Of a stretch of 64,000 bases of DNA, positions 1-64,000 are shown piece by piece. The first letter of the stretch is position 1; each line of letters opens with the position of its first letter. Under the pieces are notes generated by a model, which did no database searches, was not told where the DNA came from, and saw nothing but the letters and a program-made list of their open reading frames with translations. The position numbers and the translations under genes are program-made. The DNA comes from Marine Group II euryarchaeote MED-G37 (GTDB lineage Archaea > Thermoplasmatota > Poseidoniia > Poseidoniales > Thalassarchaeaceae): positions 132,420 through 196,419 of the forward strand of contig NTJQ01000001.1 of NCBI GenBank assembly GCA_002457555.1, given 5' to 3'.

Positions 1-165
1 TGATGGAACAGCAGCGTACTATCATGGACAGACTTGCGTGAATAATCTCTAATCGTAACATTGTCAGTAGTCGATGAGAAGACCCACTGATAACCCTATG
101 ATTCAAGTTGAATCAAAGAGTAGGGAGATTGATACCAAGCAGTATTCTAGAGTAGAAGAATAGGA

Positions 166-471
166 CTACACTTTTTCTTGTTTTCTCTCTTCTTCATAGG
201 CATCAGCAACCTTGCCAACTGTACGAAAAAACCTTTTTTTCAAACTATCAAAGTTTAGATATATCATCCCACCAGCTGTTAAGAAAACTCCTCCAATTAT
301 TGTAAAAATTCCTCCGATATAGAGACCAACTCTAGGATCGTTATCTTCAAAGGTTGCATATCCAGTTTGTACCATGATAATACCAGCAATGAGTATAAAT
401 ATTCCAGATATTATCAATAAAATAATCATCGGTTTTAGTTGATTCATGTTCATGGTGATTGACCTAAGCAT
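166..471 (-). CDS. hypothetical small integral membrane protein
   Basis: 101-aa ORF with hydrophobic helices (LKPMIILLIISGIFILIAGIIMV; GLYIGGIFTIIGGVFLTAGGMIYL); no family recognised. Confidence 0.45.
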   Translation of the reverse strand: MLRSITMNMNQLKPMIILLIISGIFILIAGIIMVQTGYATFEDNDPRVGLYIGGIFTIIGGVFLTAGGMIYLNFDSLKKRFFRTVGKVADAYEEERKQEKV

Positions 472-491
472 TTAGTTATTTTACCAACGAT

Positions 492-539
492 ATCAACAAG
501 GGGACCCCTTCTTGATGTATACGTAAACTAGGGTACCCT
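492..539. promoter_or_regulatory. two palindromic candidate operator sites in a divergent intergenic region
   Basis: ATCAACAAGGGG-A-CCCCTTCTTGAT (492-516, 11/12 arm matches) and perfect AGGGTACCCT (530-539), between divergent genes ending at 471 and starting at 604. Confidence 0.3.
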
Positions 540-603
540 CTGACCAGCATAGAGGTCTGAGGGTTTTCCGATAGAGCCTTGTGAATTAGGTCAATTTATT
601 ACA

Positions 604-909
604 ATGAAACGCCTAAGAGATTCAATGTCCTCAATCCTCAACAGCAGGTTTAGATTCATTATCTATATCGTCGTGGGATATGTCTTGATCGTTGCATGTG
701 CCCTATTGACTGGGGCAACAATGCCACTGATAATTGATAATTTCACATATCAAGGACGGGGGGGATATGAAGGCGGAGGAGTTCTGGGGGTGCAACTCGG
801 AATAATTGGTGTAATTTTGAGTGTGTTGATTATCGAAGTGCTTAGAACAAAATCCGAAAACAATGACGATGACTCCGATGACACCTTTCCCCCCTTACGC
901 TCAAAATGA
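604..909 (+). CDS. hypothetical membrane protein with acidic C-terminus
   Basis: 101-aa ORF, two hydrophobic helices, Gly-rich loop, tail NNDDDSDD; no family recognised. Confidence 0.45.
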   Translation: MKRLRDSMSSILNSRFRFIIYIVVGYVLIVACALLTGATMPLIIDNFTYQGRGGYEGGGVLGVQLGIIGVILSVLIIEVLRTKSENNDDDSDDTFPPLRSK

Positions 910-939
910 GCGCGTGGATACCCTATGATTCGGGGATAA

Positions 940-1485
940 TTAATCGAAATTCCTGGACAAATCGACTTTGATAATCTCTGCAATTTCCTCAGCGACCCCT
1001 GTGCTGGAAATCCCCCTTAGCGTTCCGATTCTTGCTCCTTCTCTTCCTATTAGTACGGCAGAGTAGGTGATAATCTTGTAGCCTTCATCGTTAGTCCTCA
1101 CTTTTTCGTTTAACTCGATGCTTGTTACCCCTTCTCTAGGATGTCTTTCAATAAAGATAGGAGATTTGGAGATTAGACCTCCAGGTAGAACCGCCTCAAT
1201 ATAATCGTCATAGATGATGAACTTAATCGGATCCTTGATGATCAGACCAAGCCAGAGGGGGGTTGTGATACCTCCAATGATACCAATAGCAGTGAATATC
1301 ACGCCTTCTATTACCAATCCATATTCATACGAGGTTAGTACGAAAGGATCCAGCGTTTTTGTTAAGCCCAGGATGATAATAATCAAACCAACTATAACCC
1401 CTTGGCCTACAAACAAGGCAATAAGAGCCCAAAACCCCGGATTGTTCGATACTGTCTTACTTGACATGATTATATCAGAGAACAT
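940..1485 (-). CDS. hypothetical membrane protein (N-terminal TM helices, soluble C-terminal domain)
   Basis: 181-aa ORF; 3 predicted TM helices then a beta-rich about 90-aa domain, possibly bacterial-PH-like (weak). Confidence 0.5.
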   Translation of the reverse strand: MFSDIIMSSKTVSNNPGFWALIALFVGQGVIVGLIIIILGLTKTLDPFVLTSYEYGLVIEGVIFTAIGIIGGITTPLWLGLIIKDPIKFIIYDDYIEAVLPGGLISKSPIFIERHPREGVTSIELNEKVRTNDEGYKIITYSAVLIGREGARIGTLRGISSTGVAEEIAEIIKVDLSRNFD

Positions 1486-1518
1486 TCGAACAAATACTTT
1501 CTCTAGGCACCTCCAACT

Positions 1519-1890
1519 CTATGATTCGAGAATATTGACTTCGATGTGACCATCCTTTACTCGGGTTTCATAGATTTCCAAATCTTTCTCTTTGCTGAAT
1601 TTCCCAACCATTTTCCCATAAGGAGGGAATAATGGAAACGGAGACCATTCAATCAATTCTCCTGTTTCTATATTGTGAGTTGTTTGATGTAGTGGACATG
1701 TAATACAATCATCCTTCACCTTGCCACCGTAGGCGAGAGGCCATCTCATATGTCTGCAGAGAGCTTCTGTAGCATAATACCCATCACCTTCGTCAAATCG
1801 ACCAACGAGAATTATCTTTTTTCCAACAGTCAGCATTTTTTTCTTACCCGGTTTCAACTTTGATGATTTAATTGCGATTTTCCAAGCCAA
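1519..1890 (-). CDS. Rieske [2Fe-2S] domain protein (small ferredoxin-like)
   Basis: CxH ... CxxH ligands: CRHMRWPL and CPLHQTTH; size typical of stand-alone Rieske ferredoxins. Confidence 0.8.
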   Translation of the reverse strand: MAWKIAIKSSKLKPGKKKMLTVGKKIILVGRFDEGDGYYATEALCRHMRWPLAYGGKVKDDCITCPLHQTTHNIETGELIEWSPFPLFPPYGKMVGKFSKEKDLEIYETRVKDGHIEVNILES

Positions 1891-1923
1891 TATATCACCT
1901 CACTAAATCAATCATTATCGGAC

Positions 1924-2592
1924 CTAATTCGCTAACCTTCTAGCACATTTTTCGAGGCTTTCACCTTCATTTCTAAGACCTCGAATATAGTTTGGAATAG
2001 ATGAATTAGAATTTTCCAAATCCCTCAGATCTCCTATCCACTCTAATTCGGTTTTTGATTTCTCAGAGTTTTCTTGCCATTCGTGAACACTCCAAACAGA
2101 ACATCCTGAATCGTCATCACTCTGGACTTGTTTGAACCAGGGAATGACTTGTGGTTCTCGAACTAAATCGTGCCTTTGTACGAATCTAACAATGCAGTCA
2201 TCCTTGACAAAATTCCACCCAGCATCCTGAAGCCAATCTTCCGATATACTATCTTCTGCCCCTAATTGAAACCAAATTAATGGAGGAGATTCATAATTGC
2301 GAAGTAGCAATTTCCTAACTGCCTCTCTTGCTCTTTCAGGTGCCAGAAACAGAACAACAATCTCCGGCTCGATTCCGTCTTCGATCATAGGTCTAATTGG
2401 GTACCCAAAAATGCTAGCACCCGCATCCCTAGGATGAATCGGAATTGGATTCCAGCCTCTCTCTGATAGATCGTTTACAGCAGAATGAGCAGGTCTTTCT
2501 GAATTTAATCCGGCGCCTAGAATGTGGACGAATTTGGTCTGCGATACCAAATCAAGAAGTCGATTCGAATCATTCATCCTCATGGGAAACAA
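1924..2592 (-). CDS. CoA-binding domain protein with C-terminal extension
   Basis: FVHILGAGLNSERPAHSAVNDLSERGWNPIPIHPR fits the CoA_binding_2 (YccU-like) pattern. Confidence 0.6.
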   Translation of the reverse strand: MFPMRMNDSNRLLDLVSQTKFVHILGAGLNSERPAHSAVNDLSERGWNPIPIHPRDAGASIFGYPIRPMIEDGIEPEIVVLFLAPERAREAVRKLLLRNYESPPLIWFQLGAEDSISEDWLQDAGWNFVKDDCIVRFVQRHDLVREPQVIPWFKQVQSDDDSGCSVWSVHEWQENSEKSKTELEWIGDLRDLENSNSSIPNYIRGLRNEGESLEKCARRLAN

Positions 2593-2684
2593 ACTAACCT
2601 AAACCACACAATATATCAATTTCTGTAAAGTTAAATTCTATTTCCGGCTCAACATTGAAGGCGTTTTTTCTTCCAGAACTATAC

Positions 2685-3554
2685 ATGATGATGATGCGCG
2701 ATGGTCCACGCTACGGATTTAGGGAGAGGATTGGACGTGGCTGGCAAGTCACAAAATTAGGCATTAAAGTTGTTCGCGCAGACCCAGAATTAATGGTCTA
2801 CATGTTCTTTTCCGCAATGTTTTCCATCGGTGCTTTTGTTGTTTTGATGACCTCAACTGGAGGTTTAGGATACTTCATTGGAGGTGGAGAAGAAGGCCTG
2901 GAACAGGGTGTATATGTGGGTAGTTTTCTTTCTTACATGACTGTCGCAATTATCACCGTTTTTTGGAATGCGGCAATAATCGCCAGTGCTCATTACCGTC
3001 TGACAACTGGCGACAATCCTAGTTTTTCCTACGGGATTCGTCAGGCGATGAAGTGTCTTCCTCAAATTTTCATTTGGGGTCTAATTTCAGGAACTGTTGG
3101 GCTGATCATTCAAGCATTGGAGGGTATGAAACATTCTGATAATGCAGCAGCGGCTATAGTTGGATGGATTCTATCACTGCTTATTCAACTCGCTTGGTGG
3201 ATAACTACTTTCTTTGTTGTACCAATGATTGTCATCGATAATCTCGGCGTTAGGGAAAGTATGTCGAAGAGCCCAGAATTATTCGGGAATACCTGGGGCG
3301 AAGACATCGTATCAAGCGCTGGAACTGGAATCATCAATTTCTTGGTGTGTTTAACCATAGTTTTGATCTGTCTACCTCTCTTTGCTTTAGGAGAGATAGG
3401 TATTGGTTTTGGACTACTTCTGATGTTTTCCGGAATCGCTCTATCAGTACTATTCTTCACCGCTTGCGAGGCTGTAAATAGAGCATCATTGTACTATTTT
3501 GCGAAGACCGGGGAAGCTCCTCCAATGGCTCAAAAATTAGGTTTAGAATTCTAG
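2685..3554 (+). CDS. hypothetical polytopic membrane protein
   Basis: ORF 2655-3554 opens with TTG; first ATG run (MMMMRDG) at 2685; about 6 TM helices; no family named. Confidence 0.55.
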   Translation: MMMMRDGPRYGFRERIGRGWQVTKLGIKVVRADPELMVYMFFSAMFSIGAFVVLMTSTGGLGYFIGGGEEGLEQGVYVGSFLSYMTVAIITVFWNAAIIASAHYRLTTGDNPSFSYGIRQAMKCLPQIFIWGLISGTVGLIIQALEGMKHSDNAAAAIVGWILSLLIQLAWWITTFFVVPMIVIDNLGVRESMSKSPELFGNTWGEDIVSSAGTGIINFLVCLTIVLICLPLFALGEIGIGFGLLLMFSGIALSVLFFTACEAVNRASLYYFAKTGEAPPMAQKLGLEF

Positions 3555-3560
3555 AATAAT

Positions 3561-3740
3561 TCAATCCAAATTATTGCTTACATCAGGGCTTTCTTCCATT
3601 GCCCACTCGAAGAACGGCTCTAGACTAGGCAATAATGCTGAACCTGAATCTGTCAGCATGTAAACCACTGTGACTGGGACTGTTTGAAGTTCAGTTCTCT
3701 CAACCAATTGATATTTTTTTGAGGGATTTCTATATTTCAC
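3561..3740 (-). pseudogene. remnant of an HxlR-type winged-helix regulator (C-terminal half only)
   Basis: 59-codon frame below the ORF-track cutoff: KKYQLVERTELQTVPVTVVYMLTDSGSALLPSLEPFFEWAMEE matches the wing/dimerisation half of HxlR (..veR....P..V.Y.LT..G..L.p.l..l..Wa). The N-terminal half is missing and the frame overlaps the mtaD stop. Confidence 0.35.
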
Positions 3741-5013
3741 TATAATAATCTAATACAACTTCGTTCAGCCTCTCTCTGGCATTTTGTTCATCCACGGTCA
3801 GCGTAACTCCATCCCTACGTAATGCTTCACCATCGACAAAGACATCCATTACTTTACCACCAGAATATAGCAAGTTAGGAAGTAATCTCCGACCATCTCT
3901 TCCAATAGGTGACATTCGAATATCATTGAGATCCCAAGTAACCCAATCTTTGGAATCTTTAGTAGCTAAATGCCAAGTTTCTTCCGGGCCTAAAACTCGA
4001 GCATTCCAATGATCATGCTTCTGAACCAAACTGGCCGCTTTTGCTTCTGCACGCATATCGAGAGAATTGTTACTCGCCGAACCATCAGTTCCCAAGCGAA
4101 CATCCACTTCTGCTTCCTTCATCGCAGGATAGGACATAGTGCCACCACAAGCCAGCTTCTGGTTCGAGCTTGGACAGTGAACTGCATGAGCATCATGACC
4201 TGCCAGAATCCTCATTTCTTTTTTCGTAAGCCAACCACAATGAGCGCAGACAGTGGTGCCATCGGTGAAAAAATCTAATGAATCGAGATATTCAACAGGA
4301 TACATCCCAGTAGCTTCGTGACAGTCTGCTACTTCCTTTCGAGTCTCAGAAGTATGAATATGGAGCGTACACCCAGTCTTCTTTGCTAATTCTGAACCCT
4401 TGAGCAAGATTTCCTCATCACAAACATAGACGGAATGAGTTCCAACTCCGAAATCAATCCTCCCTGCTCTAGGTGAATCTCCAGTAATCAAGCTCTCTAT
4501 GTGGCGCAATGCATCCCCGGACCCTGGCTTAAAATTGGGTGTCAATCCATCTGTAATCGGGCCACAAAGTGTAGCTCTAACTCCAGTTTCTGCAAGCGTT
4601 TCTCCGATTGTTTCGGTATGAAAATACATGTCACAGGCATATGTTGTTCCACTTGCAATCATTTCTGCAGCAGCCGCTTTTGTACCAACTCTGATCAGTT
4701 CCTCAGTCAATTTTTTCTCAACGGGAAAAATTGCAGTTTCTAACCATTCCATTAGAGGCAATCCTTCGCCCATTCCTCTGTTGAGAATCATCGGAAGATG
4801 TGTATGCCAATTCTGGAAAGAACGAGTAATGATTCTTCCAGTTCCATCAATTGTCTCTAGGACGTCCTCGTCTCCTTTACTAGTCGACCATGAACCATCT
4901 TGATGAAGGATAAAATCGCCGTACTTCGGAGTACAATCGTGGTCCATGAGCCAGGCATTGGTGTATCGGCGCGAACCGACTGTTCCCAAATTTAGGTCAC
5001 TGGACATAGTCAT
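3730..5013 (-). CDS. mtaD: amidohydrolase, 5-methylthioadenosine/S-adenosylhomocysteine (or 5'-deoxyadenosine) deaminase family
   Basis: NWHTHLPM metal-binding HxH, HIHTSET, GTDGSASNNSLDM signature of the MtaD/DadD/guanine-deaminase clade. Confidence 0.8.
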   Translation of the reverse strand: MTMSSDLNLGTVGSRRYTNAWLMDHDCTPKYGDFILHQDGSWSTSKGDEDVLETIDGTGRIITRSFQNWHTHLPMILNRGMGEGLPLMEWLETAIFPVEKKLTEELIRVGTKAAAAEMIASGTTYACDMYFHTETIGETLAETGVRATLCGPITDGLTPNFKPGSGDALRHIESLITGDSPRAGRIDFGVGTHSVYVCDEEILLKGSELAKKTGCTLHIHTSETRKEVADCHEATGMYPVEYLDSLDFFTDGTTVCAHCGWLTKKEMRILAGHDAHAVHCPSSNQKLACGGTMSYPAMKEAEVDVRLGTDGSASNNSLDMRAEAKAASLVQKHDHWNARVLGPEETWHLATKDSKDWVTWDLNDIRMSPIGRDGRRLLPNLLYSGGKVMDVFVDGEALRRDGVTLTVDEQNARERLNEVVLDYYSEI

Positions 5014-5070
5014 CCTCTCTTTAACGGCATAGGTCGTTCTGACTCAAGGTTTCCTTAGGCTAAAAATTGC

Positions 5071-5805
5071 TTAGTTTGAACGACTGGGCATGAATGGGAT
5101 TAGCTTAGCGGCAAGAGCTCCAAAGTCTCTAGTCTGAATGTATACCTTTCCTTGTCCGTTGAACTTCATCACAAGCCCTTCTCCACCAAGTAAAGCCGAT
5201 CCCAATCCGCCGACTTTTCCGACTGTGTAGTCTACACCATCAGTGAATGCCACAACGTGACCGGTGTCGACAACTACCTCTTCTCCATTGATTTCGATTT
5301 CCTTCAATGCACCATATGATGTGTAAAATACGGTACCAGTTCCTTCGGTTGCGCTGGCACGGAGAAAGAACACACTTTCTCCCGTGAAGAATCCCTTTGC
5401 GCCTTGGAACTTTGTGTCTGTTTCAACATTAGCTGTGCTAGCAATGAACGCTCCACCTTGCATGAATAGAGTCTGACCTGGCCCTAATTCGAATGAAGAA
5501 ATGTCCCCTGGAGCGCTAGGTGCCAGAGAGACCCAACCATCTCCGTTCGAAGTGTAGGTATTGAGGATGAAAGATTCTCCACCAACCATACTCTTCATCA
5601 ATCCCTTGAAGAAGCCGCCGGACATTCCGGACTTCATATCTACATTAGAAGACTGGGCAACCATCGCCCCGGGCTCTACCTTCAATTGCTCTCCACTGGA
5701 GAGGTTTACGGTCATCATTGTGAATGCTGGTCCAAATTCGAACTCATGTTCCATAAGTCGTTGGCGAAACCAGTCATTTTTAGATTCATGGGGAGATGAG
5801 TGCAA
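5071..5805 (-). CDS. AIM24/DUF124 (TIGR00266) family protein
   Basis: EPGAMVAQSSNVDMKSGMSGGFFKGLMKSMVGGESF and overall beta-rich 244-aa length typical of AIM24. Confidence 0.7.
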   Translation of the reverse strand: MHSSPHESKNDWFRQRLMEHEFEFGPAFTMMTVNLSSGEQLKVEPGAMVAQSSNVDMKSGMSGGFFKGLMKSMVGGESFILNTYTSNGDGWVSLAPSAPGDISSFELGPGQTLFMQGGAFIASTANVETDTKFQGAKGFFTGESVFFLRASATEGTGTVFYTSYGALKEIEINGEEVVVDTGHVVAFTDGVDYTVGKVGGLGSALLGGEGLVMKFNGQGKVYIQTRDFGALAAKLIPFMPSRSN

Positions 5806-5822
5806 ACAAAACCGCTAAAATA

Positions 5823-6434
5823 TCAACCATTTACGACACATTTTGCATTCAAGGTGCTAACAATCTCTCCTTTCTTATTAGTCAAATACGCTTCAACAAT
5901 ATCGCCCTTGTACATTCGTCCAACACCAGCGGGTGTTCCGGTCCAAACTAAATCTCCAGGTGAAAGATCATACCAACTAGACAGGTGGTCTACTAGTTCT
6001 TCAACAGAATGAATCATCAAAGATGTAGGCGCATCTTGTTTGGTTTCACCATTCACTGTCATAGTGACTTGAAAAACACCCTTTTGGTATCGTGTCCAGG
6101 TGCCCAAAACACCGCTTCCCCGGAATGCCTTGCCTTCAGTCCATGGCCATCGCTTGTTCTTCGCAATTGTCTGCCTTGTTCGGTTAGTTGTGTCGCATCC
6201 TATGCACATCTCATCTGGTTGCAAATCACCTCCCAATCGAATGACTAGTTCTGCTTCGTGGTCTATGTGGTCCTCCTCATTCATTAGCTCAATCACGTTG
6301 TTCCCATTTTCATCTGCTTCAACATGGGCGCTCGCGGGCTTTAGGAAGAACCTAGGATATTCTTCAGAGATGTCTCCGCCAATCTCCTCTGCATGCTCCG
6401 CGTAATTCCTGAAACAGCACCATCCTAGTCCCAT
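5823..6434 (-). CDS. fumarylacetoacetate hydrolase (FAH) family protein
   Basis: HEAELVIRLG and GDLVWTGTPAGVG motifs, about 200 aa. Confidence 0.85.
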   Translation of the reverse strand: MGLGWCCFRNYAEHAEEIGGDISEEYPRFFLKPASAHVEADENGNNVIELMNEEDHIDHEAELVIRLGGDLQPDEMCIGCDTTNRTRQTIAKNKRWPWTEGKAFRGSGVLGTWTRYQKGVFQVTMTVNGETKQDAPTSLMIHSVEELVDHLSSWYDLSPGDLVWTGTPAGVGRMYKGDIVEAYLTNKKGEIVSTLNAKCVVNG

Positions 6435-6532
6435 GTTGCAATCGTGCGGGCTATCAGCCTTGAGCGATACGGTGGCCTAACCTTAGTTTTCGTCACGAGG
6501 ATTCAAGGAGGTGCGTTGCCCGATTAGCACTG

Positions 6533-7528
6533 ATGGCTGATGACCCTTACCGAGTCCTAGGTGTCCAAAAGGACGCCACGGATGCGGAAATCAAGCGGAC
6601 TTATCGTAAATTGGCAAGACAACATCACCCAGATAGAAACCCAGATGATGCCGCTGCTGAAGAGAGATTCAAGGCCATTCAAGCGGCTTACGACCAGATT
6701 GGTACAGCCGCGGCCCGAAAGGAGTATGACCAGCAGAGAAGAATGGAGGAGATGTTTGCTCGAGGAGGCAATACATTTTCTGGATTTGGCGGCGGCGGCG
6801 GCTTTCGTAGTGGAAGATTCAGTGGTGGTCAAGGCTTCGATTTCTCAGATATTCTGAATCAGTTTATGGGTGGAATGGGTGGGGCAGAACCACAATTCGA
6901 AAAACAAAATAGGCAACAACAACGCCCGCCTCAACCACCTCCTGTAAGACGAGGACCAGACATTGAGGCCGGAGTTGATATTACTTTAGAACAGGCTCTT
7001 AGTGGTACAAAAATAGAGTTCGGGCATCGTCGATTAAGAATCTGTGAAAGTTGTGAAGGAAAATCATTTAACTCACGGAAAACGTGCCCTAAATGTTCCG
7101 GTAAAGGCGTGGAATCAAGATCTTCAACAATCACAGTCAGCGTCCCCTCAGGTGCTCAGCATGGTCAACAATTGCGCCTAAAAAAAATGGGTCATGAACA
7201 TCCTCAAGGGGAGGCTGGAGACTTGCTAATCACAATTCGGCTAGATGCCGAAGAAGGGCGTCGTTGGGAAGGTGGTAGGCTGATTCAAGAAGTATCGGTA
7301 ACTTACTCTACCTTGATGTTAGGAGGCGCAGTTAGGATACGCACTCCAGTGGGTAAGCGAGTGCAAATTGAGGTAGTTGAAGGCACGCGGATTGGTGATC
7401 GCCGCCGACTTGCTGGACACGGTCACGACGGCGGCCCTTTAGATATCGAGTTCATTCTGGCTGAGCCAGAAAAAGTCAGTAACAAACAGAAAGAGGCTCT
7501 CGACCGATTGAAAGAATCTGGGCTATGA
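6533..7528 (+). CDS. dnaJ: DnaJ-class J-domain co-chaperone with reduced zinc-finger region
   Basis: J domain DPYRVLGV...YRKLARQHHPDRN, Gly/Phe-rich linker, only two CxxCxG repeats (CESCEGK, CPKCSGKG), DnaJ C-terminal beta domains. Confidence 0.85.
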   Translation: MADDPYRVLGVQKDATDAEIKRTYRKLARQHHPDRNPDDAAAEERFKAIQAAYDQIGTAAARKEYDQQRRMEEMFARGGNTFSGFGGGGGFRSGRFSGGQGFDFSDILNQFMGGMGGAEPQFEKQNRQQQRPPQPPPVRRGPDIEAGVDITLEQALSGTKIEFGHRRLRICESCEGKSFNSRKTCPKCSGKGVESRSSTITVSVPSGAQHGQQLRLKKMGHEHPQGEAGDLLITIRLDAEEGRRWEGGRLIQEVSVTYSTLMLGGAVRIRTPVGKRVQIEVVEGTRIGDRRRLAGHGHDGGPLDIEFILAEPEKVSNKQKEALDRLKESGL

Positions 7529-7568
7529 TTAAACATCAATTAAAAAACATGCTTTTTGGCCCAAAGGT

Positions 7569-10500
7569 ATGCGAGAGGTTAGAGATTTTGGTAAGGTTGC
7601 CGATATTCTACTGCCTCGTAGTTTCAAAATGCATGCCGCAGTTTTAGCAATTAGTCTATTCATGATCCCTGGATTAATTGCTAGTCTCACACCTATTGAT
7701 GTTCAGTCCTACGACATGGAGTCCCCTGAATTATCCGCAAATCAGGTTGTGACCGAAGAATTCGAAGCGGCTGAGAAGACACACGGATTTGCGGTATCGG
7801 TTAGGGCTAATGAAGCCATTTTGGCAGGCAACCCTGCACCCCACCTCACTGATTCAGGAGACATAGATTACGCCAATCTCCCTCACCCGTCCGAACGTCT
7901 AGCCTTTCAAGGTACAAGTGCAGGTCTGGTGGGAGATGATATTCCGATTGGTGGAATCCTTAATCTCACTGTGCTCAGGGAGATAGAATCGAAAACAGAT
8001 ATTGCAAGTTCTCACTATCTCCTGAATTACACGAGGCCTCTCGTAACAGAACTCACTGGAACAGGATTCATGGGACCTATGTCTCTTCCCGATATTCTTC
8101 GTGCTTTCATGGCCGGAGAGTCATTGCTAACCCAACCGACGGTGAATGTGTTTGGTATCCCACAACCTCCAAAGACAAATTGGGAAGATTGCGGAGTTCT
8201 AGAATGCCTGACGTACGATAATCCAAACGTTACCCAAGATCACATCGACTTAGCAGCTCACAGAATGATAATGAATTCCGATGGAGCGATGTTGAGATGG
8301 TTTTCGACAGATAGAGGCTTTACTCACGATGAAAATAGCACTCTAATTGGACCAATAGGAGGAACAATTCGAGAAGATGGAACCTTCGACGAAGATGTTA
8401 CTTGGGGCCCAGGCCGATGGTCATCATCAACAACATGGATATTAATCCAACTCAGTCGCACTGATTTAGAAGAGAACGGGATTACATACTATTGGGCGGA
8501 TGCAGAAAATCAAAGGGGTGGCTACGAATTTGAGGGATTGAATTTAGTTACAACACCACCTCAGTATTCTGTTGCCGATTGCAGGGAAGCGAAGGAATCC
8601 GGAGATGAACTTTGCAGCTTTGAATGGGCAATAATGGACCTTGAAAAGCAAATGCGTACAACTGATCAACTTGCTCTGACCTTCTCGATAAATGAGGGAG
8701 TGAATGTAGAGTTGAATCGTGAATTACTTGAGTCAAGCCTTCTGCTTATTGCAATGGCCATTGCGATTACTATTCTCCTCTGGTTCAGTCTCAGAAGAGC
8801 CTCAGATGTCGTGATAGTGGGAGCAACGCTACTTTTTGCTCTCCTCTGGATGCAGGGGTCAATCGGTTGGATGATGGTCCTAGGAGAAAGGTATGGATTC
8901 AAGATAATTAGTAAGAGCCAATTTTCAAATCTCCTTCCAATATTGGTAATCGCTCTCGGTATCGATGACAGTTTACACGCCCTACACAGATACAAGGAAG
9001 AAAGGAGACAGGGAAGATCACCAGAGCAATCTGCTCACGCTTCTCTATCCAGAGTTGGCAGAGCGATTATGCTTACATCATTTACAACCATGTCTGCGTT
9101 TGCTGCAAACTTGACTTCTGATATCGCCGCCCTTCGCTCATTCGGTGTTGAGGCAGCGCTTGGAGTTGCTGCTGCTTTCATTCTAACTGGACTTTGGGCA
9201 CCACTAATCAGAATGGATTGGGATAAATACCTTCGAGGAAAAAGAAAGTTACCAGAAGAAGAAGAAGGCATAACTCACATGATAAGCGAGGAAAAATTAG
9301 TGAAAATTGCAGATAATTCTTCAAAGAATTCGGCTGTTCTACTTGTGTTGATTTTTGCAATAACAGCTGTCGCAGTTCCAATGATGCTAAGCCTTGAAGG
9401 AGATTTCAAGGTCGAAGATTTCCTCGATGAAGAATCAGATTTCGCCCAGGCTGTTGAGTTAGTCAATACCAGATTTAGTGACGAAGGAGAGCCAGCGGTG
9501 GTAATTTTAGAAGGCGATATGTTAGATCCTAGGGTCTTTGCAGCGATTCAGGAAACTAGGGACAATATGGCTGAACCGAGTCCCAATGATCCAGGAAAAT
9601 ATACCAAGACTCCACTAGGCACTCCTGAACTGCATGCAGTCGATGAATTAGTTTGGGCGGCTAAGGCTAGTATGTTCGCCAATGTCACGCCATTTGTCGA
9701 AGCAGGTTGGGAATCCGACACTCTTGAATGTGACAGACTACCAATGGGGTTACCTGACGATACTGACAGAGACTGCTTGCGATTCATGTACGGATTCGTG
9801 TATGTCTATGGAGTTCCAGAAGGTGGCTACATTCCCCATATCCCTCCATCCTTGACGGCCCTAAATATCGCTCCTAATTGTGAAATAGACCCTGAAATGG
9901 TACATCTCTGTCTGGGCGGTAACATTCCAGAATATCCTCGAATGACACTCCGCTGGGGTATTGCAAATCCCGAGCAGTTCATCGTTGTTGAACAGGTTTT
10001 GGCGGAGTTGGAAATGGATATGCAACCATTCCAAGAATTAGCAGCACAGGGTCTATCTGAAAGAGCAGATATTAACTCTGCAACCGAAGAATATCCTGTA
10101 ACCTGGGCGATTGCTACTGGCGACCCTGTGACCCGTTTCGTCGCCGCAAACAGCATGCAGAACCAACTACAAGGGACATTAGTGCTAGGGGTCCTCTTCT
10201 GTTTGATTACACTGTGGTGGGGGTTCCGAAAGGTCGAGTATGGGTTTGATGATTATTCACTTCGGGACCTTGCAGTATCCTCGCCGGTAATTGTTGCAAT
10301 TACCGGATATGTATACCTGACAGTTAGCGTAAATCTCGCTATTGCAATTGCAATCCTTCTGGTTATTGGCGCTGGATATTGGGGCACTAGGTCTCTCTCG
10401 ACTGCAATCTTTACCACAATCCCAATTGTAATTGTAATAATTTGGCTATACGCTATAATCGCAGCTGCTGGATATGGATTGAACATGGTTACAGTCGCAA

Positions 10501-10838
10501 TTGCTGCAATGAGTCTGGGTGTAGGAATAGACTACGTTATCCACGTGGTTGAGAGGTATCGAGAGGAACGTGCAACCGGTGCTGATGTAGAGGCCAGCAT
10601 CAAGGCGATTGGCGGTGCTGCAGGCCTTGCCCTGTTCGGATCAGCCGTCTCTGATGTAACAGGTTTCCTAATCATAACTCGTTCTGCAATGGGCTTCTTT
10701 GCAAGCTTCGGTTTATTCTGTGCTGCAATGATTGGCCTTTCCTTATTCGCCAGCCTAGTCGTTACACCTGCAATGCTTGGTGCTATGTCTCGAACACGGA
10801 GCAACGAGACTCAGCAGGTTGAAGCAGTTGGGGCTTGA
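7569..10838 (+). CDS. RND-superfamily (MMPL/HpnN-like) exporter, 12 TM with two large external loops
   Basis: Duplicated halves with GIDDSLHALHRYKEE and GIDYVIHVVERYREE motifs; first loop about 350 aa. Confidence 0.8.
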   Translation: MREVRDFGKVADILLPRSFKMHAAVLAISLFMIPGLIASLTPIDVQSYDMESPELSANQVVTEEFEAAEKTHGFAVSVRANEAILAGNPAPHLTDSGDIDYANLPHPSERLAFQGTSAGLVGDDIPIGGILNLTVLREIESKTDIASSHYLLNYTRPLVTELTGTGFMGPMSLPDILRAFMAGESLLTQPTVNVFGIPQPPKTNWEDCGVLECLTYDNPNVTQDHIDLAAHRMIMNSDGAMLRWFSTDRGFTHDENSTLIGPIGGTIREDGTFDEDVTWGPGRWSSSTTWILIQLSRTDLEENGITYYWADAENQRGGYEFEGLNLVTTPPQYSVADCREAKESGDELCSFEWAIMDLEKQMRTTDQLALTFSINEGVNVELNRELLESSLLLIAMAIAITILLWFSLRRASDVVIVGATLLFALLWMQGSIGWMMVLGERYGFKIISKSQFSNLLPILVIALGIDDSLHALHRYKEERRQGRSPEQSAHASLSRVGRAIMLTSFTTMSAFAANLTSDIAALRSFGVEAALGVAAAFILTGLWAPLIRMDWDKYLRGKRKLPEEEEGITHMISEEKLVKIADNSSKNSAVLLVLIFAITAVAVPMMLSLEGDFKVEDFLDEESDFAQAVELVNTRFSDEGEPAVVILEGDMLDPRVFAAIQETRDNMAEPSPNDPGKYTKTPLGTPELHAVDELVWAAKASMFANVTPFVEAGWESDTLECDRLPMGLPDDTDRDCLRFMYGFVYVYGVPEGGYIPHIPPSLTALNIAPNCEIDPEMVHLCLGGNIPEYPRMTLRWGIANPEQFIVVEQVLAELEMDMQPFQELAAQGLSERADINSATEEYPVTWAIATGDPVTRFVAANSMQNQLQGTLVLGVLFCLITLWWGFRKVEYGFDDYSLRDLAVSSPVIVAITGYVYLTVSVNLAIAIAILLVIGAGYWGTRSLSTAIFTTIPIVIVIIWLYAIIAAAGYGLNMVTVAIAAMSLGVGIDYVIHVVERYREERATGADVEASIKAIGGAAGLALFGSAVSDVTGFLIITRSAMGFFASFGLFCAAMIGLSLFASLVVTPAMLGAMSRTRSNETQQVEAVGA

Positions 10839-10854
10839 CGGCTGGTCGAACAAC

Positions 10855-11181
10855 ATGGATGCTTCCGATTCGTTGACCGACCTCGAGAGAGGAAAGGAAG
10901 ACTGTGTAATGCGGTTTGCTGATGGTCAAGCATTCCGAATAAATTATCTCGATATCCGACTCGCTTGTCCTTGCGCCAAATGTAGTCCAAGACAAGAAAA
11001 TGAACAGCGAATTATTGAATTCCGAGAGGAGGTCATGAGATTACGATTGGATAAGCCAAAGGCCGAATTAGTCGGCCGTTATGGCTTGCGTTTCTCTTGG
11101 CCTAGCGGCTGTTCTAGCGGCATATTTTCCTTCCCTCTACTAAGAGGAGTCTGCGAAGAAAAAGCAATTTTAGTTAATTAA
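10855..11181 (+). CDS. DUF971 domain protein
   Basis: LACPCAKCS ... YGLRFSWPSGCSSGIFSF fits DUF971. The first ATG after the RND stop is 10855; the ORF-track start 10777 overlaps the RND gene. Confidence 0.6.
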   Translation: MDASDSLTDLERGKEDCVMRFADGQAFRINYLDIRLACPCAKCSPRQENEQRIIEFREEVMRLRLDKPKAELVGRYGLRFSWPSGCSSGIFSFPLLRGVCEEKAILVN

Positions 11182-11267
11182 TTAGGACAGAAGCGCTCAA
11201 AGGTAACCCTTGATTCCGCAAACCATCGCAATGTGGGATTCCCTCCCTCGCTGCGGTGGGTGATCCA

Positions 11268-12698
11268 ATGACCCGAGATGAGCCTAAGGCCGATGAGACT
11301 CCGCCAGAAGAGGAGGAGTGGCAACTCTACGCAACTGCTGGTTATGCTGCCGCAGAAGATCCTTGGGACGACTTAGTTGAGATTCAAGATGATGATGAGG
11401 AAGAAGAGGAATGGTTCGATGGTGACGACTTCGAAAACAATGGGCAAACTTTGGATTGGGACTCTCCGCCTTGTCCAGCTCCATTAGGCATAGCTCACAT
11501 GATTCGACTTGGTACGTGCAATCACTGCTTACACCGAGTTGGCGGACGTCGTACTGAAGAAATCGGAGAGAAGGGGGGTGCATCTCTTCGTGCTGAAGCC
11601 TTTGCTAGGGACAAGGAATTGCAATCATTTGAGGCACCCGAACTATGTCCACTATGCGAGAACCTCTTCGAAGATGTCGATAATATCGTCGAGAGGGTAG
11701 TAGAACAAACCGGCGAACTCGATCATGGCTCATTACAAATTGGAGTTCACGTTCCTAAAGATTTAATTCAGGAAGAAGACAGAATTCGCACTCGTCATGC
11801 GGCACCTGGTTCTCGCCCGTTGAAGGCGGCATTTTCAGAATCGGTTCAGAAAGGAGTTGCTGCACGAATGGAAGGTGTTGAATTCGTTAAAGAACGACCG
11901 GATTTGATGATTTTAATCGATTGTTTAACCCTAAGGGTCGATGTTGATATTCGTCCGGTATTCATCTACGGTCGTTATCGAAAGTTGGGTCGAGGAATAC
12001 CTCAGACCCGCTGGCCTTGCCGCTCTTGCCGTGGCCGTGCAGAGGGTTGTGAAGCCTGTGAAGGAACAGGATTGCAATATCCTGATTCTGTGCAAGACCT
12101 AATCGGTGAACCATTCCGGCTAGTTTTATCCGCAGAAAACACCTCATTCCATGGAATGGGACGAGAAGACATCGATGTCCGCTGTTTAGGAAGAGGTCGC
12201 CCCTTTGTCCTAGAAGTAAAGCGCCCAAAGGTTCGTCGCACAGACCTGGAGGAAGTCATGAAAGCAGTCAACTCAAATGGTGTGGATAAAATCGAGATTA
12301 GTGATTTGCGTTGGACGAATCGAAGCGAAGTTAGTAGGGTGAAAGAAACCCGAGCAGAGAAGTCCTACACAATCCGTTTCTCCGTTGAAGAGCAGCCGGA
12401 GGAATCGTTCATCATTGAATCAATTTCGAAACTATCTGGAGTCACTTTGGAACAACAAACACCGAAGAGAGTCTCTCACCGCAGAGCGGACCTAATCCGC
12501 AAGCGTAAGGTAGTCTCAATAGACAATGTTGTAGTTGAAGACGACGAAATACAATTTTCGGTACGCTGCGAGGCTGGAACTTATGTCAAGGAGCTGGTGC
12601 ATTCTGACGAAGGTAGAACAGTTCCATCAGTAGCCGGTGTTTTGGAGAGTCCCTGTGAAGTAATTTGGCTAGATGTTGAGGATATCCACGCTGACTGA
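11268..12698 (+). CDS. pus10: tRNA pseudouridine(54/55) synthase Pus10
   Basis: N-terminal Zn ligands CNHC/CPLC, second Cys cluster CRSCRGRAEGCEACEG, catalytic region EDIDVRCLGRGRPFVLEV; acidic N-terminal extension. Confidence 0.85.
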   Translation: MTRDEPKADETPPEEEEWQLYATAGYAAAEDPWDDLVEIQDDDEEEEEWFDGDDFENNGQTLDWDSPPCPAPLGIAHMIRLGTCNHCLHRVGGRRTEEIGEKGGASLRAEAFARDKELQSFEAPELCPLCENLFEDVDNIVERVVEQTGELDHGSLQIGVHVPKDLIQEEDRIRTRHAAPGSRPLKAAFSESVQKGVAARMEGVEFVKERPDLMILIDCLTLRVDVDIRPVFIYGRYRKLGRGIPQTRWPCRSCRGRAEGCEACEGTGLQYPDSVQDLIGEPFRLVLSAENTSFHGMGREDIDVRCLGRGRPFVLEVKRPKVRRTDLEEVMKAVNSNGVDKIEISDLRWTNRSEVSRVKETRAEKSYTIRFSVEEQPEESFIIESISKLSGVTLEQQTPKRVSHRRADLIRKRKVVSIDNVVVEDDEIQFSVRCEAGTYVKELVHSDEGRTVPSVAGVLESPCEVIWLDVEDIHAD

Positions 12699-12777
12699 AG
12701 CCCAAAGGGCTCAGATGGGCTTAAGAATGGGCGGTAGGTCGACCGCTCGCACGACCTATGGTCGAGGGGTGAAAATC

Positions 12778-13068
12778 ATGCGCAGAAGTCACGGAACTCG
12801 TCAAGGAACTCGCAGTATTCTACGTCGGTCCAAAACTCAGCGTGGTCGGATTAATATTGCTCGAGTAATGCACCAATATGAGATTGGCGATAGAGTTTCA
12901 GTCGTGCTTGATGGCTCCCAGCAAAAGGGTATGCCTCACCGCAGATTCCAAGGTGCTACTGGCGTAATTGAAGCCAAGCAAGGCCGAGCGTGGGTAGTAG
13001 CTCTACATGATAAGAACATGGCAAAGACCGTTATAGCTCGCCCAGAGCACCTACACCCATTGGAGTGA
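12778..13068 (+). CDS. rpl21e: 50S ribosomal protein L21e
   Basis: MRRSHGTRQGTRS...GDRVSVVLDGSQQKGMPHRRFQGATGVI; SD GGGGTGA upstream of ATG 12778; the longer ORF from 12673 overlaps pus10. Confidence 0.9.
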   Translation: MRRSHGTRQGTRSILRRSKTQRGRINIARVMHQYEIGDRVSVVLDGSQQKGMPHRRFQGATGVIEAKQGRAWVVALHDKNMAKTVIARPEHLHPLE

Positions 13069-13073
13069 TTTAC

Positions 13074-13427
13074 ATGAGTAATAGAGAGTTCGTCGACTTC
13101 GCCACCGTACGTGATTTGCTATTGGATGCACGAGAACGACGTGGCGAATTGTCATACGAGCAGAAGGTCGCTCTTCAACACGCTGAGTGGGCTGCTAGCG
13201 AGAACCGAGGGGGCATAAAGACAAGTCCTGAGATATTCACTAACCTATTCGAAGATCTTGCAAAGAACGAGAAATTAGGCCAGTATCCAGAGGTTTGTGC
13301 AAAGATTGCCGAACTTGCCCCAATGGAAGTTGAGAATGTTAGGGTCATTATCGCATCTAAGAGAATCGCAATGGATACAGACGAGGTAGAAGAGATTATC
13401 ACCATCGTTAGACAACACATTCTTTGA
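13074..13427 (+). CDS. rpoF: DNA-directed RNA polymerase subunit Rpo4/F
   Basis: About 117 aa, immediately after rpl21e as in the conserved archaeal L21e-RpoF-DUF655-KsgA cluster; helical, acidic composition. Confidence 0.7.
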   Translation: MSNREFVDFATVRDLLLDARERRGELSYEQKVALQHAEWAASENRGGIKTSPEIFTNLFEDLAKNEKLGQYPEVCAKIAELAPMEVENVRVIIASKRIAMDTDEVEEIITIVRQHIL

Positions 13428-13450
13428 GTTGCAAATTAGATAATTTTACC

Positions 13451-13480
13451 AAAATTCAGCGTTTTGCTGAAATTTTGTTT
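13451..13480 (+). terminator. AT-rich hairpin plus oligo-T tracts downstream of rpoF
   Basis: AAAATTCAGC-GTTTT-GCTGAAATTTT followed by GTTT, 24 nt after the rpoF stop; archaeal termination uses oligo-T. Confidence 0.3.
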
Positions 13481-13537
13481 GACCTTACAAAACACATTCA
13501 TTCATGAGGGATAACCGAACTCCGGGGACTGAGGAAT

Positions 13538-14107
13538 ATGCAGCCGAATGGCAATGTTAACGGCGACGCAGCCGATGGACCCTTTGCCTCTGAGACTCAT
13601 GTTCGTGTCCTCGATGTCATGAAAAGAAGGCCCGTGGGCATGGAAATTCATGCTATTTCGGAACCAGGACTTCACATTGTTCGGGCAAGATTGAACGATG
13701 GATTCTCCTCTGAATCTGGTGACCATTTTGCTCTTGAGTCAGGTAAGTCCGGGCCACTATCGCCTCTACGCTTCCAAGATATATCTGGAGAAGCTAATTC
13801 GGTCTTGCAAGAAGTGATTGCAGAATCGATCAAAGAAAATCCCGACTCACATTTGGGGTTCTATAACCGAGCTAACAACATTTCACGCAAGGTTCATGCC
13901 TTTCAATTGCTACCGGGAGTTGGCAGTTCAACCGCTAGGTCTTGGGTTGAATCTCGTGGACCCAATGGCTGGGTTGACCTAGATGAAGTAAGTCAAAAAC
14001 TCGATATTGACGCAGTCGAATTGCTAGCGGAGAGATATGTAAGTGAAATGGAAAATCCAGGAGAAGTTCCCTGCCTGCTAGATTTACTGGTGAGGGTCGG
14101 CGCCTAA
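13538..14107 (+). CDS. DUF655 (COG1491) putative RNA-binding protein
   Basis: FYNRANNISRKVHAFQLLPGVGSSTARSWVESRG (HhH-like) plus its position in the conserved cluster. Confidence 0.7.
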   Translation: MQPNGNVNGDAADGPFASETHVRVLDVMKRRPVGMEIHAISEPGLHIVRARLNDGFSSESGDHFALESGKSGPLSPLRFQDISGEANSVLQEVIAESIKENPDSHLGFYNRANNISRKVHAFQLLPGVGSSTARSWVESRGPNGWVDLDEVSQKLDIDAVELLAERYVSEMENPGEVPCLLDLLVRVGA

Positions 14108-14120
14108 TCGAGGTGGGCGT

Positions 14121-14993
14121 ATGGACGATCTCGATGTCCGATTGCTAGTAGAATTGCTACGCGACCGAATTATTCCAGATAGAACTCTCGGCCAACATTT
14201 CCTGCTCGATGAAGCGGTTATCGCTAGGGCAGTAGAAATTGCCTCCAAGAATCATCCTATTAACGAGCAAAGTCATGTTTTGGAGATTGGTCCAGGCCCA
14301 GGTTCTCTGACATTAGAATTATTGCGAACGGGAGCAAAGGTAACCGCCATAGAATTAGATCAGGAATCCACAAATCACCTCGCTAGAGTTTTCAACGGTT
14401 CGGATGGGAAATTGCAAGTTATTCACGCCGACGCACTAGAAATCGATTGGCCAGAAGACATTACCCATATTGTTGCCAATCTCCCATACCAGATATCTAG
14501 TCCCGTGTTAGAGAAAATTCAGAAGCATCATTCCAACGCCCAAATCAAAGGAATTTCATTGCTAGTTCAGGAAGAATTTGCAGAACGTATGGCGATGAAC
14601 AAAGGGCATGCTACCCGTGGCCCCCTAGGTCACTCACTTTGGCTTGACTTTGATGTCGAACTGGATGCAAAGGTTGCACCTCATTCATTTAGCCCCTCAC
14701 CAAGAGTACATTCACGGCTGACAAATTTAGTTCCAGTTAACCGTGAAATAACACAATCAATTGACAACCGTCTATACAGAATGGTCATTACAGGATGTTT
14801 TGCCAATCGACGACGAAAACTTAGGACATCTCTAAAGAATCCCCCAAAACGCCTCAATAGAATACCTGGTTGGCATCGTTCCCGATGGCAAACAACAATC
14901 AAGACAATATCTAGCGAAACTCTTGAACTCCGACCTGAGAATCTAACTTCGGAGGAGTGGGTCTTGCTAATCAGACAAATTAGCCAGTCTTGA
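14121..14993 (+). CDS. rsmA: 16S rRNA (adenine-N6,N6)-dimethyltransferase RsmA/KsgA/Dim1
   Basis: GQHFLLD, SAM motif VLEIGPGPGSLT, catalytic ANLPYQISSP. Confidence 0.9.
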   Translation: MDDLDVRLLVELLRDRIIPDRTLGQHFLLDEAVIARAVEIASKNHPINEQSHVLEIGPGPGSLTLELLRTGAKVTAIELDQESTNHLARVFNGSDGKLQVIHADALEIDWPEDITHIVANLPYQISSPVLEKIQKHHSNAQIKGISLLVQEEFAERMAMNKGHATRGPLGHSLWLDFDVELDAKVAPHSFSPSPRVHSRLTNLVPVNREITQSIDNRLYRMVITGCFANRRRKLRTSLKNPPKRLNRIPGWHRSRWQTTIKTISSETLELRPENLTSEEWVLLIRQISQS

Positions 14994-15093
14994 GCCATGC
15001 TGAGAACCAGAGAACCACGCCTTCAAAGCCCACAGTAGGTTCGGGACCAATAGCGGAGCGTAAGCAGGCCTCGCTGGGAAGGGAGATGGTTAA

Positions 15094-16185
15094 ATGGCCA
15101 AGAAGGACACTTATCTCGCGCTTTTGCGTAGAGGAATTGATGAAAATACAGCCCAACTCCTTGCAGACTCGGGTATCAAAGTTGGCGATTTGAAGAAACT
15201 CGACGAAGAGAAACTTCGCAATAACTACGGTCTCAAGAAAGAGATAGCCAAATCAGTTCTTGAGGCAGTCAAATCAGGACCTAGAGCGGCTGCAAAGCAA
15301 CGTTACCTAGCCGATGTTCTTTCCAAGGACCAAAAAAAGAAGGTCGACAAAATCGAGGAGCAACGCTTCAAGCGTGAGCAGAAGGATATCGTTACAGAAC
15401 TTAATGAGAAGAAAGAGGAATTACGCATAGCCAAGGTCGAGGCTTTCCGCTCCAAGAAACTGGTCATGAATCGACTAGGTAAAACGGTTGAACTTATTGT
15501 CAAATTGGAGAACTCATTCGATGATGAATCTAAGCGCGAACAGCGCACCAAACTACGTGATCAACTTGAGACTAGAGGTTTAGAAGCGGCTAGAGACCAC
15601 GAGATGCTTGAATTGGTAGGAACCCCTCAAGACATTGTGGATTTCCGCCGAAAAATAGCCCCTAAACTGTGTATGTACGCTTGCCCAGAATGTGGTGAGG
15701 AAATGGACCCTCGAGGCGGCAACGTCATTGAGGATACACGGGATTTCTCCTTTGTTTGCTGGGAGTGTGAGGAAGAATTCCATGCTCCAATGGCAAACTT
15801 TGTCGATAAGCAACTAAACAACGGCTCTCGGATAAAAATTGATCCAAAGATGAAACCACGAGAAAAGCGTGTTCGAAAGCCGAAGAAGAAGTCGGCTGAA
15901 ACAATCAAGGATTTGATGGTGAAGGATTTGGAAGCGACCGGAGCATCCGCTGAAGAGATGGCAGCAGCAGTCGAAGCAAGCGACTTGACTGGCGGCTTGA
16001 TGAGTATTGATGAGTGGATTGACCAGACGCTCGCTGCGAAGGGCTACATCCAAGCGCAAGAACATCGAGAAGACTTCATTCTCGCTACCGGTGCTGGTGC
16101 TACCAAGTTCAACAAGTGGATGAAGAAGGCAGGCCTTGTCTTCAATAAGCAGACAGGACAGTGGACTCGCTGGAAGAATGACTGA
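15094..16185 (+). CDS. hypothetical protein: HhH-like N-terminus, charged coiled coil, zinc ribbon, basic patch
   Basis: 363-aa ORF; GIDENTAQLLADSGIKVGDLKKL; CPECGEEM...CWECEEEF; KPREKRVRKPKKK; no family recognised. Confidence 0.6.
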   Translation: MAKKDTYLALLRRGIDENTAQLLADSGIKVGDLKKLDEEKLRNNYGLKKEIAKSVLEAVKSGPRAAAKQRYLADVLSKDQKKKVDKIEEQRFKREQKDIVTELNEKKEELRIAKVEAFRSKKLVMNRLGKTVELIVKLENSFDDESKREQRTKLRDQLETRGLEAARDHEMLELVGTPQDIVDFRRKIAPKLCMYACPECGEEMDPRGGNVIEDTRDFSFVCWECEEEFHAPMANFVDKQLNNGSRIKIDPKMKPREKRVRKPKKKSAETIKDLMVKDLEATGASAEEMAAAVEASDLTGGLMSIDEWIDQTLAAKGYIQAQEHREDFILATGAGATKFNKWMKKAGLVFNKQTGQWTRWKND

Positions 16186-16228
16186 ATCCGCCGGTCGATT
16201 TGAAGACGAATAATCGAGTCGGGGTATC

Positions 16229-16516
16229 ATGGCGATAGTCCGCTTCTTTCGCGGGGCTCTTCTTCTTGGGGTAGCAGAAGCCGAAGAAGACGAGCCTTTG
16301 GTTGAGGTGGCCGAGAAGGCTGGAGTGGTTATTCCGACGAACTGTACTTCGGGCAACTGCGGAACATGTTTAGTTCGATTGAAGAGCGGTGAAGTGGATT
16401 ATCCAGAGCCATTACCCCCTGGTCTTGATGAATTCCTAGTAGAGGAGGGGGGGATTCTGTCGTGCTGTATGAAAGCAAACGGAACCTGCGATATCGATGT
16501 AATTCCACCTTTGTGA
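16229..16516 (+). CDS. plant-type [2Fe-2S] ferredoxin
   Basis: CTSGNCGTC (Cx4Cx2C) plus distal SCC; SD GGGGT 5 nt upstream. Confidence 0.8.
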   Translation: MAIVRFFRGALLLGVAEAEEDEPLVEVAEKAGVVIPTNCTSGNCGTCLVRLKSGEVDYPEPLPPGLDEFLVEEGGILSCCMKANGTCDIDVIPPL

Positions 16517-16525
16517 TGTGATATT

Positions 16526-16687
16526 ATGAACGATCAAGAATTTATTTTCCTTGTGATCTTTAATTTGATAGGTGTGGGAATTGCTGTTTGGTTCCTATAC
16601 ACTCGTCTGCGCGCTAAACTCGTAGAGGTAGAGGAGCGTAAAGCACGAAGATGGAAACGTGATAGTAAAATGGAGAGTGAAGAATGA
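16526..16687 (+). CDS. 53-aa single-pass membrane micro-protein (not in ORF track)
   Basis: Hand translation: [53 protein letters not shown]. The stop overlaps the cupin ATG as ATGA (16684-16687). Confidence 0.45.
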
Positions 16688-17046
16688 TCGATATAATCAA
16701 CCTGAAAGAAAAACTCGGGAAATTTTCCGACCATTGGTCGCCAAAAGTTATTGCTGAATTAAATGATTATCAATTCAAATTAGTGAAAATCCAAGGCGAA
16801 TTCGTATGGCATAATCATCCAGATACCGACGAGGTGTTCATTGTTATTGAGGGTACTATGAATATCGAGTTTGAGAATGAAACAGTGCAACTAACCGAGG
16901 GTGAGATGTTAGTGGTCCCGAAAGGTGTCGAGCACAAACCGTATGCAGAATCCGAATGCAAAGTTATGCTCGTTGAGCCTCGTGGTGTAGTAAATACTGG
17001 AGATTCCGATAGCGAACTTACAGCAGATAATAACGTCTGGATTTGA
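16684..17046 (+). CDS. cupin domain protein
   Basis: [15 protein letters not shown] and PKGVEHKP cupin_2 motifs. Confidence 0.8.
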
Positions 17047-17050
17047 CTGC

Positions 17051-17350
17051 TCATTCGTTAATCGCAGCAGTCCATCTGTCTGCTTGAGGCACACCAACAA
17101 CTTCGATATGACAAGCGAGAACTCCCTTTTGTTGATTGATTTCAGAGCGAAGTTCCATCAGATCGTTGATACAACATGGGCAATGTGCTCTAGTTGGTTG
17201 AACCCACAATTGAACTATTCCTGCATCATCAACTTCAACTCCTTTCAGAATTGATTCATCAATCATTTCCATTCCATGAGGTTCTATTCTTCCTCGTAGT
17301 AACCTTGCAAGCCGCTTTTGAGCAGTCGATTTAGCTCGGGACACAATCAT
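17051..17350 (-). CDS. DUF59/MIP18-like (Fe-S assembly associated) domain protein
   Basis: IVQLWVQPTRAHCPCC...GVLACHIEVV...DRW fits the DUF59 pattern; ATGA overlap with the upstream M24 gene stop sets the start at 17350. Confidence 0.5.
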   Translation of the reverse strand: MIVSRAKSTAQKRLARLLRGRIEPHGMEMIDESILKGVEVDDAGIVQLWVQPTRAHCPCCINDLMELRSEINQQKGVLACHIEVVGVPQADRWTAAINE

Positions 17351-18603
17351 TTCTCCCATTCTGTGAGCAAATCCCATGAATCTCCCATAGTCATACATTC
17401 CATCCCATCCGAAGTTCGAGCAAATGTGTCCTCAGTGCCTATTGCTCCTGAGTCATAGATTACCTTAGGTTCAACCGCCATCGTTCCTCCAATCTGGAGT
17501 TCTCTATCAAAACGGTCGGCGATAACTGGAGTCTCATCAAGCTCTAACCCTACTGAATGGCCAAGGAATACGGCTTGTTCGGGCGGCATTCCCATAAGAT
17601 GTTCAGAATAGCCCATTTCTTCAGCCATCGCACTACCAATTCTCCAAGACTCTGAACAATAGTCCCCTCTTCCGAGGCTTGCAACAACCGAGTCTCTAAT
17701 CTCTGCCATGTCGTCCAATTTAGTGACCGATTCCTCATTGAGTCGGCCAGCGCAGAACATTCGTGTACAATCTGAGACATACCCACGGTGTAGATGGACA
17801 ATATCGACTATTACAGGCTCGCCGGCTACGACTTTTGCATGACCGGCACCTAGTGAAGAGATTGGACTTGCTCCTAGTCCACCGATAGCAGAATCGAAGT
17901 ACGATGGAACTGCTCCGGACCTTCCAGCAGCGATTACAACACGGTCGCAATCCATTGGCCATCGCCTCATCCTAATACGCCCTCCAAATCCTGCGGCTCG
18001 ACTGACTTCATCGGCCGCAGCAGCCATTTCTAATTCGCTGCTGCCTTCCCCCCCAACTTCTCGGACTGCTTTGAACATCTGACGATTTATTCGTCCACTC
18101 TCTCGCAGCATTTCAAGTTCCCAAGCAGATTTTGTTTCACGTAAACCATACATCAGGTAAGTCGAGTCCTGTAATTCACCTAGATCAGATAATCTTCTCG
18201 AGAAGTATTGCCATCTGTCATGTGGCATTTTTCCAGCCAGCATTGCAGGCGCAGAAGTTGCACCAAGCGAACGGAGTGCATTGGTCATTTGTCTCATTGT
18301 TGGCTGAGCGTTAATCGGGTCCGGAGCATTGTCCCCTCCTGACTCGAATATTGCTCTTTGGAGTGATTTACGAACCCAATGTGTATTCTCTACATCTGAA
18401 CCATCGGCACCGATTAGGATCATCCCGTTTTGTCTACCACCAGTTAACCAGTAGAGTTCCACTGGGTCATCGATTAGGGCAGACTCGAAACCGGTTTCTG
18501 CAAGTGCTGATGACAGACGGCTACGACGTTCTTCCAACTCGGCAACCGGAACTCTCCAGTCTTCTCCATCTGGCCCGGTAAGTCGCTCCGCATCCCACGC
18601 CAT
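17347..18603 (-). CDS. M24 family metallopeptidase (Xaa-Pro aminopeptidase/creatinase-like)
   Basis: VHLHRGYVSDCTRMF, GHSVGLELDETP, pita-bread fold length. Start taken at MAWDAERL (18603) to avoid overlap with divergent pgk; 18672 is also possible. Confidence 0.8.
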   Translation of the reverse strand: MAWDAERLTGPDGEDWRVPVAELEERRSRLSSALAETGFESALIDDPVELYWLTGGRQNGMILIGADGSDVENTHWVRKSLQRAIFESGGDNAPDPINAQPTMRQMTNALRSLGATSAPAMLAGKMPHDRWQYFSRRLSDLGELQDSTYLMYGLRETKSAWELEMLRESGRINRQMFKAVREVGGEGSSELEMAAAADEVSRAAGFGGRIRMRRWPMDCDRVVIAAGRSGAVPSYFDSAIGGLGASPISSLGAGHAKVVAGEPVIVDIVHLHRGYVSDCTRMFCAGRLNEESVTKLDDMAEIRDSVVASLGRGDYCSESWRIGSAMAEEMGYSEHLMGMPPEQAVFLGHSVGLELDETPVIADRFDRELQIGGTMAVEPKVIYDSGAIGTEDTFARTSDGMECMTMGDSWDLLTEWEK

Positions 18604-18691
18604 CAACTGCGCCACTACGGCAAAGACACAAAGGCATTGGGGGGGAGTTCTGAGCCGTCCAATCTCCATCATTATCAAAAGACGACTGCTG

Positions 18692-19939
18692 GTGGCCCCC
18701 ATCGTGAAAGACGTTCTATCTTTGGACGACATTCACCTCAGCGGTAAGCGTGTACTATATCGTGTTGACATTAATTCACCCATTCATCCAGAGACTGGTG
18801 CCTTCCTAGATGATGGAAGGCTTAGGGCAATTATACCTACTCTGACAGGACTATCCGAAGCGAAGATTGTGATTCTTGGGCATCAGTCTAGACCCGGTAA
18901 AGATGATTTTACGGACCTTTCAGGTCATGCAGAAAGACTTGGCAGAATTCTTGGCCGACCTATTCGTTTTGTTCCCGATGTCTGTGGTAAAGAAGCAATA
19001 GATGCGATTAGAAGTTTGAAAAATGGCGAGATTCTATGCTTGGACAATGTGCGAATGCACAATGAGGAAATTTCCCTAAAGAAGGCAGAATTGGATGAAT
19101 TACGATTATCTCAAATCGTCATGAATTTAGCCCCTGAATTTGATGCCTATGTTACTGACGCATTCGCTGCAGCACACCGTAATTCTCCTACTTTGACTGG
19201 CTTTGCTGATGATTTACCTTGTATTGCAGGGCGTTTGATGCAACGAGAAATTAGCGCTCTACAAACCGCTGTTACAAATCCACCACGACCATACGTTGCG
19301 ATTCTCGGCGGGGCTAAGGCGGACGATTCATTCCGTGTAGCTCAGAATCTAATCAATCGAGGTGTAGTAGATACGATCGCCTTTGTAGGGGTTGTTGGAA
19401 ATATGATTCTCTGGGTGCAAGGTATTGACATCGGAGAGGGAAATAAGGAATTTATCAGAGGTACGTTAGGAGAAGATTTCGACATTGCTTGGGAGATGGC
19501 CAGCGCGCTTGTGGAGAATCATTCTGACCTACTCCTTGTTCCTAGCGACGTTGCGGTAGAAATTGGCGAAGAACGAGTTGGGTTATCCGCTGATGAACTA
19601 CCAGTACCTCATCCAATTTACGATATTGGCGTGGAGACATTGATGCAATTACGGCCCATATTGATGCAAGCGGGTTGCATTCTATGGAATGGACCTGCTA
19701 GTTACTTTGAGAAGCCCGCCTTCGCCTTTGGAACGATTGAGATTCTCAACATGTGTACTGAAACCACAGCAATGACAATTGTAGGCGGTGGCCATACCAG
19801 TGCCTTAGTGAACTCGCGAGGGGTTGCAGACAAAGTATCACACAATAGCACTGGTGGAGGAGCCTGCTTGCAGATGCTTAGCGGGGATCGAATGCCGGTT
19901 ATCGAGGCACTGAAACATTCTGCAGAAAAATTTCGCTAA
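18692..19939 (+). CDS. pgk: phosphoglycerate kinase
   Basis: LSGKRVLYRVDINSP, GHQSRPG, TGGGACL; GTG start. Confidence 0.9.
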   Translation: MAPIVKDVLSLDDIHLSGKRVLYRVDINSPIHPETGAFLDDGRLRAIIPTLTGLSEAKIVILGHQSRPGKDDFTDLSGHAERLGRILGRPIRFVPDVCGKEAIDAIRSLKNGEILCLDNVRMHNEEISLKKAELDELRLSQIVMNLAPEFDAYVTDAFAAAHRNSPTLTGFADDLPCIAGRLMQREISALQTAVTNPPRPYVAILGGAKADDSFRVAQNLINRGVVDTIAFVGVVGNMILWVQGIDIGEGNKEFIRGTLGEDFDIAWEMASALVENHSDLLLVPSDVAVEIGEERVGLSADELPVPHPIYDIGVETLMQLRPILMQAGCILWNGPASYFEKPAFAFGTIEILNMCTETTAMTIVGGGHTSALVNSRGVADKVSHNSTGGGACLQMLSGDRMPVIEALKHSAEKFR

Positions 19940-19987
19940 AGGAATGACGCCAAAACCCTAATTTGTCTACAGCGATTACAGTTAGAT

Positions 19988-20530
19988 ATGGAAGAAGTGC
20001 CAAACTCTGACACTCTAGAAGGTACAACAGAACCAACAGTAGTAGATACGGGAAGAGTATTCGTCAACACTGGTCCAGAATTTCCAGTTCAGAAGAACGG
20101 CGCAGCAAAGGTAATTGGGATCCTGGTTATTATCTGGGGAGCGTTCAATTTACTCGGGTCACCATTTACCCTGTTGTCGGATTTTGGAGCGACGGATCTT
20201 GAAGGGAATCCGATAAGCTATCCGATAGAATATTTTGTAGTGACCATGCTATCTTCGGTAATCGCTGGAGCAATTGCTATTTTCGGTGGATACCAAATGA
20301 CTCAATACAAGAAAATGGGAATTTGGATGATATTCGGCTCATTTGCGATTGCGTGGATTAGCAGTATTATTTCTAGCACAATTGCGGGAGGGGCTATGGA
20401 AACTGCAGATACAGCAGGTGTTGGCGCCGCAATTGGCGCAGGGTCTGGAATTTGTGGTATTTTCTGCTATGCTATTTGTGGCATAATTGTAGCGATACCA
20501 CTAATGTTAGCCGATGGCGGAATGGAGTAA
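19988..20530 (+). CDS. hypothetical 4-TM membrane protein
   Basis: 180-aa ORF, Gly/Ala-rich helices; no family recognised. Confidence 0.5.
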   Translation: MEEVPNSDTLEGTTEPTVVDTGRVFVNTGPEFPVQKNGAAKVIGILVIIWGAFNLLGSPFTLLSDFGATDLEGNPISYPIEYFVVTMLSSVIAGAIAIFGGYQMTQYKKMGIWMIFGSFAIAWISSIISSTIAGGAMETADTAGVGAAIGAGSGICGIFCYAICGIIVAIPLMLADGGME

Positions 20531-21913
20531 TCATCCGAGTTTACTCAAATCCAACATATGACCAATTCGAGCATTTACATCCGCGATGATTGCCTCCAAT
20601 GCTGAAGCGTCTCGACCTTCTGCACGCATAACCAAAATAGGCTCTGTATTCGAGGGTCTGCACAGATACCAACCATCGGTATAGCGAACTCTGACTCCGT
20701 CCACAGTAGACCTTTCCATATCTGCAAAAGCACCTTCGACAGACGCCATAGTTTCTTCTCTTTCTCCAACCAATGGAACCTTTGTCTCATCCGTTGAAGG
20801 GTAATCAGGGAGGTTAGCGAATCTCTGGGAGAAACTTACTCCGCCATCATTGGGTGCTGGGTCCCGTCCAATTATTTCCAGCAAACGAGCCGCATTGTAT
20901 AGTGAGCAATCGAATCCAGGCCACCTATCGTGTAGGAAGAAGTGACCCGACATTTCTCCTGCCATCACCGCCTCTGGATTACTTCGCAATTCCCTCTTCA
21001 TGAATGAGTGGCCTGTGCGAACCATTTTCGGAACTCCACCGCTAGTACGAATCGCTTCTTCTAGTGCCATACTGCACTTTACATCGAAGAAAACGGTACG
21101 TTCCGCCTCTGTTCCATCCCGGCGGTCAACCAAAACATCAGCTGCGATGAGCGCCATTAAACGATCAGGATGTATGAATCGGCCTTGCTCATCAACCACT
21201 CCAATTCTATCCCCATCTCCATCCATACCTATTCCAAATTCACAATTATTCTCAATTACGGCTAAGGACAAATCAACCATATTCTTCTGGCGTGTTGGAT
21301 CAGGAGGGTGGTTTGGGAAAGTATTGTCCCATTCACAATGAATTGGTACTAGGTCGACTCCTAGTCTTTGCATCAGGGATACTGTCAATGGACCTGGAAC
21401 TGCGTTACCACAATCGATTGCGATTCGGATTGACCGTTGAGGCATTCCTGCATTTTTTACGATGGTCTGCAATACTTGTGCCTCAAACGCTGGCATCTCA
21501 GTTATTTTTCCAGACCCGCTATGAAACTCACCTGAATCGAAAGTTGCCTTCAGTTCCTGCAATTCTTCTCCAGCCATAGGCAAACTCCCGCGACAAATCT
21601 TGAATCCGTTATACTCAGGAGGGTTATGGCTAGCAGTGATGGCCACTGCTGCATCTACAGACAAGTCGACAGTGGCCCGATATAACACACCAGTAGTAGT
21701 AATTCCAAGGTCGATAACATCGGCCCCTGCTGCAGTTATTCCTTGCAAGAAAGCCTCATGTAATTCAGGCCCCGATTCACGAATATCTCTGGCCACTGCA
21801 ATTGATTTAGCATCGAGGTGAGTGACCAATGCAGACCCCAGTCTATTGGCAAAATCCGTATCCAATTGGCTACCGGCCAGCCCACGAATATCGTAGGCCT
21901 TGAACACACTCAT
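20531..21913 (-). CDS. phosphoglucomutase/phosphomannomutase (alpha-D-phosphohexomutase) family
   Basis: Active-site TASHNPPEYNGFK, metal loop GMDGDGDR, GEMSGH. Confidence 0.9.
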   Translation of the reverse strand: MSVFKAYDIRGLAGSQLDTDFANRLGSALVTHLDAKSIAVARDIRESGPELHEAFLQGITAAGADVIDLGITTTGVLYRATVDLSVDAAVAITASHNPPEYNGFKICRGSLPMAGEELQELKATFDSGEFHSGSGKITEMPAFEAQVLQTIVKNAGMPQRSIRIAIDCGNAVPGPLTVSLMQRLGVDLVPIHCEWDNTFPNHPPDPTRQKNMVDLSLAVIENNCEFGIGMDGDGDRIGVVDEQGRFIHPDRLMALIAADVLVDRRDGTEAERTVFFDVKCSMALEEAIRTSGGVPKMVRTGHSFMKRELRSNPEAVMAGEMSGHFFLHDRWPGFDCSLYNAARLLEIIGRDPAPNDGGVSFSQRFANLPDYPSTDETKVPLVGEREETMASVEGAFADMERSTVDGVRVRYTDGWYLCRPSNTEPILVMRAEGRDASALEAIIADVNARIGHMLDLSKLG

Positions 21914-21985
21914 GGATTAGACGGAGAACTTTTCCTTCATCATCCCATCGTGGCTATGGCACCCGAATAATCGAATCTTGAAGGC

Positions 21986-22378
21986 TCAATTAACCCCTGA
22001 ACCCCGTACAGCCCGTGCTACGACCTCTACCTTTGCACCCGCAGGCAATTCCTTCACACCATACGCGGCACGTGCAGGAAGAATAGTACCTTCCAACCAA
22101 GCTGCGTAGACTTCGTTAAATTCGCCGAATTCAGTCATATCTTCTAGCAATACCATGACCATAACCAAATCTGCTTTATCTGCTCCTGCCTCACCTAGCA
22201 GTACCTCGATTTTCGATAGGGCACTAGTGGCCTGTTCAGCCATAGAATCGCCACCGTCAATTCCAATTTGACCGGCTACCCAAATATCGTCTCCAACAAC
22301 CATACATGGGTTGTATGGAAACATCGGTTTTACGCCTGCATAGATTGGTTGCTTCTTCCTCATGCACAAACCAGTCAA
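21986..22378 (-). CDS. RidA/YjgF/UK114 family protein
   Basis: GQIGID...ALSKIEVLLGEAGA...PARAAYGVKELPAGAKVEV. Confidence 0.85.
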   Translation of the reverse strand: MTGLCMRKKQPIYAGVKPMFPYNPCMVVGDDIWVAGQIGIDGGDSMAEQATSALSKIEVLLGEAGADKADLVMVMVLLEDMTEFGEFNEVYAAWLEGTILPARAAYGVKELPAGAKVEVVARAVRGSGVN

Positions 22379-22404
22379 ACTCGCATGATAGGGTTATTCC
22401 CTCA

Positions 22405-22869
22405 TCATTCCCTTAGCATATCCACGATATCCAAGTGGTCAGCGGCGACAGTATCTTTGGTCAGCTCATTGATTGGCACCCAAGCAGCAGATACTGCGTC
22501 GTCAGCCCCTTTCGGTTCGGTATCTATGTCTGCATCTACGAGATAGAAAAGACCTACACAGTGTTTTCGAGGATCTCTACCAGGTGCACCTAGAATATGC
22601 AAAACTCTCGGGTTTTGGCCTTCTATACCGGTTTCTTCGTTTAATTCACGTAGAACGGCATCTTCGGGGTCTTCTCCATAATCGACAAAACCTCCTGGAA
22701 ATGCCCACAATCCTTGCCATACGGAGGGGTCAGGACCACGCTCTATCATCAGTAACTCGAGTCCATTTTCGGTTTCCCGTGCCGCTACTGCGTCAACGGT
22801 AACCGACGGGCTATGGTATCCATCTCTACCACATGTAGGACAACGCTTGGGTTTCGGTTCAGCTCCCAT
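22405..22869 (-). CDS. NUDIX hydrolase with N-terminal zinc-ribbon-like CxxC
   Basis: Nudix box GGFVDYGEDPEDAVLRELNEETGI; CPTCGRDG at the N-terminus. Confidence 0.85.
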   Translation of the reverse strand: MGAEPKPKRCPTCGRDGYHSPSVTVDAVAARETENGLELLMIERGPDPSVWQGLWAFPGGFVDYGEDPEDAVLRELNEETGIEGQNPRVLHILGAPGRDPRKHCVGLFYLVDADIDTEPKGADDAVSAAWVPINELTKDTVAADHLDIVDMLRE

Positions 22870-23749
22870 AACGCCTTCTCCTCATTTGATAATCTTCGAT
22901 CGCCTCATATAGGTCTCTTCGACCAAATGACGGCCAATGTACATCGGAGAAGTAGAGTTCTGAGTAAGCGATTTGCCACAAAAGAAAATTCGAAATTCTT
23001 TCCTCGCCCGAGGTTCTGATTACTAAATCAGGGTCGGGTAAATCCGCAGTATAGAGTCTATTAGAGATTGTTGATGGGTCGATTGAATCGAGTTCGATTT
23101 CCCCCGAAGCGTGTGCTTCAGCAATTTCCTTTACCGCATCAACAATTTCCTCCCTGCCTCCATATGCAAGACAGACTGTGAATAGAAAATCGCTGTATTT
23201 CGAAGTTGCATATTCTGCTTTTTTGATTGCATCTAGAACCCTCTTTGGGAGTAATTCCTTGCGGCCTACTACCTGAACTCGAACATTGTTATCGTGAATC
23301 AATGGATCTTGTGAGATTTCTTCGAGGCCCGAGATATACAGATCGAATAGAGTTTCGAGTTCTGCATCGTTGCGAGAGGATAGGTTCTCGGTAGACAATG
23401 CATAGACCGTTAGGTAAGGAATTTCTAGGTCGAGAACCCAACGCATAACTTCCTTCAATTTCTGTTTTCCAGCAGAGTGTCCTGCTTCGGTTTGTAGCGA
23501 ACGGTTCCAAGCAAATCTACGATTACCATCCATAATCATTGAGATGTGCTTTGGCATCATTTCAGGGCCTGAGGAAATCACTCTCTTACGAAGTCGACTC
23601 CTTCTGATTCTGTCAGTACGAGAGATGAAACTCCATGCTAGCCGCGAATTCGCAACCCATCTAGCTGGGGTGGCAATAAGTCGCCACCGCAGTAGCCAAT
23701 GAGCAAGAGCGTCAATTCTACGCCCTAACGCACTGCGGGCTCTTCCCAT
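22859..23749 (-). CDS. uppS: cis-prenyltransferase (undecaprenyl diphosphate synthase family)
   Basis: MDGNRRFA, ERISNFLLWQIAYSELYF; Arg-rich about 60-aa N-terminal extension (start uncertain). Confidence 0.88.
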   Translation of the reverse strand: MGRARSALGRRIDALAHWLLRWRLIATPARWVANSRLAWSFISRTDRIRRSRLRKRVISSGPEMMPKHISMIMDGNRRFAWNRSLQTEAGHSAGKQKLKEVMRWVLDLEIPYLTVYALSTENLSSRNDAELETLFDLYISGLEEISQDPLIHDNNVRVQVVGRKELLPKRVLDAIKKAEYATSKYSDFLFTVCLAYGGREEIVDAVKEIAEAHASGEIELDSIDPSTISNRLYTADLPDPDLVIRTSGEERISNFLLWQIAYSELYFSDVHWPSFGRRDLYEAIEDYQMRRRRYGS

Positions 23750-23816
23750 GCCTAAACCAAATGTCTACTGCGCTAAAGGTCGTCGGCGGCAACGGTTCGC
23801 ATTTAGCCGAAAAAAA

Positions 23817-24380
23817 TCACTCAAAAACAAGGTCAGCCGAGTCCCCCACCTTGTCTAGAAGCCCCTTTTCTGGGTTCACAACAATAACCTGTCCAGCATG
23901 ATCCCAAACAGGAATATCGTGAACGCTATTTCCAGCGTATCCGAATCCACTCTCTCCATATCTCGCAATAAGTGCCTCAGCCTTCTTGTGATCCCTTAGG
24001 TTGATGTTTCCATCCGAACCCATTACATCATCAAAAAGACCAACATGCGCTGCGATTATTTCTGCGACTAAACGGTCTGACGCAGTTGCCAATATGAGTT
24101 TTCGACCTCTTGCACTTTCGCCGGTTAACCAGTCAACAAATGCTTCGTGATACTGCAATTCAGCCGGGTCAAATTTGAGTTGTCTGGCAAGATTTTTCTT
24201 CCATTTCGCTCTCTTTCCACTCAATTCAAGAAATATAGTCGAAAAAAGCGTCCAAGGTTTTCGAAGAAACACGCGCTTAGCACTCATTACACTCATGTCT
24301 GTGAGAATTAGTGTACCATCCATATCGACGGCCAATGGCATCTCAACCGGTGCCTCCATCATGGTCAATCGCCTGCTCAC
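23817..24380 (-). CDS. HAD-superfamily hydrolase
   Basis: Motif I AVDMDGTL, later LATASD and GNSVHD. Confidence 0.7.
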   Translation of the reverse strand: MSRRLTMMEAPVEMPLAVDMDGTLILTDMSVMSAKRVFLRKPWTLFSTIFLELSGKRAKWKKNLARQLKFDPAELQYHEAFVDWLTGESARGRKLILATASDRLVAEIIAAHVGLFDDVMGSDGNINLRDHKKAEALIARYGESGFGYAGNSVHDIPVWDHAGQVIVVNPEKGLLDKVGDSADLVFE

Positions 24381-24455
24381 CCCGATTCAAGCCTTTGGAA
24401 TGTACAGAAGCCCCTCGACCGATTCCATCAAGCCCTGATTGTCCTTCGACCGGTC

Positions 24456-25730
24456 GTGTCGCAGTCTGATTCAGCCGTCAACAGCCCATGGCGCCCAGTC
24501 GCAATGGTGGAGGTTGATAGTGATAGAGAACCTCCTCTGGGCTTTTCATCCCATCTGATGAGGGGAATGAGATTCAGGCTAAACTTGCTTGAGCCTGATG
24601 ATTCTCTCGCTACTGTTGAGGGTTGGAATACTGCAACTGAAGGGCTTGAAGCCTGGGGGGAAGTTCCAGATGAAGTAAGCAGTATTCGAGTAGATGCAAC
24701 TGATAGGGGTCCAATCTACCTGGTAGAAGCGGCCGATGGTAGTTGGATAGCCGAGGTGCAACCATGGGGTGGACCAAACCTTAGACCACGCTCACGTATT
24801 GCCCCAGACGGATCGAACATACCTTGTGGAGGATTTCAACATGATGAAGTAGATTTAATTCTCCTTCGTAGAGGTAATACGGCAAGTACCGATGCAAAGT
24901 CAGTACTCATTGATCATCTTCAGCGTAATGACTTGAAGTCAGCGAAGACACTGATCTTTCGTTGCGGAGTCAACCTAGGAGATTACCACACAGCAGCCGA
25001 AGAGGAGTGGACAAATCCCCCCGATCAAAAACGATGGAATGAAAGATTTGGAGAAATTGAACAGCGTCTGAAAACCGCTGCTCTTTGGCGGGCGCCATTT
25101 ACTCGTGGTGCTCCAGCGACTCTCAGTCTCGGAGACGTTCGTTTCAGCATGTTCTCTGAAGATGAGGCTGGAAAGATGACCATCAGAATCGGGCCTTCTA
25201 GACTTGCTCATGGTCTATTAGAAACCAATCTTGATCTTCCAGCAATTCGCGACTTAGCAAGCCTGTTGCATGACTTATCCCGCTTGCATTGGCATTCAGA
25301 GACCGAGTTAGAAATAATCCACTTAAGGTCCGCTTTGATTCAAGGATGGTCATCTTCAGCACCAAAAAAATGGTGTAGTAAGAGGTCGTTTAGTGCCCAC
25401 ACTGGCGGAGTAGTAATTTGGGAATATGAGCAAGCATTACTCGATGTCGTTGAGGCAGTATCTCACCAATCTGGTAGACCTGAACCAGCAGTGAGCATTA
25501 TCGAGAAAGTTCCTCTATTGCAGAAGTCTCTATTCAATTCCCGAATTCTTTCTTCTGGTTATTTGATGTCCGCAATGTTTTCACTAGCATCATTTTTTGA
25601 TTGGATTAGGCTGGCCGACCAAGGAGGGATTGATTTCCCAACCCTTCCTCTTGGTTTTCTGACAATTGCGCTATTTCTTAGACATCGCTACCAATCAGCT
25701 GCTCCACCTGCTGAAGAGCCAATTCATTGA
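24456..25730 (+). CDS. hypothetical protein with C-terminal membrane helices
   Basis: 424-aa ORF (GTG start; first ATG at 24504); no family recognised. Confidence 0.5.
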   Translation: MSQSDSAVNSPWRPVAMVEVDSDREPPLGFSSHLMRGMRFRLNLLEPDDSLATVEGWNTATEGLEAWGEVPDEVSSIRVDATDRGPIYLVEAADGSWIAEVQPWGGPNLRPRSRIAPDGSNIPCGGFQHDEVDLILLRRGNTASTDAKSVLIDHLQRNDLKSAKTLIFRCGVNLGDYHTAAEEEWTNPPDQKRWNERFGEIEQRLKTAALWRAPFTRGAPATLSLGDVRFSMFSEDEAGKMTIRIGPSRLAHGLLETNLDLPAIRDLASLLHDLSRLHWHSETELEIIHLRSALIQGWSSSAPKKWCSKRSFSAHTGGVVIWEYEQALLDVVEAVSHQSGRPEPAVSIIEKVPLLQKSLFNSRILSSGYLMSAMFSLASFFDWIRLADQGGIDFPTLPLGFLTIALFLRHRYQSAAPPAEEPIH

Positions 25731-26330
25731 TTACTCTAAACGGCTAATTTGGCCATTGTCAAATTCGTAGTACATTGGCGCTCCAGTAGGAATTTCCAGG
25801 CCGGTAATGTCTTCAGGTGAAATGTCTTCAATGTGCATTACGATTGAACGCAATGAATTTCCATGCGCTGCAACCAGGACGTTCATTCCCGAATCAAGGT
25901 CAGGCATAATTTCCTCAACAAAATATGGGATTGTTCTCTCAGCAGTCATTTCCAATGATTCACCGCCGGGTGGAGGCACGTCAAAAGAACGCCTCCAAAT
26001 GCGAACCTGTTCAGCCCCATGAATCTCCGCAGTCTCGGCTTTGTTTAGTCCCTGCAAGTCGCCATAGTGCCTCTCATTGAGTCGTTCATCTTGGTTGGTG
26101 GGGATTTCTCCAGACACTCGATTCTTACTCATCACAATTTCCGCAGTTCTTTGAGCACGCATCAATGCACTAGTATGAACCACATCAAAACGCACATCGG
26201 CTAACTGCTCTCCAGCAGTCGCAGCCTCAATCTCTCCTTTTTGTGAGAGTTCAACATCAGTCCAACCAGTGAACCGATTAGTGGCATTCCATACTGATTG
26301 GCCGTGCCGAATTAGTACGAGTATCGTCAT
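25731..26330 (-). CDS. gpmA: histidine-phosphatase, cofactor-dependent phosphoglycerate mutase-like
   Basis: LIRHGQSVWNATNRFTGWTDVELSQKG and AAHGNSLR; shorter (199 aa) than classical GpmA. Confidence 0.8.
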   Translation of the reverse strand: MTILVLIRHGQSVWNATNRFTGWTDVELSQKGEIEAATAGEQLADVRFDVVHTSALMRAQRTAEIVMSKNRVSGEIPTNQDERLNERHYGDLQGLNKAETAEIHGAEQVRIWRRSFDVPPPGGESLEMTAERTIPYFVEEIMPDLDSGMNVLVAAHGNSLRSIVMHIEDISPEDITGLEIPTGAPMYYEFDNGQISRLE

Positions 26331-26348
26331 GAAGCGCGCCCCTCAATC

Positions 26349-27464
26349 TCAGCGACGTAGGCGAGGTTCATGGAATGTTAGGCTACAATCTTGTGCGATT
26401 TTCTTTGCAAGCAGTAGTAAATCCTCGGTCATTTCGCGCTGCGACGAAGAAGATTGTACTGAATAGAAATTGCAAGATACGGTTACCTTCGAAGGACCAA
26501 AGGCGTTTACCTTAACCCAAGAATCGTCATCCTTTACTGCCCTAGGGTCGTCCTTGACCTTAGCCAATAATTTCTCGCAGAAATCCTTCAGGGAATCGGG
26601 ATTCGAGTCTGCTTCAAACTCAAAGCTTGGTTTGATTCTTCGGAATCTTCGCTGGCTGAAATTCTCAACCGGTGAATTAACCAAATTTGAATTTGGAACG
26701 GTAATCATAGTGTCTGCCGAGGAGCGAATTAATGTGGTCCGCAGACCAATCTGCACCACTTCACCCTCAATATCCTCAACAAGAATCCAATCTCCTACGT
26801 TGAATGGTTGATCGATGATTATCGAAATAGCACCGAAGATGTTCGCAACACTGTCTCTAGCAGCCAACGCTAGTGCAAGACCAGTGATACCTAGACCGGC
26901 GATTAAACCATTCAAATTTAGGCCGAAAAGACCCGCAACAACGAATGCCGCGAGAAGTGCAACCACGAGATGCCCAACCGATTCAGCGACACTTGCAAGT
27001 GAGCGCCTGCTAGCCGCATTCTCTTCCCCCTCAACGACAATGAAAGCGTCTAGATAGTCGACTAGGCGATATGCAGCCAGTAACATCCCGAGTAGGAAGA
27101 AGGTGAAGGACCACTGAATGGCGTTTTCAGCGATGGAGGCATCCCATACTGGTTCTGAGTTATTTTGCAACCAAGACATCATTTCTGAGAAGATGAGGAA
27201 CCCCATCATCCAACCTAGTGATTTTGGAGCAAGCAAGGTTTTGCCATCAATTCTATCGGATTTGGAAATTAAGTCCATAATTTTCGGGAATAGGAACCTC
27301 CTAGAGATAATTCCACTGAGGACAGAGAGTACGATTAATCCGATGACTACGCCTATTGTGCCACTAGAAAACCCTAGAAAAATATCCTCCCCGGCCATGA
27401 AATCATTCAATGTGTCGGCCGGAAATCCGGCGCCCTCAGCAGGGGTCTCCTCGCTATCTTGCAT
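26349..27464 (-). CDS. mechanosensitive ion channel, MscS family
   Basis: IFGAISIIIDQPFNVGDWI...GEVVQIGLRTTLIRSSADTMITVPNS. Confidence 0.85.
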   Translation of the reverse strand: MQDSEETPAEGAGFPADTLNDFMAGEDIFLGFSSGTIGVVIGLIVLSVLSGIISRRFLFPKIMDLISKSDRIDGKTLLAPKSLGWMMGFLIFSEMMSWLQNNSEPVWDASIAENAIQWSFTFFLLGMLLAAYRLVDYLDAFIVVEGEENAASRRSLASVAESVGHLVVALLAAFVVAGLFGLNLNGLIAGLGITGLALALAARDSVANIFGAISIIIDQPFNVGDWILVEDIEGEVVQIGLRTTLIRSSADTMITVPNSNLVNSPVENFSQRRFRRIKPSFEFEADSNPDSLKDFCEKLLAKVKDDPRAVKDDDSWVKVNAFGPSKVTVSCNFYSVQSSSSQREMTEDLLLLAKKIAQDCSLTFHEPRLRR

Positions 27465-27563
27465 GGTTTTGCCGTCGACCAACCCCACATAAATCTCCCG
27501 TCGGTCCTATGGACCGAGTTGCGAGACGTTGAATACCCACTTCGATGTCGACAACATGTTCCC

Positions 27564-29753
27564 ATGGCGAGCAGCAATTCATCATCGGCCTCTGACGAGG
27601 TTTTTCGAGCCCGCAGAATACCTGCCATAGCCCTAATTTTACCACTTCTGCTTTCCGTAGCAGCTCCGATTGCAATGGTTACTCCAGTATCCGCTCAAGA
27701 CGCCGAATCAGGACTTGCTCCCGATGACATATGGTCAGATGATTATGCTAATCAGATATTTCCTTGGGGGCCCCACGGTGATGTCGAAAAACTCCAGTTC
27801 CGTGAATACTATGATTACTTCACACTGAAAGAGAGAATGCAGACTTTGGCGGCCTACTACCCAGAATTCCTTCAGTTCCACGAGGGGCTTCTTGGTGGGG
27901 TAAACGCCCGTGGTGATGAAATGTCGTCGACAGAATATGAGGGCTGGTACTACAATCATCCCAGCCCGTGGATGAAGATTACTGGCAATGTCCAGGGCGG
28001 TGAATACAATGATTACAATAACGACGATGGTAATTACGCAGATCGCCCAGATGTCATGCTGGTTGGAAACCATCATGCTCGAGAATGGATGTCTTTCGAG
28101 GTGCCTATGCTTTTTCTTGAGACCGTTGCTTACTACTACGGTAAGGCTGCCATCGACAATGATGGCGACGGCTTGGTTGACGAAGATGGCTGGGATGGAA
28201 TTGACAATGACGGCGACTGTCTAAGTTTGGATACGTCATTACAAGATTACAACGGAGATGGAATTGCTTGTGGTCCCGGAGATTTAGGAGTTGACGAAGA
28301 TTTCTCGGAACAGTTCATCACAGACATGGTCAACACCCGTGAGATATACTTGATTCCAATGTTGAATACCGATGGAGTAAGGTATGATATGGAAGAGTAC
28401 TGCGGCCCTACTGCTTGGGAAAATTGCTATCGCAGTGGTTGGAGAAAGAATCTACGGGATAATACAGTTACCGGTGTTACCCCTCTACCGGATACCGACG
28501 AACAAGTAGACCCATCCTGTGACGGAGTTGACCTAAACCGTAACTACCAATTTGAGTGGGGCGCACCACTAGGCGCAACTGGCCCTCTATTTCCAGGTAT
28601 GTGCTATTCATCAGGTCCGAACAATGACGTCTATAATGGACCAGTGAATTATGAGGATAATGATGGAGACGGGTTAGTCAACGAGGATCATGTTGACGGT
28701 AAGGATGACGACGCTGATGGTCAAATCGATGAAGATTGGATGGGCGGAAATAGCGAGCCTGAAACCAAGTTCATCCAAGATTTGACTGAGATGAACGACG
28801 ATGATGGAGATGGTGCTTCCGATTTCAAATCCACTCTAACATGGCACTCTTACTCAGAACTTGTTTTGTGGCCCTGGGGTCACTGTACGAATTGTGATAA
28901 CCCAGACCAAGAATTTCTTGAATACCACGGTTACAAAATGGGTGATATGACTGAGTACGCCCCGATGCAATCATCTGACCTTTATCCTACAACCGGAGAC
29001 TTCTGTGATTGGCACTATGGGGTTCACAATTCATACTGCTACACTATGGAAATTGGTAATGCATTCCACGAATATCCCGAAGACATCGCCCACATCGCCG
29101 TCAGAAATCTAGGAGTTCCATTCTATATGGTTGAGATTGCCGACGATCCTCGATATAGAGCAATAGTAGGGATAGAGAATACTACCTCAACACAATGGCT
29201 TCAGGAACCAAGTAATGTGACGGTTCCGTCTAAAGGCGACATACCCATCTCAATGTGTCTAGACACGACCTTCCCCTTCACCCCTGATATCAATCGTACC
29301 CATCTTATGTGGAGATTCGTCGAACCAAATAGGCAACAGAATGACTACGGCCCAACTGAATGGGTCAATGTGGCTTGGAGCATGTCACCATTCATGGAGC
29401 CTGGAGAGCAGTGTGTACTGCTGGATGGTTCCAATGGGACTATGCTTGAGAGCCACATACCACTTCCAGATACATCTGTAGGCAAAATTCAGTACAAGGC
29501 AAAATTAGGAACTGTAAATGGTGCATTCCCATTCACATATCCTGACTCAGATACTGCAAATTATTACGAATTATCTATTCCTTATCGAGCGCCATTTGGT
29601 TCGGGAATACTTGCCTTGTTGATGTTCGCATTCATTGCAACTATGGTTTGGGGGGGACTCGGATTTACGCTAAGGGCAATGTTTGACGACGAGGGCGGAG
29701 TAATTGGTTTGCCCGATGATCAAAGTCACCTTATCGATGAGGAGGATATCTGA
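27564..29753 (+). CDS. membrane-anchored M14 zinc carboxypeptidase with Asp-rich Ca-binding-like inserts
   Basis: HHAREWMS (HxxE), NTDG, WRKN, GVDLNRNY, SEPET, WHSYSEL, YTMEIG; signal peptide from ATG 27564; C-terminal TM helix. Confidence 0.85.
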   Translation: MASSNSSSASDEVFRARRIPAIALILPLLLSVAAPIAMVTPVSAQDAESGLAPDDIWSDDYANQIFPWGPHGDVEKLQFREYYDYFTLKERMQTLAAYYPEFLQFHEGLLGGVNARGDEMSSTEYEGWYYNHPSPWMKITGNVQGGEYNDYNNDDGNYADRPDVMLVGNHHAREWMSFEVPMLFLETVAYYYGKAAIDNDGDGLVDEDGWDGIDNDGDCLSLDTSLQDYNGDGIACGPGDLGVDEDFSEQFITDMVNTREIYLIPMLNTDGVRYDMEEYCGPTAWENCYRSGWRKNLRDNTVTGVTPLPDTDEQVDPSCDGVDLNRNYQFEWGAPLGATGPLFPGMCYSSGPNNDVYNGPVNYEDNDGDGLVNEDHVDGKDDDADGQIDEDWMGGNSEPETKFIQDLTEMNDDDGDGASDFKSTLTWHSYSELVLWPWGHCTNCDNPDQEFLEYHGYKMGDMTEYAPMQSSDLYPTTGDFCDWHYGVHNSYCYTMEIGNAFHEYPEDIAHIAVRNLGVPFYMVEIADDPRYRAIVGIENTTSTQWLQEPSNVTVPSKGDIPISMCLDTTFPFTPDINRTHLMWRFVEPNRQQNDYGPTEWVNVAWSMSPFMEPGEQCVLLDGSNGTMLESHIPLPDTSVGKIQYKAKLGTVNGAFPFTYPDSDTANYYELSIPYRAPFGSGILALLMFAFIATMVWGGLGFTLRAMFDDEGGVIGLPDDQSHLIDEEDI

Positions 29754-31558
29754 TGGCAGAAGGTGGCTCGGACGAGTTTAGTGGCCGTTTAGGTCTAATT
29801 TTCGCAACTATTGGTGCAGCAATTGGTACGGGAAATATCTGGCGTTTCCCAAGAATGGTAGGTGCAAATGGCGGAGGTTCTTTCCTTGTTCCTTGGTTGA
29901 TTTTCCTATTCCTCTGGTCAGTTCCATTGATTATTGCTGAATTTGCTCTTGGAAAGCGAAGCCGAACAGGTACTGTTGGAACATTCCGTATTTTTGCAGG
30001 TAAGCGCTTTGCTTGGATGGGTCTCTGGACAGCATGGATTTCAACTGCGATAGGCTTCTATTATGCGGTAGTAACGGGCTGGTGCATCAATTACTTCCAG
30101 ACTGCAGTTAGAGGCGGATTAGGATCTGAGGTAGACACCGTAGAGGTGTGGAATACCTTCCTACAGAATCCTATGGAGGTGGTCTTCTTCCAAGCCATAG
30201 CTGTGGCAATCACCATGCTCGCAATTTGGAAAGGTGCGAAGGCTATCGAAAAGGTCAATGTCGGCTTGATGATATCTCTTTTCATTCTACTATTTGCTGC
30301 CCTATTCCTAGCATTCGTAATGGATCTTGAAGATGGTACTCTGGATGGGTTTGTGTATATGTTCAGTATTCAGCCAGAATATCTCGCCCAGCCGGAAACC
30401 TGGATTAACGGACTTTCCCAATCGGCTTGGTCATGTTCGGCTGGAATGGGTATGGCAATTACCTATTCTGTTTACATGAGAAAAGACGAGGATACAACGC
30501 TCAATGCCGCTACTATGTGCCTTGCAAACAATAGCATCTCAATCATTGCAGGTCTGACTGTGATGATGGCGGTCTTCGCTGTGGTTGATGATCCACTGGC
30601 TGCGGTTAGTGGCGGCAGCAGTGCAATCACCTTCCTAGTACTTCCAGAAGTCTTCGCGCAGGCCCCTGGTGGGCCTGTTGTGCAATTAGCGATGGTTACA
30701 ATGTTCTTCCTAGCGTTATCTTTTGCAGCCCTAACTTCGATGATATCAACAGTCGAGCTTTGCGTCAGAAACTTTGTCGATCACGGCATTGAGAGGCCTC
30801 AAGCGGTTGGATTTACCAGCCTTGCAATTTTCTTCTTTGGATTGCCGAGTGCAGCAACATGGATTTTGGTAGACGATGCAACGGGTGTTGCATTCCCACA
30901 ATTCCTAGAGGTTCAAGACCACATTTGGGGATATGGGCTAATGTTCAGCGGTCTTTTCATTGCGTACTCAATTTGGAAGTATGGCTGGAATCGCTATCGT
31001 GTATGGCAAGAAGAGAATGACATCTCTGGCTTCTCCCTGCAAGACTACCTAGACAATGGTGTATCCTCATTCCGTGATGATTTTATCAACACAGGAGACA
31101 ATGATTGGTGGATTGGAAAGTGGTGGGATTACATCATGTATCTTGGATTCCCACTGATGTTCAGCGTCTTGATTCTCTCATACTTTGCGGATATGTTAGC
31201 AAATGTAGACAACCCATGGGATCCAACAAACGCAAATGGGATATCCATAATTTTGCTATTCTGGGGAATAACCGCTGGCTTATTCATTGGACTTAATCGA
31301 TTTATCATAATCAATCGAATCGTTCCTACAAGCGGTAACCCTTGGCCACTGGCATTACTTTCAGGAAATTTCACACTAGAACCAAGACCACTTTACAGAA
31401 ATGTTCCCGAAGGCGCAGAAGCTCCAATCGATACCCTGCCTGGGGGGGAAGATCCATTCATTGTTGAGGCTGGAGAGGAACTACCCGAGACATTCGTTGA
31501 CGAATATGGGGAAACTAGACCACATACCGGTTCGAGTATTGAGGCCGAACTTGCATGA
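29753..31558 (+). CDS. sodium-dependent transporter, SNF/NSS family
   Basis: GTGNIWRFP signature, 11-12 TM; ATG overlaps the M14 stop (TGATG at 29751-29755), SD GAGGAGGA upstream. Confidence 0.9.
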   Translation: MAEGGSDEFSGRLGLIFATIGAAIGTGNIWRFPRMVGANGGGSFLVPWLIFLFLWSVPLIIAEFALGKRSRTGTVGTFRIFAGKRFAWMGLWTAWISTAIGFYYAVVTGWCINYFQTAVRGGLGSEVDTVEVWNTFLQNPMEVVFFQAIAVAITMLAIWKGAKAIEKVNVGLMISLFILLFAALFLAFVMDLEDGTLDGFVYMFSIQPEYLAQPETWINGLSQSAWSCSAGMGMAITYSVYMRKDEDTTLNAATMCLANNSISIIAGLTVMMAVFAVVDDPLAAVSGGSSAITFLVLPEVFAQAPGGPVVQLAMVTMFFLALSFAALTSMISTVELCVRNFVDHGIERPQAVGFTSLAIFFFGLPSAATWILVDDATGVAFPQFLEVQDHIWGYGLMFSGLFIAYSIWKYGWNRYRVWQEENDISGFSLQDYLDNGVSSFRDDFINTGDNDWWIGKWWDYIMYLGFPLMFSVLILSYFADMLANVDNPWDPTNANGISIILLFWGITAGLFIGLNRFIIINRIVPTSGNPWPLALLSGNFTLEPRPLYRNVPEGAEAPIDTLPGGEDPFIVEAGEELPETFVDEYGETRPHTGSSIEAELA

Positions 31559-31567
31559 GGGAATAGT

Positions 31568-32041
31568 TTGCTTGTCAGCGAGGACTATCCTTGGGCTAAA
31601 TTATTTCGCGAATATGTGATGTACTGTTCGGTTGGTTGCATTAATGTTGTAATATTTGCTGTACTATATTGGATATTTTCCAATTACCTGACCCTTACGA
31701 GTTCCCCAGAAACCTTTGGTTGGGCGGTATCATTTGCAATTAGTTGTCTGCAAGCATATGTTTTACATCGATGGTTGACCTTCGAATCCGATTCAAACAT
31801 TCGTACTAGTTTTACTAAAATGATGATAGTGTATTCGATTTTATGGGTGGTATCTACATTCACATTCTACATCTTTGTAGAGATAATTGAATGGGGCGAA
31901 TTAATGTCTTGGGCAATCAATACATCTGCCTTCGGATTCCTAACATTTGTTGGTCTTAGATTCTATGCATTTCCGCTATCTGACGGTCGAGTGACTAGGG
32001 CGGAACGGCTTGAAACCTTCCGTGAGAGCCGTAGGGCTTGA
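31568..32041 (+). CDS. GtrA-family membrane protein
   Basis: 4 TM; REYVMYCSVGCINVVIF N-terminal pattern typical of GtrA; TTG start. Confidence 0.65.
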   Translation: MLVSEDYPWAKLFREYVMYCSVGCINVVIFAVLYWIFSNYLTLTSSPETFGWAVSFAISCLQAYVLHRWLTFESDSNIRTSFTKMMIVYSILWVVSTFTFYIFVEIIEWGELMSWAINTSAFGFLTFVGLRFYAFPLSDGRVTRAERLETFRESRRA

Positions 32042-32067
32042 AGAATGAATGATGGCCCCTGCGTGAT

Positions 32068-33324
32068 ATGGCTCAGGGGGTTCGAGGAACTCGGGATTTC
32101 TATCCTGAGGATATGCGGCTTCGCAATTGGCTCTTTGAGCGCTTCCACTCAGCCGCACGCTCTCACGGATTTGAGGAATATGATGCTCCCGTTTTAGAGA
32201 GTGAAGAGTTGTATACCCGAAAGGCTGGAGAAGAAATTGTCGGTCAACTGTATAATTTCGAAGACAAAGGTGGAAGAAAAGTTGCCCTAAGGCCGGAAAT
32301 GACTCCTTCCTTAGCCCGAATGGTAATGGCTAGAGCCGGGGCTCTTGCGCTACCAATCAAGTGGTATTCTATCCCGCAATGTTGGAGATATGAAAGAACT
32401 CAGAGAGGCAGGGGTCGTGAACATTACCAATGGAATGTCGATATTTGGGGAATGAATGGAGTAGAGGCCGATGCAGAGTTGCTTTCAATTCTTGTACAAT
32501 TTTTCGATTCTGTGGGTCTAAGTTCAGAAGATTTAGTCATCCGAATCAGCAGTCGTAAAGTGCTTGAAGAGGTTCTAGGATCTCTTGGCATAGAAGGAGA
32601 GATCTTTGCACAAACATGTGTTATCGTCGATAAAATGGACAAATTACCCGCAGATGTAATAGAGGCGCAGTTAAGCGATTTAGGACTAGCATCTGAGTCT
32701 ATCTCGACCATACGATCAGTACTTGGAATTACAGATCTCCAATCTCTTTCTTCTGCTCTTAACTCTGATAGTGAGGCATTAATCGAATTGCAATCTTTGT
32801 TCTCTTTGTGTGATTCTTACGGTATTTCAGATTGGGTAGCATTCGATGCTTCTGTAGTCCGAGGTCTTGCTTACTATACTGGACCTGTGTTTGAGGCACA
32901 TGACAGAGCCAGCAACCTACGCGCAATATGTGGAGGTGGACGCTACGACAAACTCATCAGTAGCTTAGGTGGAAACGATTTACCCGCTACTGGTTTTGGT
33001 TTTGGTGATATGGTGGTCATGGAGCTTCTTGCCGACAAAGGGTTAGCCCCTGAATTATCCACTGGAGTTGGCGATGTTGTATTTGGCATGGGAGCAGAAC
33101 TTCGTGGTGCAGCAATGCAGGTTACTGCGAAATTACGCTCTGTTGGTCGAACTGTCGATCTTGTTCTTGAAGATAAGAAAATGAAATGGGTATTCAAGCA
33201 CGCAGAACGTTGTGGAGCATCACGATTAGTCATGGTAATGCCCGACGAATGGGCTGATGGCAAAGTTCGCATCAAGAATCTAGATACTGGTGAGGAATCT
33301 ACAGTAGCAATGGAAGATTTGTGA
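32068..33324 (+). CDS. hisS: histidine--tRNA ligase
   Basis: RGTRDFYPEDM, class II motifs (RYERTQRGRGREHYQ, GGGRYD). Confidence 0.92.
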   Translation: MAQGVRGTRDFYPEDMRLRNWLFERFHSAARSHGFEEYDAPVLESEELYTRKAGEEIVGQLYNFEDKGGRKVALRPEMTPSLARMVMARAGALALPIKWYSIPQCWRYERTQRGRGREHYQWNVDIWGMNGVEADAELLSILVQFFDSVGLSSEDLVIRISSRKVLEEVLGSLGIEGEIFAQTCVIVDKMDKLPADVIEAQLSDLGLASESISTIRSVLGITDLQSLSSALNSDSEALIELQSLFSLCDSYGISDWVAFDASVVRGLAYYTGPVFEAHDRASNLRAICGGGRYDKLISSLGGNDLPATGFGFGDMVVMELLADKGLAPELSTGVGDVVFGMGAELRGAAMQVTAKLRSVGRTVDLVLEDKKMKWVFKHAERCGASRLVMVMPDEWADGKVRIKNLDTGEESTVAMEDL

Positions 33325-33327
33325 AGA

Positions 33328-34146
33328 TTATTCTTCACGTTTTGAACCGGCTATTGCTGCCATTGCTAGTGCGCCAAGACCTGCTGCTAGTCCGAACCCT
33401 GGAAGGCTATCCCCGACTGCTCCACCAAGAAGACCACCACCACCACCACCATCTCCTGGTCCTGTTTCAGTTAGGTTGACGATTGGGAAGGTTGCCTCAA
33501 CAGTGTAATTGTCTGGATTGTCGGAGTAGTAGAACCTAAACCACCCTCCACATAGGAATATCAAGCAGCTAAATGCCGAATATCCAGGTTTGGAGAATTC
33601 AACTTGCAGAGTGGGTTCTTCTCCAGACTTATTCCAAGAGGTCATATTTTCTGCAACTGGAATTTCCCATCGAAGATTTTCATCTGCATCACTACCTCCA
33701 ATTTGAGGAAATTCTTCTTTGGCAACCGGAATAGTTCCTTTGAACAGGGTTAAGGTTAGGTCTTGACATTCTTGAGTGTCGGTACAGTCAGTATGTTCAA
33801 TTTGGAATTCGAGCTCCAAAACAATGGAAGAATTGGGATTGAGATACATATTTTCTTTGAATGTCTCACCTGATTGTATCCGGCAGGTAAAGTCGATATC
33901 AACTTGTTCACCATTTCCAGTAAATTCCTTCTCACCATATCCATCTTGAGACGAACCATCAGAGCCGTTTCGGTCGAAATGAGTCCAGCATTGGTCCATT
34001 TGGCTGGTTCCCCAAAAATGCATGTGAGGATTATCGACAGATGGCTGCTTCGGGTCAGTAGTTTGAGCGCTAGCGGGAGCGGCTACACTACTGCTCAACA
34101 TTATGAGAACGAGGCACAAAGCCTGCAGTCTTCGACCAGCCATCAT
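33328..34146 (-). CDS. secreted glycoprotein candidate with PGF-CTERM archaeal sorting signal
   Basis: Signal peptide, six N-x-S/T sequons, Gly6 linker, then LPGFGLAAGLGALAMAAIAGSKREE at the C-terminus. Confidence 0.6.
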   Translation of the reverse strand: MMAGRRLQALCLVLIMLSSSVAAPASAQTTDPKQPSVDNPHMHFWGTSQMDQCWTHFDRNGSDGSSQDGYGEKEFTGNGEQVDIDFTCRIQSGETFKENMYLNPNSSIVLELEFQIEHTDCTDTQECQDLTLTLFKGTIPVAKEEFPQIGGSDADENLRWEIPVAENMTSWNKSGEEPTLQVEFSKPGYSAFSCLIFLCGGWFRFYYSDNPDNYTVEATFPIVNLTETGPGDGGGGGGLLGGAVGDSLPGFGLAAGLGALAMAAIAGSKREE

Positions 34147-34229
34147 GACATGCCGTCTCCATATGTCCGGTTTGAGGCTTTGCCCGATTTGATACTCTCT
34201 AGCGAGAGAAGGATTGGATTACCAAATGC

Positions 34230-35357
34230 TCAATCAAATCGCTGAAGGTTTCCACCATCACGATTTCCACCATGTCTAGCGATATTTAGTGCGTCACCCA
34301 AAGAATCTGCGCTCATGATTTCACGATCGAGTCGTTCCGAAGCAACCCCTGTAATGATTGACATGACCTTGATAGTGTCGCCAAATGCAGGATCTTGGCG
34401 CGCCCCGAAGATAACATTCGCATCCGGCGATAAGCGCGCAGTCATCAAGTCACAAACTTGGTTCGCTTGTTCGAGAGTCATGTAAGGTCCACCTGTGACA
34501 TGAATCAATGCTCCAGTCGCGCCATCGATATCGATATCGAGCAATGGGTGGTTCAGGGCTTCATGGACCACATCCTCTGGACCTTGTTCACTCTCTCCGT
34601 AAAGCATCATAGTGACTCCTCCGTTCTTCATGATGGCTCTAACGTCTGCAAAGTCTAGGTTGATTAGACTTGGAAGAGTAATTGTCTCGACAATTCCCTT
34701 GACTATTTCTGCAATCAACTGGTCCATGATTGAGAAAGCCTCGTCGAGGGGAAGATTCGGGACGTAATGCAACAATCTATTGTTATCCAAAACTAGAACC
34801 GCATCTGCAGCTTTTCGGAGTAGGTCGAGTCCTTCCAGAGCTCTTTGCATTCTCATCCGGCGCTCTACTGAGAAAGGAGTTGTAACGATTGCAACAACAA
34901 GAGCACCGGAACGCTTAGCCTCTTCTGCGACTATTGGAGCGATACCAGTGCCTGTTCCTCCACCAAGTCCAGCGGTCACGAATACCAAATCAGCCCCGTT
35001 TACAATGCGGGTGATTACATCTCTTCCGGCTTCTGCGCATCTACGTCCAGTGATTGGATCTCCTCCTGCACCCAGACCTCGAGTAATGTGCCGGCCAACT
35101 AACAATTTTTGTTGCGCTCTTGTGTGATCTAGATGTTGTTTATCGGTGTTGATCGCGACAGTTATCGCGCCCTCAACTCCAATGTGAGTGATTCGATTCA
35201 TGGTATTGTTTCCAGAACCTCCGCAACCGCATACCAATATGCGAGGATCTGGAGGTCCAAAAGACTCCAACTCGCGGTCTGTTAAGGCGGTGGGAATTCT
35301 TTCTGCGGCAGTAGTGGTAGACCCTTCGCTCAACCCTGCCGACGAACCGCTCCCCAT
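34230..35357 (-). CDS. ftsZ: cell division GTPase FtsZ
   Basis: GCGGSGNNTMNR and GLGGGTGTG tubulin signature; ATG 35357 has GGAGG 7 nt upstream; the ORF extends to a TTG at 35411. Confidence 0.92.
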   Translation of the reverse strand: MGSGSSAGLSEGSTTTAAERIPTALTDRELESFGPPDPRILVCGCGGSGNNTMNRITHIGVEGAITVAINTDKQHLDHTRAQQKLLVGRHITRGLGAGGDPITGRRCAEAGRDVITRIVNGADLVFVTAGLGGGTGTGIAPIVAEEAKRSGALVVAIVTTPFSVERRMRMQRALEGLDLLRKAADAVLVLDNNRLLHYVPNLPLDEAFSIMDQLIAEIVKGIVETITLPSLINLDFADVRAIMKNGGVTMMLYGESEQGPEDVVHEALNHPLLDIDIDGATGALIHVTGGPYMTLEQANQVCDLMTARLSPDANVIFGARQDPAFGDTIKVMSIITGVASERLDREIMSADSLGDALNIARHGGNRDGGNLQRFD

Positions 35358-35535
35358 TGTATGTCCTCCGTGCATCCCTTGGGCATAGCGCCCTACGTCA
35401 TCGCAGTGCAATTTCTAGCCTTCTTAACCGTTGAGGGCATAGATGGGGTTGAGGATGCGATTATCGGAGTCTAGATGTTTGGCCGAAATGCCTCCGGAAA
35501 GCGAGATAAACAGGAGGTCGCCCGAACAGTTCGTG

Positions 35536-35640
35536 CCGCGCTTAGCTCAGTTGGCTAGAGCACCTGACTGTAGACTGGAAACACATTGGTTGTAGGCAGC
35601 CATCAGGGGGTCCCCGGTTCAAGTCCGGGAGCGCGGACCA
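35536..35640 (+). tRNA. tRNA-Tyr (GUA) with 28-nt intron at the canonical 37/38 position, CCA encoded
   Basis: Hand-folded cloverleaf: acceptor CCGCGCT/AGCGCGG (C1-G72), D stem GCTC/GAGC, anticodon stem CCTGA/TCAGG, anticodon GTA 35570-35572, intron 35574-35601. Variable loop is 5 nt, T arm CCCGG-TTCAAGT-CCGGG, discriminator A. Confidence 0.85.
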
Positions 35641-35732
35641 ATAATTCCTATTAATGCAAATTTCATGTTAATTTTCATTCCCAAAATTGCTGCACCGAAA
35701 GACTATATGCTCTACAAATTTGTTGGGAAACC

Positions 35733-37487
35733 ATGTCATTAGCACCATTAGACTACGACTTTGGAAATGAATCAAACTATTCTTTCGCAGCCTCCGTGAC
35801 CTGCAAAGATGAAAATACGCGGAAGATGTTTGTAGAAGGATACGGACATATGCTGAACTACAACCATGAACAAGCGATTGCTTGCTTCAGTAAATGTACA
35901 GAGTTAGATCCTAATTGCGCTATGGCTTGGTGGGGCATCGCTTATTGTGTATCTTCGAATTATAACTGGGCTCCGGGACTGGGTTCCGGTCATGACGCAA
36001 TCCAACAAGCCCTGTCGGTAATGGGGCATTGCACCGAGTTGGAACAGGATTTGATTCAAGCCCTTTCAACAAGACATTCTGCGGAAGCAAGAGATGCAGC
36101 TGATCCTTCAGTCCTAAACATGGGAAATAGTCCAGAATTGAATGTTGCCTTTGCAGAAGCAATGGCTCCTCTGTACGAAAAATATGAAGGAAATTTGGAC
36201 GTCACTTCAATTTACATCGAGGCTCTCATGAATCTGAAAGCGTGGCAACTTTGGGACAAAGATGCATCAACAGGAGAAATAACACCTGCCGATGACAACA
36301 CGCTATTACTTGTCGAGGTTATGGAAAAGGCGTTCGAAAGTGGCGAAGAAGCGAAAGTACATCCTGCACTTTGTCACTTGTACTGTCACGCCTTAGAACT
36401 GTCACCATTCCCTGAAAGGGCTCTACCTGCAGCTGATGTTCTTCGAACTAAAATGCCAGGTCTTGGACATCTAGTTCACATGCCGTCGCACATTGATGCG
36501 TGGGTAGGGCAATGGAAAGAAGCCATTGACTGTAATATCGCTGCAGTTGAAGCCGACGATAGATATGTAGAAATCACCGGTAATGAGTCTCAATTTTACA
36601 AGTTCTATCGAATGCACAACCATCATTTCGTTGTCTGGTGCGCTATGTTTGAGGGGCAATATGAAACGGCTCTAAAATATGCCAGGAAGGCAGTTGAGAC
36701 ATTACCGGCAGGAGATGAAAATGGCGGAGTACAGTTCATGCTAGCTGGAATCATACCAATGGGTGCAATTTTCTTGGAATCCTATGTCACTATGCCATGG
36801 CATGTAATGATTAGATTCGGAAAGTGGGATGAGATATTGGCAGAACCAATGTATACCGATGGTGATGTATTCCCAGCAACAATTGCTACGCAGCATTACG
36901 CACGCGGTGTTGCTTATGCCTCTAAGGGCATGGTACCTGAGGCAGAAGCAGAACAAGCACTGTTCAAGGAAGCCCTGCAAAACCCAGCTCTAGCAGGAAG
37001 AATGATGCATAACAATTTCATGTATCAAGATCCAGCAGAAGGCCCATCGATTCTGAATGTTAATGCTTCAATTTTAGAAGCAGAAATCGAGTACAGAAGA
37101 CAATACCTTGCTAAAGAAAATGGCGCGGATTTCGATTTCACCGCAGCATTCGAAGAACTCCGCCGTGGTGTAGATTTGTCATTGAATCTAGCTTACAATG
37201 AGCCTTGGGGGCAAATGCAACCAGTTCGTCACATATTGGGTGCATTGCTCTTTGAGCAGGGTCACGTTGAGGAAGCGGAGGAAGTATACCGTGCAGACAT
37301 TGAACTTTGGAAAGACAACATGTGGGGCTTGTTGGGTCTCAAATTATGCCTCGAAGCAAAGGGAGACTCCGAAGAAGAACTTGCAGAGGTAACTGCATTG
37401 TTCAATGAACGCAGTTCTCGTGCGGATATTGTGCCCGCCAAGACATGTTTCTGTGCACAAGATGCATTGGATGAGAGTTGTTGCTGA
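35733..37487 (+). CDS. TPR-like helical repeat protein
   Basis: EQAIACFSKCTELDPNCAMAWWGIAYC and further TPR-like helices; Cys-rich C-terminal end; function unknown. Confidence 0.55.
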   Translation: MSLAPLDYDFGNESNYSFAASVTCKDENTRKMFVEGYGHMLNYNHEQAIACFSKCTELDPNCAMAWWGIAYCVSSNYNWAPGLGSGHDAIQQALSVMGHCTELEQDLIQALSTRHSAEARDAADPSVLNMGNSPELNVAFAEAMAPLYEKYEGNLDVTSIYIEALMNLKAWQLWDKDASTGEITPADDNTLLLVEVMEKAFESGEEAKVHPALCHLYCHALELSPFPERALPAADVLRTKMPGLGHLVHMPSHIDAWVGQWKEAIDCNIAAVEADDRYVEITGNESQFYKFYRMHNHHFVVWCAMFEGQYETALKYARKAVETLPAGDENGGVQFMLAGIIPMGAIFLESYVTMPWHVMIRFGKWDEILAEPMYTDGDVFPATIATQHYARGVAYASKGMVPEAEAEQALFKEALQNPALAGRMMHNNFMYQDPAEGPSILNVNASILEAEIEYRRQYLAKENGADFDFTAAFEELRRGVDLSLNLAYNEPWGQMQPVRHILGALLFEQGHVEEAEEVYRADIELWKDNMWGLLGLKLCLEAKGDSEEELAEVTALFNERSSRADIVPAKTCFCAQDALDESCC

Positions 37488-37491
37488 GTAG

Positions 37492-37701
37492 TTAGAATAC
37501 GTTGAAATTAGAATCTAATTTCTCTGTAATTGATTCACAATCTTCTACAACTACAAACATAGTATTGTCTGAAGTGTAAATCAACAACTTATCTTCTGAT
37601 TCTATTTCCTGATAGGCACAGATTGCATCCATTCTAATTCTCGTCATTCCCATTTCGGTCAAGGCCTTGATCCAGTTGGTCTTCATGGCCGCCGCCGACA
37701 A
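37492..37701 (-). CDS. hypothetical small protein
   Basis: 69-aa ORF convergent on the TPR gene; no family recognised; may be spurious. Confidence 0.3.
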   Translation of the reverse strand: MSAAAMKTNWIKALTEMGMTRIRMDAICAYQEIESEDKLLIYTSDNTMFVVVEDCESITEKLDSNFNVF

Positions 37702-37840
37702 CCTACCCTATTTGAGTCAAACGGTTGATTGGTTGAGCCAAGTCAGATTATTTTTCGAGATATTGGAAACTTGTCAATTTTTTTTGTAGATTAGGCTCAT
37801 AAAGGAGAGGCAGGTCGGCGGGATGCTTGGAGGGACAATT

Positions 37841-38428
37841 ATGGGAGTCATGAAGCACCTAGGTTCAATCTGGAAGCAGCCTAAGCAAAACATTCCAGCT
37901 TCAGTTCGCCGTAATAGAATGGCTGGCTGGAGGCGCGAGCCGGTTTTCCAGAGAATTGAGCGCCCAACTCGTCTAGATGCTGCTCGCCGTGTTGGCTATA
38001 GAGCAAAGCAAGGGATTACCGTAGTACGCACACGTGTAAGGCGTGGCGGACTACGAAAGGGTAAGATTCACATGAAGAGAAAGCCATCAAAGGCTGGTAT
38101 TAAGAAAATCACCATGGCTAAGTCTATCCAAAGAATGGCGGAAGAGCGAACAAGCAAGCGCTATCCTAACCTTGAGGTCCTAAACTCCTATTGGGTTGGC
38201 GAAGACGGTAAGAACAAATTCTTCGAAGTTATCATGGTGGATCCTCATCACCCTGCAATTAAGTCCGACAAACAATTAGGCTGGTTCGCTGAAGGAAACA
38301 GTCATCGTGGCCGCGCTTTCAGAGGAAAAACCAGTGCTGGCAAGCGTGGACGTGGATTGTACAACAAGGGTAAGGGTGCTGAGAAACTCCGCCCTTCCTT
38401 GAAGGCCCACAAGAACCTTGGAAAGTAA
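37841..38428 (+). CDS. rpl15e: 50S ribosomal protein L15e
   Basis: [41 protein letters not shown]; GGAGGG 6 nt upstream of ATG 37841. Confidence 0.9.
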
Positions 38429-38473
38429 TCTTTCTTGGGAGTAACTTGATTTCTTCCTTCATAGCGGAAGCCC

Positions 38474-38731
38474 TTGATGGCGGAGAGCGAAGTCAGTCTG
38501 ATTCGGGATTTACCGGTCATCCTTCCCGGTGGTAGACTTCTCGGTACCGTCCACGATACGATAGTAGAGACGGATTCTTGGACCTGCACACACATCTTTG
38601 TTGCCGACCCCCCTGCAGATTTAGTCGAGGGCAGAATCCACGTTGCGGTTCCTTGGAATTGGGTGCGTTCGGTCGGAGATGTTGTGGTCCTACGCTGGTT
38701 TCCTCCCACTCCAATTCCTAAGGACGAATAA
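38474..38731 (+). CDS. PRC-barrel domain protein
   Basis: LPGGRLLGTVHDTIVETDSW...HVAVPWNWVRSVGDVVVL fits the PRC-barrel pattern. Confidence 0.55.
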   Translation: MMAESEVSLIRDLPVILPGGRLLGTVHDTIVETDSWTCTHIFVADPPADLVEGRIHVAVPWNWVRSVGDVVVLRWFPPTPIPKDE

Positions 38732-38815
38732 TCAATCAAAATTCTTTGATTTAATTGATATTTTTACGCACGGAAATGCGATACGATTCAAAAGGTGAGG
38801 GTCAACCCCTGCGTG

Positions 38816-41323
38816 ATGCAACGTAGTTCCGTAGTGCTGATGGTGTTGTTCCTATTGACCTCATCAGCCCCTGCAATCGATGCCGCTGGGAAGGGAGTGA
38901 TTTCCTGCACTCCGGCTGATTTAGACATGGTTCCTGCGAGTTGGGATATTGATGACGGTGCTTGTGTTCGAATCGATCTTGGTGTTCTTTCTGCAGGAGA
39001 CACGTTGTCTTTCGACGTATTGGCAAATACCAATGTTGACATTCTGCTATTTTCAGCGAGTTCAATCTCAGTCTATCAAAATGAACAGAATTACCGCTTA
39101 GACTCGGTTTGGCATTCCGATTCAGTATTCGAGTCATTTCAAGGAGATGGCACCTGGCATTGGACGGCTCCCGATGATAGAGGAGACACCCGCTGGTACC
39201 TAGTTCTCGATAACATGGCTCATCCACAGGATCAAGGCGAGGGCGCTCAGGCTGGTAGTCTCGCTACAGTAGTTCTAGATGTCCAAACAGTCGATAGCCC
39301 CGTATTCGGAATAGTCGACACAATTGTTCGTTTAGACAGCGGAGGTCATTCCGTACTCGCTGGCCCGCTAGTTCTCGACGAAGGAACTCAAGTCAACATA
39401 TTCGTAACAACTATGCAAGGGGCACCGGATATTTTCCTAGTGACTGGGACTCAAATGGAATTTTACGAACAAGGAACTACTGCTAATGGAATGGATGACA
39501 ATAATGCAGATATGTTGTTGGTTTTGGAAGAAAGAAGTATTTCATGGTCAGTAAACTCTGACTATTCAGGTCAGGAACTGTATCTTGTAGTGGATAATCG
39601 TCCAGGTCCTCCTAGCGGTGGTGCAGGCACAGGGTTCGTGGCAACCACTGTAGTAATGGATCTCATTCCAATATTGCAACCAACAATTACCAACGCCTCT
39701 GACCTAGCTACAATTGACGTTGGAGCAGAGGTAATACTCGATGCTTCAAACACTCCAAACCTTTCAAATCAAATCGATAGTGAAAACGGCTTTCAATGGG
39801 ATACCAACGGTGATGGGTTCTATGATGCCTCGAGTTCAACAATCACGGTAAGTTGGACTGAACCTGCCGAGATTAGTATCGGACTTAGAGTAGTTTCACA
39901 AGACGGTCGAAGCGCCACGGTTTATCTCAATACATCAATTCAGGACATTAGCCCACCCGATGTGAGTTTGTCTGCTAGTGATATAATTCGCAAAGACTTC
40001 GACGACGAACTCTTGCTAACCGCGAATATTGACGATAATTGGGGAATTTATTCTGTCGAGTGGTTGGTTGATGAGGCAGTAGTTCAGAACTACAGTAGTT
40101 GGAATTGGCAGGATGGTAAAACATTCACTTTCCGTTTTGATTCAAGCTATCTAGCAGGTAACCACGATGTTACCATTCGGGTTACTGACAATGAAGGACA
40201 AATAACCGAGCGTACCGCAATCATCGATTTGTACGATTCAACTCCTCCCATGGTTCCACAACAGACAGTAGAGACTACTGCTATTCTTGGTCAACCTATC
40301 CAGTTAACCGCCGAGGCTATTGATGCCGAATCCCCAACTCTAACCTATTTCTGGGACTTGGACATCAAGACAGATGCCAATTCAGATGGAATAATGGATA
40401 ACGATATGGATGCTAGTGGTTCTTCTATTACCGAAATTTTCCAACAGAAGGGTACCTACGAAATTGTTTGTACAATCGTCAACGAAGCAGGCGCCTCTAC
40501 TCAAGTTACCTACTTAGTATCCGTCCGTTCTTCCTCTGATGATGGTTCTGGATTAAGCCCAATGATGCTGGGAATGGCTGCGGTTGTATTGCTAATCATC
40601 ATCATCACCGTAATTGGTATGATTACATGGCGACGAATGTCTAATTCAAAACTTGAGGCATTGCTCGAGGAACAAGCCGCCGCTGAGGAGGAGATGCCTA
40701 GAGAACTCAGCGTCGAGGAACAGAAGGCAATGTATGGAGCAGGTTCTGCCACTCTTGACCAGCCAACTTCAATGTCGACTACATCGCAATTCGGCCAGTA
40801 TGGAACTGGTATGTCTGGTGCGAGTGATCCACAGGCCACAATTAGTGAGGATGCGGCGATGGGCGATTCAGACCTTGAAGCATTGATGAGTACCCCAGAA
40901 CCGATTTCCGAATCTAATCAATCGAGTCCTGCTTCGGAACTTCTTAGCCAGTTTTCCGACGATGATTCTGCCGTGGAGGAAGATTCAGTAGAATTTTCAC
41001 ATGATGAGTTAGCAGGTACTTCAGAAGAGGTTTGGTCTTCAGATGAACTCGAACAAGAGGATTCACTACCAACGCCTCCAGCTCCTGAACCAGAACCTGA
41101 AGCAGATTCTCTCCTAGATGGAGAAGATATTCCTGAACCTCCAGCTCCTCAAAGTGAGGAATCAGAATCTGTAGATGTTGTTCCGGAACCTAAATCGAGA
41201 ACTGTCCAGCAGGATTGTAGCCAGTGTAAGCAACGCTTTGAGGTGACCTTGCCGGAAGGCCATGATATTGCACGAACTGCATGTCCGTCCTGTGGCGCGA
41301 TTGAGACAATCCGCTTGACTTGA
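38816..41323 (+). CDS. type I surface protein: duplicated N-terminal module, PKD-like domains, TM helix, acidic disordered tail, C-terminal zinc ribbon
   Basis: Signal peptide MQRSSVVLMVLFLLTSSAPA; PKD-like FQWDTNGDG... and FWDLDIKTDANSDG...; TM 40562-40630; CSQC-x18-CPSC at 41216-41293. Confidence 0.7.
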   Translation: MQRSSVVLMVLFLLTSSAPAIDAAGKGVISCTPADLDMVPASWDIDDGACVRIDLGVLSAGDTLSFDVLANTNVDILLFSASSISVYQNEQNYRLDSVWHSDSVFESFQGDGTWHWTAPDDRGDTRWYLVLDNMAHPQDQGEGAQAGSLATVVLDVQTVDSPVFGIVDTIVRLDSGGHSVLAGPLVLDEGTQVNIFVTTMQGAPDIFLVTGTQMEFYEQGTTANGMDDNNADMLLVLEERSISWSVNSDYSGQELYLVVDNRPGPPSGGAGTGFVATTVVMDLIPILQPTITNASDLATIDVGAEVILDASNTPNLSNQIDSENGFQWDTNGDGFYDASSSTITVSWTEPAEISIGLRVVSQDGRSATVYLNTSIQDISPPDVSLSASDIIRKDFDDELLLTANIDDNWGIYSVEWLVDEAVVQNYSSWNWQDGKTFTFRFDSSYLAGNHDVTIRVTDNEGQITERTAIIDLYDSTPPMVPQQTVETTAILGQPIQLTAEAIDAESPTLTYFWDLDIKTDANSDGIMDNDMDASGSSITEIFQQKGTYEIVCTIVNEAGASTQVTYLVSVRSSSDDGSGLSPMMLGMAAVVLLIIIITVIGMITWRRMSNSKLEALLEEQAAAEEEMPRELSVEEQKAMYGAGSATLDQPTSMSTTSQFGQYGTGMSGASDPQATISEDAAMGDSDLEALMSTPEPISESNQSSPASELLSQFSDDDSAVEEDSVEFSHDELAGTSEEVWSSDELEQEDSLPTPPAPEPEPEADSLLDGEDIPEPPAPQSEESESVDVVPEPKSRTVQQDCSQCKQRFEVTLPEGHDIARTACPSCGAIETIRLT

Positions 41324-41419
41324 ATAGGGGATTTCTTTGCATTCCTTTCCCTCGATAAATGAGGTTCTTTGTGCTCTTGTAGCCCAAGACCCTAAATCGC
41401 ACCTCATAGAGGTGCGGCT

Positions 41420-44400
41420 ATGGAGAATGGTTCAGTGCGCTTGATTCGTACTGCGCCGAGAAACAAAATCTCTCTACCGGTTTTACTGGTAATTCTCTTT
41501 CTGTTACCGACAATGGCGCCCTTTGCAACCGTTAGTGGTGAGGCTAGAATAGAGTCACAGGACTTTCAGATTCTAGATGAATTGGGAAGTGTTCTAAACC
41601 AAAGAGAACAAGTGGTTTTGGGCGATTCTGTTAGCAATATAGCTGGCCCTTTATTGGACCAGGTTAGAGTTGGAGTGCAGGATACTTCAGTCGCCGACCC
41701 TCTCCATGATATCGATGAGGCTCTAGATGATGTCTTTATTGTAGAAACCGCTGCTCCTGCAGTCAATCACCCTGAACCTTACGTTATTCTTACCGACGAG
41801 AATAGTCGCCCCCCTGGAGAGGTCAGAACAATTTGGTCAACTTTGTTCAATTTGACGGATTACGTTATTTGGACTAGATATGTTGACAACGATGGTAATG
41901 TTGTTGAACAGGCGGAGAGCATTACATTCCTAACCAGTTTACTTTCTCTTTTGGACCCCGAAACCGATTTCTTACTACACCAAATGGATATTGATGACGA
42001 TGGCGATGATGATATTCAAGTCGGTCTCAGTGTCAATTTGAACAATATTGATTTATCTGGCACAACTCTTTCTGCATCTCCACAATTAGATTACCAAGTT
42101 AGCGTTCTTCCATCAAGTACCACTGATTCCGATTGGGATAATCTGCAAACCCTTGAGGTTAGTATCCTCAAAGCGTTTGCATATTCAGATGGCATTCTAA
42201 ACGAAGGAGAATCATATGTCTGGGTTATTGATTCTAAGTTTACTCACACCCCTTATGATTTTACTCTAGGCGTTGGTCTAGAGAGGTTTTCCTTCGATAT
42301 CTCAGGTGCTGGAGCGGACCTAATTTTGTCGCTAGTCAATGCACTTACATTCGGGGTTTTCAATGGAGGAGATGAGTCTGGGATTACCATTGCATCTATC
42401 GCAGCTCCTTACCAAATTTCGATAGACAATTCAGGGCAAACAGAATGCCCAGATCGCTATTCTCCAATTGAGCTGACAACTTTACCTTCGAGTGAAATAT
42501 CCTGTGGTGTAACTGCAGGATTTGGATATGTTCACTACTCGCCACCAGATTCTCAGGATGATAGGGAGGTTTGGGAAGTTGCCTATATTGAGGCAGCAGT
42601 ACATCCTAACCGACTTGCAACCATCCTTCCAGAAGAGGTCGAAGTAACCATTAGAACCGATAGTACCCTTGCAGACGGAACTGGTGATTTAGGAGAAAAT
42701 GGCTTGACTACGGTTGAGTATTGGGCTGATGAGAGGGCTGATTTTCATATCCACTTTCATGAAAACAGGTCAGAGGTCCCTCCTGAAAATTCCGATGGCA
42801 TCTACGGTAATGTGACCGACTCAAGCGGCTGGTTCCGAGGTATGCCGGAAGGAAGTCTGACCACAGAGGAGATAGATCGTACATTCACGATGCTGGGTTC
42901 TAAATCAGAACCCGAATTACCAGGTGGCCAACCAAATCGTCTAGGTTTGATTATTGGAGTCAAGAATTTCACAAGAGATACATCTCAAAATGTCGATGAT
43001 CCTTCTTTACCTGTTAATCCTGCATATCCTCCTAAGACTTTAGTTCTGGTTCGTTCGGTACAATCTCTAGAATCTGTCGAATATCACTCTTGGATGGAAC
43101 GTGGAGGTACAGACACAGACCATAGACGAATCGAAATTACAGCTGAAGAAATTCCTACTGCTTTAGTTTTCTTCGGCTCATTTGAATTAGGAGGAGCCGA
43201 GGATGCAGATACAAGCCTTGATTCGGGCACGAATCTAGATTTCCTTTCCCGAATTTTGGATGTCGTTCTAATAAATATCGTCGATTTATTCCTTGATATT
43301 GGTACTATATTGAATGATATTCCATCCGCTACGGTGGATGTTATCAGCGGAGGTGTTGGAGGCTCCGGTGGCCTCTCGGGCGAAACTCTTCACCTATTAA
43401 TGCACGATAATTGGAGGTTAGAGAGGGAAGCTAGGGCAATATCTGAGGTAGGTCTGCAAATTGGCTCAAGCCCTCATCCAACAATGTCTGGTGATCATCT
43501 TATCTTGTCTAAGGATAGAGAATTAGAGACTGTACAGGGTCGGAATGGGCCCCAGACTCCTTTAGTGCAGGTAGCTGCAAGTTTACGATTCAGCGGACTC
43601 AGTGCATTTACTCTGATAGATGAAATCGAAACTGACTCCCAGTCATTCTCTCTCCGAACATCATCTGAAAAATCTTTCACATTCCTTTACATCGACCATC
43701 AACCTTCCAACCTCGACGATGCTGCACATCAAGGATTATGGATTTCCGACATTCCGGATAACGTAACGGCGGATTTAACTCCAGAATTATCAACCTATAC
43801 TGCCAGTTCCACTATCGATAGAATTAGTTATACTGGAATCGAAGGAAATCAGAGACAAGCCGCCCATATACTAGATATTCCATCCGACTTTATTATTGAA
43901 TTTGGAGATACAACGAAATGGACAGCATCAACTCCTATTTCTACAATCCACGCACAGTTAACGGATGCTGAAAATCCAGTAACGATGAGCGGAGATCACT
44001 TCCTCTTCCATCACCACCCAGATGATGGAACCTCGACAATTTCGACTAAGATTTCTGGTCTACAAGAGGTTGGGTGGAAAGCCCCTGCTGTAGCTGGTGC
44101 AACAGGTGCGATGGGACAAGGTACCGCCTTTATGTCCGTAGCAGGAGATCGTACGATGAGCATCAATGTTGATCATGCACCAACTCAAGATGAAGGTGGC
44201 CTTTCCGCATTGGTGCTTATCGATCCATTGCCCTCAAATGTTTCAGTAGATATTCCGACGGGAGCTGATGCGGGGAATAATTTGGTCATCCCAGAATTGA
44301 ATACCTCTCAAGGGGTTTCTGGAGTCGCCTTTTTCCTAGGAGGATTTGCTGATCTAGGCCGTTCTGTCAATACAGTCCTTTCTGGAGTGACCAGCGAAAT

Positions 44401-45787
44401 TTCGACTGGTTCAACCGGTGGAAATGGGTCCTTTTCTTATGGCTTAGAGCTAGATGCGGATAGTGAATTCGACCTCCTCTTTGAGGCCAGTCAGGGTAAT
44501 GGGACTGCGGAAGAACCAGCATGGGTTCATGGCATCTCGATGAACGCAGCACCGAGTGGAATTTCTGACGGTTTCCATATTAGAGGATGGATCCCAAATC
44601 TTCCACCATTAATCGACATCACCGTTAGTCGCATGCCTAATTCAGACGGTGATGATTGGACAATTATGTTGGGTATGGAGGGGTGGCTCCCAGCCCGAAG
44701 TGAATTCATGCTCAATGCAAAGGGTGTCAATGGACAAGACCTCATGCTTACTTTACAAGGTTTGACTGTTGGTGAGACCACTAATTTGGGTATTGACTCT
44801 CAATTCACCATCAGAGAAACCAGTGGTGGAATTAATGAAGTAACTACATCCACTAGATTCGTACTATCAAATAGACTGGATTGGATTCATGCAGAGCTGA
44901 TTAACAGAGACGCAGGTGCACGAACAGAGATGTTAATTAACGATATTCCAGAATCAATAGATTTGCTAGCCAGCCTTGGTACTTCAATATCAATTGACAT
45001 GATTGTACCAGAAAAATATCGTCGGGATGGCCCAGCGGTAGATTCTATCATGTTGCAACAGATGCAATGGAGGGAAGGTGCATGGTGGCCTGCTACGGTA
45101 TTCCTAACCGATGTTCCTGACTCGATTAATCTGACCACAGAATCAGACGTAGATTATGATATCACGAAAACCTTGGCATTCCAAGGTACTCCTGTTCTTG
45201 ATTTCTCAGCATCAGATAGCGGAATGTCGCTATACATTGAGGCCAATGGTAGAGCGATAAATAATCGCGGCGACATGATACTTCTGGCTGAAGGATTGAC
45301 GGATCGCATGGTGATTAAGCCAACCTCAGATTATGGTCTAGCAATTAGAAGCGGTGGTGACGGTGTTGAGAGAATTTACCTACGAGCCTCCAATATGCCA
45401 ACAACACCTCCTGTAGTAATTGAGGAAGTAGAGGCTCTTGGAGAAAATCTTCGAAGTGCAACTATCCGAGTTGTTGAGGTCGTAGGCCCATACAGCATCA
45501 TCGAATTGGAAGATGTTCAAGGCGGGAGAATAATTGCTTCAGCTCGCGCTTCAGCTGAAGTTGATGCACTTGGTACAACATTCGACCTTAGGGGCGTCCT
45601 CCTAGATGCTCAAACGACAGGAGGAGTCCCTACCGGAACTAGTATTGGAGTCAATGGATTAGCATCCGACTTATCTCTTCTAAATCTGATTCCGGGTTTT
45701 GAAGGCTCAACTCACCACATCATTGTTCCTGAACCATTTTCATCCGGAGTTCTGACTTTATGTGCTACTTTCTTGGGAGGTGATTAA
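41420..45787 (+). CDS. 1455-aa secreted/anchored orphan protein with internal repeat motifs
   Basis: SD GAGGTG upstream; N-terminal hydrophobic anchor ISLPVLLVILFLLPTMAPFA; no known domain recognised; recurrent xDIPDxI motifs. Confidence 0.7.
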   Translation: MENGSVRLIRTAPRNKISLPVLLVILFLLPTMAPFATVSGEARIESQDFQILDELGSVLNQREQVVLGDSVSNIAGPLLDQVRVGVQDTSVADPLHDIDEALDDVFIVETAAPAVNHPEPYVILTDENSRPPGEVRTIWSTLFNLTDYVIWTRYVDNDGNVVEQAESITFLTSLLSLLDPETDFLLHQMDIDDDGDDDIQVGLSVNLNNIDLSGTTLSASPQLDYQVSVLPSSTTDSDWDNLQTLEVSILKAFAYSDGILNEGESYVWVIDSKFTHTPYDFTLGVGLERFSFDISGAGADLILSLVNALTFGVFNGGDESGITIASIAAPYQISIDNSGQTECPDRYSPIELTTLPSSEISCGVTAGFGYVHYSPPDSQDDREVWEVAYIEAAVHPNRLATILPEEVEVTIRTDSTLADGTGDLGENGLTTVEYWADERADFHIHFHENRSEVPPENSDGIYGNVTDSSGWFRGMPEGSLTTEEIDRTFTMLGSKSEPELPGGQPNRLGLIIGVKNFTRDTSQNVDDPSLPVNPAYPPKTLVLVRSVQSLESVEYHSWMERGGTDTDHRRIEITAEEIPTALVFFGSFELGGAEDADTSLDSGTNLDFLSRILDVVLINIVDLFLDIGTILNDIPSATVDVISGGVGGSGGLSGETLHLLMHDNWRLEREARAISEVGLQIGSSPHPTMSGDHLILSKDRELETVQGRNGPQTPLVQVAASLRFSGLSAFTLIDEIETDSQSFSLRTSSEKSFTFLYIDHQPSNLDDAAHQGLWISDIPDNVTADLTPELSTYTASSTIDRISYTGIEGNQRQAAHILDIPSDFIIEFGDTTKWTASTPISTIHAQLTDAENPVTMSGDHFLFHHHPDDGTSTISTKISGLQEVGWKAPAVAGATGAMGQGTAFMSVAGDRTMSINVDHAPTQDEGGLSALVLIDPLPSNVSVDIPTGADAGNNLVIPELNTSQGVSGVAFFLGGFADLGRSVNTVLSGVTSEISTGSTGGNGSFSYGLELDADSEFDLLFEASQGNGTAEEPAWVHGISMNAAPSGISDGFHIRGWIPNLPPLIDITVSRMPNSDGDDWTIMLGMEGWLPARSEFMLNAKGVNGQDLMLTLQGLTVGETTNLGIDSQFTIRETSGGINEVTTSTRFVLSNRLDWIHAELINRDAGARTEMLINDIPESIDLLASLGTSISIDMIVPEKYRRDGPAVDSIMLQQMQWREGAWWPATVFLTDVPDSINLTTESDVDYDITKTLAFQGTPVLDFSASDSGMSLYIEANGRAINNRGDMILLAEGLTDRMVIKPTSDYGLAIRSGGDGVERIYLRASNMPTTPPVVIEEVEALGENLRSATIRVVEVVGPYSIIELEDVQGGRIIASARASAEVDALGTTFDLRGVLLDAQTTGGVPTGTSIGVNGLASDLSLLNLIPGFEGSTHHIIVPEPFSSGVLTLCATFLGGD

Positions 45788-45788
45788 T

Positions 45789-46355
45789 TTGGGATTATTG
45801 AATAAAATCCGCTCTGAAAATGAGGATACAGAAGATTCTGACGCCGCGACTGAACGTGCTCATGAGATTCTTCAAATCGTCGGGGAACGTGTTGAGAAAG
45901 TTCGACCGAGCAGAGTTATTTTCGCCTCTGTAGCAGTATTACTGATACTTAGTGGAATCATGATTATTGGGACTTGGATAGTACCATACGACAGAACTTC
46001 CGTAGATGTTGTCTATCTTCAGGGGGTCGGTGGTCATGTTGTTTTGGCTGAATTAGATAACAAAGGATCCCGTTCAATTACTGATGTCCAATTAGATATT
46101 AGATTCCTAGATGACGATAGTAATGAAATTGCCAGATCTACTTTCCAAACCGATGAAATCGCCGCACATACTTCGATTGCTGGTGATAACCTAGAACTGA
46201 TTGCCCCGGGTGCTTCAGTTTGGGAAAATTACACCATTGAGATCATCTTAGATTATGCCTATCGTGGTACAGAATATAATGAAAGATGGACCTACAATGT
46301 AGGGAGTTGGACTATGGAGACGTTCACTTATGAGGCGCCTATGCACTTCCTTTGA
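45789..46355 (+). CDS. N-terminally anchored (type II) small membrane protein
   Basis: TTG one nt after the upstream stop (the ORF-track start 45762 overlaps by 26 nt); acidic N-terminus, TM VIFASVAVLLILSGIMIIGTWIV, about 110-aa beta-rich ectodomain. Confidence 0.5.
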   Translation: MGLLNKIRSENEDTEDSDAATERAHEILQIVGERVEKVRPSRVIFASVAVLLILSGIMIIGTWIVPYDRTSVDVVYLQGVGGHVVLAELDNKGSRSITDVQLDIRFLDDDSNEIARSTFQTDEIAAHTSIAGDNLELIAPGASVWENYTIEIILDYAYRGTEYNERWTYNVGSWTMETFTYEAPMHFL

Positions 46356-46431
46356 CACTACCTTAGGTCGTGAATTATTCGAAATGCATGTCACCCGAAT
46401 ACTGAAAGGCGACTCAATTGGGGGCTAATTT

Positions 46432-49400
46432 ATGGGACAGAGAATTGCGGTTGCGTTAATCGGGTTATTCCTAATATCCTTGCTTCCATTTGGCGATTTT
46501 AACACCGACCAAGCCGAAGATTCAACAGAGTCCCTAGATTGGTCTGTAAATCGCATAGAAATAGCTGCTGACCCCAATTCAATCCAAGACCTTCAATCCC
46601 CAACTGTGACAGAGGGATTTGAGAGAGTGAGGGTCAACAACGCTGATTCTAGCATTGGAGTATATACCGAGTCGGGATTGATTCCATCCGTTCATTTACC
46701 AAATTCTCTTTCTCATTATCGCTCGGACTTGGCAATGGTCATCGTCGATGGTGATGTGGGAATTTGGGATGCTCGTCTGGAATTAGAATCCTCAGCGGAA
46801 GTTGAGATACGAACAACCGTCCCCCCATCTGGATTCTTGGTTCAAGGGACACCTCAGGAATTGGATAAGCTAACAACTAATTCTGCAGTTGTTGCGTCAC
46901 ATCCAGTTCCAACCGGACTACTTGTTCATCCGTTACTGACAGTGGTTGAGGAAGGCTCGATTATGGTTGAGATCCTTGGCTGGAAGGATGATAACTTACA
47001 GAGGCATATGGAACCAGGGCTTGGTTTGGAAAGTTCTCTTACAGATGTTGCAAGTAAGTGGCTTACCGATGGATGGAGTCCTGAGGAGGGCCGATATTGG
47101 GGCGAAATTGAACTTTCTAACTTAGCCAGCATGCTTGAACACCCTGCTGTAGCATATGTTGCTCCTCTACCTGTTTTGGAACTAAAGAATGACAATGCTA
47201 GAAGCCATATGGGAATCAATACGGTTGAATCCTTTTTCATCACAAATATAGATGGGGCAGGTCAAACTATTGCTGTTGGAGACTCGGGAATAGATCACGA
47301 TCATGGAGATTTCAACAACCGCATTGCCGGTAGAACTTCAGTTACACCCGGAGATTCCTCTACTGCTGATTTATCCGATGGACACGGGACTCACGTTGCA
47401 TGCACTGTGTTAGGTTCCGGAATGAGAAGTAGTGGTTCCTATGAGGGAGTAGCGCCGGCAGCGGACCTATATTTTCAAGCGATGGAGGATGATGACTCCG
47501 GCGCCCTGTACAGTTACGGAATCAATAGTATGTTGAATTCTGCTTACAACGCAGGCGCCCGTTTACACACGAATAGTTGGGGCGCAGGCAGTGGTTTCGG
47601 TTCTTACTCAACTCAATCTGAGGATGCGGACGATCGAACATCAACTTGGGATCAATACTGGAACTACGATGGGATGACAGTTCTCTTTGCAGCTGGAAAC
47701 GAAAGAAACGATGGTGTATCTCCACCCGGTACAGCGAAGAATGTAATCACCGTTGGTGGGCACAAGAACCGATACAGCGGCTCACCGGATGAAATGTACT
47801 ATTGGAGTAGCCGTGGACCTACTGATGACGGGCGACTTAAGCCGGATTTAGTAGGCCCAGGTGACGGAGTCCGCTCATGTCTTTCCCAAGAAGCCGAGCA
47901 AGCATCTTCTGGCTGGTCAAATAATTGGTACATTGAGTACAGCGGTACTTCGATGGCAACACCCGCAGCAGCGGGTGCTGCAACTTTAGTGCGACAATAT
48001 CTCATGGATGTTGCAAATAGGCCTGCTCCTCAAGGAGCGCTGGTAAAGGCCCTACTAATTCTCGGCGCTCAAGATATGGGGGCTCGAAACATTCCAAACA
48101 ATGACGAGGGTTGGGGTAGGGTGAATCTTGTAAATTCACTTGTTCCAGATAGTGATGAGGGAATTTTTGTCGATGATCGTAGTCGTATTTCTTCCGGTCA
48201 AACCAAGGAATATACCTTCGAAATAACAAGAGGTGCAGAACCACTCAAGGTGGTATTAGCCTGGTCTGATTATCCTGGTTCTTCCCAGACTACGAATCAG
48301 TTGCGTAATGACCTGAACTTAGAGGTGATTCACCCCAATGGTGGGACTTCCTTCAAAGGTAATGTTTTCAGTGGCGGGAAATCAATTGCGGGCGGTAATT
48401 TTGACGATAAAAACAACGTCGAAGTAGTGCTGATAGATAATGCAGGCGTTGGTACATGGACAGTTCGTGTAACCGATGATTATCATGGTGGAAGTAGGAC
48501 TTGGCAACCTTATGCTTTAGCCGTAAGAGGAGTCAACGTAAACGACCTTTCGCCAGATCCAACATTTGCTCCCGACGTTTCAATCAACCCACCAATTCCG
48601 CAAATTGGAGATCCTGTTCAGATTCAAGTAACCGTCGAAAATCTTGGTGCAGGTTCGGTTTCAAATCTTGATGTGATGGCTAGGGCCGATGGCAGCCACA
48701 TATCCACTCAAACCATTTCGATGAGTCCTGGTGAGTCAGTAGATGTACAGTGGAATTGGACTCCGTCTACTGAAGGTTTAGTCGAATTGTCTTTCCATTT
48801 AGATCCAAATGATTTAGTGGAGGAATCAAATGAAGGAAATAATCTACTAACTCATACGATGATAATTAGCGCCCCTGGAGTCAGGGTGACCTCAGATGAA
48901 CCATTCATGACTTTAGGTGAAGCAGATGACAGTTCCACATCATGGAATATGCTTCTAACTAATACTGCATTATTCGAAACTAATGCAACAATCGAAACAA
49001 CTTCTCCTGTAAGGTTGAGTGATGGTGTTGAATTCGATTGGTATTCCTCACTTACTTCAAACACCTTTAATCTGCAAGAGGCAGAATCGGTAGAGGTAGG
49101 CCTCACGCTTATCCATCCGGCTCCTCCTGAACCAGGAACATATGTGATGACAGTAACCGGAACGGATATCGAGAATGATATTGAGTCTGAATTAGATCTA
49201 TATTTCGATGTGCCAATACTAGCCGCAGCAGATGTGCTAATTACATCTGGTAAAATTCCAGTCAGCCCTATCTCACAAACTCAATTACAAGTATTCGTAA
49301 CCAACGAAGGTAACGGACCTCAAACTTACGATGTAGAGTTAAGTTCGCCTGCTGGTTGGCATCTTGGATTAGATACTTTAGGGGCCTTTGAAGGCTCATC

Positions 49401-50922
49401 CCACGGTTCGACCGGAACTCTTGCTGTGGGTGAGAGCCGATCAATCGACATAACCGTCAACCCCCCAGGTGCTATGATTCAAGCAGGGTTGAATTTCGAT
49501 GCCGGTTTGACAGTTCATTCTAGAGTCAGTAGTGACTCTTGGTCAGTTCCGATTACCTTAGAGGTGATGGCTATGGACCAACTTTCTGCAACTCCTATTA
49601 GTGATGGGATTCAGTATGAGGTTTCTCCAGATGAAACTCTGAATCTCGAAATCGATTTCCTGAATACGGGTAACCGTCATTTAACCATGACTCCATATCA
49701 GAGAGCGATTCCTTCTGGATGGTCGATTGTTGGCGGACTCAACACATTGGAAGCACCGGCAGGAGAAGCCACAACTTGGTCGGTTACTTTGCAAGGTAAT
49801 GGTCGAGCAACAAGTGGTGATTTCAAACTGAGATTTGCTACGGATGACGGTTTCTCATTGGACTGGAATAGAACCATCGATGTTCTCTCAGCAGCGATTC
49901 CGAGCCTTGCATTCCACCAAGTAGTCTTGGCTGATGGAACAACATCCCCAACTCCTTTAGGAGTTGGTGCACATCCAGTTGGAACAGGTTTTGATTTGGC
50001 ATGGGAAGTTGAGAATGAGGGCACCTCGACTTGGCGTCCAATAACTTCAATCATCGTTCCTAATGATGACAATTGGGAAGCGAACTGCCCTATCACACCA
50101 TCATCACTAGCGGCTGGAGCGAGTAGCATAATCTGGTGCACGGTTACTATTCCTGTCTCAGAACAAGCAGGTTCTGAGCCAGTAGTTACTCTAAGGATGG
50201 AGGGAGAAGGTGTTGTTGTTGAGAATTCTATTTCACTCCTTGTTGATTCGGTTGCGGCCGTAGTTTGGGATTTGCGCACCGAATCTTTTGCCCATGAAGG
50301 ATATCCAGTTCAGATGACAATAGACATTCAGAATATCGGAAATTCGCAAATCAATCACAGACTTGATGTAAATGCTCCAGACGATTGGGGTGTTTTCATC
50401 GACGATGAATTGTTAGTCATCTTAAGTCCGGGGGAATCTCGATCAATAGTAATCGAATTCACCCCAGCCAGTGGTAGCGACGGCACTATTCAGTTAGCAT
50501 TACGAAATGGAGAACTTATCCAAGATTCAACTTTCAGTTTTGAGGTCGATGTAATGCCTGCACGAGGCGAGAGTAACAACATGGCATCAACTCTAATTCC
50601 TATCCTCATTATTCTCCTAATCGCGATTCTTGCAGGAGGCGGATTCTATGTATTCCAACAAAAGGGTGGTAAATTGGAATCAATAATGGCAAATGAAGCT
50701 GTAAGTAAGATTACCGATTCTCTAAATATTACCGAAAAAGAAAGTGGTTCTGGTATTGAATGCTGGGTCTGTAGTGGTGATATCATCGTTGGTGAAGCCT
50801 TAGCTTGCGGTAGTTGTGGGGCTCGTTATCATCGACCAGGTCAAGTAGGCGGGTGTGATATTCTTTCACTCGGAAAGTGCCTTCACTGCAATGCGGATTG
50901 GAACGAGTTAGTCGACGCATAA
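46432..50922 (+). CDS. giant S8 subtilisin-like serine protease with CARDB/NEW3-like Ig repeats, TM helix and cytoplasmic Cys/His zinc-finger tail
   Basis: Catalytic triad motifs VGDSGID (D284), DGHGTHVA (H318), SGTSMATP (S507), AAGNE oxyanion Asn. CARDB-like PIPQIGDPVQIQVTVENLGAG...NEGNN; TM near 50581-50660; zinc-finger tail at 50761-50889. Confidence 0.85.
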   Translation: MGQRIAVALIGLFLISLLPFGDFNTDQAEDSTESLDWSVNRIEIAADPNSIQDLQSPTVTEGFERVRVNNADSSIGVYTESGLIPSVHLPNSLSHYRSDLAMVIVDGDVGIWDARLELESSAEVEIRTTVPPSGFLVQGTPQELDKLTTNSAVVASHPVPTGLLVHPLLTVVEEGSIMVEILGWKDDNLQRHMEPGLGLESSLTDVASKWLTDGWSPEEGRYWGEIELSNLASMLEHPAVAYVAPLPVLELKNDNARSHMGINTVESFFITNIDGAGQTIAVGDSGIDHDHGDFNNRIAGRTSVTPGDSSTADLSDGHGTHVACTVLGSGMRSSGSYEGVAPAADLYFQAMEDDDSGALYSYGINSMLNSAYNAGARLHTNSWGAGSGFGSYSTQSEDADDRTSTWDQYWNYDGMTVLFAAGNERNDGVSPPGTAKNVITVGGHKNRYSGSPDEMYYWSSRGPTDDGRLKPDLVGPGDGVRSCLSQEAEQASSGWSNNWYIEYSGTSMATPAAAGAATLVRQYLMDVANRPAPQGALVKALLILGAQDMGARNIPNNDEGWGRVNLVNSLVPDSDEGIFVDDRSRISSGQTKEYTFEITRGAEPLKVVLAWSDYPGSSQTTNQLRNDLNLEVIHPNGGTSFKGNVFSGGKSIAGGNFDDKNNVEVVLIDNAGVGTWTVRVTDDYHGGSRTWQPYALAVRGVNVNDLSPDPTFAPDVSINPPIPQIGDPVQIQVTVENLGAGSVSNLDVMARADGSHISTQTISMSPGESVDVQWNWTPSTEGLVELSFHLDPNDLVEESNEGNNLLTHTMIISAPGVRVTSDEPFMTLGEADDSSTSWNMLLTNTALFETNATIETTSPVRLSDGVEFDWYSSLTSNTFNLQEAESVEVGLTLIHPAPPEPGTYVMTVTGTDIENDIESELDLYFDVPILAAADVLITSGKIPVSPISQTQLQVFVTNEGNGPQTYDVELSSPAGWHLGLDTLGAFEGSSHGSTGTLAVGESRSIDITVNPPGAMIQAGLNFDAGLTVHSRVSSDSWSVPITLEVMAMDQLSATPISDGIQYEVSPDETLNLEIDFLNTGNRHLTMTPYQRAIPSGWSIVGGLNTLEAPAGEATTWSVTLQGNGRATSGDFKLRFATDDGFSLDWNRTIDVLSAAIPSLAFHQVVLADGTTSPTPLGVGAHPVGTGFDLAWEVENEGTSTWRPITSIIVPNDDNWEANCPITPSSLAAGASSIIWCTVTIPVSEQAGSEPVVTLRMEGEGVVVENSISLLVDSVAAVVWDLRTESFAHEGYPVQMTIDIQNIGNSQINHRLDVNAPDDWGVFIDDELLVILSPGESRSIVIEFTPASGSDGTIQLALRNGELIQDSTFSFEVDVMPARGESNNMASTLIPILIILLIAILAGGGFYVFQQKGGKLESIMANEAVSKITDSLNITEKESGSGIECWVCSGDIIVGEALACGSCGARYHRPGQVGGCDILSLGKCLHCNADWNELVDA

Positions 50923-50984
50923 ATCGCGACCTAAGGGGCCACGTAGCCCGAAGCCCTTAGAGGGGCTCGATTGTCGGCCAATCG

Positions 50985-53660
50985 ATGAATCGTGCTTCTT
51001 CGGCCCGTCTGCTGACGGTATTGCTAGTAATCACGATGCTGTCTCCATTGGTTCAGGCCGAGATAGATCCTCGGTTAACTGCAAGCCCAACGGCTCAGGA
51101 AGCAGATGCGGATAACCCGGCAGAATATACGATCACCATCCATAATGATGGCGACGATGATATGGCGGTTAGCTTGAGTACTCAACAGGACTCATCTAAT
51201 TGCAACGGCTTCAGTTCCACCATAGAACAGGTATCTGGAGCCATAGGTGGTGGCGAATCTGAACAAGTGACTCTTACCGTAAGCGTAAATGAGCAGGCAA
51301 ATGGAGAGTGTGAAACCACCGTCCAAGCGACAGCAACCGGTGGAGCAGGGGCGCCCAAGAATGCCGACGTTACGGTAACAACCACAGCAGGAGACGGCGG
51401 AGGCCTCTATGCTATCCAATTATCAACCGATGAAACAGATGTTGAATTTGACGGAAGCGATTCAGTAGTCTGGGACGTTGAGGTTGAGAATACGGGCGAA
51501 CAACAGGCCAATGTACAACTGGAGATGACCAGTGATAACGACTGTGAATCGGATGACCTGACTGCTGAGGTAGACCCTACTGTAGTTCAGTTGGATTCAG
51601 GAGATACCGAAACCGTCGAAGTGACCGTGGATGTTCCCGACGGTAGCTCTACCGAAGCAGGAGAGCATTGTTTCCTCCTTTTGGCTACTGTAACTAATGA
51701 TCCGAATGCCGCCGATAGAGCCGAGGACAATCTCACACTCAAGTTGAGTGTGCCAGAAGTGAAGGAATGTGATGGCTCATTGCAGACTTCTTCTCACAAC
51801 CTCGATCCTGGCCAGACAGCGACAAATAGTTTCGAAGTAGAAAATATCGGAAATACTGAATGGACTGTTCAAACGCAAGCCCAATCTCCCGGAACAGATA
51901 TCTCTGGATGGGTTGTATTTGATAGTCCGAAGTCTGCATTATTAGCCAAACCAGGAAATTCCGACGACAGTCATACGTTCACTTTCTCAGTAACGCCTGA
52001 CGATTCAGTTGAGGCTGGTTCACAGATTGAAATCAAGATACAGGGCCGTTCAAATCAAGGCGTTGGCTGTGAGCAAATACTCACAGTGACTATCGGGCAG
52101 GTGCATGAAGCTAGACTGACCCTAAGCACCTCGAAATTATCCAATGTAGAACCAGGAACCTCCGATTCAGTTACTATAACCGTAGAAAACCGCGGCAATG
52201 GTTTAGACACGTTTTCTCTAACAACAATGGACCTTCCAGAAGGATGGCAAATTTCCTTTTCCCAGTCTTCTGTGACGATAAACAGTAAGCACAACTCCAA
52301 CAACGAAGAATCACTAACTGCTACAGTAAATGTGCCATCAAACGCTCTAGCAGGGGACAATACTGTTGAATTCGGTGTGACTGTTAGTGGCTCAACAACC
52401 ATATTGCATAGCAGGGTGCTAACAGTTTCCGTAGCCGCAAGACACGACCTTACTGCAGACATACTTTCGACTCAGCAAACTGGTCGTTCAGGCCAAGTAG
52501 TCCAGTTCCCAATTGATATTGTTAACACGGGAAATATTCGAGATACATTCAAACTACAGGTATGTGACCCTAACGATCAAACTGGCTGTAACCCTCCAAT
52601 GTGGGCAGCATCATATTCCGATACCTCTGGGAATTCAATTACTCAAATTATTCTTGATCCGGGAGAATCTAGACGAGTATTCCTCGACGTAACGGTGGAA
52701 GGAGAGGAAGATGCAGATTCAGTAACAATCCTGTCGCGCGTAGCAATTTTTGGAACGAGTGAAAAGATAGAGCAAACGATTAGTGTGATAGTCTCGAATT
52801 ACGATTATGGCATGGCCATCTCTCCCGAAATGCCAGGGCCAATTGCGGGTCAAATGGATATTGTTCTTCCACCTGGCGGGACCACGCAAGTCAGTTTTTG
52901 GGTAGAGAATACAGGCAACTTTCCCGGTGGTGATAGTGCAGTCATCTCTATGACAGGCATGGAATCTTCTGTACTCCGTCGAGTCCTGATCAATGGAGTA
53001 GCGGTAGATGGAAATATTGCAGTTCCTTCAGGAGACAGAGTCCTAGTGACCATTGAATTGGAAGTTCTAGAAGGTGTTTCTAGCGGAACTACAGGTATTG
53101 TAAAGATCAGCGCATCTTCGGAGAAGAACGCTGCAGAAAGCACCAGTGTAGACTTGATTTTTGAAGTTAGAACAATACATGATTTACGATTCACCCTAGA
53201 AGGTGAGGATGAATTAACTACAGATGAAAAAACAAGTGCTGAGTTCATTCTGCACGTTACAAATCATGGAAATATTGTTGAAACAGTCCAGATACTAACT
53301 AGCGATTCTCTCAGAGGGTGGACAGTTAATGTCATCGAGGACGAGTTCGAACTCTCCCCAGGTAATTCACGAACGATTATCGTAAGAGTCACTCCTCCCG
53401 CAGGAATGGTGCAGGATGACACCTACCGATTCACCATTACTGTGCAACCGAAGGGTATGCCGGTGGCCGGCGAACCTCTAGACTTGGAAGTCACCGCTGA
53501 GGTATCTTCCGGGCTAAGTTGGTTGAGCGAAGATAACGAACAGATTCTAATTTACGGATTAACTTCTATTGGTGGTATATTAGTTATTATTTTGTATTTC
53601 AGATCACGTGCAGAAAATCGTAGAATACTCAAAGCCTTGGATAACGAATCGAGTGACTGA
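50985..53660 (+). CDS. surface protein of about 8 tandem CARDB/NEW3-like Ig domains with C-terminal TM anchor
   Basis: Signal peptide. Recurrent strand motif x-V/I-x-N-x-G-N (ITIHNDGD, VEVENTGE, FEVENIGN, ITVENRGN, IDIVNTGN, FWVENTGN, LHVTNHGN); TM ILIYGLTSIGGILVIILYF. Confidence 0.7.
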   Translation: MNRASSARLLTVLLVITMLSPLVQAEIDPRLTASPTAQEADADNPAEYTITIHNDGDDDMAVSLSTQQDSSNCNGFSSTIEQVSGAIGGGESEQVTLTVSVNEQANGECETTVQATATGGAGAPKNADVTVTTTAGDGGGLYAIQLSTDETDVEFDGSDSVVWDVEVENTGEQQANVQLEMTSDNDCESDDLTAEVDPTVVQLDSGDTETVEVTVDVPDGSSTEAGEHCFLLLATVTNDPNAADRAEDNLTLKLSVPEVKECDGSLQTSSHNLDPGQTATNSFEVENIGNTEWTVQTQAQSPGTDISGWVVFDSPKSALLAKPGNSDDSHTFTFSVTPDDSVEAGSQIEIKIQGRSNQGVGCEQILTVTIGQVHEARLTLSTSKLSNVEPGTSDSVTITVENRGNGLDTFSLTTMDLPEGWQISFSQSSVTINSKHNSNNEESLTATVNVPSNALAGDNTVEFGVTVSGSTTILHSRVLTVSVAARHDLTADILSTQQTGRSGQVVQFPIDIVNTGNIRDTFKLQVCDPNDQTGCNPPMWAASYSDTSGNSITQIILDPGESRRVFLDVTVEGEEDADSVTILSRVAIFGTSEKIEQTISVIVSNYDYGMAISPEMPGPIAGQMDIVLPPGGTTQVSFWVENTGNFPGGDSAVISMTGMESSVLRRVLINGVAVDGNIAVPSGDRVLVTIELEVLEGVSSGTTGIVKISASSEKNAAESTSVDLIFEVRTIHDLRFTLEGEDELTTDEKTSAEFILHVTNHGNIVETVQILTSDSLRGWTVNVIEDEFELSPGNSRTIIVRVTPPAGMVQDDTYRFTITVQPKGMPVAGEPLDLEVTAEVSSGLSWLSEDNEQILIYGLTSIGGILVIILYFRSRAENRRILKALDNESSD

Positions 53661-53781
53661 GCCTAGACGTTTAGCGAGGACAAATCCAAACCTCGAATCT
53701 TTCTATTGTATTGTCTGTGCTGAGCATCCTCAATGAACACACGGTTATGCTTATGACCGTATTTTCCGTGGCCGAGTCTGT

Positions 53782-53798
53782 CGGTCCCTACGGGACCG
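53782..53798 (+). promoter_or_regulatory. GC-rich 7-bp hairpin abutting the nuoA ribosome-binding site
   Basis: CGGTCCC-TAC-GGGACCG, ending 2 nt before SD AGGTG (53801-53805) and 13 nt before ATG 53812. Confidence 0.3.
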
Positions 53799-53811
53799 TC
53801 AGGTGTCAGCG

Positions 53812-54258
53812 ATGTCGACGGTTCCAGAAGCATATCTCGCACTAGCCGTGATGACCCTCGTCGGCATAGGTTTCCCAGTGATGAGTTTCATCGCATCTCG
53901 CTTTCTAAGGCCAACTCCAAGTGCCCATGATAACAACAAATTACGTTCCATTTTGCTTCCTGGATATGAGACTGATCAGAGCCTATACGTCAGACGAGAA
54001 AGCACTTACGAATGTGGATCCGATCCAGTGGGTGATGCACACATCAATTTCCATTTCCAGTACTATTGGTATGCTATTATCTTCCTTGTATTCGACATCG
54101 CATTCATGTTCCTAGCATTTGGAGGAGTAATTGCGATTCAGGATGCTGGTGGAGATATCGATATTTGGTCAGCGATGATTACCCTAACCGTATTCATCGT
54201 CTTAATGAGTCTAGGTGTCTGGCACGTCTTTCGCAAGCGCGGTCGAATTTACATCTGA
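53812..54258 (+). CDS. nuoA: NADH-quinone oxidoreductase-like complex subunit A
   Basis: YECGSDPVGDAHINFHFQYYWYAIIFLVFDI; 3 TM; loop about 20 aa longer than usual. Confidence 0.85.
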   Translation: MSTVPEAYLALAVMTLVGIGFPVMSFIASRFLRPTPSAHDNNKLRSILLPGYETDQSLYVRRESTYECGSDPVGDAHINFHFQYYWYAIIFLVFDIAFMFLAFGGVIAIQDAGGDIDIWSAMITLTVFIVLMSLGVWHVFRKRGRIYI

Positions 54259-54267
54259 GGTGATTGA

Positions 54268-54864
54268 ATGAGTGATGAACCCCCAAACTTCTCGGTTTTC
54301 AATAGTAGACTTCTCGTGGACACAGTAGGCGACGTAACCGATGAGGCACTCAAGGCTAGCCGGATGAAAGAAGTAATCGGAGTACTCGGTGGTCGACTAT
54401 TCAATTGGGGTCAACGAAAGTCGCTATTCCCTCTGCATCTTGGGATCAAATGCTGTGCTTTAGAGATGGCAGCGGCAGGAGCTAGCCGATTTGATGCAGA
54501 GCGATTCGGCGTTTTCTTCCGCTCTAGTCCAAGGCAGTGTGATGTGCTATTGGTCAATGGGCCAGTTTCAAAGAAGTTCGCAGATCCAATCGTACGACTT
54601 TGGGAACAAATGCCAGAGCCTAAATGGTGTATCGCAATGGGCGAGTGTGCGATTTCAGGTGGACCATACTTTCAGTCTTACAACATACTCGAGGGAGTTG
54701 ACACAGTAATTCCAGTTGATGTGTATATTCCAGGATGCCCTCCGCGCCCAGAGGCATTGATTGATGGCTTCGGGAAATTGCGTGAGAAGATTATCCGCAT
54801 CGGTGGAGTACCGAGCGAAGTCCGACCGATGAGCGAGGCGCCGCTAATCGTCGGAGACGAGTGA
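54268..54864 (+). CDS. nuoB: complex I subunit B (N2 cluster)
   Basis: CCALEM, SPRQCDVLLV, MGECAISGGPY, GCPPRPEAL; SD GAGGTGA. Confidence 0.92.
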   Translation: MSDEPPNFSVFNSRLLVDTVGDVTDEALKASRMKEVIGVLGGRLFNWGQRKSLFPLHLGIKCCALEMAAAGASRFDAERFGVFFRSSPRQCDVLLVNGPVSKKFADPIVRLWEQMPEPKWCIAMGECAISGGPYFQSYNILEGVDTVIPVDVYIPGCPPRPEALIDGFGKLREKIIRIGGVPSEVRPMSEAPLIVGDE

Positions 54865-55535
54865 AAGGGGAATCTAGCATGGGTAAGAAAATCTCTGCAG
54901 CGGCTCAGCAGAAGGCAGCTGAGGAATTAGCAAAGGTAATTTCGTCTATCGATGGAGTATCCGCTGAACTCGATAGCCGTTCAAGTGGCACACAGGTCCG
55001 CCATACGGTAAGTGGAACATCTACTCCAGACTCATGGAGGGAATTAGCAGAGACCCTTGCAGTAGACCATGGTGTAGACTATTGCTCAATGATTACCGGC
55101 ATTCACTGGCCAGAGGCTGCCGACAAAACCTGGGAAGTTGTCTACCACCTAATGCGAACGGGAGTGGCTGACCCCGCAGCAATAGAAGGCGTAGTTCAGC
55201 CAAATATCACCGATTCCGATGCTTTGACTGGTGCCGATGTTCCTATGGAGATTCAAATTAGCATTTCACTACCTGATACACGAGAACCGATGGTTGCTTC
55301 AGTGCAAGACATATGGGTTGGAGCAGATTGGAATGAGAAGGAAACATGGGATCTTGTTGGGATCGACTTTGAAGGCCACGAGGGAATGCGCCGTGTCCTA
55401 AATCCCCATGAAACTCCAGTAGGATATCATCCACTACAGAAGCAACACAAGTTGCGCTACCACGGATTCGAAGAAATGTACGATGACGCTCAAGGATTCA
55501 TGAGGAAACCAGCTGATGCTGGGAAGATCAAGTGA
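54861..55535 (+). CDS. nuoC: complex I subunit C (30 kDa)
   Basis: Position between nuoB and nuoD, ...DWNEKETWDLVGIDFEGH...; GTGA overlap start (the alternative ATG is 54879). Confidence 0.85.
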   Translation: MKGESSMGKKISAAAQQKAAEELAKVISSIDGVSAELDSRSSGTQVRHTVSGTSTPDSWRELAETLAVDHGVDYCSMITGIHWPEAADKTWEVVYHLMRTGVADPAAIEGVVQPNITDSDALTGADVPMEIQISISLPDTREPMVASVQDIWVGADWNEKETWDLVGIDFEGHEGMRRVLNPHETPVGYHPLQKQHKLRYHGFEEMYDDAQGFMRKPADAGKIK

Positions 55536-55547
55536 GGGGGGATTTAG

Positions 55548-56684
55548 ATGGCAGAAATGTGGATATCTATGGGCCCTCAACACCCAATGACTCACGGACT
55601 TTGGACTCTGAAAATCAAAGTTGACGGGGAAACTGTAGTTGATACTGAACCGGATTTAGGGTATATTCACCGAGGTGTTGAGAAGATTTGTGAGGCGCGT
55701 GACTTCACTCAGATTACTACCTATTGTGATAGACTGTGTTACGCCAGCGCTAACACTTGGTCACACTCTTACATATACGCTGCAGAAGACCTACTCGGTG
55801 TAGAAGTACCCGAGCGAGCCGAATACATCCGCCTCATCGCAGTCGAGTTACAAAGAATCGCTAGCCACCTAATGTGGCTTGGTGCATACGGCCCAGACAT
55901 AGGTAATCTTTCGATTATGGTCTGGTGCCTACGTGAGCGCGAGATGATGATGGATTTACTACAGGAGTTGGGGGGTTCGAGAATGCATTACAACTTCCCA
56001 AGAATTGGTGGCGTAAAGCGAGATTTACCACATGGTTTCTCTCAGCGTGCACAAGCAAAACTCAAACTCTTCCTTAACCGAATTCAGGAGTATGAGGCGT
56101 TATTCGATGAGAGCACGGTCTTCCTCGTCAGAAGTCAAGGTGTAGGCTACGCAAAGCCTGAGGAAATGATCAACCACGGAGTCTCCGGGCCAAATGTCCG
56201 AGCCGCCGGTGTCGATTACGATGTTCGCTGGGCTCACCCTTACTCAGTCTACAGCGAACTTGATTGGCAACCTTCAGTCGAACGCTCTTCAATCAAGGGA
56301 GCGGACTGCTACGACCGTTATCGAGTCCGAGTTGAAGAGATGCGAATGAGCGCATCAATGGTACTCCAAGCACTCGATAAGATTCCCGGCGGCTCAGAGA
56401 CATATCACGAGCCAGGCGATCCGAAGATTATCGCCAAGGCTCCATCCAGGGCCCCAGAGGGAACCTATGGAAGCCACCACTTCGAAGATAGTCGAGGCGA
56501 ATCTATGTTCTACCTCGCAGGCGGAGGCGAAGGCCGAGGAAAGATGCCTTATCGCGTCTCAATCCGTTCTCCGATGTTCATCACAATCCCTTATGCCGCA
56601 AAGTGCATGATAGGCTACAAAGTAGCGGACATCCCTGCAATCATGGGCTCATTCGACCCATGTATTGGGGAGACAGACAGGTGA
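55548..56684 (+). CDS. nuoD: complex I subunit D (49 kDa)
   Basis: MGPQHPMTHGLWTLKIKVDGE, GYIHRGVEK, C-terminal DPCIGETDR. Confidence 0.92.
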   Translation: MAEMWISMGPQHPMTHGLWTLKIKVDGETVVDTEPDLGYIHRGVEKICEARDFTQITTYCDRLCYASANTWSHSYIYAAEDLLGVEVPERAEYIRLIAVELQRIASHLMWLGAYGPDIGNLSIMVWCLREREMMMDLLQELGGSRMHYNFPRIGGVKRDLPHGFSQRAQAKLKLFLNRIQEYEALFDESTVFLVRSQGVGYAKPEEMINHGVSGPNVRAAGVDYDVRWAHPYSVYSELDWQPSVERSSIKGADCYDRYRVRVEEMRMSASMVLQALDKIPGGSETYHEPGDPKIIAKAPSRAPEGTYGSHHFEDSRGESMFYLAGGGEGRGKMPYRVSIRSPMFITIPYAAKCMIGYKVADIPAIMGSFDPCIGETDR

Positions 56685-56690
56685 TTTACG

Positions 56691-58232
56691 ATGGCAGGAA
56701 CGAGCGATTGGTTAGACATCCGAGGATGGATGGAGTCCATCGTCGGTTGGTCAATGGACCAAGTCCACGACTTGCTACCTTCGAGTGAAATTGGTTTAGG
56801 CCCATTAGGTTCAGTCAATTTACAAGGTGAATTTGCCAGTATTCAAGGGGCGCTCGAGACTTTCCTATTCACCACAATAATGTGTACAATCGTATTTACT
56901 ACAATGATGTTGACCTTGATGGTAGTTCCATACATTGAGCGCAAATTCATTGCTAGATTGATGGATAGACTAGGTGCCACTACCAGCCTCAGAAGTTTGT
57001 GGATTGGAGAAGGTCACACAACTGCAGGTCAATGGTGGAATCAATTACCGTTTGGAATTGGCGCCCCTATTGGATGGGTAAACGGAATGCTGAACTCAAG
57101 TTTTGGAAACAAATCTAAGCACGTTGCAGTGGATCGTGTACACAACAGAGGTTACCATGGAATCTGGTTCCTATTTCCTGGCTTCTTCCAAGCTCTAGCC
57201 GACTTCCTAAAGTTCGCCACAAAGGAACACATGGTCCCAACTAAGGCCGACAGATTGGTTTTCGAAACCGCCCCAGTAATCATTATTGCAACGACAATCA
57301 TGGTCTATGCATTCATCCCATTCGGTCCACATATCTGGGCTGCAAATCCAGAGTTATCTTTGGTATTCATGATGGCGGTGTTTGGCGTCGCTCCACTTGG
57401 TGTATTCTTTGCAGGTTGGTCTTCAAACAACAAATACACACTAATCGGCGGAATGAGGTCCGCGGCACAACTTACTGCTTATGAGATACCTTTGTTGATT
57501 AGCGTGCTAGCAATCGCAGTCATCTCAGGCTCCTTCAATATCTTAGAAATAGTAGATTTCCAAATTGAGACAAGTAATACTTGGAATCTCTTCATCATGC
57601 CTTTAGGTGCTGCATTATTTCTAATCACAATGATTGCAGAAGTTGAGCGTATTCCATTCGATATGCCTGAGGCCGAGGCCGAATTAGTTGAGGGTTGGTG
57701 GACCGAGTATGGCGGAATCCGCTGGGGACTTATGTTCGCTGTAGAGATGATGCGTGCCTATGCCGCTTGTATCCTCTTCGCGCTATTCTTCTTGGGTGGA
57801 TGGCAACTGCCATTTGAGGACACTTTAGTAGGGCTACCATATGTGGGAATACTCTTCGATTTACTAGCAAATGCAACACCAGGGTTAGTAGTTCTGCTCC
57901 TGAAGGCCTACCTAATGTTCGCCTTCTTTGTCTGGGTTCGTGCTTCCCTCCATCGTGTTCGCACTGACCAAATTCTTGAGTTTGGCTGGCGCTGGCTTCT
58001 ACCTGCCTCGATGGTCAACCTTGCGGTAGCAATTTTTCTTCGCCTCGAGGTTTGGGACAGCACTGCAGCAGGAGGCTGGCCAATTTGGGCAGTTCCAGTA
58101 CTCTTTGGCTCGTTCATTCTTGCTTTCATCGTCCTCGCTATAGACGAAGACAAAGATGCGTTGGAACTGAATCGAAGGATGTATCATACTCAAACCTTGG
58201 AGAAGGCCAGTCCAGGTACACACAGAGATTAG
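56691..58232 (+). CDS. nuoH: complex I subunit H with N-terminal extension and about 60-aa insertion in the first loop
   Basis: YIERKFIARLMDRLG ... FQALADFLKFATKEHMVP ... PFDMPEAEAELVEGW; 513 aa versus about 330 in typical homologues (from memory). Confidence 0.9.
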   Translation: MAGTSDWLDIRGWMESIVGWSMDQVHDLLPSSEIGLGPLGSVNLQGEFASIQGALETFLFTTIMCTIVFTTMMLTLMVVPYIERKFIARLMDRLGATTSLRSLWIGEGHTTAGQWWNQLPFGIGAPIGWVNGMLNSSFGNKSKHVAVDRVHNRGYHGIWFLFPGFFQALADFLKFATKEHMVPTKADRLVFETAPVIIIATTIMVYAFIPFGPHIWAANPELSLVFMMAVFGVAPLGVFFAGWSSNNKYTLIGGMRSAAQLTAYEIPLLISVLAIAVISGSFNILEIVDFQIETSNTWNLFIMPLGAALFLITMIAEVERIPFDMPEAEAELVEGWWTEYGGIRWGLMFAVEMMRAYAACILFALFFLGGWQLPFEDTLVGLPYVGILFDLLANATPGLVVLLLKAYLMFAFFVWVRASLHRVRTDQILEFGWRWLLPASMVNLAVAIFLRLEVWDSTAAGGWPIWAVPVLFGSFILAFIVLAIDEDKDALELNRRMYHTQTLEKASPGTHRD

Positions 58233-58248
58233 ATCGGAGGTGAATATA

Positions 58249-59232
58249 ATGGATAATCCACAACAGTACAACACTGGACACCCACATGCGGCTCCTAATT
58301 TCCGAAATCTGATTATCAAGCCGATGTGGATGACGATGAAGACCGCATTACGAACCGTCCCATTCCTAGGTCGATTAGGTATTCTGAAGAATAATTACCA
58401 CGGTCAAGAGATTACAATGACAGATGATTTTACCCAATCTAGAATTGGGGGGGACCATCTATCCGAAGGTCACACATATTCTGCAGACAGAGAGTCGACC
58501 AATCTACTTCCTTTCCTTGAGCGACCTGTCACGGTCATGTATCCTTATGAACGGCTGGAAGACATGGAGCCTTGGTTATTTGTTCCAGGGAATTACAATG
58601 GAAGGATTGGAATTGTTTGGGAGACCTGTACCGCCTGCAAAGCCTGTGTGAAAGCCTGTCCAAACGACTGCCTTCACATGACTTCTGAAGTTAGAGTCAA
58701 TGTACTTGACCTAGCTGAGGCAGACGACGAGTGGCACGGCTACGGTTCAGAAGTCGAGGCGGGCGGGTACGCCGCGAAGCCAAAGGAAGAGTTTGAAGAA
58801 ATCGAGGAATTCGACTTGGTAAACGAGCATTCTGCAGCACCACAGCAATACGATTTCGCAGAAGTAATCGACATCTCCGGCGATACCGCTACCGTCCGTT
58901 GGATGGACGGTTCAGGTATCGAAGATATTTCAACCACCGAACTTAAGCCAGCTGAGACTGATATCGTCAGCGGTAGAATCGACATCGGCCGGTGTATGTT
59001 CTGTGGATTGTGTGCAGAAGCATGTCCGTTCGAGTCATTCTTCATGACCAATGAATATGATGGAATGTCTGGATATTCTCGGGATGACCTTTGGTTCGAT
59101 GCAGATAGAACTCGTGTACTTCCAGCCGTCCACCAAGAGCGAGTCGATATGGAACTTGCAAAGCGCGCAAAGAAGGAGAAGAATAAGCGCGAAAGAAAGG
59201 CGGCTAGAGCTGCCAAAGAAACGGAGGCTTGA
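58249..59232 (+). CDS. nuoI: complex I subunit I (2x[4Fe-4S]) with large insertions and a basic tail
   Basis: CTACKACVKACP (58627-58662) and CMFCGLCAEACP (58993-59028); GGAGGTG 6 nt upstream of ATG 58249. Confidence 0.85.
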   Translation: MDNPQQYNTGHPHAAPNFRNLIIKPMWMTMKTALRTVPFLGRLGILKNNYHGQEITMTDDFTQSRIGGDHLSEGHTYSADRESTNLLPFLERPVTVMYPYERLEDMEPWLFVPGNYNGRIGIVWETCTACKACVKACPNDCLHMTSEVRVNVLDLAEADDEWHGYGSEVEAGGYAAKPKEEFEEIEEFDLVNEHSAAPQQYDFAEVIDISGDTATVRWMDGSGIEDISTTELKPAETDIVSGRIDIGRCMFCGLCAEACPFESFFMTNEYDGMSGYSRDDLWFDADRTRVLPAVHQERVDMELAKRAKKEKNKRERKAARAAKETEA

Positions 59233-59237
59233 TTTCA

Positions 59238-59507
59238 ATGGCTATTGATTTCGAGGCTGTAGCATTCGTCATTATGGCGCTTGTTGCTATCCTCGGAGCC
59301 CTCGGGTGTGTTTATGCTCGGCGAGTCGCTCATTCTCTCCTATCTCTGATGATGACCTTCTTTGCCGTTGCTGGAGTAATGGTATTGGCACACGCTGAGA
59401 TGTTGGCGGCGATCCAGATTCTAGTCTACCTTGGTTCGGTAATGCTTGTGGTTCAGTTCGGAGTTATGTTAACTCGACGTCAAATACAGGAAGGTGGTAT
59501 TGAATGA
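59238..59507 (+). CDS. nuoJ: complex I subunit J, N-terminal part (TM1-3)
   Basis: AEMLAAIQILVYLGSVMLVVQFGVMLT is the conserved NuoJ TM3 region; GGAGG upstream. Confidence 0.8.
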   Translation: MAIDFEAVAFVIMALVAILGALGCVYARRVAHSLLSLMMTFFAVAGVMVLAHAEMLAAIQILVYLGSVMLVVQFGVMLTRRQIQEGGIE

Positions 59508-59770
59508 GGTCCTTGGGGATCACCGCTCGCCTCGGAGTATTTGCTTTTGTTCTAATTCTCCTAAGAGAAGTAATGGAACACCCGATGTGGGGAGAACCAC
59601 CTGTCGGCGCTCCAACCACAGTTGACTTTGCAGTTTCAATTCTTGATGATTGGGCACTTGTCACGGTTGTTCTCGGTATCCTACTTTCGATGGCAATGAT
59701 CGGTGCATCTTACCTTGTTCGTGACGAGCGCCTCGTCAATCTGCTTTACGATATGGGAGGCGATGAGTGA
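59504..59770 (+). CDS. nuoJ: complex I subunit J, C-terminal part (TM4-5)
   Basis: ATGA overlap with the previous ORF and AGGAAGGTGG SD; LVTVVLGILLSMAMIGASYL matches the NuoJ C-terminal helix. Confidence 0.75.
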   Translation: MRSLGITARLGVFAFVLILLREVMEHPMWGEPPVGAPTTVDFAVSILDDWALVTVVLGILLSMAMIGASYLVRDERLVNLLYDMGGDE

Positions 59771-60072
59771 TGATTGAAGCAAGTTGGATTGCCGGTCTTG
59801 GTGTTATTCTCTTTGGAATTGGATTGATTGGTGCGTTTAGTCGAAAAAATGCCATCATCGTTCTGATGTGCATAGAAGTCATGTTGAACGCCGCCAATCT
59901 AAACTTCGTAGCCGGAGCCTTACATCACGGCTCAGTAGATGGTTGGGTATTCACCGCGGTTGCAATCGCAATAGCGGCCGCAGAAGTTGCAATCGGGCTT
60001 GCAATTCTACTTTCCTTGTACAGTACACAGGAAACGATTTCGCTAGACGAAGCTACTCTTTTGAGAAATTGA
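59770..60072 (+). CDS. nuoK: complex I subunit K
   Basis: 100 aa, 3 TM, MCIEVMLNAANLNFVA with the conserved Glu; TGATG overlap. Confidence 0.9.
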   Translation: MIEASWIAGLGVILFGIGLIGAFSRKNAIIVLMCIEVMLNAANLNFVAGALHHGSVDGWVFTAVAIAIAAAEVAIGLAILLSLYSTQETISLDEATLLRN

Positions 60073-60081
60073 GGTGAAATT

Positions 60082-62379
60082 ATGGGTGAAAATAAGCAGG
60101 AGTGGGATAGACTGCTATTCATATTGCCATTTTTGGCAATCGTACCTTATCTATACAGCACTGGTGAGTCATCCACTGATTATTGGTGGTTGATTATCGC
60201 TGTACCACTGATATTCTTTGCAACGATTGCAATCACTGGTCAAGTTTGGAATGGTGATGAATTTTGGGTAAATCGTTTGAAGGAAGGTGGAATCTTAGGG
60301 CTTGGAGCCCTCAGTGTATCTCTTTCCGCTTCTATTTGGTTGATTTACGATTATCTCGATCACCATGGGCATTTAGAATCAGGAGACCCATTTAGTTGGT
60401 TGACCTTCGATGTCCTAACCTATGACTCAGAGGGCTGGTCTATTGCATCATCAGGATTCAGTGGAATTGGACTGGGAATATATCTCGACGCGGTTAGCAT
60501 AATGCTACTATTTGTCGCTACCTTCCTCTGCTTCCTAATTTGTTGGTTCGCAATTGGGTACATGACTACTGATTCAATCAATGACAACTCAAACCACCGA
60601 TTCTTCGCCGAGTTCGTTCTCTTCAGCATGGGTATGTTTGGAATGGTCCTTGCGGATAACTTCCTTTGGCTATTCATTTTTTGGGAGATAATGGGACTTT
60701 GTTCCTATCTTCTAATTGGATTCTATTACTGGAAGGAAAGTGCCGCCTACGCTGCGAAGAAGGCTTTCCTTACAACTCGCGTAGGAGATGTATTCTTGAT
60801 GATTGGATTACTGATGCTCTACGACATATATGGCTCTCTAGACTTCGCTGTTGTCTTTGATGATCCATCCACCGGTATAGGTGGAGCAGCGGTTGATGCA
60901 GCGATGTTAGAGACTGCACTACTGATGCTATTCATTGGTGCGGTAGGTAAATCTGCTCAGTTTCCATTACATGTCTGGCTACCAGATGCGATGGAAGGCC
61001 CAACGCCAGTATCGGCCCTTATCCACGCCGCTACCATGGTTAATGCTGGATTGTATCTAGTCGCTAGGATGGTGCCTTTCGTCGATGTTCATCATCACGG
61101 TGTTGCAGGAATGGAAGACTTGGGTCTCATCGTTGCATGGGTTGGTGGAATTACAGCCTTCATGGCCGCAGCAATCGCCTTTGTCCAGAATGATATCAAG
61201 AAGGTCTTAGCCTATTCTACGATGAGTCAACTGGCCTACATATTCACAGGATTAGGAGCAGCGCTTTGGTTCTTCAATCACGACAAGCATCATGCAGGTG
61301 CTCTAGTCTTCGGCGGTGCTCTATTCCATCTCTTCAATCACGCCATGGCAAAAGGAATGCTATTCATGGCGAGCGGTTCAGTAATCCACGAGGTTCATCA
61401 TGCCCACGATCATTTACATCATGGAGAACATGGAGACCACGACTTCGATCCTCAAGATATGCGTAACATGGGTGGCTTGGCGAGTAAACTACCGGTAACA
61501 GCCACAGCCATGATGTTCGGGTCAATGTCAATTATTGGGATCCCACTAATCGGTGGTTTTTGGTCAAAGGAAATAATTGTTGGAAAGACTTGGTATGCTT
61601 ACTTCAACGGAGCAGACGCATTGTTAGGACCGGCTATACTCATTCTAGCAACGGCGGGTATGACCGGCTTCTACATGTCACGAATGTGGTTCATGACTTT
61701 CGCTGGCGAGCCAAAGAATGAACTCGTAGACCACGTCCATGAAGAGACCCCTTGGATTAAGACTCCACTTGTAATTCTCTCAATAATAACCGCACTAGGT
61801 GGCTTTGGACTCGCCCTCTACGGAATGGTAGATTGGTTGTCTGGAGAAACCGACCACCTTTCTATTCACAAGGACACATTCATTGATCAGGTGATTTACG
61901 AATTGGAACATGCATTCCTACCAGAGGACGAACAGGTTCGAATGGTTGGATGGGCTACTATCCTGCTCTCATTCATCATTGGTCCAATATTTGCGGCCCG
62001 AGTTTACGGTGGCTCACTCAAGGAGGGTGAGAAAGCAATACCATTAGTTCACTGGCTTACCAGTCTCTCGAGCAAATTTGGTAGCCAGAAAGTCGATGAA
62101 TTAGCAAATTCACAATTCGCAGAGGCGCTACAGAATCGTCTATATTTCGATGACCTATACGAATGGATTCTAGGAAAGACCCTCATTCCATTCTCAGCTT
62201 TTGCTGCTTGGTTTGATGCTAACATAATCGACGGAGTAGTCAAACAAATAGAATCTAATTCTGTATTCGGTTCTGTACAGATTCGCAGAATAACAACCGG
62301 TAATGCCCGTGACTATATTCTGATGGCAGCGGTCGGTGCACTGTGTATATTTGCTCTAATTTGGGGGGTGAGCGCTTGA
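60082..62379 (+). CDS. nuoL: complex I antiporter-like subunit L with His-rich insertion
   Basis: GKSAQFPLHVWLPDAMEGPTPVSALIHAATMV; long C-terminal lateral-helix region; 765 aa. Confidence 0.92.
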   Translation: MGENKQEWDRLLFILPFLAIVPYLYSTGESSTDYWWLIIAVPLIFFATIAITGQVWNGDEFWVNRLKEGGILGLGALSVSLSASIWLIYDYLDHHGHLESGDPFSWLTFDVLTYDSEGWSIASSGFSGIGLGIYLDAVSIMLLFVATFLCFLICWFAIGYMTTDSINDNSNHRFFAEFVLFSMGMFGMVLADNFLWLFIFWEIMGLCSYLLIGFYYWKESAAYAAKKAFLTTRVGDVFLMIGLLMLYDIYGSLDFAVVFDDPSTGIGGAAVDAAMLETALLMLFIGAVGKSAQFPLHVWLPDAMEGPTPVSALIHAATMVNAGLYLVARMVPFVDVHHHGVAGMEDLGLIVAWVGGITAFMAAAIAFVQNDIKKVLAYSTMSQLAYIFTGLGAALWFFNHDKHHAGALVFGGALFHLFNHAMAKGMLFMASGSVIHEVHHAHDHLHHGEHGDHDFDPQDMRNMGGLASKLPVTATAMMFGSMSIIGIPLIGGFWSKEIIVGKTWYAYFNGADALLGPAILILATAGMTGFYMSRMWFMTFAGEPKNELVDHVHEETPWIKTPLVILSIITALGGFGLALYGMVDWLSGETDHLSIHKDTFIDQVIYELEHAFLPEDEQVRMVGWATILLSFIIGPIFAARVYGGSLKEGEKAIPLVHWLTSLSSKFGSQKVDELANSQFAEALQNRLYFDDLYEWILGKTLIPFSAFAAWFDANIIDGVVKQIESNSVFGSVQIRRITTGNARDYILMAAVGALCIFALIWGVSA

Positions 62380-63989
62380 TTCAGTCAGATCCGCTAACAT
62401 TCATCACACTAACCCCACTTGGTATTGGTTTAGCTCTGCTGATATTGCCATACATCGCGCCTGCCAGTATGGCGGATTTCACCCGAAGGATATCCCGCTC
62501 ACTTTCAATGGGGGTCGCTCTTGCAATATTCGCCATTACAACCGCATTATTCCTCGGTCAAATTGGCAATATTGATTGGCTCAATATTACACAGGGCCAG
62601 TATGTTTTCCAAAATGATCCAGTAGTCCTACTGGAAAGTATCGGTGTCCGCTGGGTAGTCGGTGTTGACGCCTTGTCGTTCCCAATGGTATGGCTTACTG
62701 CCCTGTTAATCCCAATCTCAATGCTAGTTGAGTGGGACGCAAAGAAAGGACACCTATTCCACCCACTAATCCTAGTCATGGAGGGTGCGCTGATTGGGGT
62801 ATTCGTGGTACTCGACCTATTCGTCTTCTACGTCTTTTGGGAATTGACTCTAATCCCGATGTTCTTCTTGATTTTAGTTTGGGGCGGAGACGACCGCAGA
62901 TATGCTTCGATGAAATTCTTCATCTACACTTTCACAGCAAGTGTTCTGATGCTAATTGGTATTCTTGTGATGTATTTCCATACCGATCCAATAAGCGGTC
63001 TGGGAAGCCTAACCGGACACCACTTTGACTTGGTATCAATGACTGCTCAGTCCTCTGGAAATGGTTTGATTGCAGGAGAAGGTTTGCGCCACTTTGTTTG
63101 GCTCCTATTATTGATCGGATTTGCAACAAAGATGCCTAGCGTACCTGTGCACACTTGGCTACCGGACGCTCACGTTCAGGCGCCAACTGCAGGATCAATG
63201 CTGTTGGCTGGTGTCATGCTAAAGATGGGGGCATACGGATTCCTAAGAATTGCTGTAACCATCTTCCCAGAATCAACCGTAGTCTTTACTCCATTGTTGA
63301 TTATGCTTGGAATGGCAAGCCTAGTCTACGGAGCTATTGTTTGTATGGGTCAGACAAATCTCAAGCGTATGGTTGCTTATTCATCGGTATCTCACATGGG
63401 ATTGATTTTCCTCGGAATTGCAACCATGCAACCACTGGGAATCGCCGGTGCGCTATTCATGATGTTTGCACATGGAATCATCAGTCCGCTTCTCTTCGCT
63501 GTAGCAGGGGCCTTCAAGCACCACTACCACACTCTTGAGATTGGTTCCATGCGTGGAATCGCCCACCACTCACCTTGGTTGGCGGGACATATGATGTTAG
63601 GTTGGATGGCCAGTCTTGGACTTCCGCTATTGGCCGGATTCGTCGCCGAAATTGCAATAATGATTGCCTTCTGGATGACTTTCGGCTGGTTAGTAATTTG
63701 GCCAGCATTGACCCTAATCATTACTGCTGTATACTATCTGAACAGTATGCAGAGGACCATTTTCGAGGGTGGAGATCCCCACGTTGGTGTACTTCCCGAC
63801 ACAATGCATGGAGAAGAACCTCGAGACATTACATGGCATGAGAACGCTGGAATGTTCGTATTGGGTGCTCTCACGGTATTGTTCGGAATCATGCCATTCA
63901 TCTTCTGGGACATGATGTCAGATTGGTCCACCGAATTCATGCTGGAGACCTTAGTTCAGGCTATGAACAGCCAGGGGGTGAAGCCCTGA
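62376..63989 (+). CDS. nuoM: complex I antiporter-like subunit M
   Basis: KMPSVPVHTWLPDAHVQAPTAGSMLLAGV; TTGA overlap start at 62376 (ORF-track start is 62343). The stop overlaps a following ATG (TGATG, 63987-63991), presumably nuoN running off the window. Confidence 0.9.
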   Translation: MIQSDPLTFITLTPLGIGLALLILPYIAPASMADFTRRISRSLSMGVALAIFAITTALFLGQIGNIDWLNITQGQYVFQNDPVVLLESIGVRWVVGVDALSFPMVWLTALLIPISMLVEWDAKKGHLFHPLILVMEGALIGVFVVLDLFVFYVFWELTLIPMFFLILVWGGDDRRYASMKFFIYTFTASVLMLIGILVMYFHTDPISGLGSLTGHHFDLVSMTAQSSGNGLIAGEGLRHFVWLLLLIGFATKMPSVPVHTWLPDAHVQAPTAGSMLLAGVMLKMGAYGFLRIAVTIFPESTVVFTPLLIMLGMASLVYGAIVCMGQTNLKRMVAYSSVSHMGLIFLGIATMQPLGIAGALFMMFAHGIISPLLFAVAGAFKHHYHTLEIGSMRGIAHHSPWLAGHMMLGWMASLGLPLLAGFVAEIAIMIAFWMTFGWLVIWPALTLIITAVYYLNSMQRTIFEGGDPHVGVLPDTMHGEEPRDITWHENAGMFVLGALTVLFGIMPFIFWDMMSDWSTEFMLETLVQAMNSQGVKP

Positions 63990-64000
63990 TGCTGACTACT

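Follow-up and report, generated by a model that had tools for sequence, protein, structure and literature searches.

A candidate cell-envelope locus in Marine Group II archaea that joins an ancient gene pair to a membrane-anchored subtilase

The genes of the locus and their predicted products

Five ORFs on the plus strand, here called O1 to O5, follow one another with intergenic gaps of 96, 1, 76 and 62 nt in the window, by which we mean the whole stretch of 64,000 nucleotides that was analysed (Table 1); all five lie where the initial annotation had put them, and the gaps that it gave are confirmed from the sequence. Open frames of 2.5-4.5 kb, each with orthologs, cannot be due to chance, and O1-O5 are therefore taken to be real genes. 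Each product begins with a hydrophobic N-terminal segment, in agreement with the earlier proposal that all five carry a signal peptide or an N-terminal anchor (in O3, the anchor at residues 52-70), and SD-like GAGGTG sequences stand upstream of many starts in the window. For O1, the ATG start, which yields the length of 835 aa first proposed, fits the N-termini of orthologs. For O3, the TTG start fits the ortholog start 'MGLL' and is served by the Shine-Dalgarno sequence GGGAGGTGA, so that the 188 aa and the 1-nt gap given earlier are the better reading; the position of this Shine-Dalgarno sequence inside the end of O2, together with the 1-nt gap, indicates translational coupling of O2 and O3. 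The conserved stem-loop that precedes O2 (dG -16.4 kcal/mol, z -3.98) pairs an SD-like GAGGUG and is invariant in sequence, without covariation, in six MGIIb loci. The PRC-barrel ORF between rpL15e and O1 recurs in this place in L016-L019 and L022 and is a conserved neighbour, its membership of the module being only putative.

Table 1. Positions of the genes and sequence elements of the cluster within the window
Feature	Position	Strand	Description
PRC-barrel ORF	38474..38731	+	85 aa, TTG start, between rpL15e and O1; PF05239 E 4.2e-5, 23.9 bits vs cutoff 21.2
O1	38816..41323	+	835 aa from ATG 38816; ORF and domain matches
O1, alternative start	38795..41323	+	842 aa from GTG 38795
O1 cytoplasmic zinc ribbon	41216..41314	+	CSQC-x17-CPSC; Zn_ribbon_Nudix, Zn_ribbon_8, E 2e-4 to 5e-4
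Conserved stem-loop	41397..41417	+	CGCACCUC-loop-GAGGUGCG; ends 3 nt 5' of O2 start
O2	41420..45787	+	1455 aa; Sec-type signal peptide, orphan family
O2 domain C	44432..45784	+	aa 1005-1455; most conserved part of O2; AlphaFold2
Shine-Dalgarno for O3	45775..45783	+	GGGAGGTGA; read directly; inside last O2 codons
O3	45789..46355	+	188 aa from TTG 45789; alternative: 197 aa from GTG 45762
O4	46432..50922	+	1496 aa; PF00082, CARDB, PDB 1wmd
O4 RING/PHD-like zinc finger	50752..50892	+	CxxC-x11-CxxC-x4-H-x7-C-x7-CxxC; Prok-RING_1 E 0.013
O5	50985..53660	+	891 aa; NF041740; FixG_C, NEW3, HYDIN-type Ig matches

In the predicted O1 product a signal peptide leads into an N-terminal orphan region of ~270 aa that is conserved and has no Pfam or PDB sequence match; PKD/Ig-like modules at ~349-586 and a TM helix at 592-610 follow, after which a poorly conserved, acidic cytoplasmic linker of ~200 aa leads to a C-terminal zinc ribbon. 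The PKD domain at 485-572 passes two Pfam models (PKD_4, 38.3 bits against a gathering cutoff of 27; PKD, 31.8 against 23.5), and a profile search matches the PKD domains of ColH and KIAA0319L. The zinc ribbon scores 20.5-21.5 bits in Pfam, under gathering cutoffs of 25.6-34.4, and the four Cys of its CxxC-x17-CxxC pattern are invariant in seven orthologs (five, plus those of L022 and L025). At the other end of the cluster, O5 carries about eight Ig-like domains between its signal peptide and a C-terminal TM helix (854-872), and a short basic stretch closes the protein; it is without a PDB sequence match and belongs to the 'choice-of-anchor T' family (NF041740, 106 bits against a cutoff of 70, E 1.7e-30, in five stretches).

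O4 begins with a signal peptide and an orphan N-terminal region (~30-260). Residues 264-681 form an S8 subtilase of KP-43 type together with its C-terminal beta domain, and behind them come a CARDB domain (715-807, E 1.8e-23), about five more Ig-like (NEW3-like) domains and a TM helix (1384-1402); the cytoplasmic tail of ~94 aa bears a C4HC3 zinc finger. The Peptidase_S8 match at 275-562 covers the full model (PF00082, positions 1-288/288, 153.8 bits against a cutoff of 21.8, E 7.8e-45), and assignment to the KP-43-type subgroup follows from the alignment of residues 264-681 with 1wmd_A residues 12-417 of 434. Four orthologs all keep the triad D284/H318/S507 and the oxyanion N423; the catalytic residues are intact, and O4 is predicted to be an active protease. 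The Prok-RING_1 match of the zinc finger is weak (15.9 bits, under the gathering cutoff of 29.1), and the C4HC3 pattern is kept in five of six lineages, including L010, L018, L022 and L025, and is absent from L016. The PKD, subtilase, CARDB and NEW3-like folds named in the initial annotation are thus all borne out by Pfam matches, for its orphan parts neither sequence (Pfam, NCBIfam, PDB) nor fold (Foldseek) points to a characterised relative, and the cytoplasmic zinc tails that it ascribed to O1 and O4 are conserved in three deep Poseidoniales lineages. Its description of O1, O4 and O5 as ending in a TM helix is right in that each has a single such helix, but in O1 and O4 tails of ~230 and 94 aa come after it.

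O2 finds no match in Pfam or NCBIfam and no PDB chain by sequence at E <= 10, and it founds an unannotated Thermoplasmatota family whose members are 1250-1850 aa long. Throughout this family the invariant residues are Pro, Gly and Trp, a pattern that suggests a structural and not a catalytic role. In the AlphaFold2 model of residues 256-1455 (pLDDT 78.9) the body of the protein is predicted as a beta-meander of very large size that contains two long helices (~608-643 and 967-996), and domain C, modelled with a pLDDT of 89.6 and a pTM of 0.88, as ~35 beta strands plus a terminal helix. A Foldseek search of the PDB with domain C gave a best match at E 0.026 with TM <= 0.16 and no solved neighbour; the predicted fold of O2 has no solved relative. 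A C-terminal motif, H-h-h-x-P-[EAD]-P-h-[ST]-[ST], is kept across the whole family together with ~12 hydrophobic residues. A sorting signal of the PEP-CTERM or PGF-CTERM kind, which is recognised by a signature motif, a TM helix of ~20 aa and a basic cluster and by an NCBIfam or TIGRFAM match, was considered for this end and rejected, as there is no NCBIfam match and only 12-16 mostly hydrophobic residues, with no Arg/Lys tail in any clade, lie past the P-x-P. In the small O3 protein a single TM helix separates a charged cytoplasmic N-terminus from an extracellular domain of ~115 aa with an Ig-like fold of the FxLYD type, for which O3 passes NF038353 (FxLYD_dom) at the border (23.9 bits against a cutoff of 23, E 2.9e-5); there is no PDB sequence match at E <= 1.

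Conservation of the cluster within and beyond Poseidoniales

The window belongs to an archaeon of MGIIb (Ca. Thalassarchaeum). All 15 GTDB loci with an O2 identity of 73-97 % are from MGIIb Thalassarchaeaceae, and the order L15e-PRC-O1-O2-O3-O4(S8)-O5-nuoA is kept in several MGIIb genera (L005, L010, L016-L019). L022 and L025, both deep lineages of Poseidoniales, share the gene order from L15e to nuoA, so that the conservation in relatives that the initial annotation had proposed to test holds across Poseidoniales. Its further proposal of one transcription unit is not supported: in L025 a group of four genes, two of which run the opposite way, lies between O1 and O2, and each spacer of the cluster has its own conserved sequence block.

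It is possible, though we think it rather unlikely, that these genes are neighbours without forming an assembly, with O2-O3 as a self-contained ancient module, O4 as an independent protease, O1 and O5 as ordinary Ig-repeat surface proteins and their adjacency as a product of the collinear L15e-to-nuo chromosome. The separation of O1 from O2 in L025 agrees with such a history, and the individual spacer blocks and a T7 run 3' of O1 in L010 would fit separate promoters and terminators. Several further S8 genes also lie elsewhere in MGII genomes, including gene 59 of the MAG SIMO Bin 19-2. Set against these points are the observations that O2-O3-O4-O5 are contiguous and co-directional in every Poseidoniales locus seen, despite rearranged flanks upstream of L15e; that the O3-O4 spacer is down to 18 nt in L022; and that all five proteins of L022 have diverged to a like degree (26-36 % identity, as compared to 69-76 % for L15e and NuoB). 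Expression is a further point on this side. In one coastal metatranscriptome dataset (PMC9723583, supplementary file 4), read through the near-identical SIMO Bin 19-2, O1, O2, O4 and O5 are transcribed in situ at similar moderate levels (sample-1 coverage 0.174, 0.131, 0.135 and 0.168, respectively, with nuoA-C at 0.15-0.26), and the coverage of O3 in the best-covered sample is zero.

Outside MGII, none of the seven clades of Thermoplasmatota examined has the protease, O1 or O5 with its O2 homologues, and an O2-O3 pair that stands alone in this way speaks for the explanation by juxtaposition. An O3 homologue lies directly 3' of the O2 homologue in five of the seven (L020/L021, L023, L024, L029, L030), where the other neighbours of the pair are unrelated, and none was found there with the O3 HMM in L027 and L028. 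The relationship of O3 to the small ORFs 3' of distant O2 homologs is seen in profile-profile comparison (hhalign probability 96.6 %, E 5.4e-10), and an HMM made from distant O3-like sequences matches the ORF directly 3' of O2 homologs in L025, L026, L029 and L030; L029 and L030, both outside the set from which the model was built, are matched by the O3 HMM at E 1e-18 to 3e-28. The locus had been described as centred on the S8 protease, a view that does not hold in evolutionary terms, in that the ancient unit is O2 plus O3. As the pair occurs without O4, O1 and O5 outside MGII, it has a function for which these are dispensable, and from the translational coupling and the deep co-conservation we infer that the two proteins associate physically.

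Comparison with known surface proteins

Bacterial cell-envelope proteinases digest extracellular protein at the cell surface, and three of them, lactocepin PrtP, C5a peptidase ScpA and SpyCEP, are among the PDB sequence matches of O4 (E 1e-7 to 4e-6) and resemble it in having an N-terminal S8 subtilase, a long Ig/Fn3-like array and a terminal surface anchor. O4 differs from these enzymes in its archaeal host, in a catalytic domain that is KP-43-like and not like theirs, and in being anchored by a TM helix with a cytoplasmic zinc finger in place of LPXTG; its identification as a proteinase of the PrtP/ScpA type was rejected, since a Pfam scan finds no PA-domain insert and there is no LPXTG or S-layer-type wall anchor. 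The catalytic and C-terminal beta domains align with KP-43 and SubHal, oxidatively stable subtilases of Bacillus (1wmd and 5fax, E 4.4e-70 and 8.5e-69), whose chains of ~434 aa seem to be without the Ig array of ~700 aa, the TM helix, the zinc-finger tail and the orphan N-terminus of O4. The names NF041740 (O5) and NF038353 (O3) denote fold-level modules only, and we found no function attached to either.

For O2 and O3 a close parallel is with SlaA and SlaB of Sulfolobales, in which a large, beta-rich secreted protein is likewise encoded beside a small membrane-anchored beta-sandwich partner in a tight bicistron (PMC5744192). On this model a two-component S-layer would have O2 as its large canopy and O3 as its small membrane anchor, in MGII with a bound or maturating subtilase, an arrangement that we regard as decidedly unlikely. 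The acidic composition of O2 (14.6 % D+E), its Ca-like motif DxDxDGxxD at residues 190-198 and the structural role suggested by its conserved Pro, Gly and Trp would all suit an S-layer protein, and no other MGII envelope protein is known. There is also a precedent in tetrabrachion of Staphylothermus marinus, a giant archaeal surface protein to which the subtilisin-family protease STABLE is physically bound, with peptide supply to a peptide-consuming archaeon as one suggested role; O4 and O2, by comparison, are only putative partners, O4 unlike STABLE has its own membrane anchor, and none of O1-O5 is predicted to form the long coiled-coil stalk of tetrabrachion. O3 departs from SlaB in that its TM anchor is N-terminal and not C-terminal and in having no coiled coil, and the best 50 Foldseek matches in the PDB of either O2 model include no solved S-layer protein, just as O2 has no PDB match by sequence. 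N-glycosylation sequons in O2 (11 in 1455 aa) are not enriched and lie near a rough composition-based estimate. As a rule, genes for major S-layer proteins belong to the most strongly expressed ones. The coverage of O2 is about average in the one dataset and, like that of O1, O4 and O5, far below that of ribosomal protein genes of the same MAG and sample (1.2-6.8; L15e 1.24, L44e 6.79), which speaks against a major S-layer protein.

By analogy with LptD, AsmA/TamB and bridge-like lipid-transfer proteins, O2 might instead be a long beta-sheet groove or bridge for hydrophobic cargo (lipid or lipoglycan) that works with ABC-2 exporters, which we hold to be very improbable. The model does show long consecutive beta hairpins and hydrophobic internal helices, its weak top Foldseek matches are mostly to ApoB100, LptD/LptDE, LPD-3, TamA and BamA, and ABC-2 transporters, one permease with a NEW3 domain, adjoin O2 homologues in L020/L021 and L027. 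These are only two of the seven non-MGII clades, however, and no second membrane is known for MGII. The matches themselves all have E >= 2e-3, probability <= 0.15 and TM <= 0.16 (for the LptD/AsmA-TamB fold, at best 8e-3 with LptDE and 0.03 to 0.14 with LPD-3), the level expected of any long beta meander.

A proposed assembly at the cell surface of Marine Group II archaea

The explanation that we prefer, and advance tentatively as one that may well be right though we stop short of calling it probable, is that this is a conserved cell-envelope cluster of MGII (Poseidoniales) around an older O2-O3 module, which O4, O1 and O5 have joined. O2 would be a giant Sec-exported all-beta protein and O3 its small N-in/C-out membrane partner with one Ig-like ectodomain, the two having been co-inherited across uncultured Thermoplasmatota; in an MGII ancestor the pair would have been joined to O4, a KP-43-type subtilase on an Ig-domain stalk with a TM anchor, and O1 and O5, TM-anchored proteins with Ig/PKD repeats, would flank the set. 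O3, the conserved hydrophobic helix at the C-terminus of O2, or both may keep O2 at the membrane, and O2 may act as a structural scaffold. O4, as an archaeal analogue of the bacterial cell-envelope proteinases, would cut proteins outside the cell at its surface; O1 and O5 could serve through their Ig/PKD arrays as spacers or binders, and the zinc-finger tails of O1 and O4 could touch a cytoplasmic partner. The analysis establishes the genes with their domains and catalytic residues, the synteny, the coupling of O2 to O3, transcription in situ and the absence of solved structural neighbours of O2; the physical complex, the scaffold role of O2, the substrate and the roles of the tails are what we infer from these features, and the capture function proposed in the initial annotation is putative. 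Counting against this reading is the collinearity of the whole L15e-to-nuo block, so that the adjacency of O1, O4 and O5 could be inherited order and not selection. The separation of O1 from O2 in L025, the occurrence of O2-O3 on its own outside MGII, the two clades L027 and L028 with no adjacent O3, the loss of the O4 zinc finger in L016 and the zero coverage of O3 also count against it. In its favour as to function, MGII are regarded as degraders of extracellular protein, and in one study each MGII MAG had one to four genes for predicted extracellular S8 proteases (PMC6864105).

The conserved zinc-finger tails on extracellular proteins hint at a coupling between the inside and the outside of the cell, of which we know of no characterised archaeal example. 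A bolder version of the preferred reading, which we consider unlikely as a whole, holds that O2 and O3 form an unrecognised envelope structure, with a fold without solved relative, that is common to MGII, MGIII-like Poseidoniia and other uncultured Thermoplasmatota, and that MGII recruited to it a membrane-tethered subtilase and Ig-repeat proteins with zinc-finger tails, giving a cytoplasm-coupled surface machine that processes high-molecular-weight protein.

MGII are among the most abundant archaea of the sunlit ocean and have been described as uncultured, likely degraders of proteins and peptides, and in the literature searched we found no description of their cell envelope. With this cluster there are now concrete candidates, both conserved and expressed, for this envelope and for surface-bound proteolysis. 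The O2 family is new to Pfam and NCBIfam and has a confidently predicted fold without a solved neighbour, and the O2-O3 pair lends itself well to structural studies and to following the evolution of the envelope across Thermoplasmatota. If the bolder version is true, the O2-O3 structure with its recruited subtilase would be a new kind of archaeal cell-surface organelle.

Locus layout and gene order in the Poseidoniales

Five long ORFs on the + strand fill positions 38795-53660 of the window, as the initial annotation had it, and a check of their starts and gaps (96, 1, 76 and 62 nt between successive ORFs) confirmed that observation. They are referred to here, in order, as O1 (835 aa), O2 (a secreted orphan of 1455 aa), O3 (a small membrane protein of 188 aa), O4 (an S8 subtilase of 1496 aa) and O5 (891 aa). 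The best-supported starts, with which ortholog N-termini agree, are ATG 38816 for O1 and TTG 45789 for O3, and the Shine-Dalgarno sequence of O3, GGGAGGTGA, sits within the final codons of O2; the predicted translational coupling of O2 and O3 is solid. An N-terminal hydrophobic segment is found in all five proteins and is the only one in O3, while O1, O4 and O5 have one more TM-like segment close to the C-terminus. The upstream flank is archaeal housekeeping (FtsZ, a TPR protein, rpL15e and a small PRC-barrel ORF) and the downstream flank consists of nuoA, B, C, D, H and I. The PRC-barrel ORF is kept in every Poseidoniales locus whose L15e-O1 interval was checked. Further upstream, the M14 carboxypeptidase and the SNF symporter plausibly represent a peptidase paired with an amino-acid uptake carrier.

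Coordinates of features in the window and, where a locus is named, in homologous loci from other genomes
Feature	Coordinates	Position	Description
1089-aa protein	7569-10838		MMPL, Patched and sterol-sensing-domain matches, and therefore an RND-type transporter
424-aa ORF	24456-25730		GTG start; no Pfam match at E ≤ 1e-5
M14 zinc carboxypeptidase	27459-29753		764 aa
SNF symporter	29753-31558	directly after the M14 carboxypeptidase	sodium:neurotransmitter family; start/stop overlap
ftsZ	34230-35411	3.4 kb upstream	opposite strand
PRC-barrel ORF	38474-38731	between rpL15e and O1	85 aa, TTG start
CGATACGATTCAAAAG	38781-38796	before O1	cross-genus conserved block (MGIIb)
Stem-loop CGCACCUC-loop-GAGGUGCG	41397-41417	terminates 3 nt upstream of the O2 start codon	8-9 bp stem
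AACCCnnAnnCTnAAA	spacer 46356-46431 (46467-region)	before O4	conserved block across MGIIb genera
CGAAGCCCTTAGAGGGGC	spacer 50923-50984	before O5	conserved block across MGIIb genera
GTCGGTCCCTACGGGACCG	53661-53802	spacer before nuoA	conserved block across MGIIb genera
O4, L016	15010-19500	one MGIIb lineage	cytoplasmic RING-like finger swapped for an acidic Cys-free tail; remainder retained
O2-O3 and ftsZ, L024	8821-15870		pair divergently adjoins ftsZ; secE, spt5 and rpl11 beyond
ABC-2 type transporter, L020	5379-9809	adjoins O2 homologue	non-MGII
ABC-2 type transporter, L021	5354-9802	adjoins O2 homologue	non-MGII
ABC-2 type transporter, L027	3378-5329	adjoins O2 homologue	non-MGII

A GTDB scan recovered relatives of O2 at 15 loci (73-97 % identity), all of them in MGIIb (Thalassarchaeaceae, including Ca. 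Thalassarchaeum / MGIIb-O1). The order L15e-PRC-O1-O2-O3-S8-O5-nuoABC is found again in other MGIIb genera (loci L005, L010 and L016-L019), and the L15e-to-nuoABC order extends to two much deeper Poseidoniales lineages, L022 and L025. Between L022 and the window, O1 to O5 share 26, 32, 35, 36 and 33 % identity, respectively, as compared to 69 % for L15e and 76 % for NuoB. In L025, which lies on a 3.0-Mb contig, O1 and O2 are parted by four genes, two of them on the opposite strand, and O2-O3-S8-O5-nuoA stay contiguous. Gene content 5' of L15e varies among these Poseidoniales loci. A rival reading is that mere collinearity explains the juxtaposition of O1-O5; the best-supported reading is that the five genes form a conserved envelope cluster.

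The O2 family and its O3 partner

Neither O2 nor six distant members of its family had a match in Pfam, O2 had none in NCBIfam, and an O2 profile gave zero matches at E ≤ 10 against PDB sequences. A word-indexed search returned 241 relatives, and the 120 of these that were listed are dominated by close relatives (all ≥ 56 % identity), with named sources that are Thalassarchaeaceae, Thermoplasmatota or Euryarchaeota archaea. Querying 1.84 billion representatives exhaustively with O2 residues 256-1455 detected 177 related proteins at E ≤ 1e-3, among them full-length ones of 1241-1836 aa that are 20-42 % identical to O2 and fall into many deep clusters; a profile of distant members added one further clade. 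The few named relatives come from MAGs and carry the labels Thermoplasmata, Euryarchaeota, Poseidoniia or Poseidoniales archaeon, and none from a cultured organism was seen among these matches.

Family-wide features of O2 are a signal peptide, an N-terminal acidic motif of the D-x-D-x-D-G type and, near the C-terminus, the motif H-h-h-x-P-[EAD]-P-h-[ST]-[ST], after which come ~12 hydrophobic residues and no basic tail. Because the positions that are invariant across the family are Pro, Gly and Trp, residue conservation points to a structural rather than a catalytic role. Internal repeats are suggested, not conclusively, by weak hhalign matches (E 1e-5 to 6e-5, probability 66-81 %) and by a modest enrichment of D[ILVM]P turns (6 vs 1.6 ± 1.2).

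AlphaFold2 modelled O2 residues 256-1455 (pLDDT 78.9, pTM 0.68) as long consecutive beta hairpins with a terminal helix and two internal ones, each spanning 30-36 residues; domain C alone (residues 1005-1455) gave pLDDT 89.6 and pTM 0.88. With the 1200-aa model, Foldseek found nothing in PDB at E ≤ 1e-3 (best E 2e-3) and a sole match at that threshold in BFVD (E 1.2e-4, TM 0.09), and the best PDB match of domain C had E 0.026, with domain-level TM ≤ 0.16. The weak matches are long beta-meander proteins, e.g., ApoB100, LptD and LPD-3, and a lipid-handling beta-sheet protein is one rival reading of O2. Given the TM scores of ≤ 0.16, membership of O2 in S-layer, adhesin, beta-helix, RBG or LptD families is rejected; a second rival reading is a true S-layer.

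O3, which has a borderline match to the FxLYD domain, accompanies O2 well beyond MGII. In two loci labelled 'Thermoplasmata archaeon' (L020 and L021) a 149-aa ORF with the TM plus Ig-like layout of O3 begins within 6-8 nt of the end of the O2 homologue (1311-1318 aa). An O3-like ORF also lies 3' of the O2 homologue in L024, L029 and L030, as well as in L023, where it overlaps the stop codon of O2 and its charged N-terminus is long. These small ORFs match O3 by BLASTP (E 1e-4) and by hhalign (probability 96.6 %, E 5.4e-10), and an O3 HMM matches the ORF directly downstream of the O2 homologue in four loci outside its training set (E 1.3e-18 to 4.8e-43). An adjacent O3 was not found in two clades, L027 and L028. 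Judging from these comparisons, the evolutionary core of the cluster is O2 plus O3. No S8 protease, O1 or O5 is encoded near the non-MGII O2 loci; therefore, the association of the protease with O2-O3 is an MGII-level addition.

Other neighbors of O2 homologues were recorded as well. In L024, a Poseidoniia clade, the homologue (1807 aa) adjoins ftsZ; the nearness of ftsZ to O2-O3, there and in the window, could be left over from ancestral synteny or hint at a connection with division. In two clades outside MGII, ABC-2 type transporters adjoin O2 homologues, and one of the permeases bears a NEW3 Ig-like insert. Large beta-helix/NosD and PKD/CARDB surface proteins are encoded no more than 7 kb away in L021, L028 and L030.

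The anchored subtilase and the Ig/PKD proteins

O4 combines a complete Peptidase_S8 domain (E 7.8e-45) with a CARDB domain (E 1.8e-23) and weaker NEW3 and other Ig-type matches. Over residues 264-681 it aligns with the KP-43 and SubHal subtilases, their C-terminal beta domain included (1wmd, E 4.4e-70), and D284, H318, N423 and S507 are invariant. O4 is related to KP-43 in its catalytic domain and resembles bacterial cell-envelope proteinases in layout. A C4HC3 pattern C-terminal to the TM helix, which Prok-RING_1 matches weakly (E 0.013), is kept in L010, L018, L022 and L025 but has been lost from L016. O1 consists of a strongly conserved orphan N-terminal region, PKD-type modules, a TM helix, an acidic linker of low conservation and a CxxC-x17-CxxC ribbon whose four Cys are invariant in all orthologs; against PDB, its alignment profile matched the PKD-type modules alone, and the N-terminal region was without a match. 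O5 is a chain of Ig-like domains that passes the NCBIfam 'choice-of-anchor T' model (106 bits vs a cutoff of 70).

Expression, spacers and interpretation

In SIMO Bin 19-2, a near-identical MGIIb-O1 MAG, the locus corresponds to genes 394-398 (Supplementary Table S3, PMC9723583), with gene lengths that match the window and an identical O4-O5 spacer of 62 nt. Read-normalised coverage in the best-covered sample of this one low-depth dataset was 0.174 for O1, 0.131 for O2, 0 for O3, 0.135 for O4 and 0.168 for O5 (PMC9723583), as compared to 0.15-0.26 for nuoA-C, 1.24 for L15e, 1.73 for S27e and 6.79 for L44e. In this dataset of low depth, the in situ expression of O1, O2, O4 and O5 is average and much alike, which is compatible with co-expression and speaks against O2 as a dominant lattice protein. 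The PRC-barrel ORF, at 0.574, stands above O1-O5. The 'highly transcribed subtilase' of PMC9723583 cannot be identified with O4. The subtilase that the dark-incubation table of that study gives as differentially expressed is gene 558 rather than gene 395.

Spacer blocks are conserved across genera whose proteins share just 57-60 % identity, and these candidate elements may be promoters, leader elements or hairpins. The stem-loop 5' of O2 (dG -16.4 kcal/mol, z -3.98) pairs an SD-like GAGGUG that it would sequester, and it could act as a translational throttle or processing site; six MGIIb loci share its sequence unchanged, with no covariation or compensatory changes. The hairpin upstream of O2 in L022 is no better than shuffles (z 0.51), and the fold of the O4-O5 spacer is without significance (z -0.74). 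A C[CT]TWWW box lies at -45 to -16 upstream of 6 of 44 genes vs ~2 expected, an enrichment too weak to call promoters, and the five genes may or may not form a single operon.

Several claims of the initial annotation thus stand: conserved gene order, in MGIIb genera, L022 and L025 (where O1 is split off); the orphan status of O2 in Pfam, NCBIfam, PDB sequences and Foldseek, where no convincing match was obtained; and the predicted cytoplasmic zinc tails of O1 and O4, by their conserved Cys patterns in orthologs (the O4 finger being lost in L016). That the locus is centred on the protease was not established, as O2(+O3) homologues outside MGII occur with no S8 nearby, and neither was a multi-protein assembly or one transcription unit; O2 and O3 are coupled, and O1 is separable in L025. 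The initial interpretation is supported in part.

We propose that the conserved envelope cluster would have grown around an ancient structural pair, in which secreted O2 would be held by anchored O3, and that in MGII this pair may have been joined by a stalked, membrane-anchored subtilase (O4) and by two Ig/PKD-repeat anchored proteins (O1 and O5). For a subtilase attached to a surface scaffold there is one precedent among archaea, the STABLE protease on tetrabrachion, and the O2-O3 pair of a large and a small gene recalls SlaA/SlaB (PMC5744192); tested for membership, the cluster did not qualify as either. The literature searches turned up no account of this cluster, nor one of the MGII envelope. 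What is new here is the O2/O3 family and its MGII-specific association with a protease.
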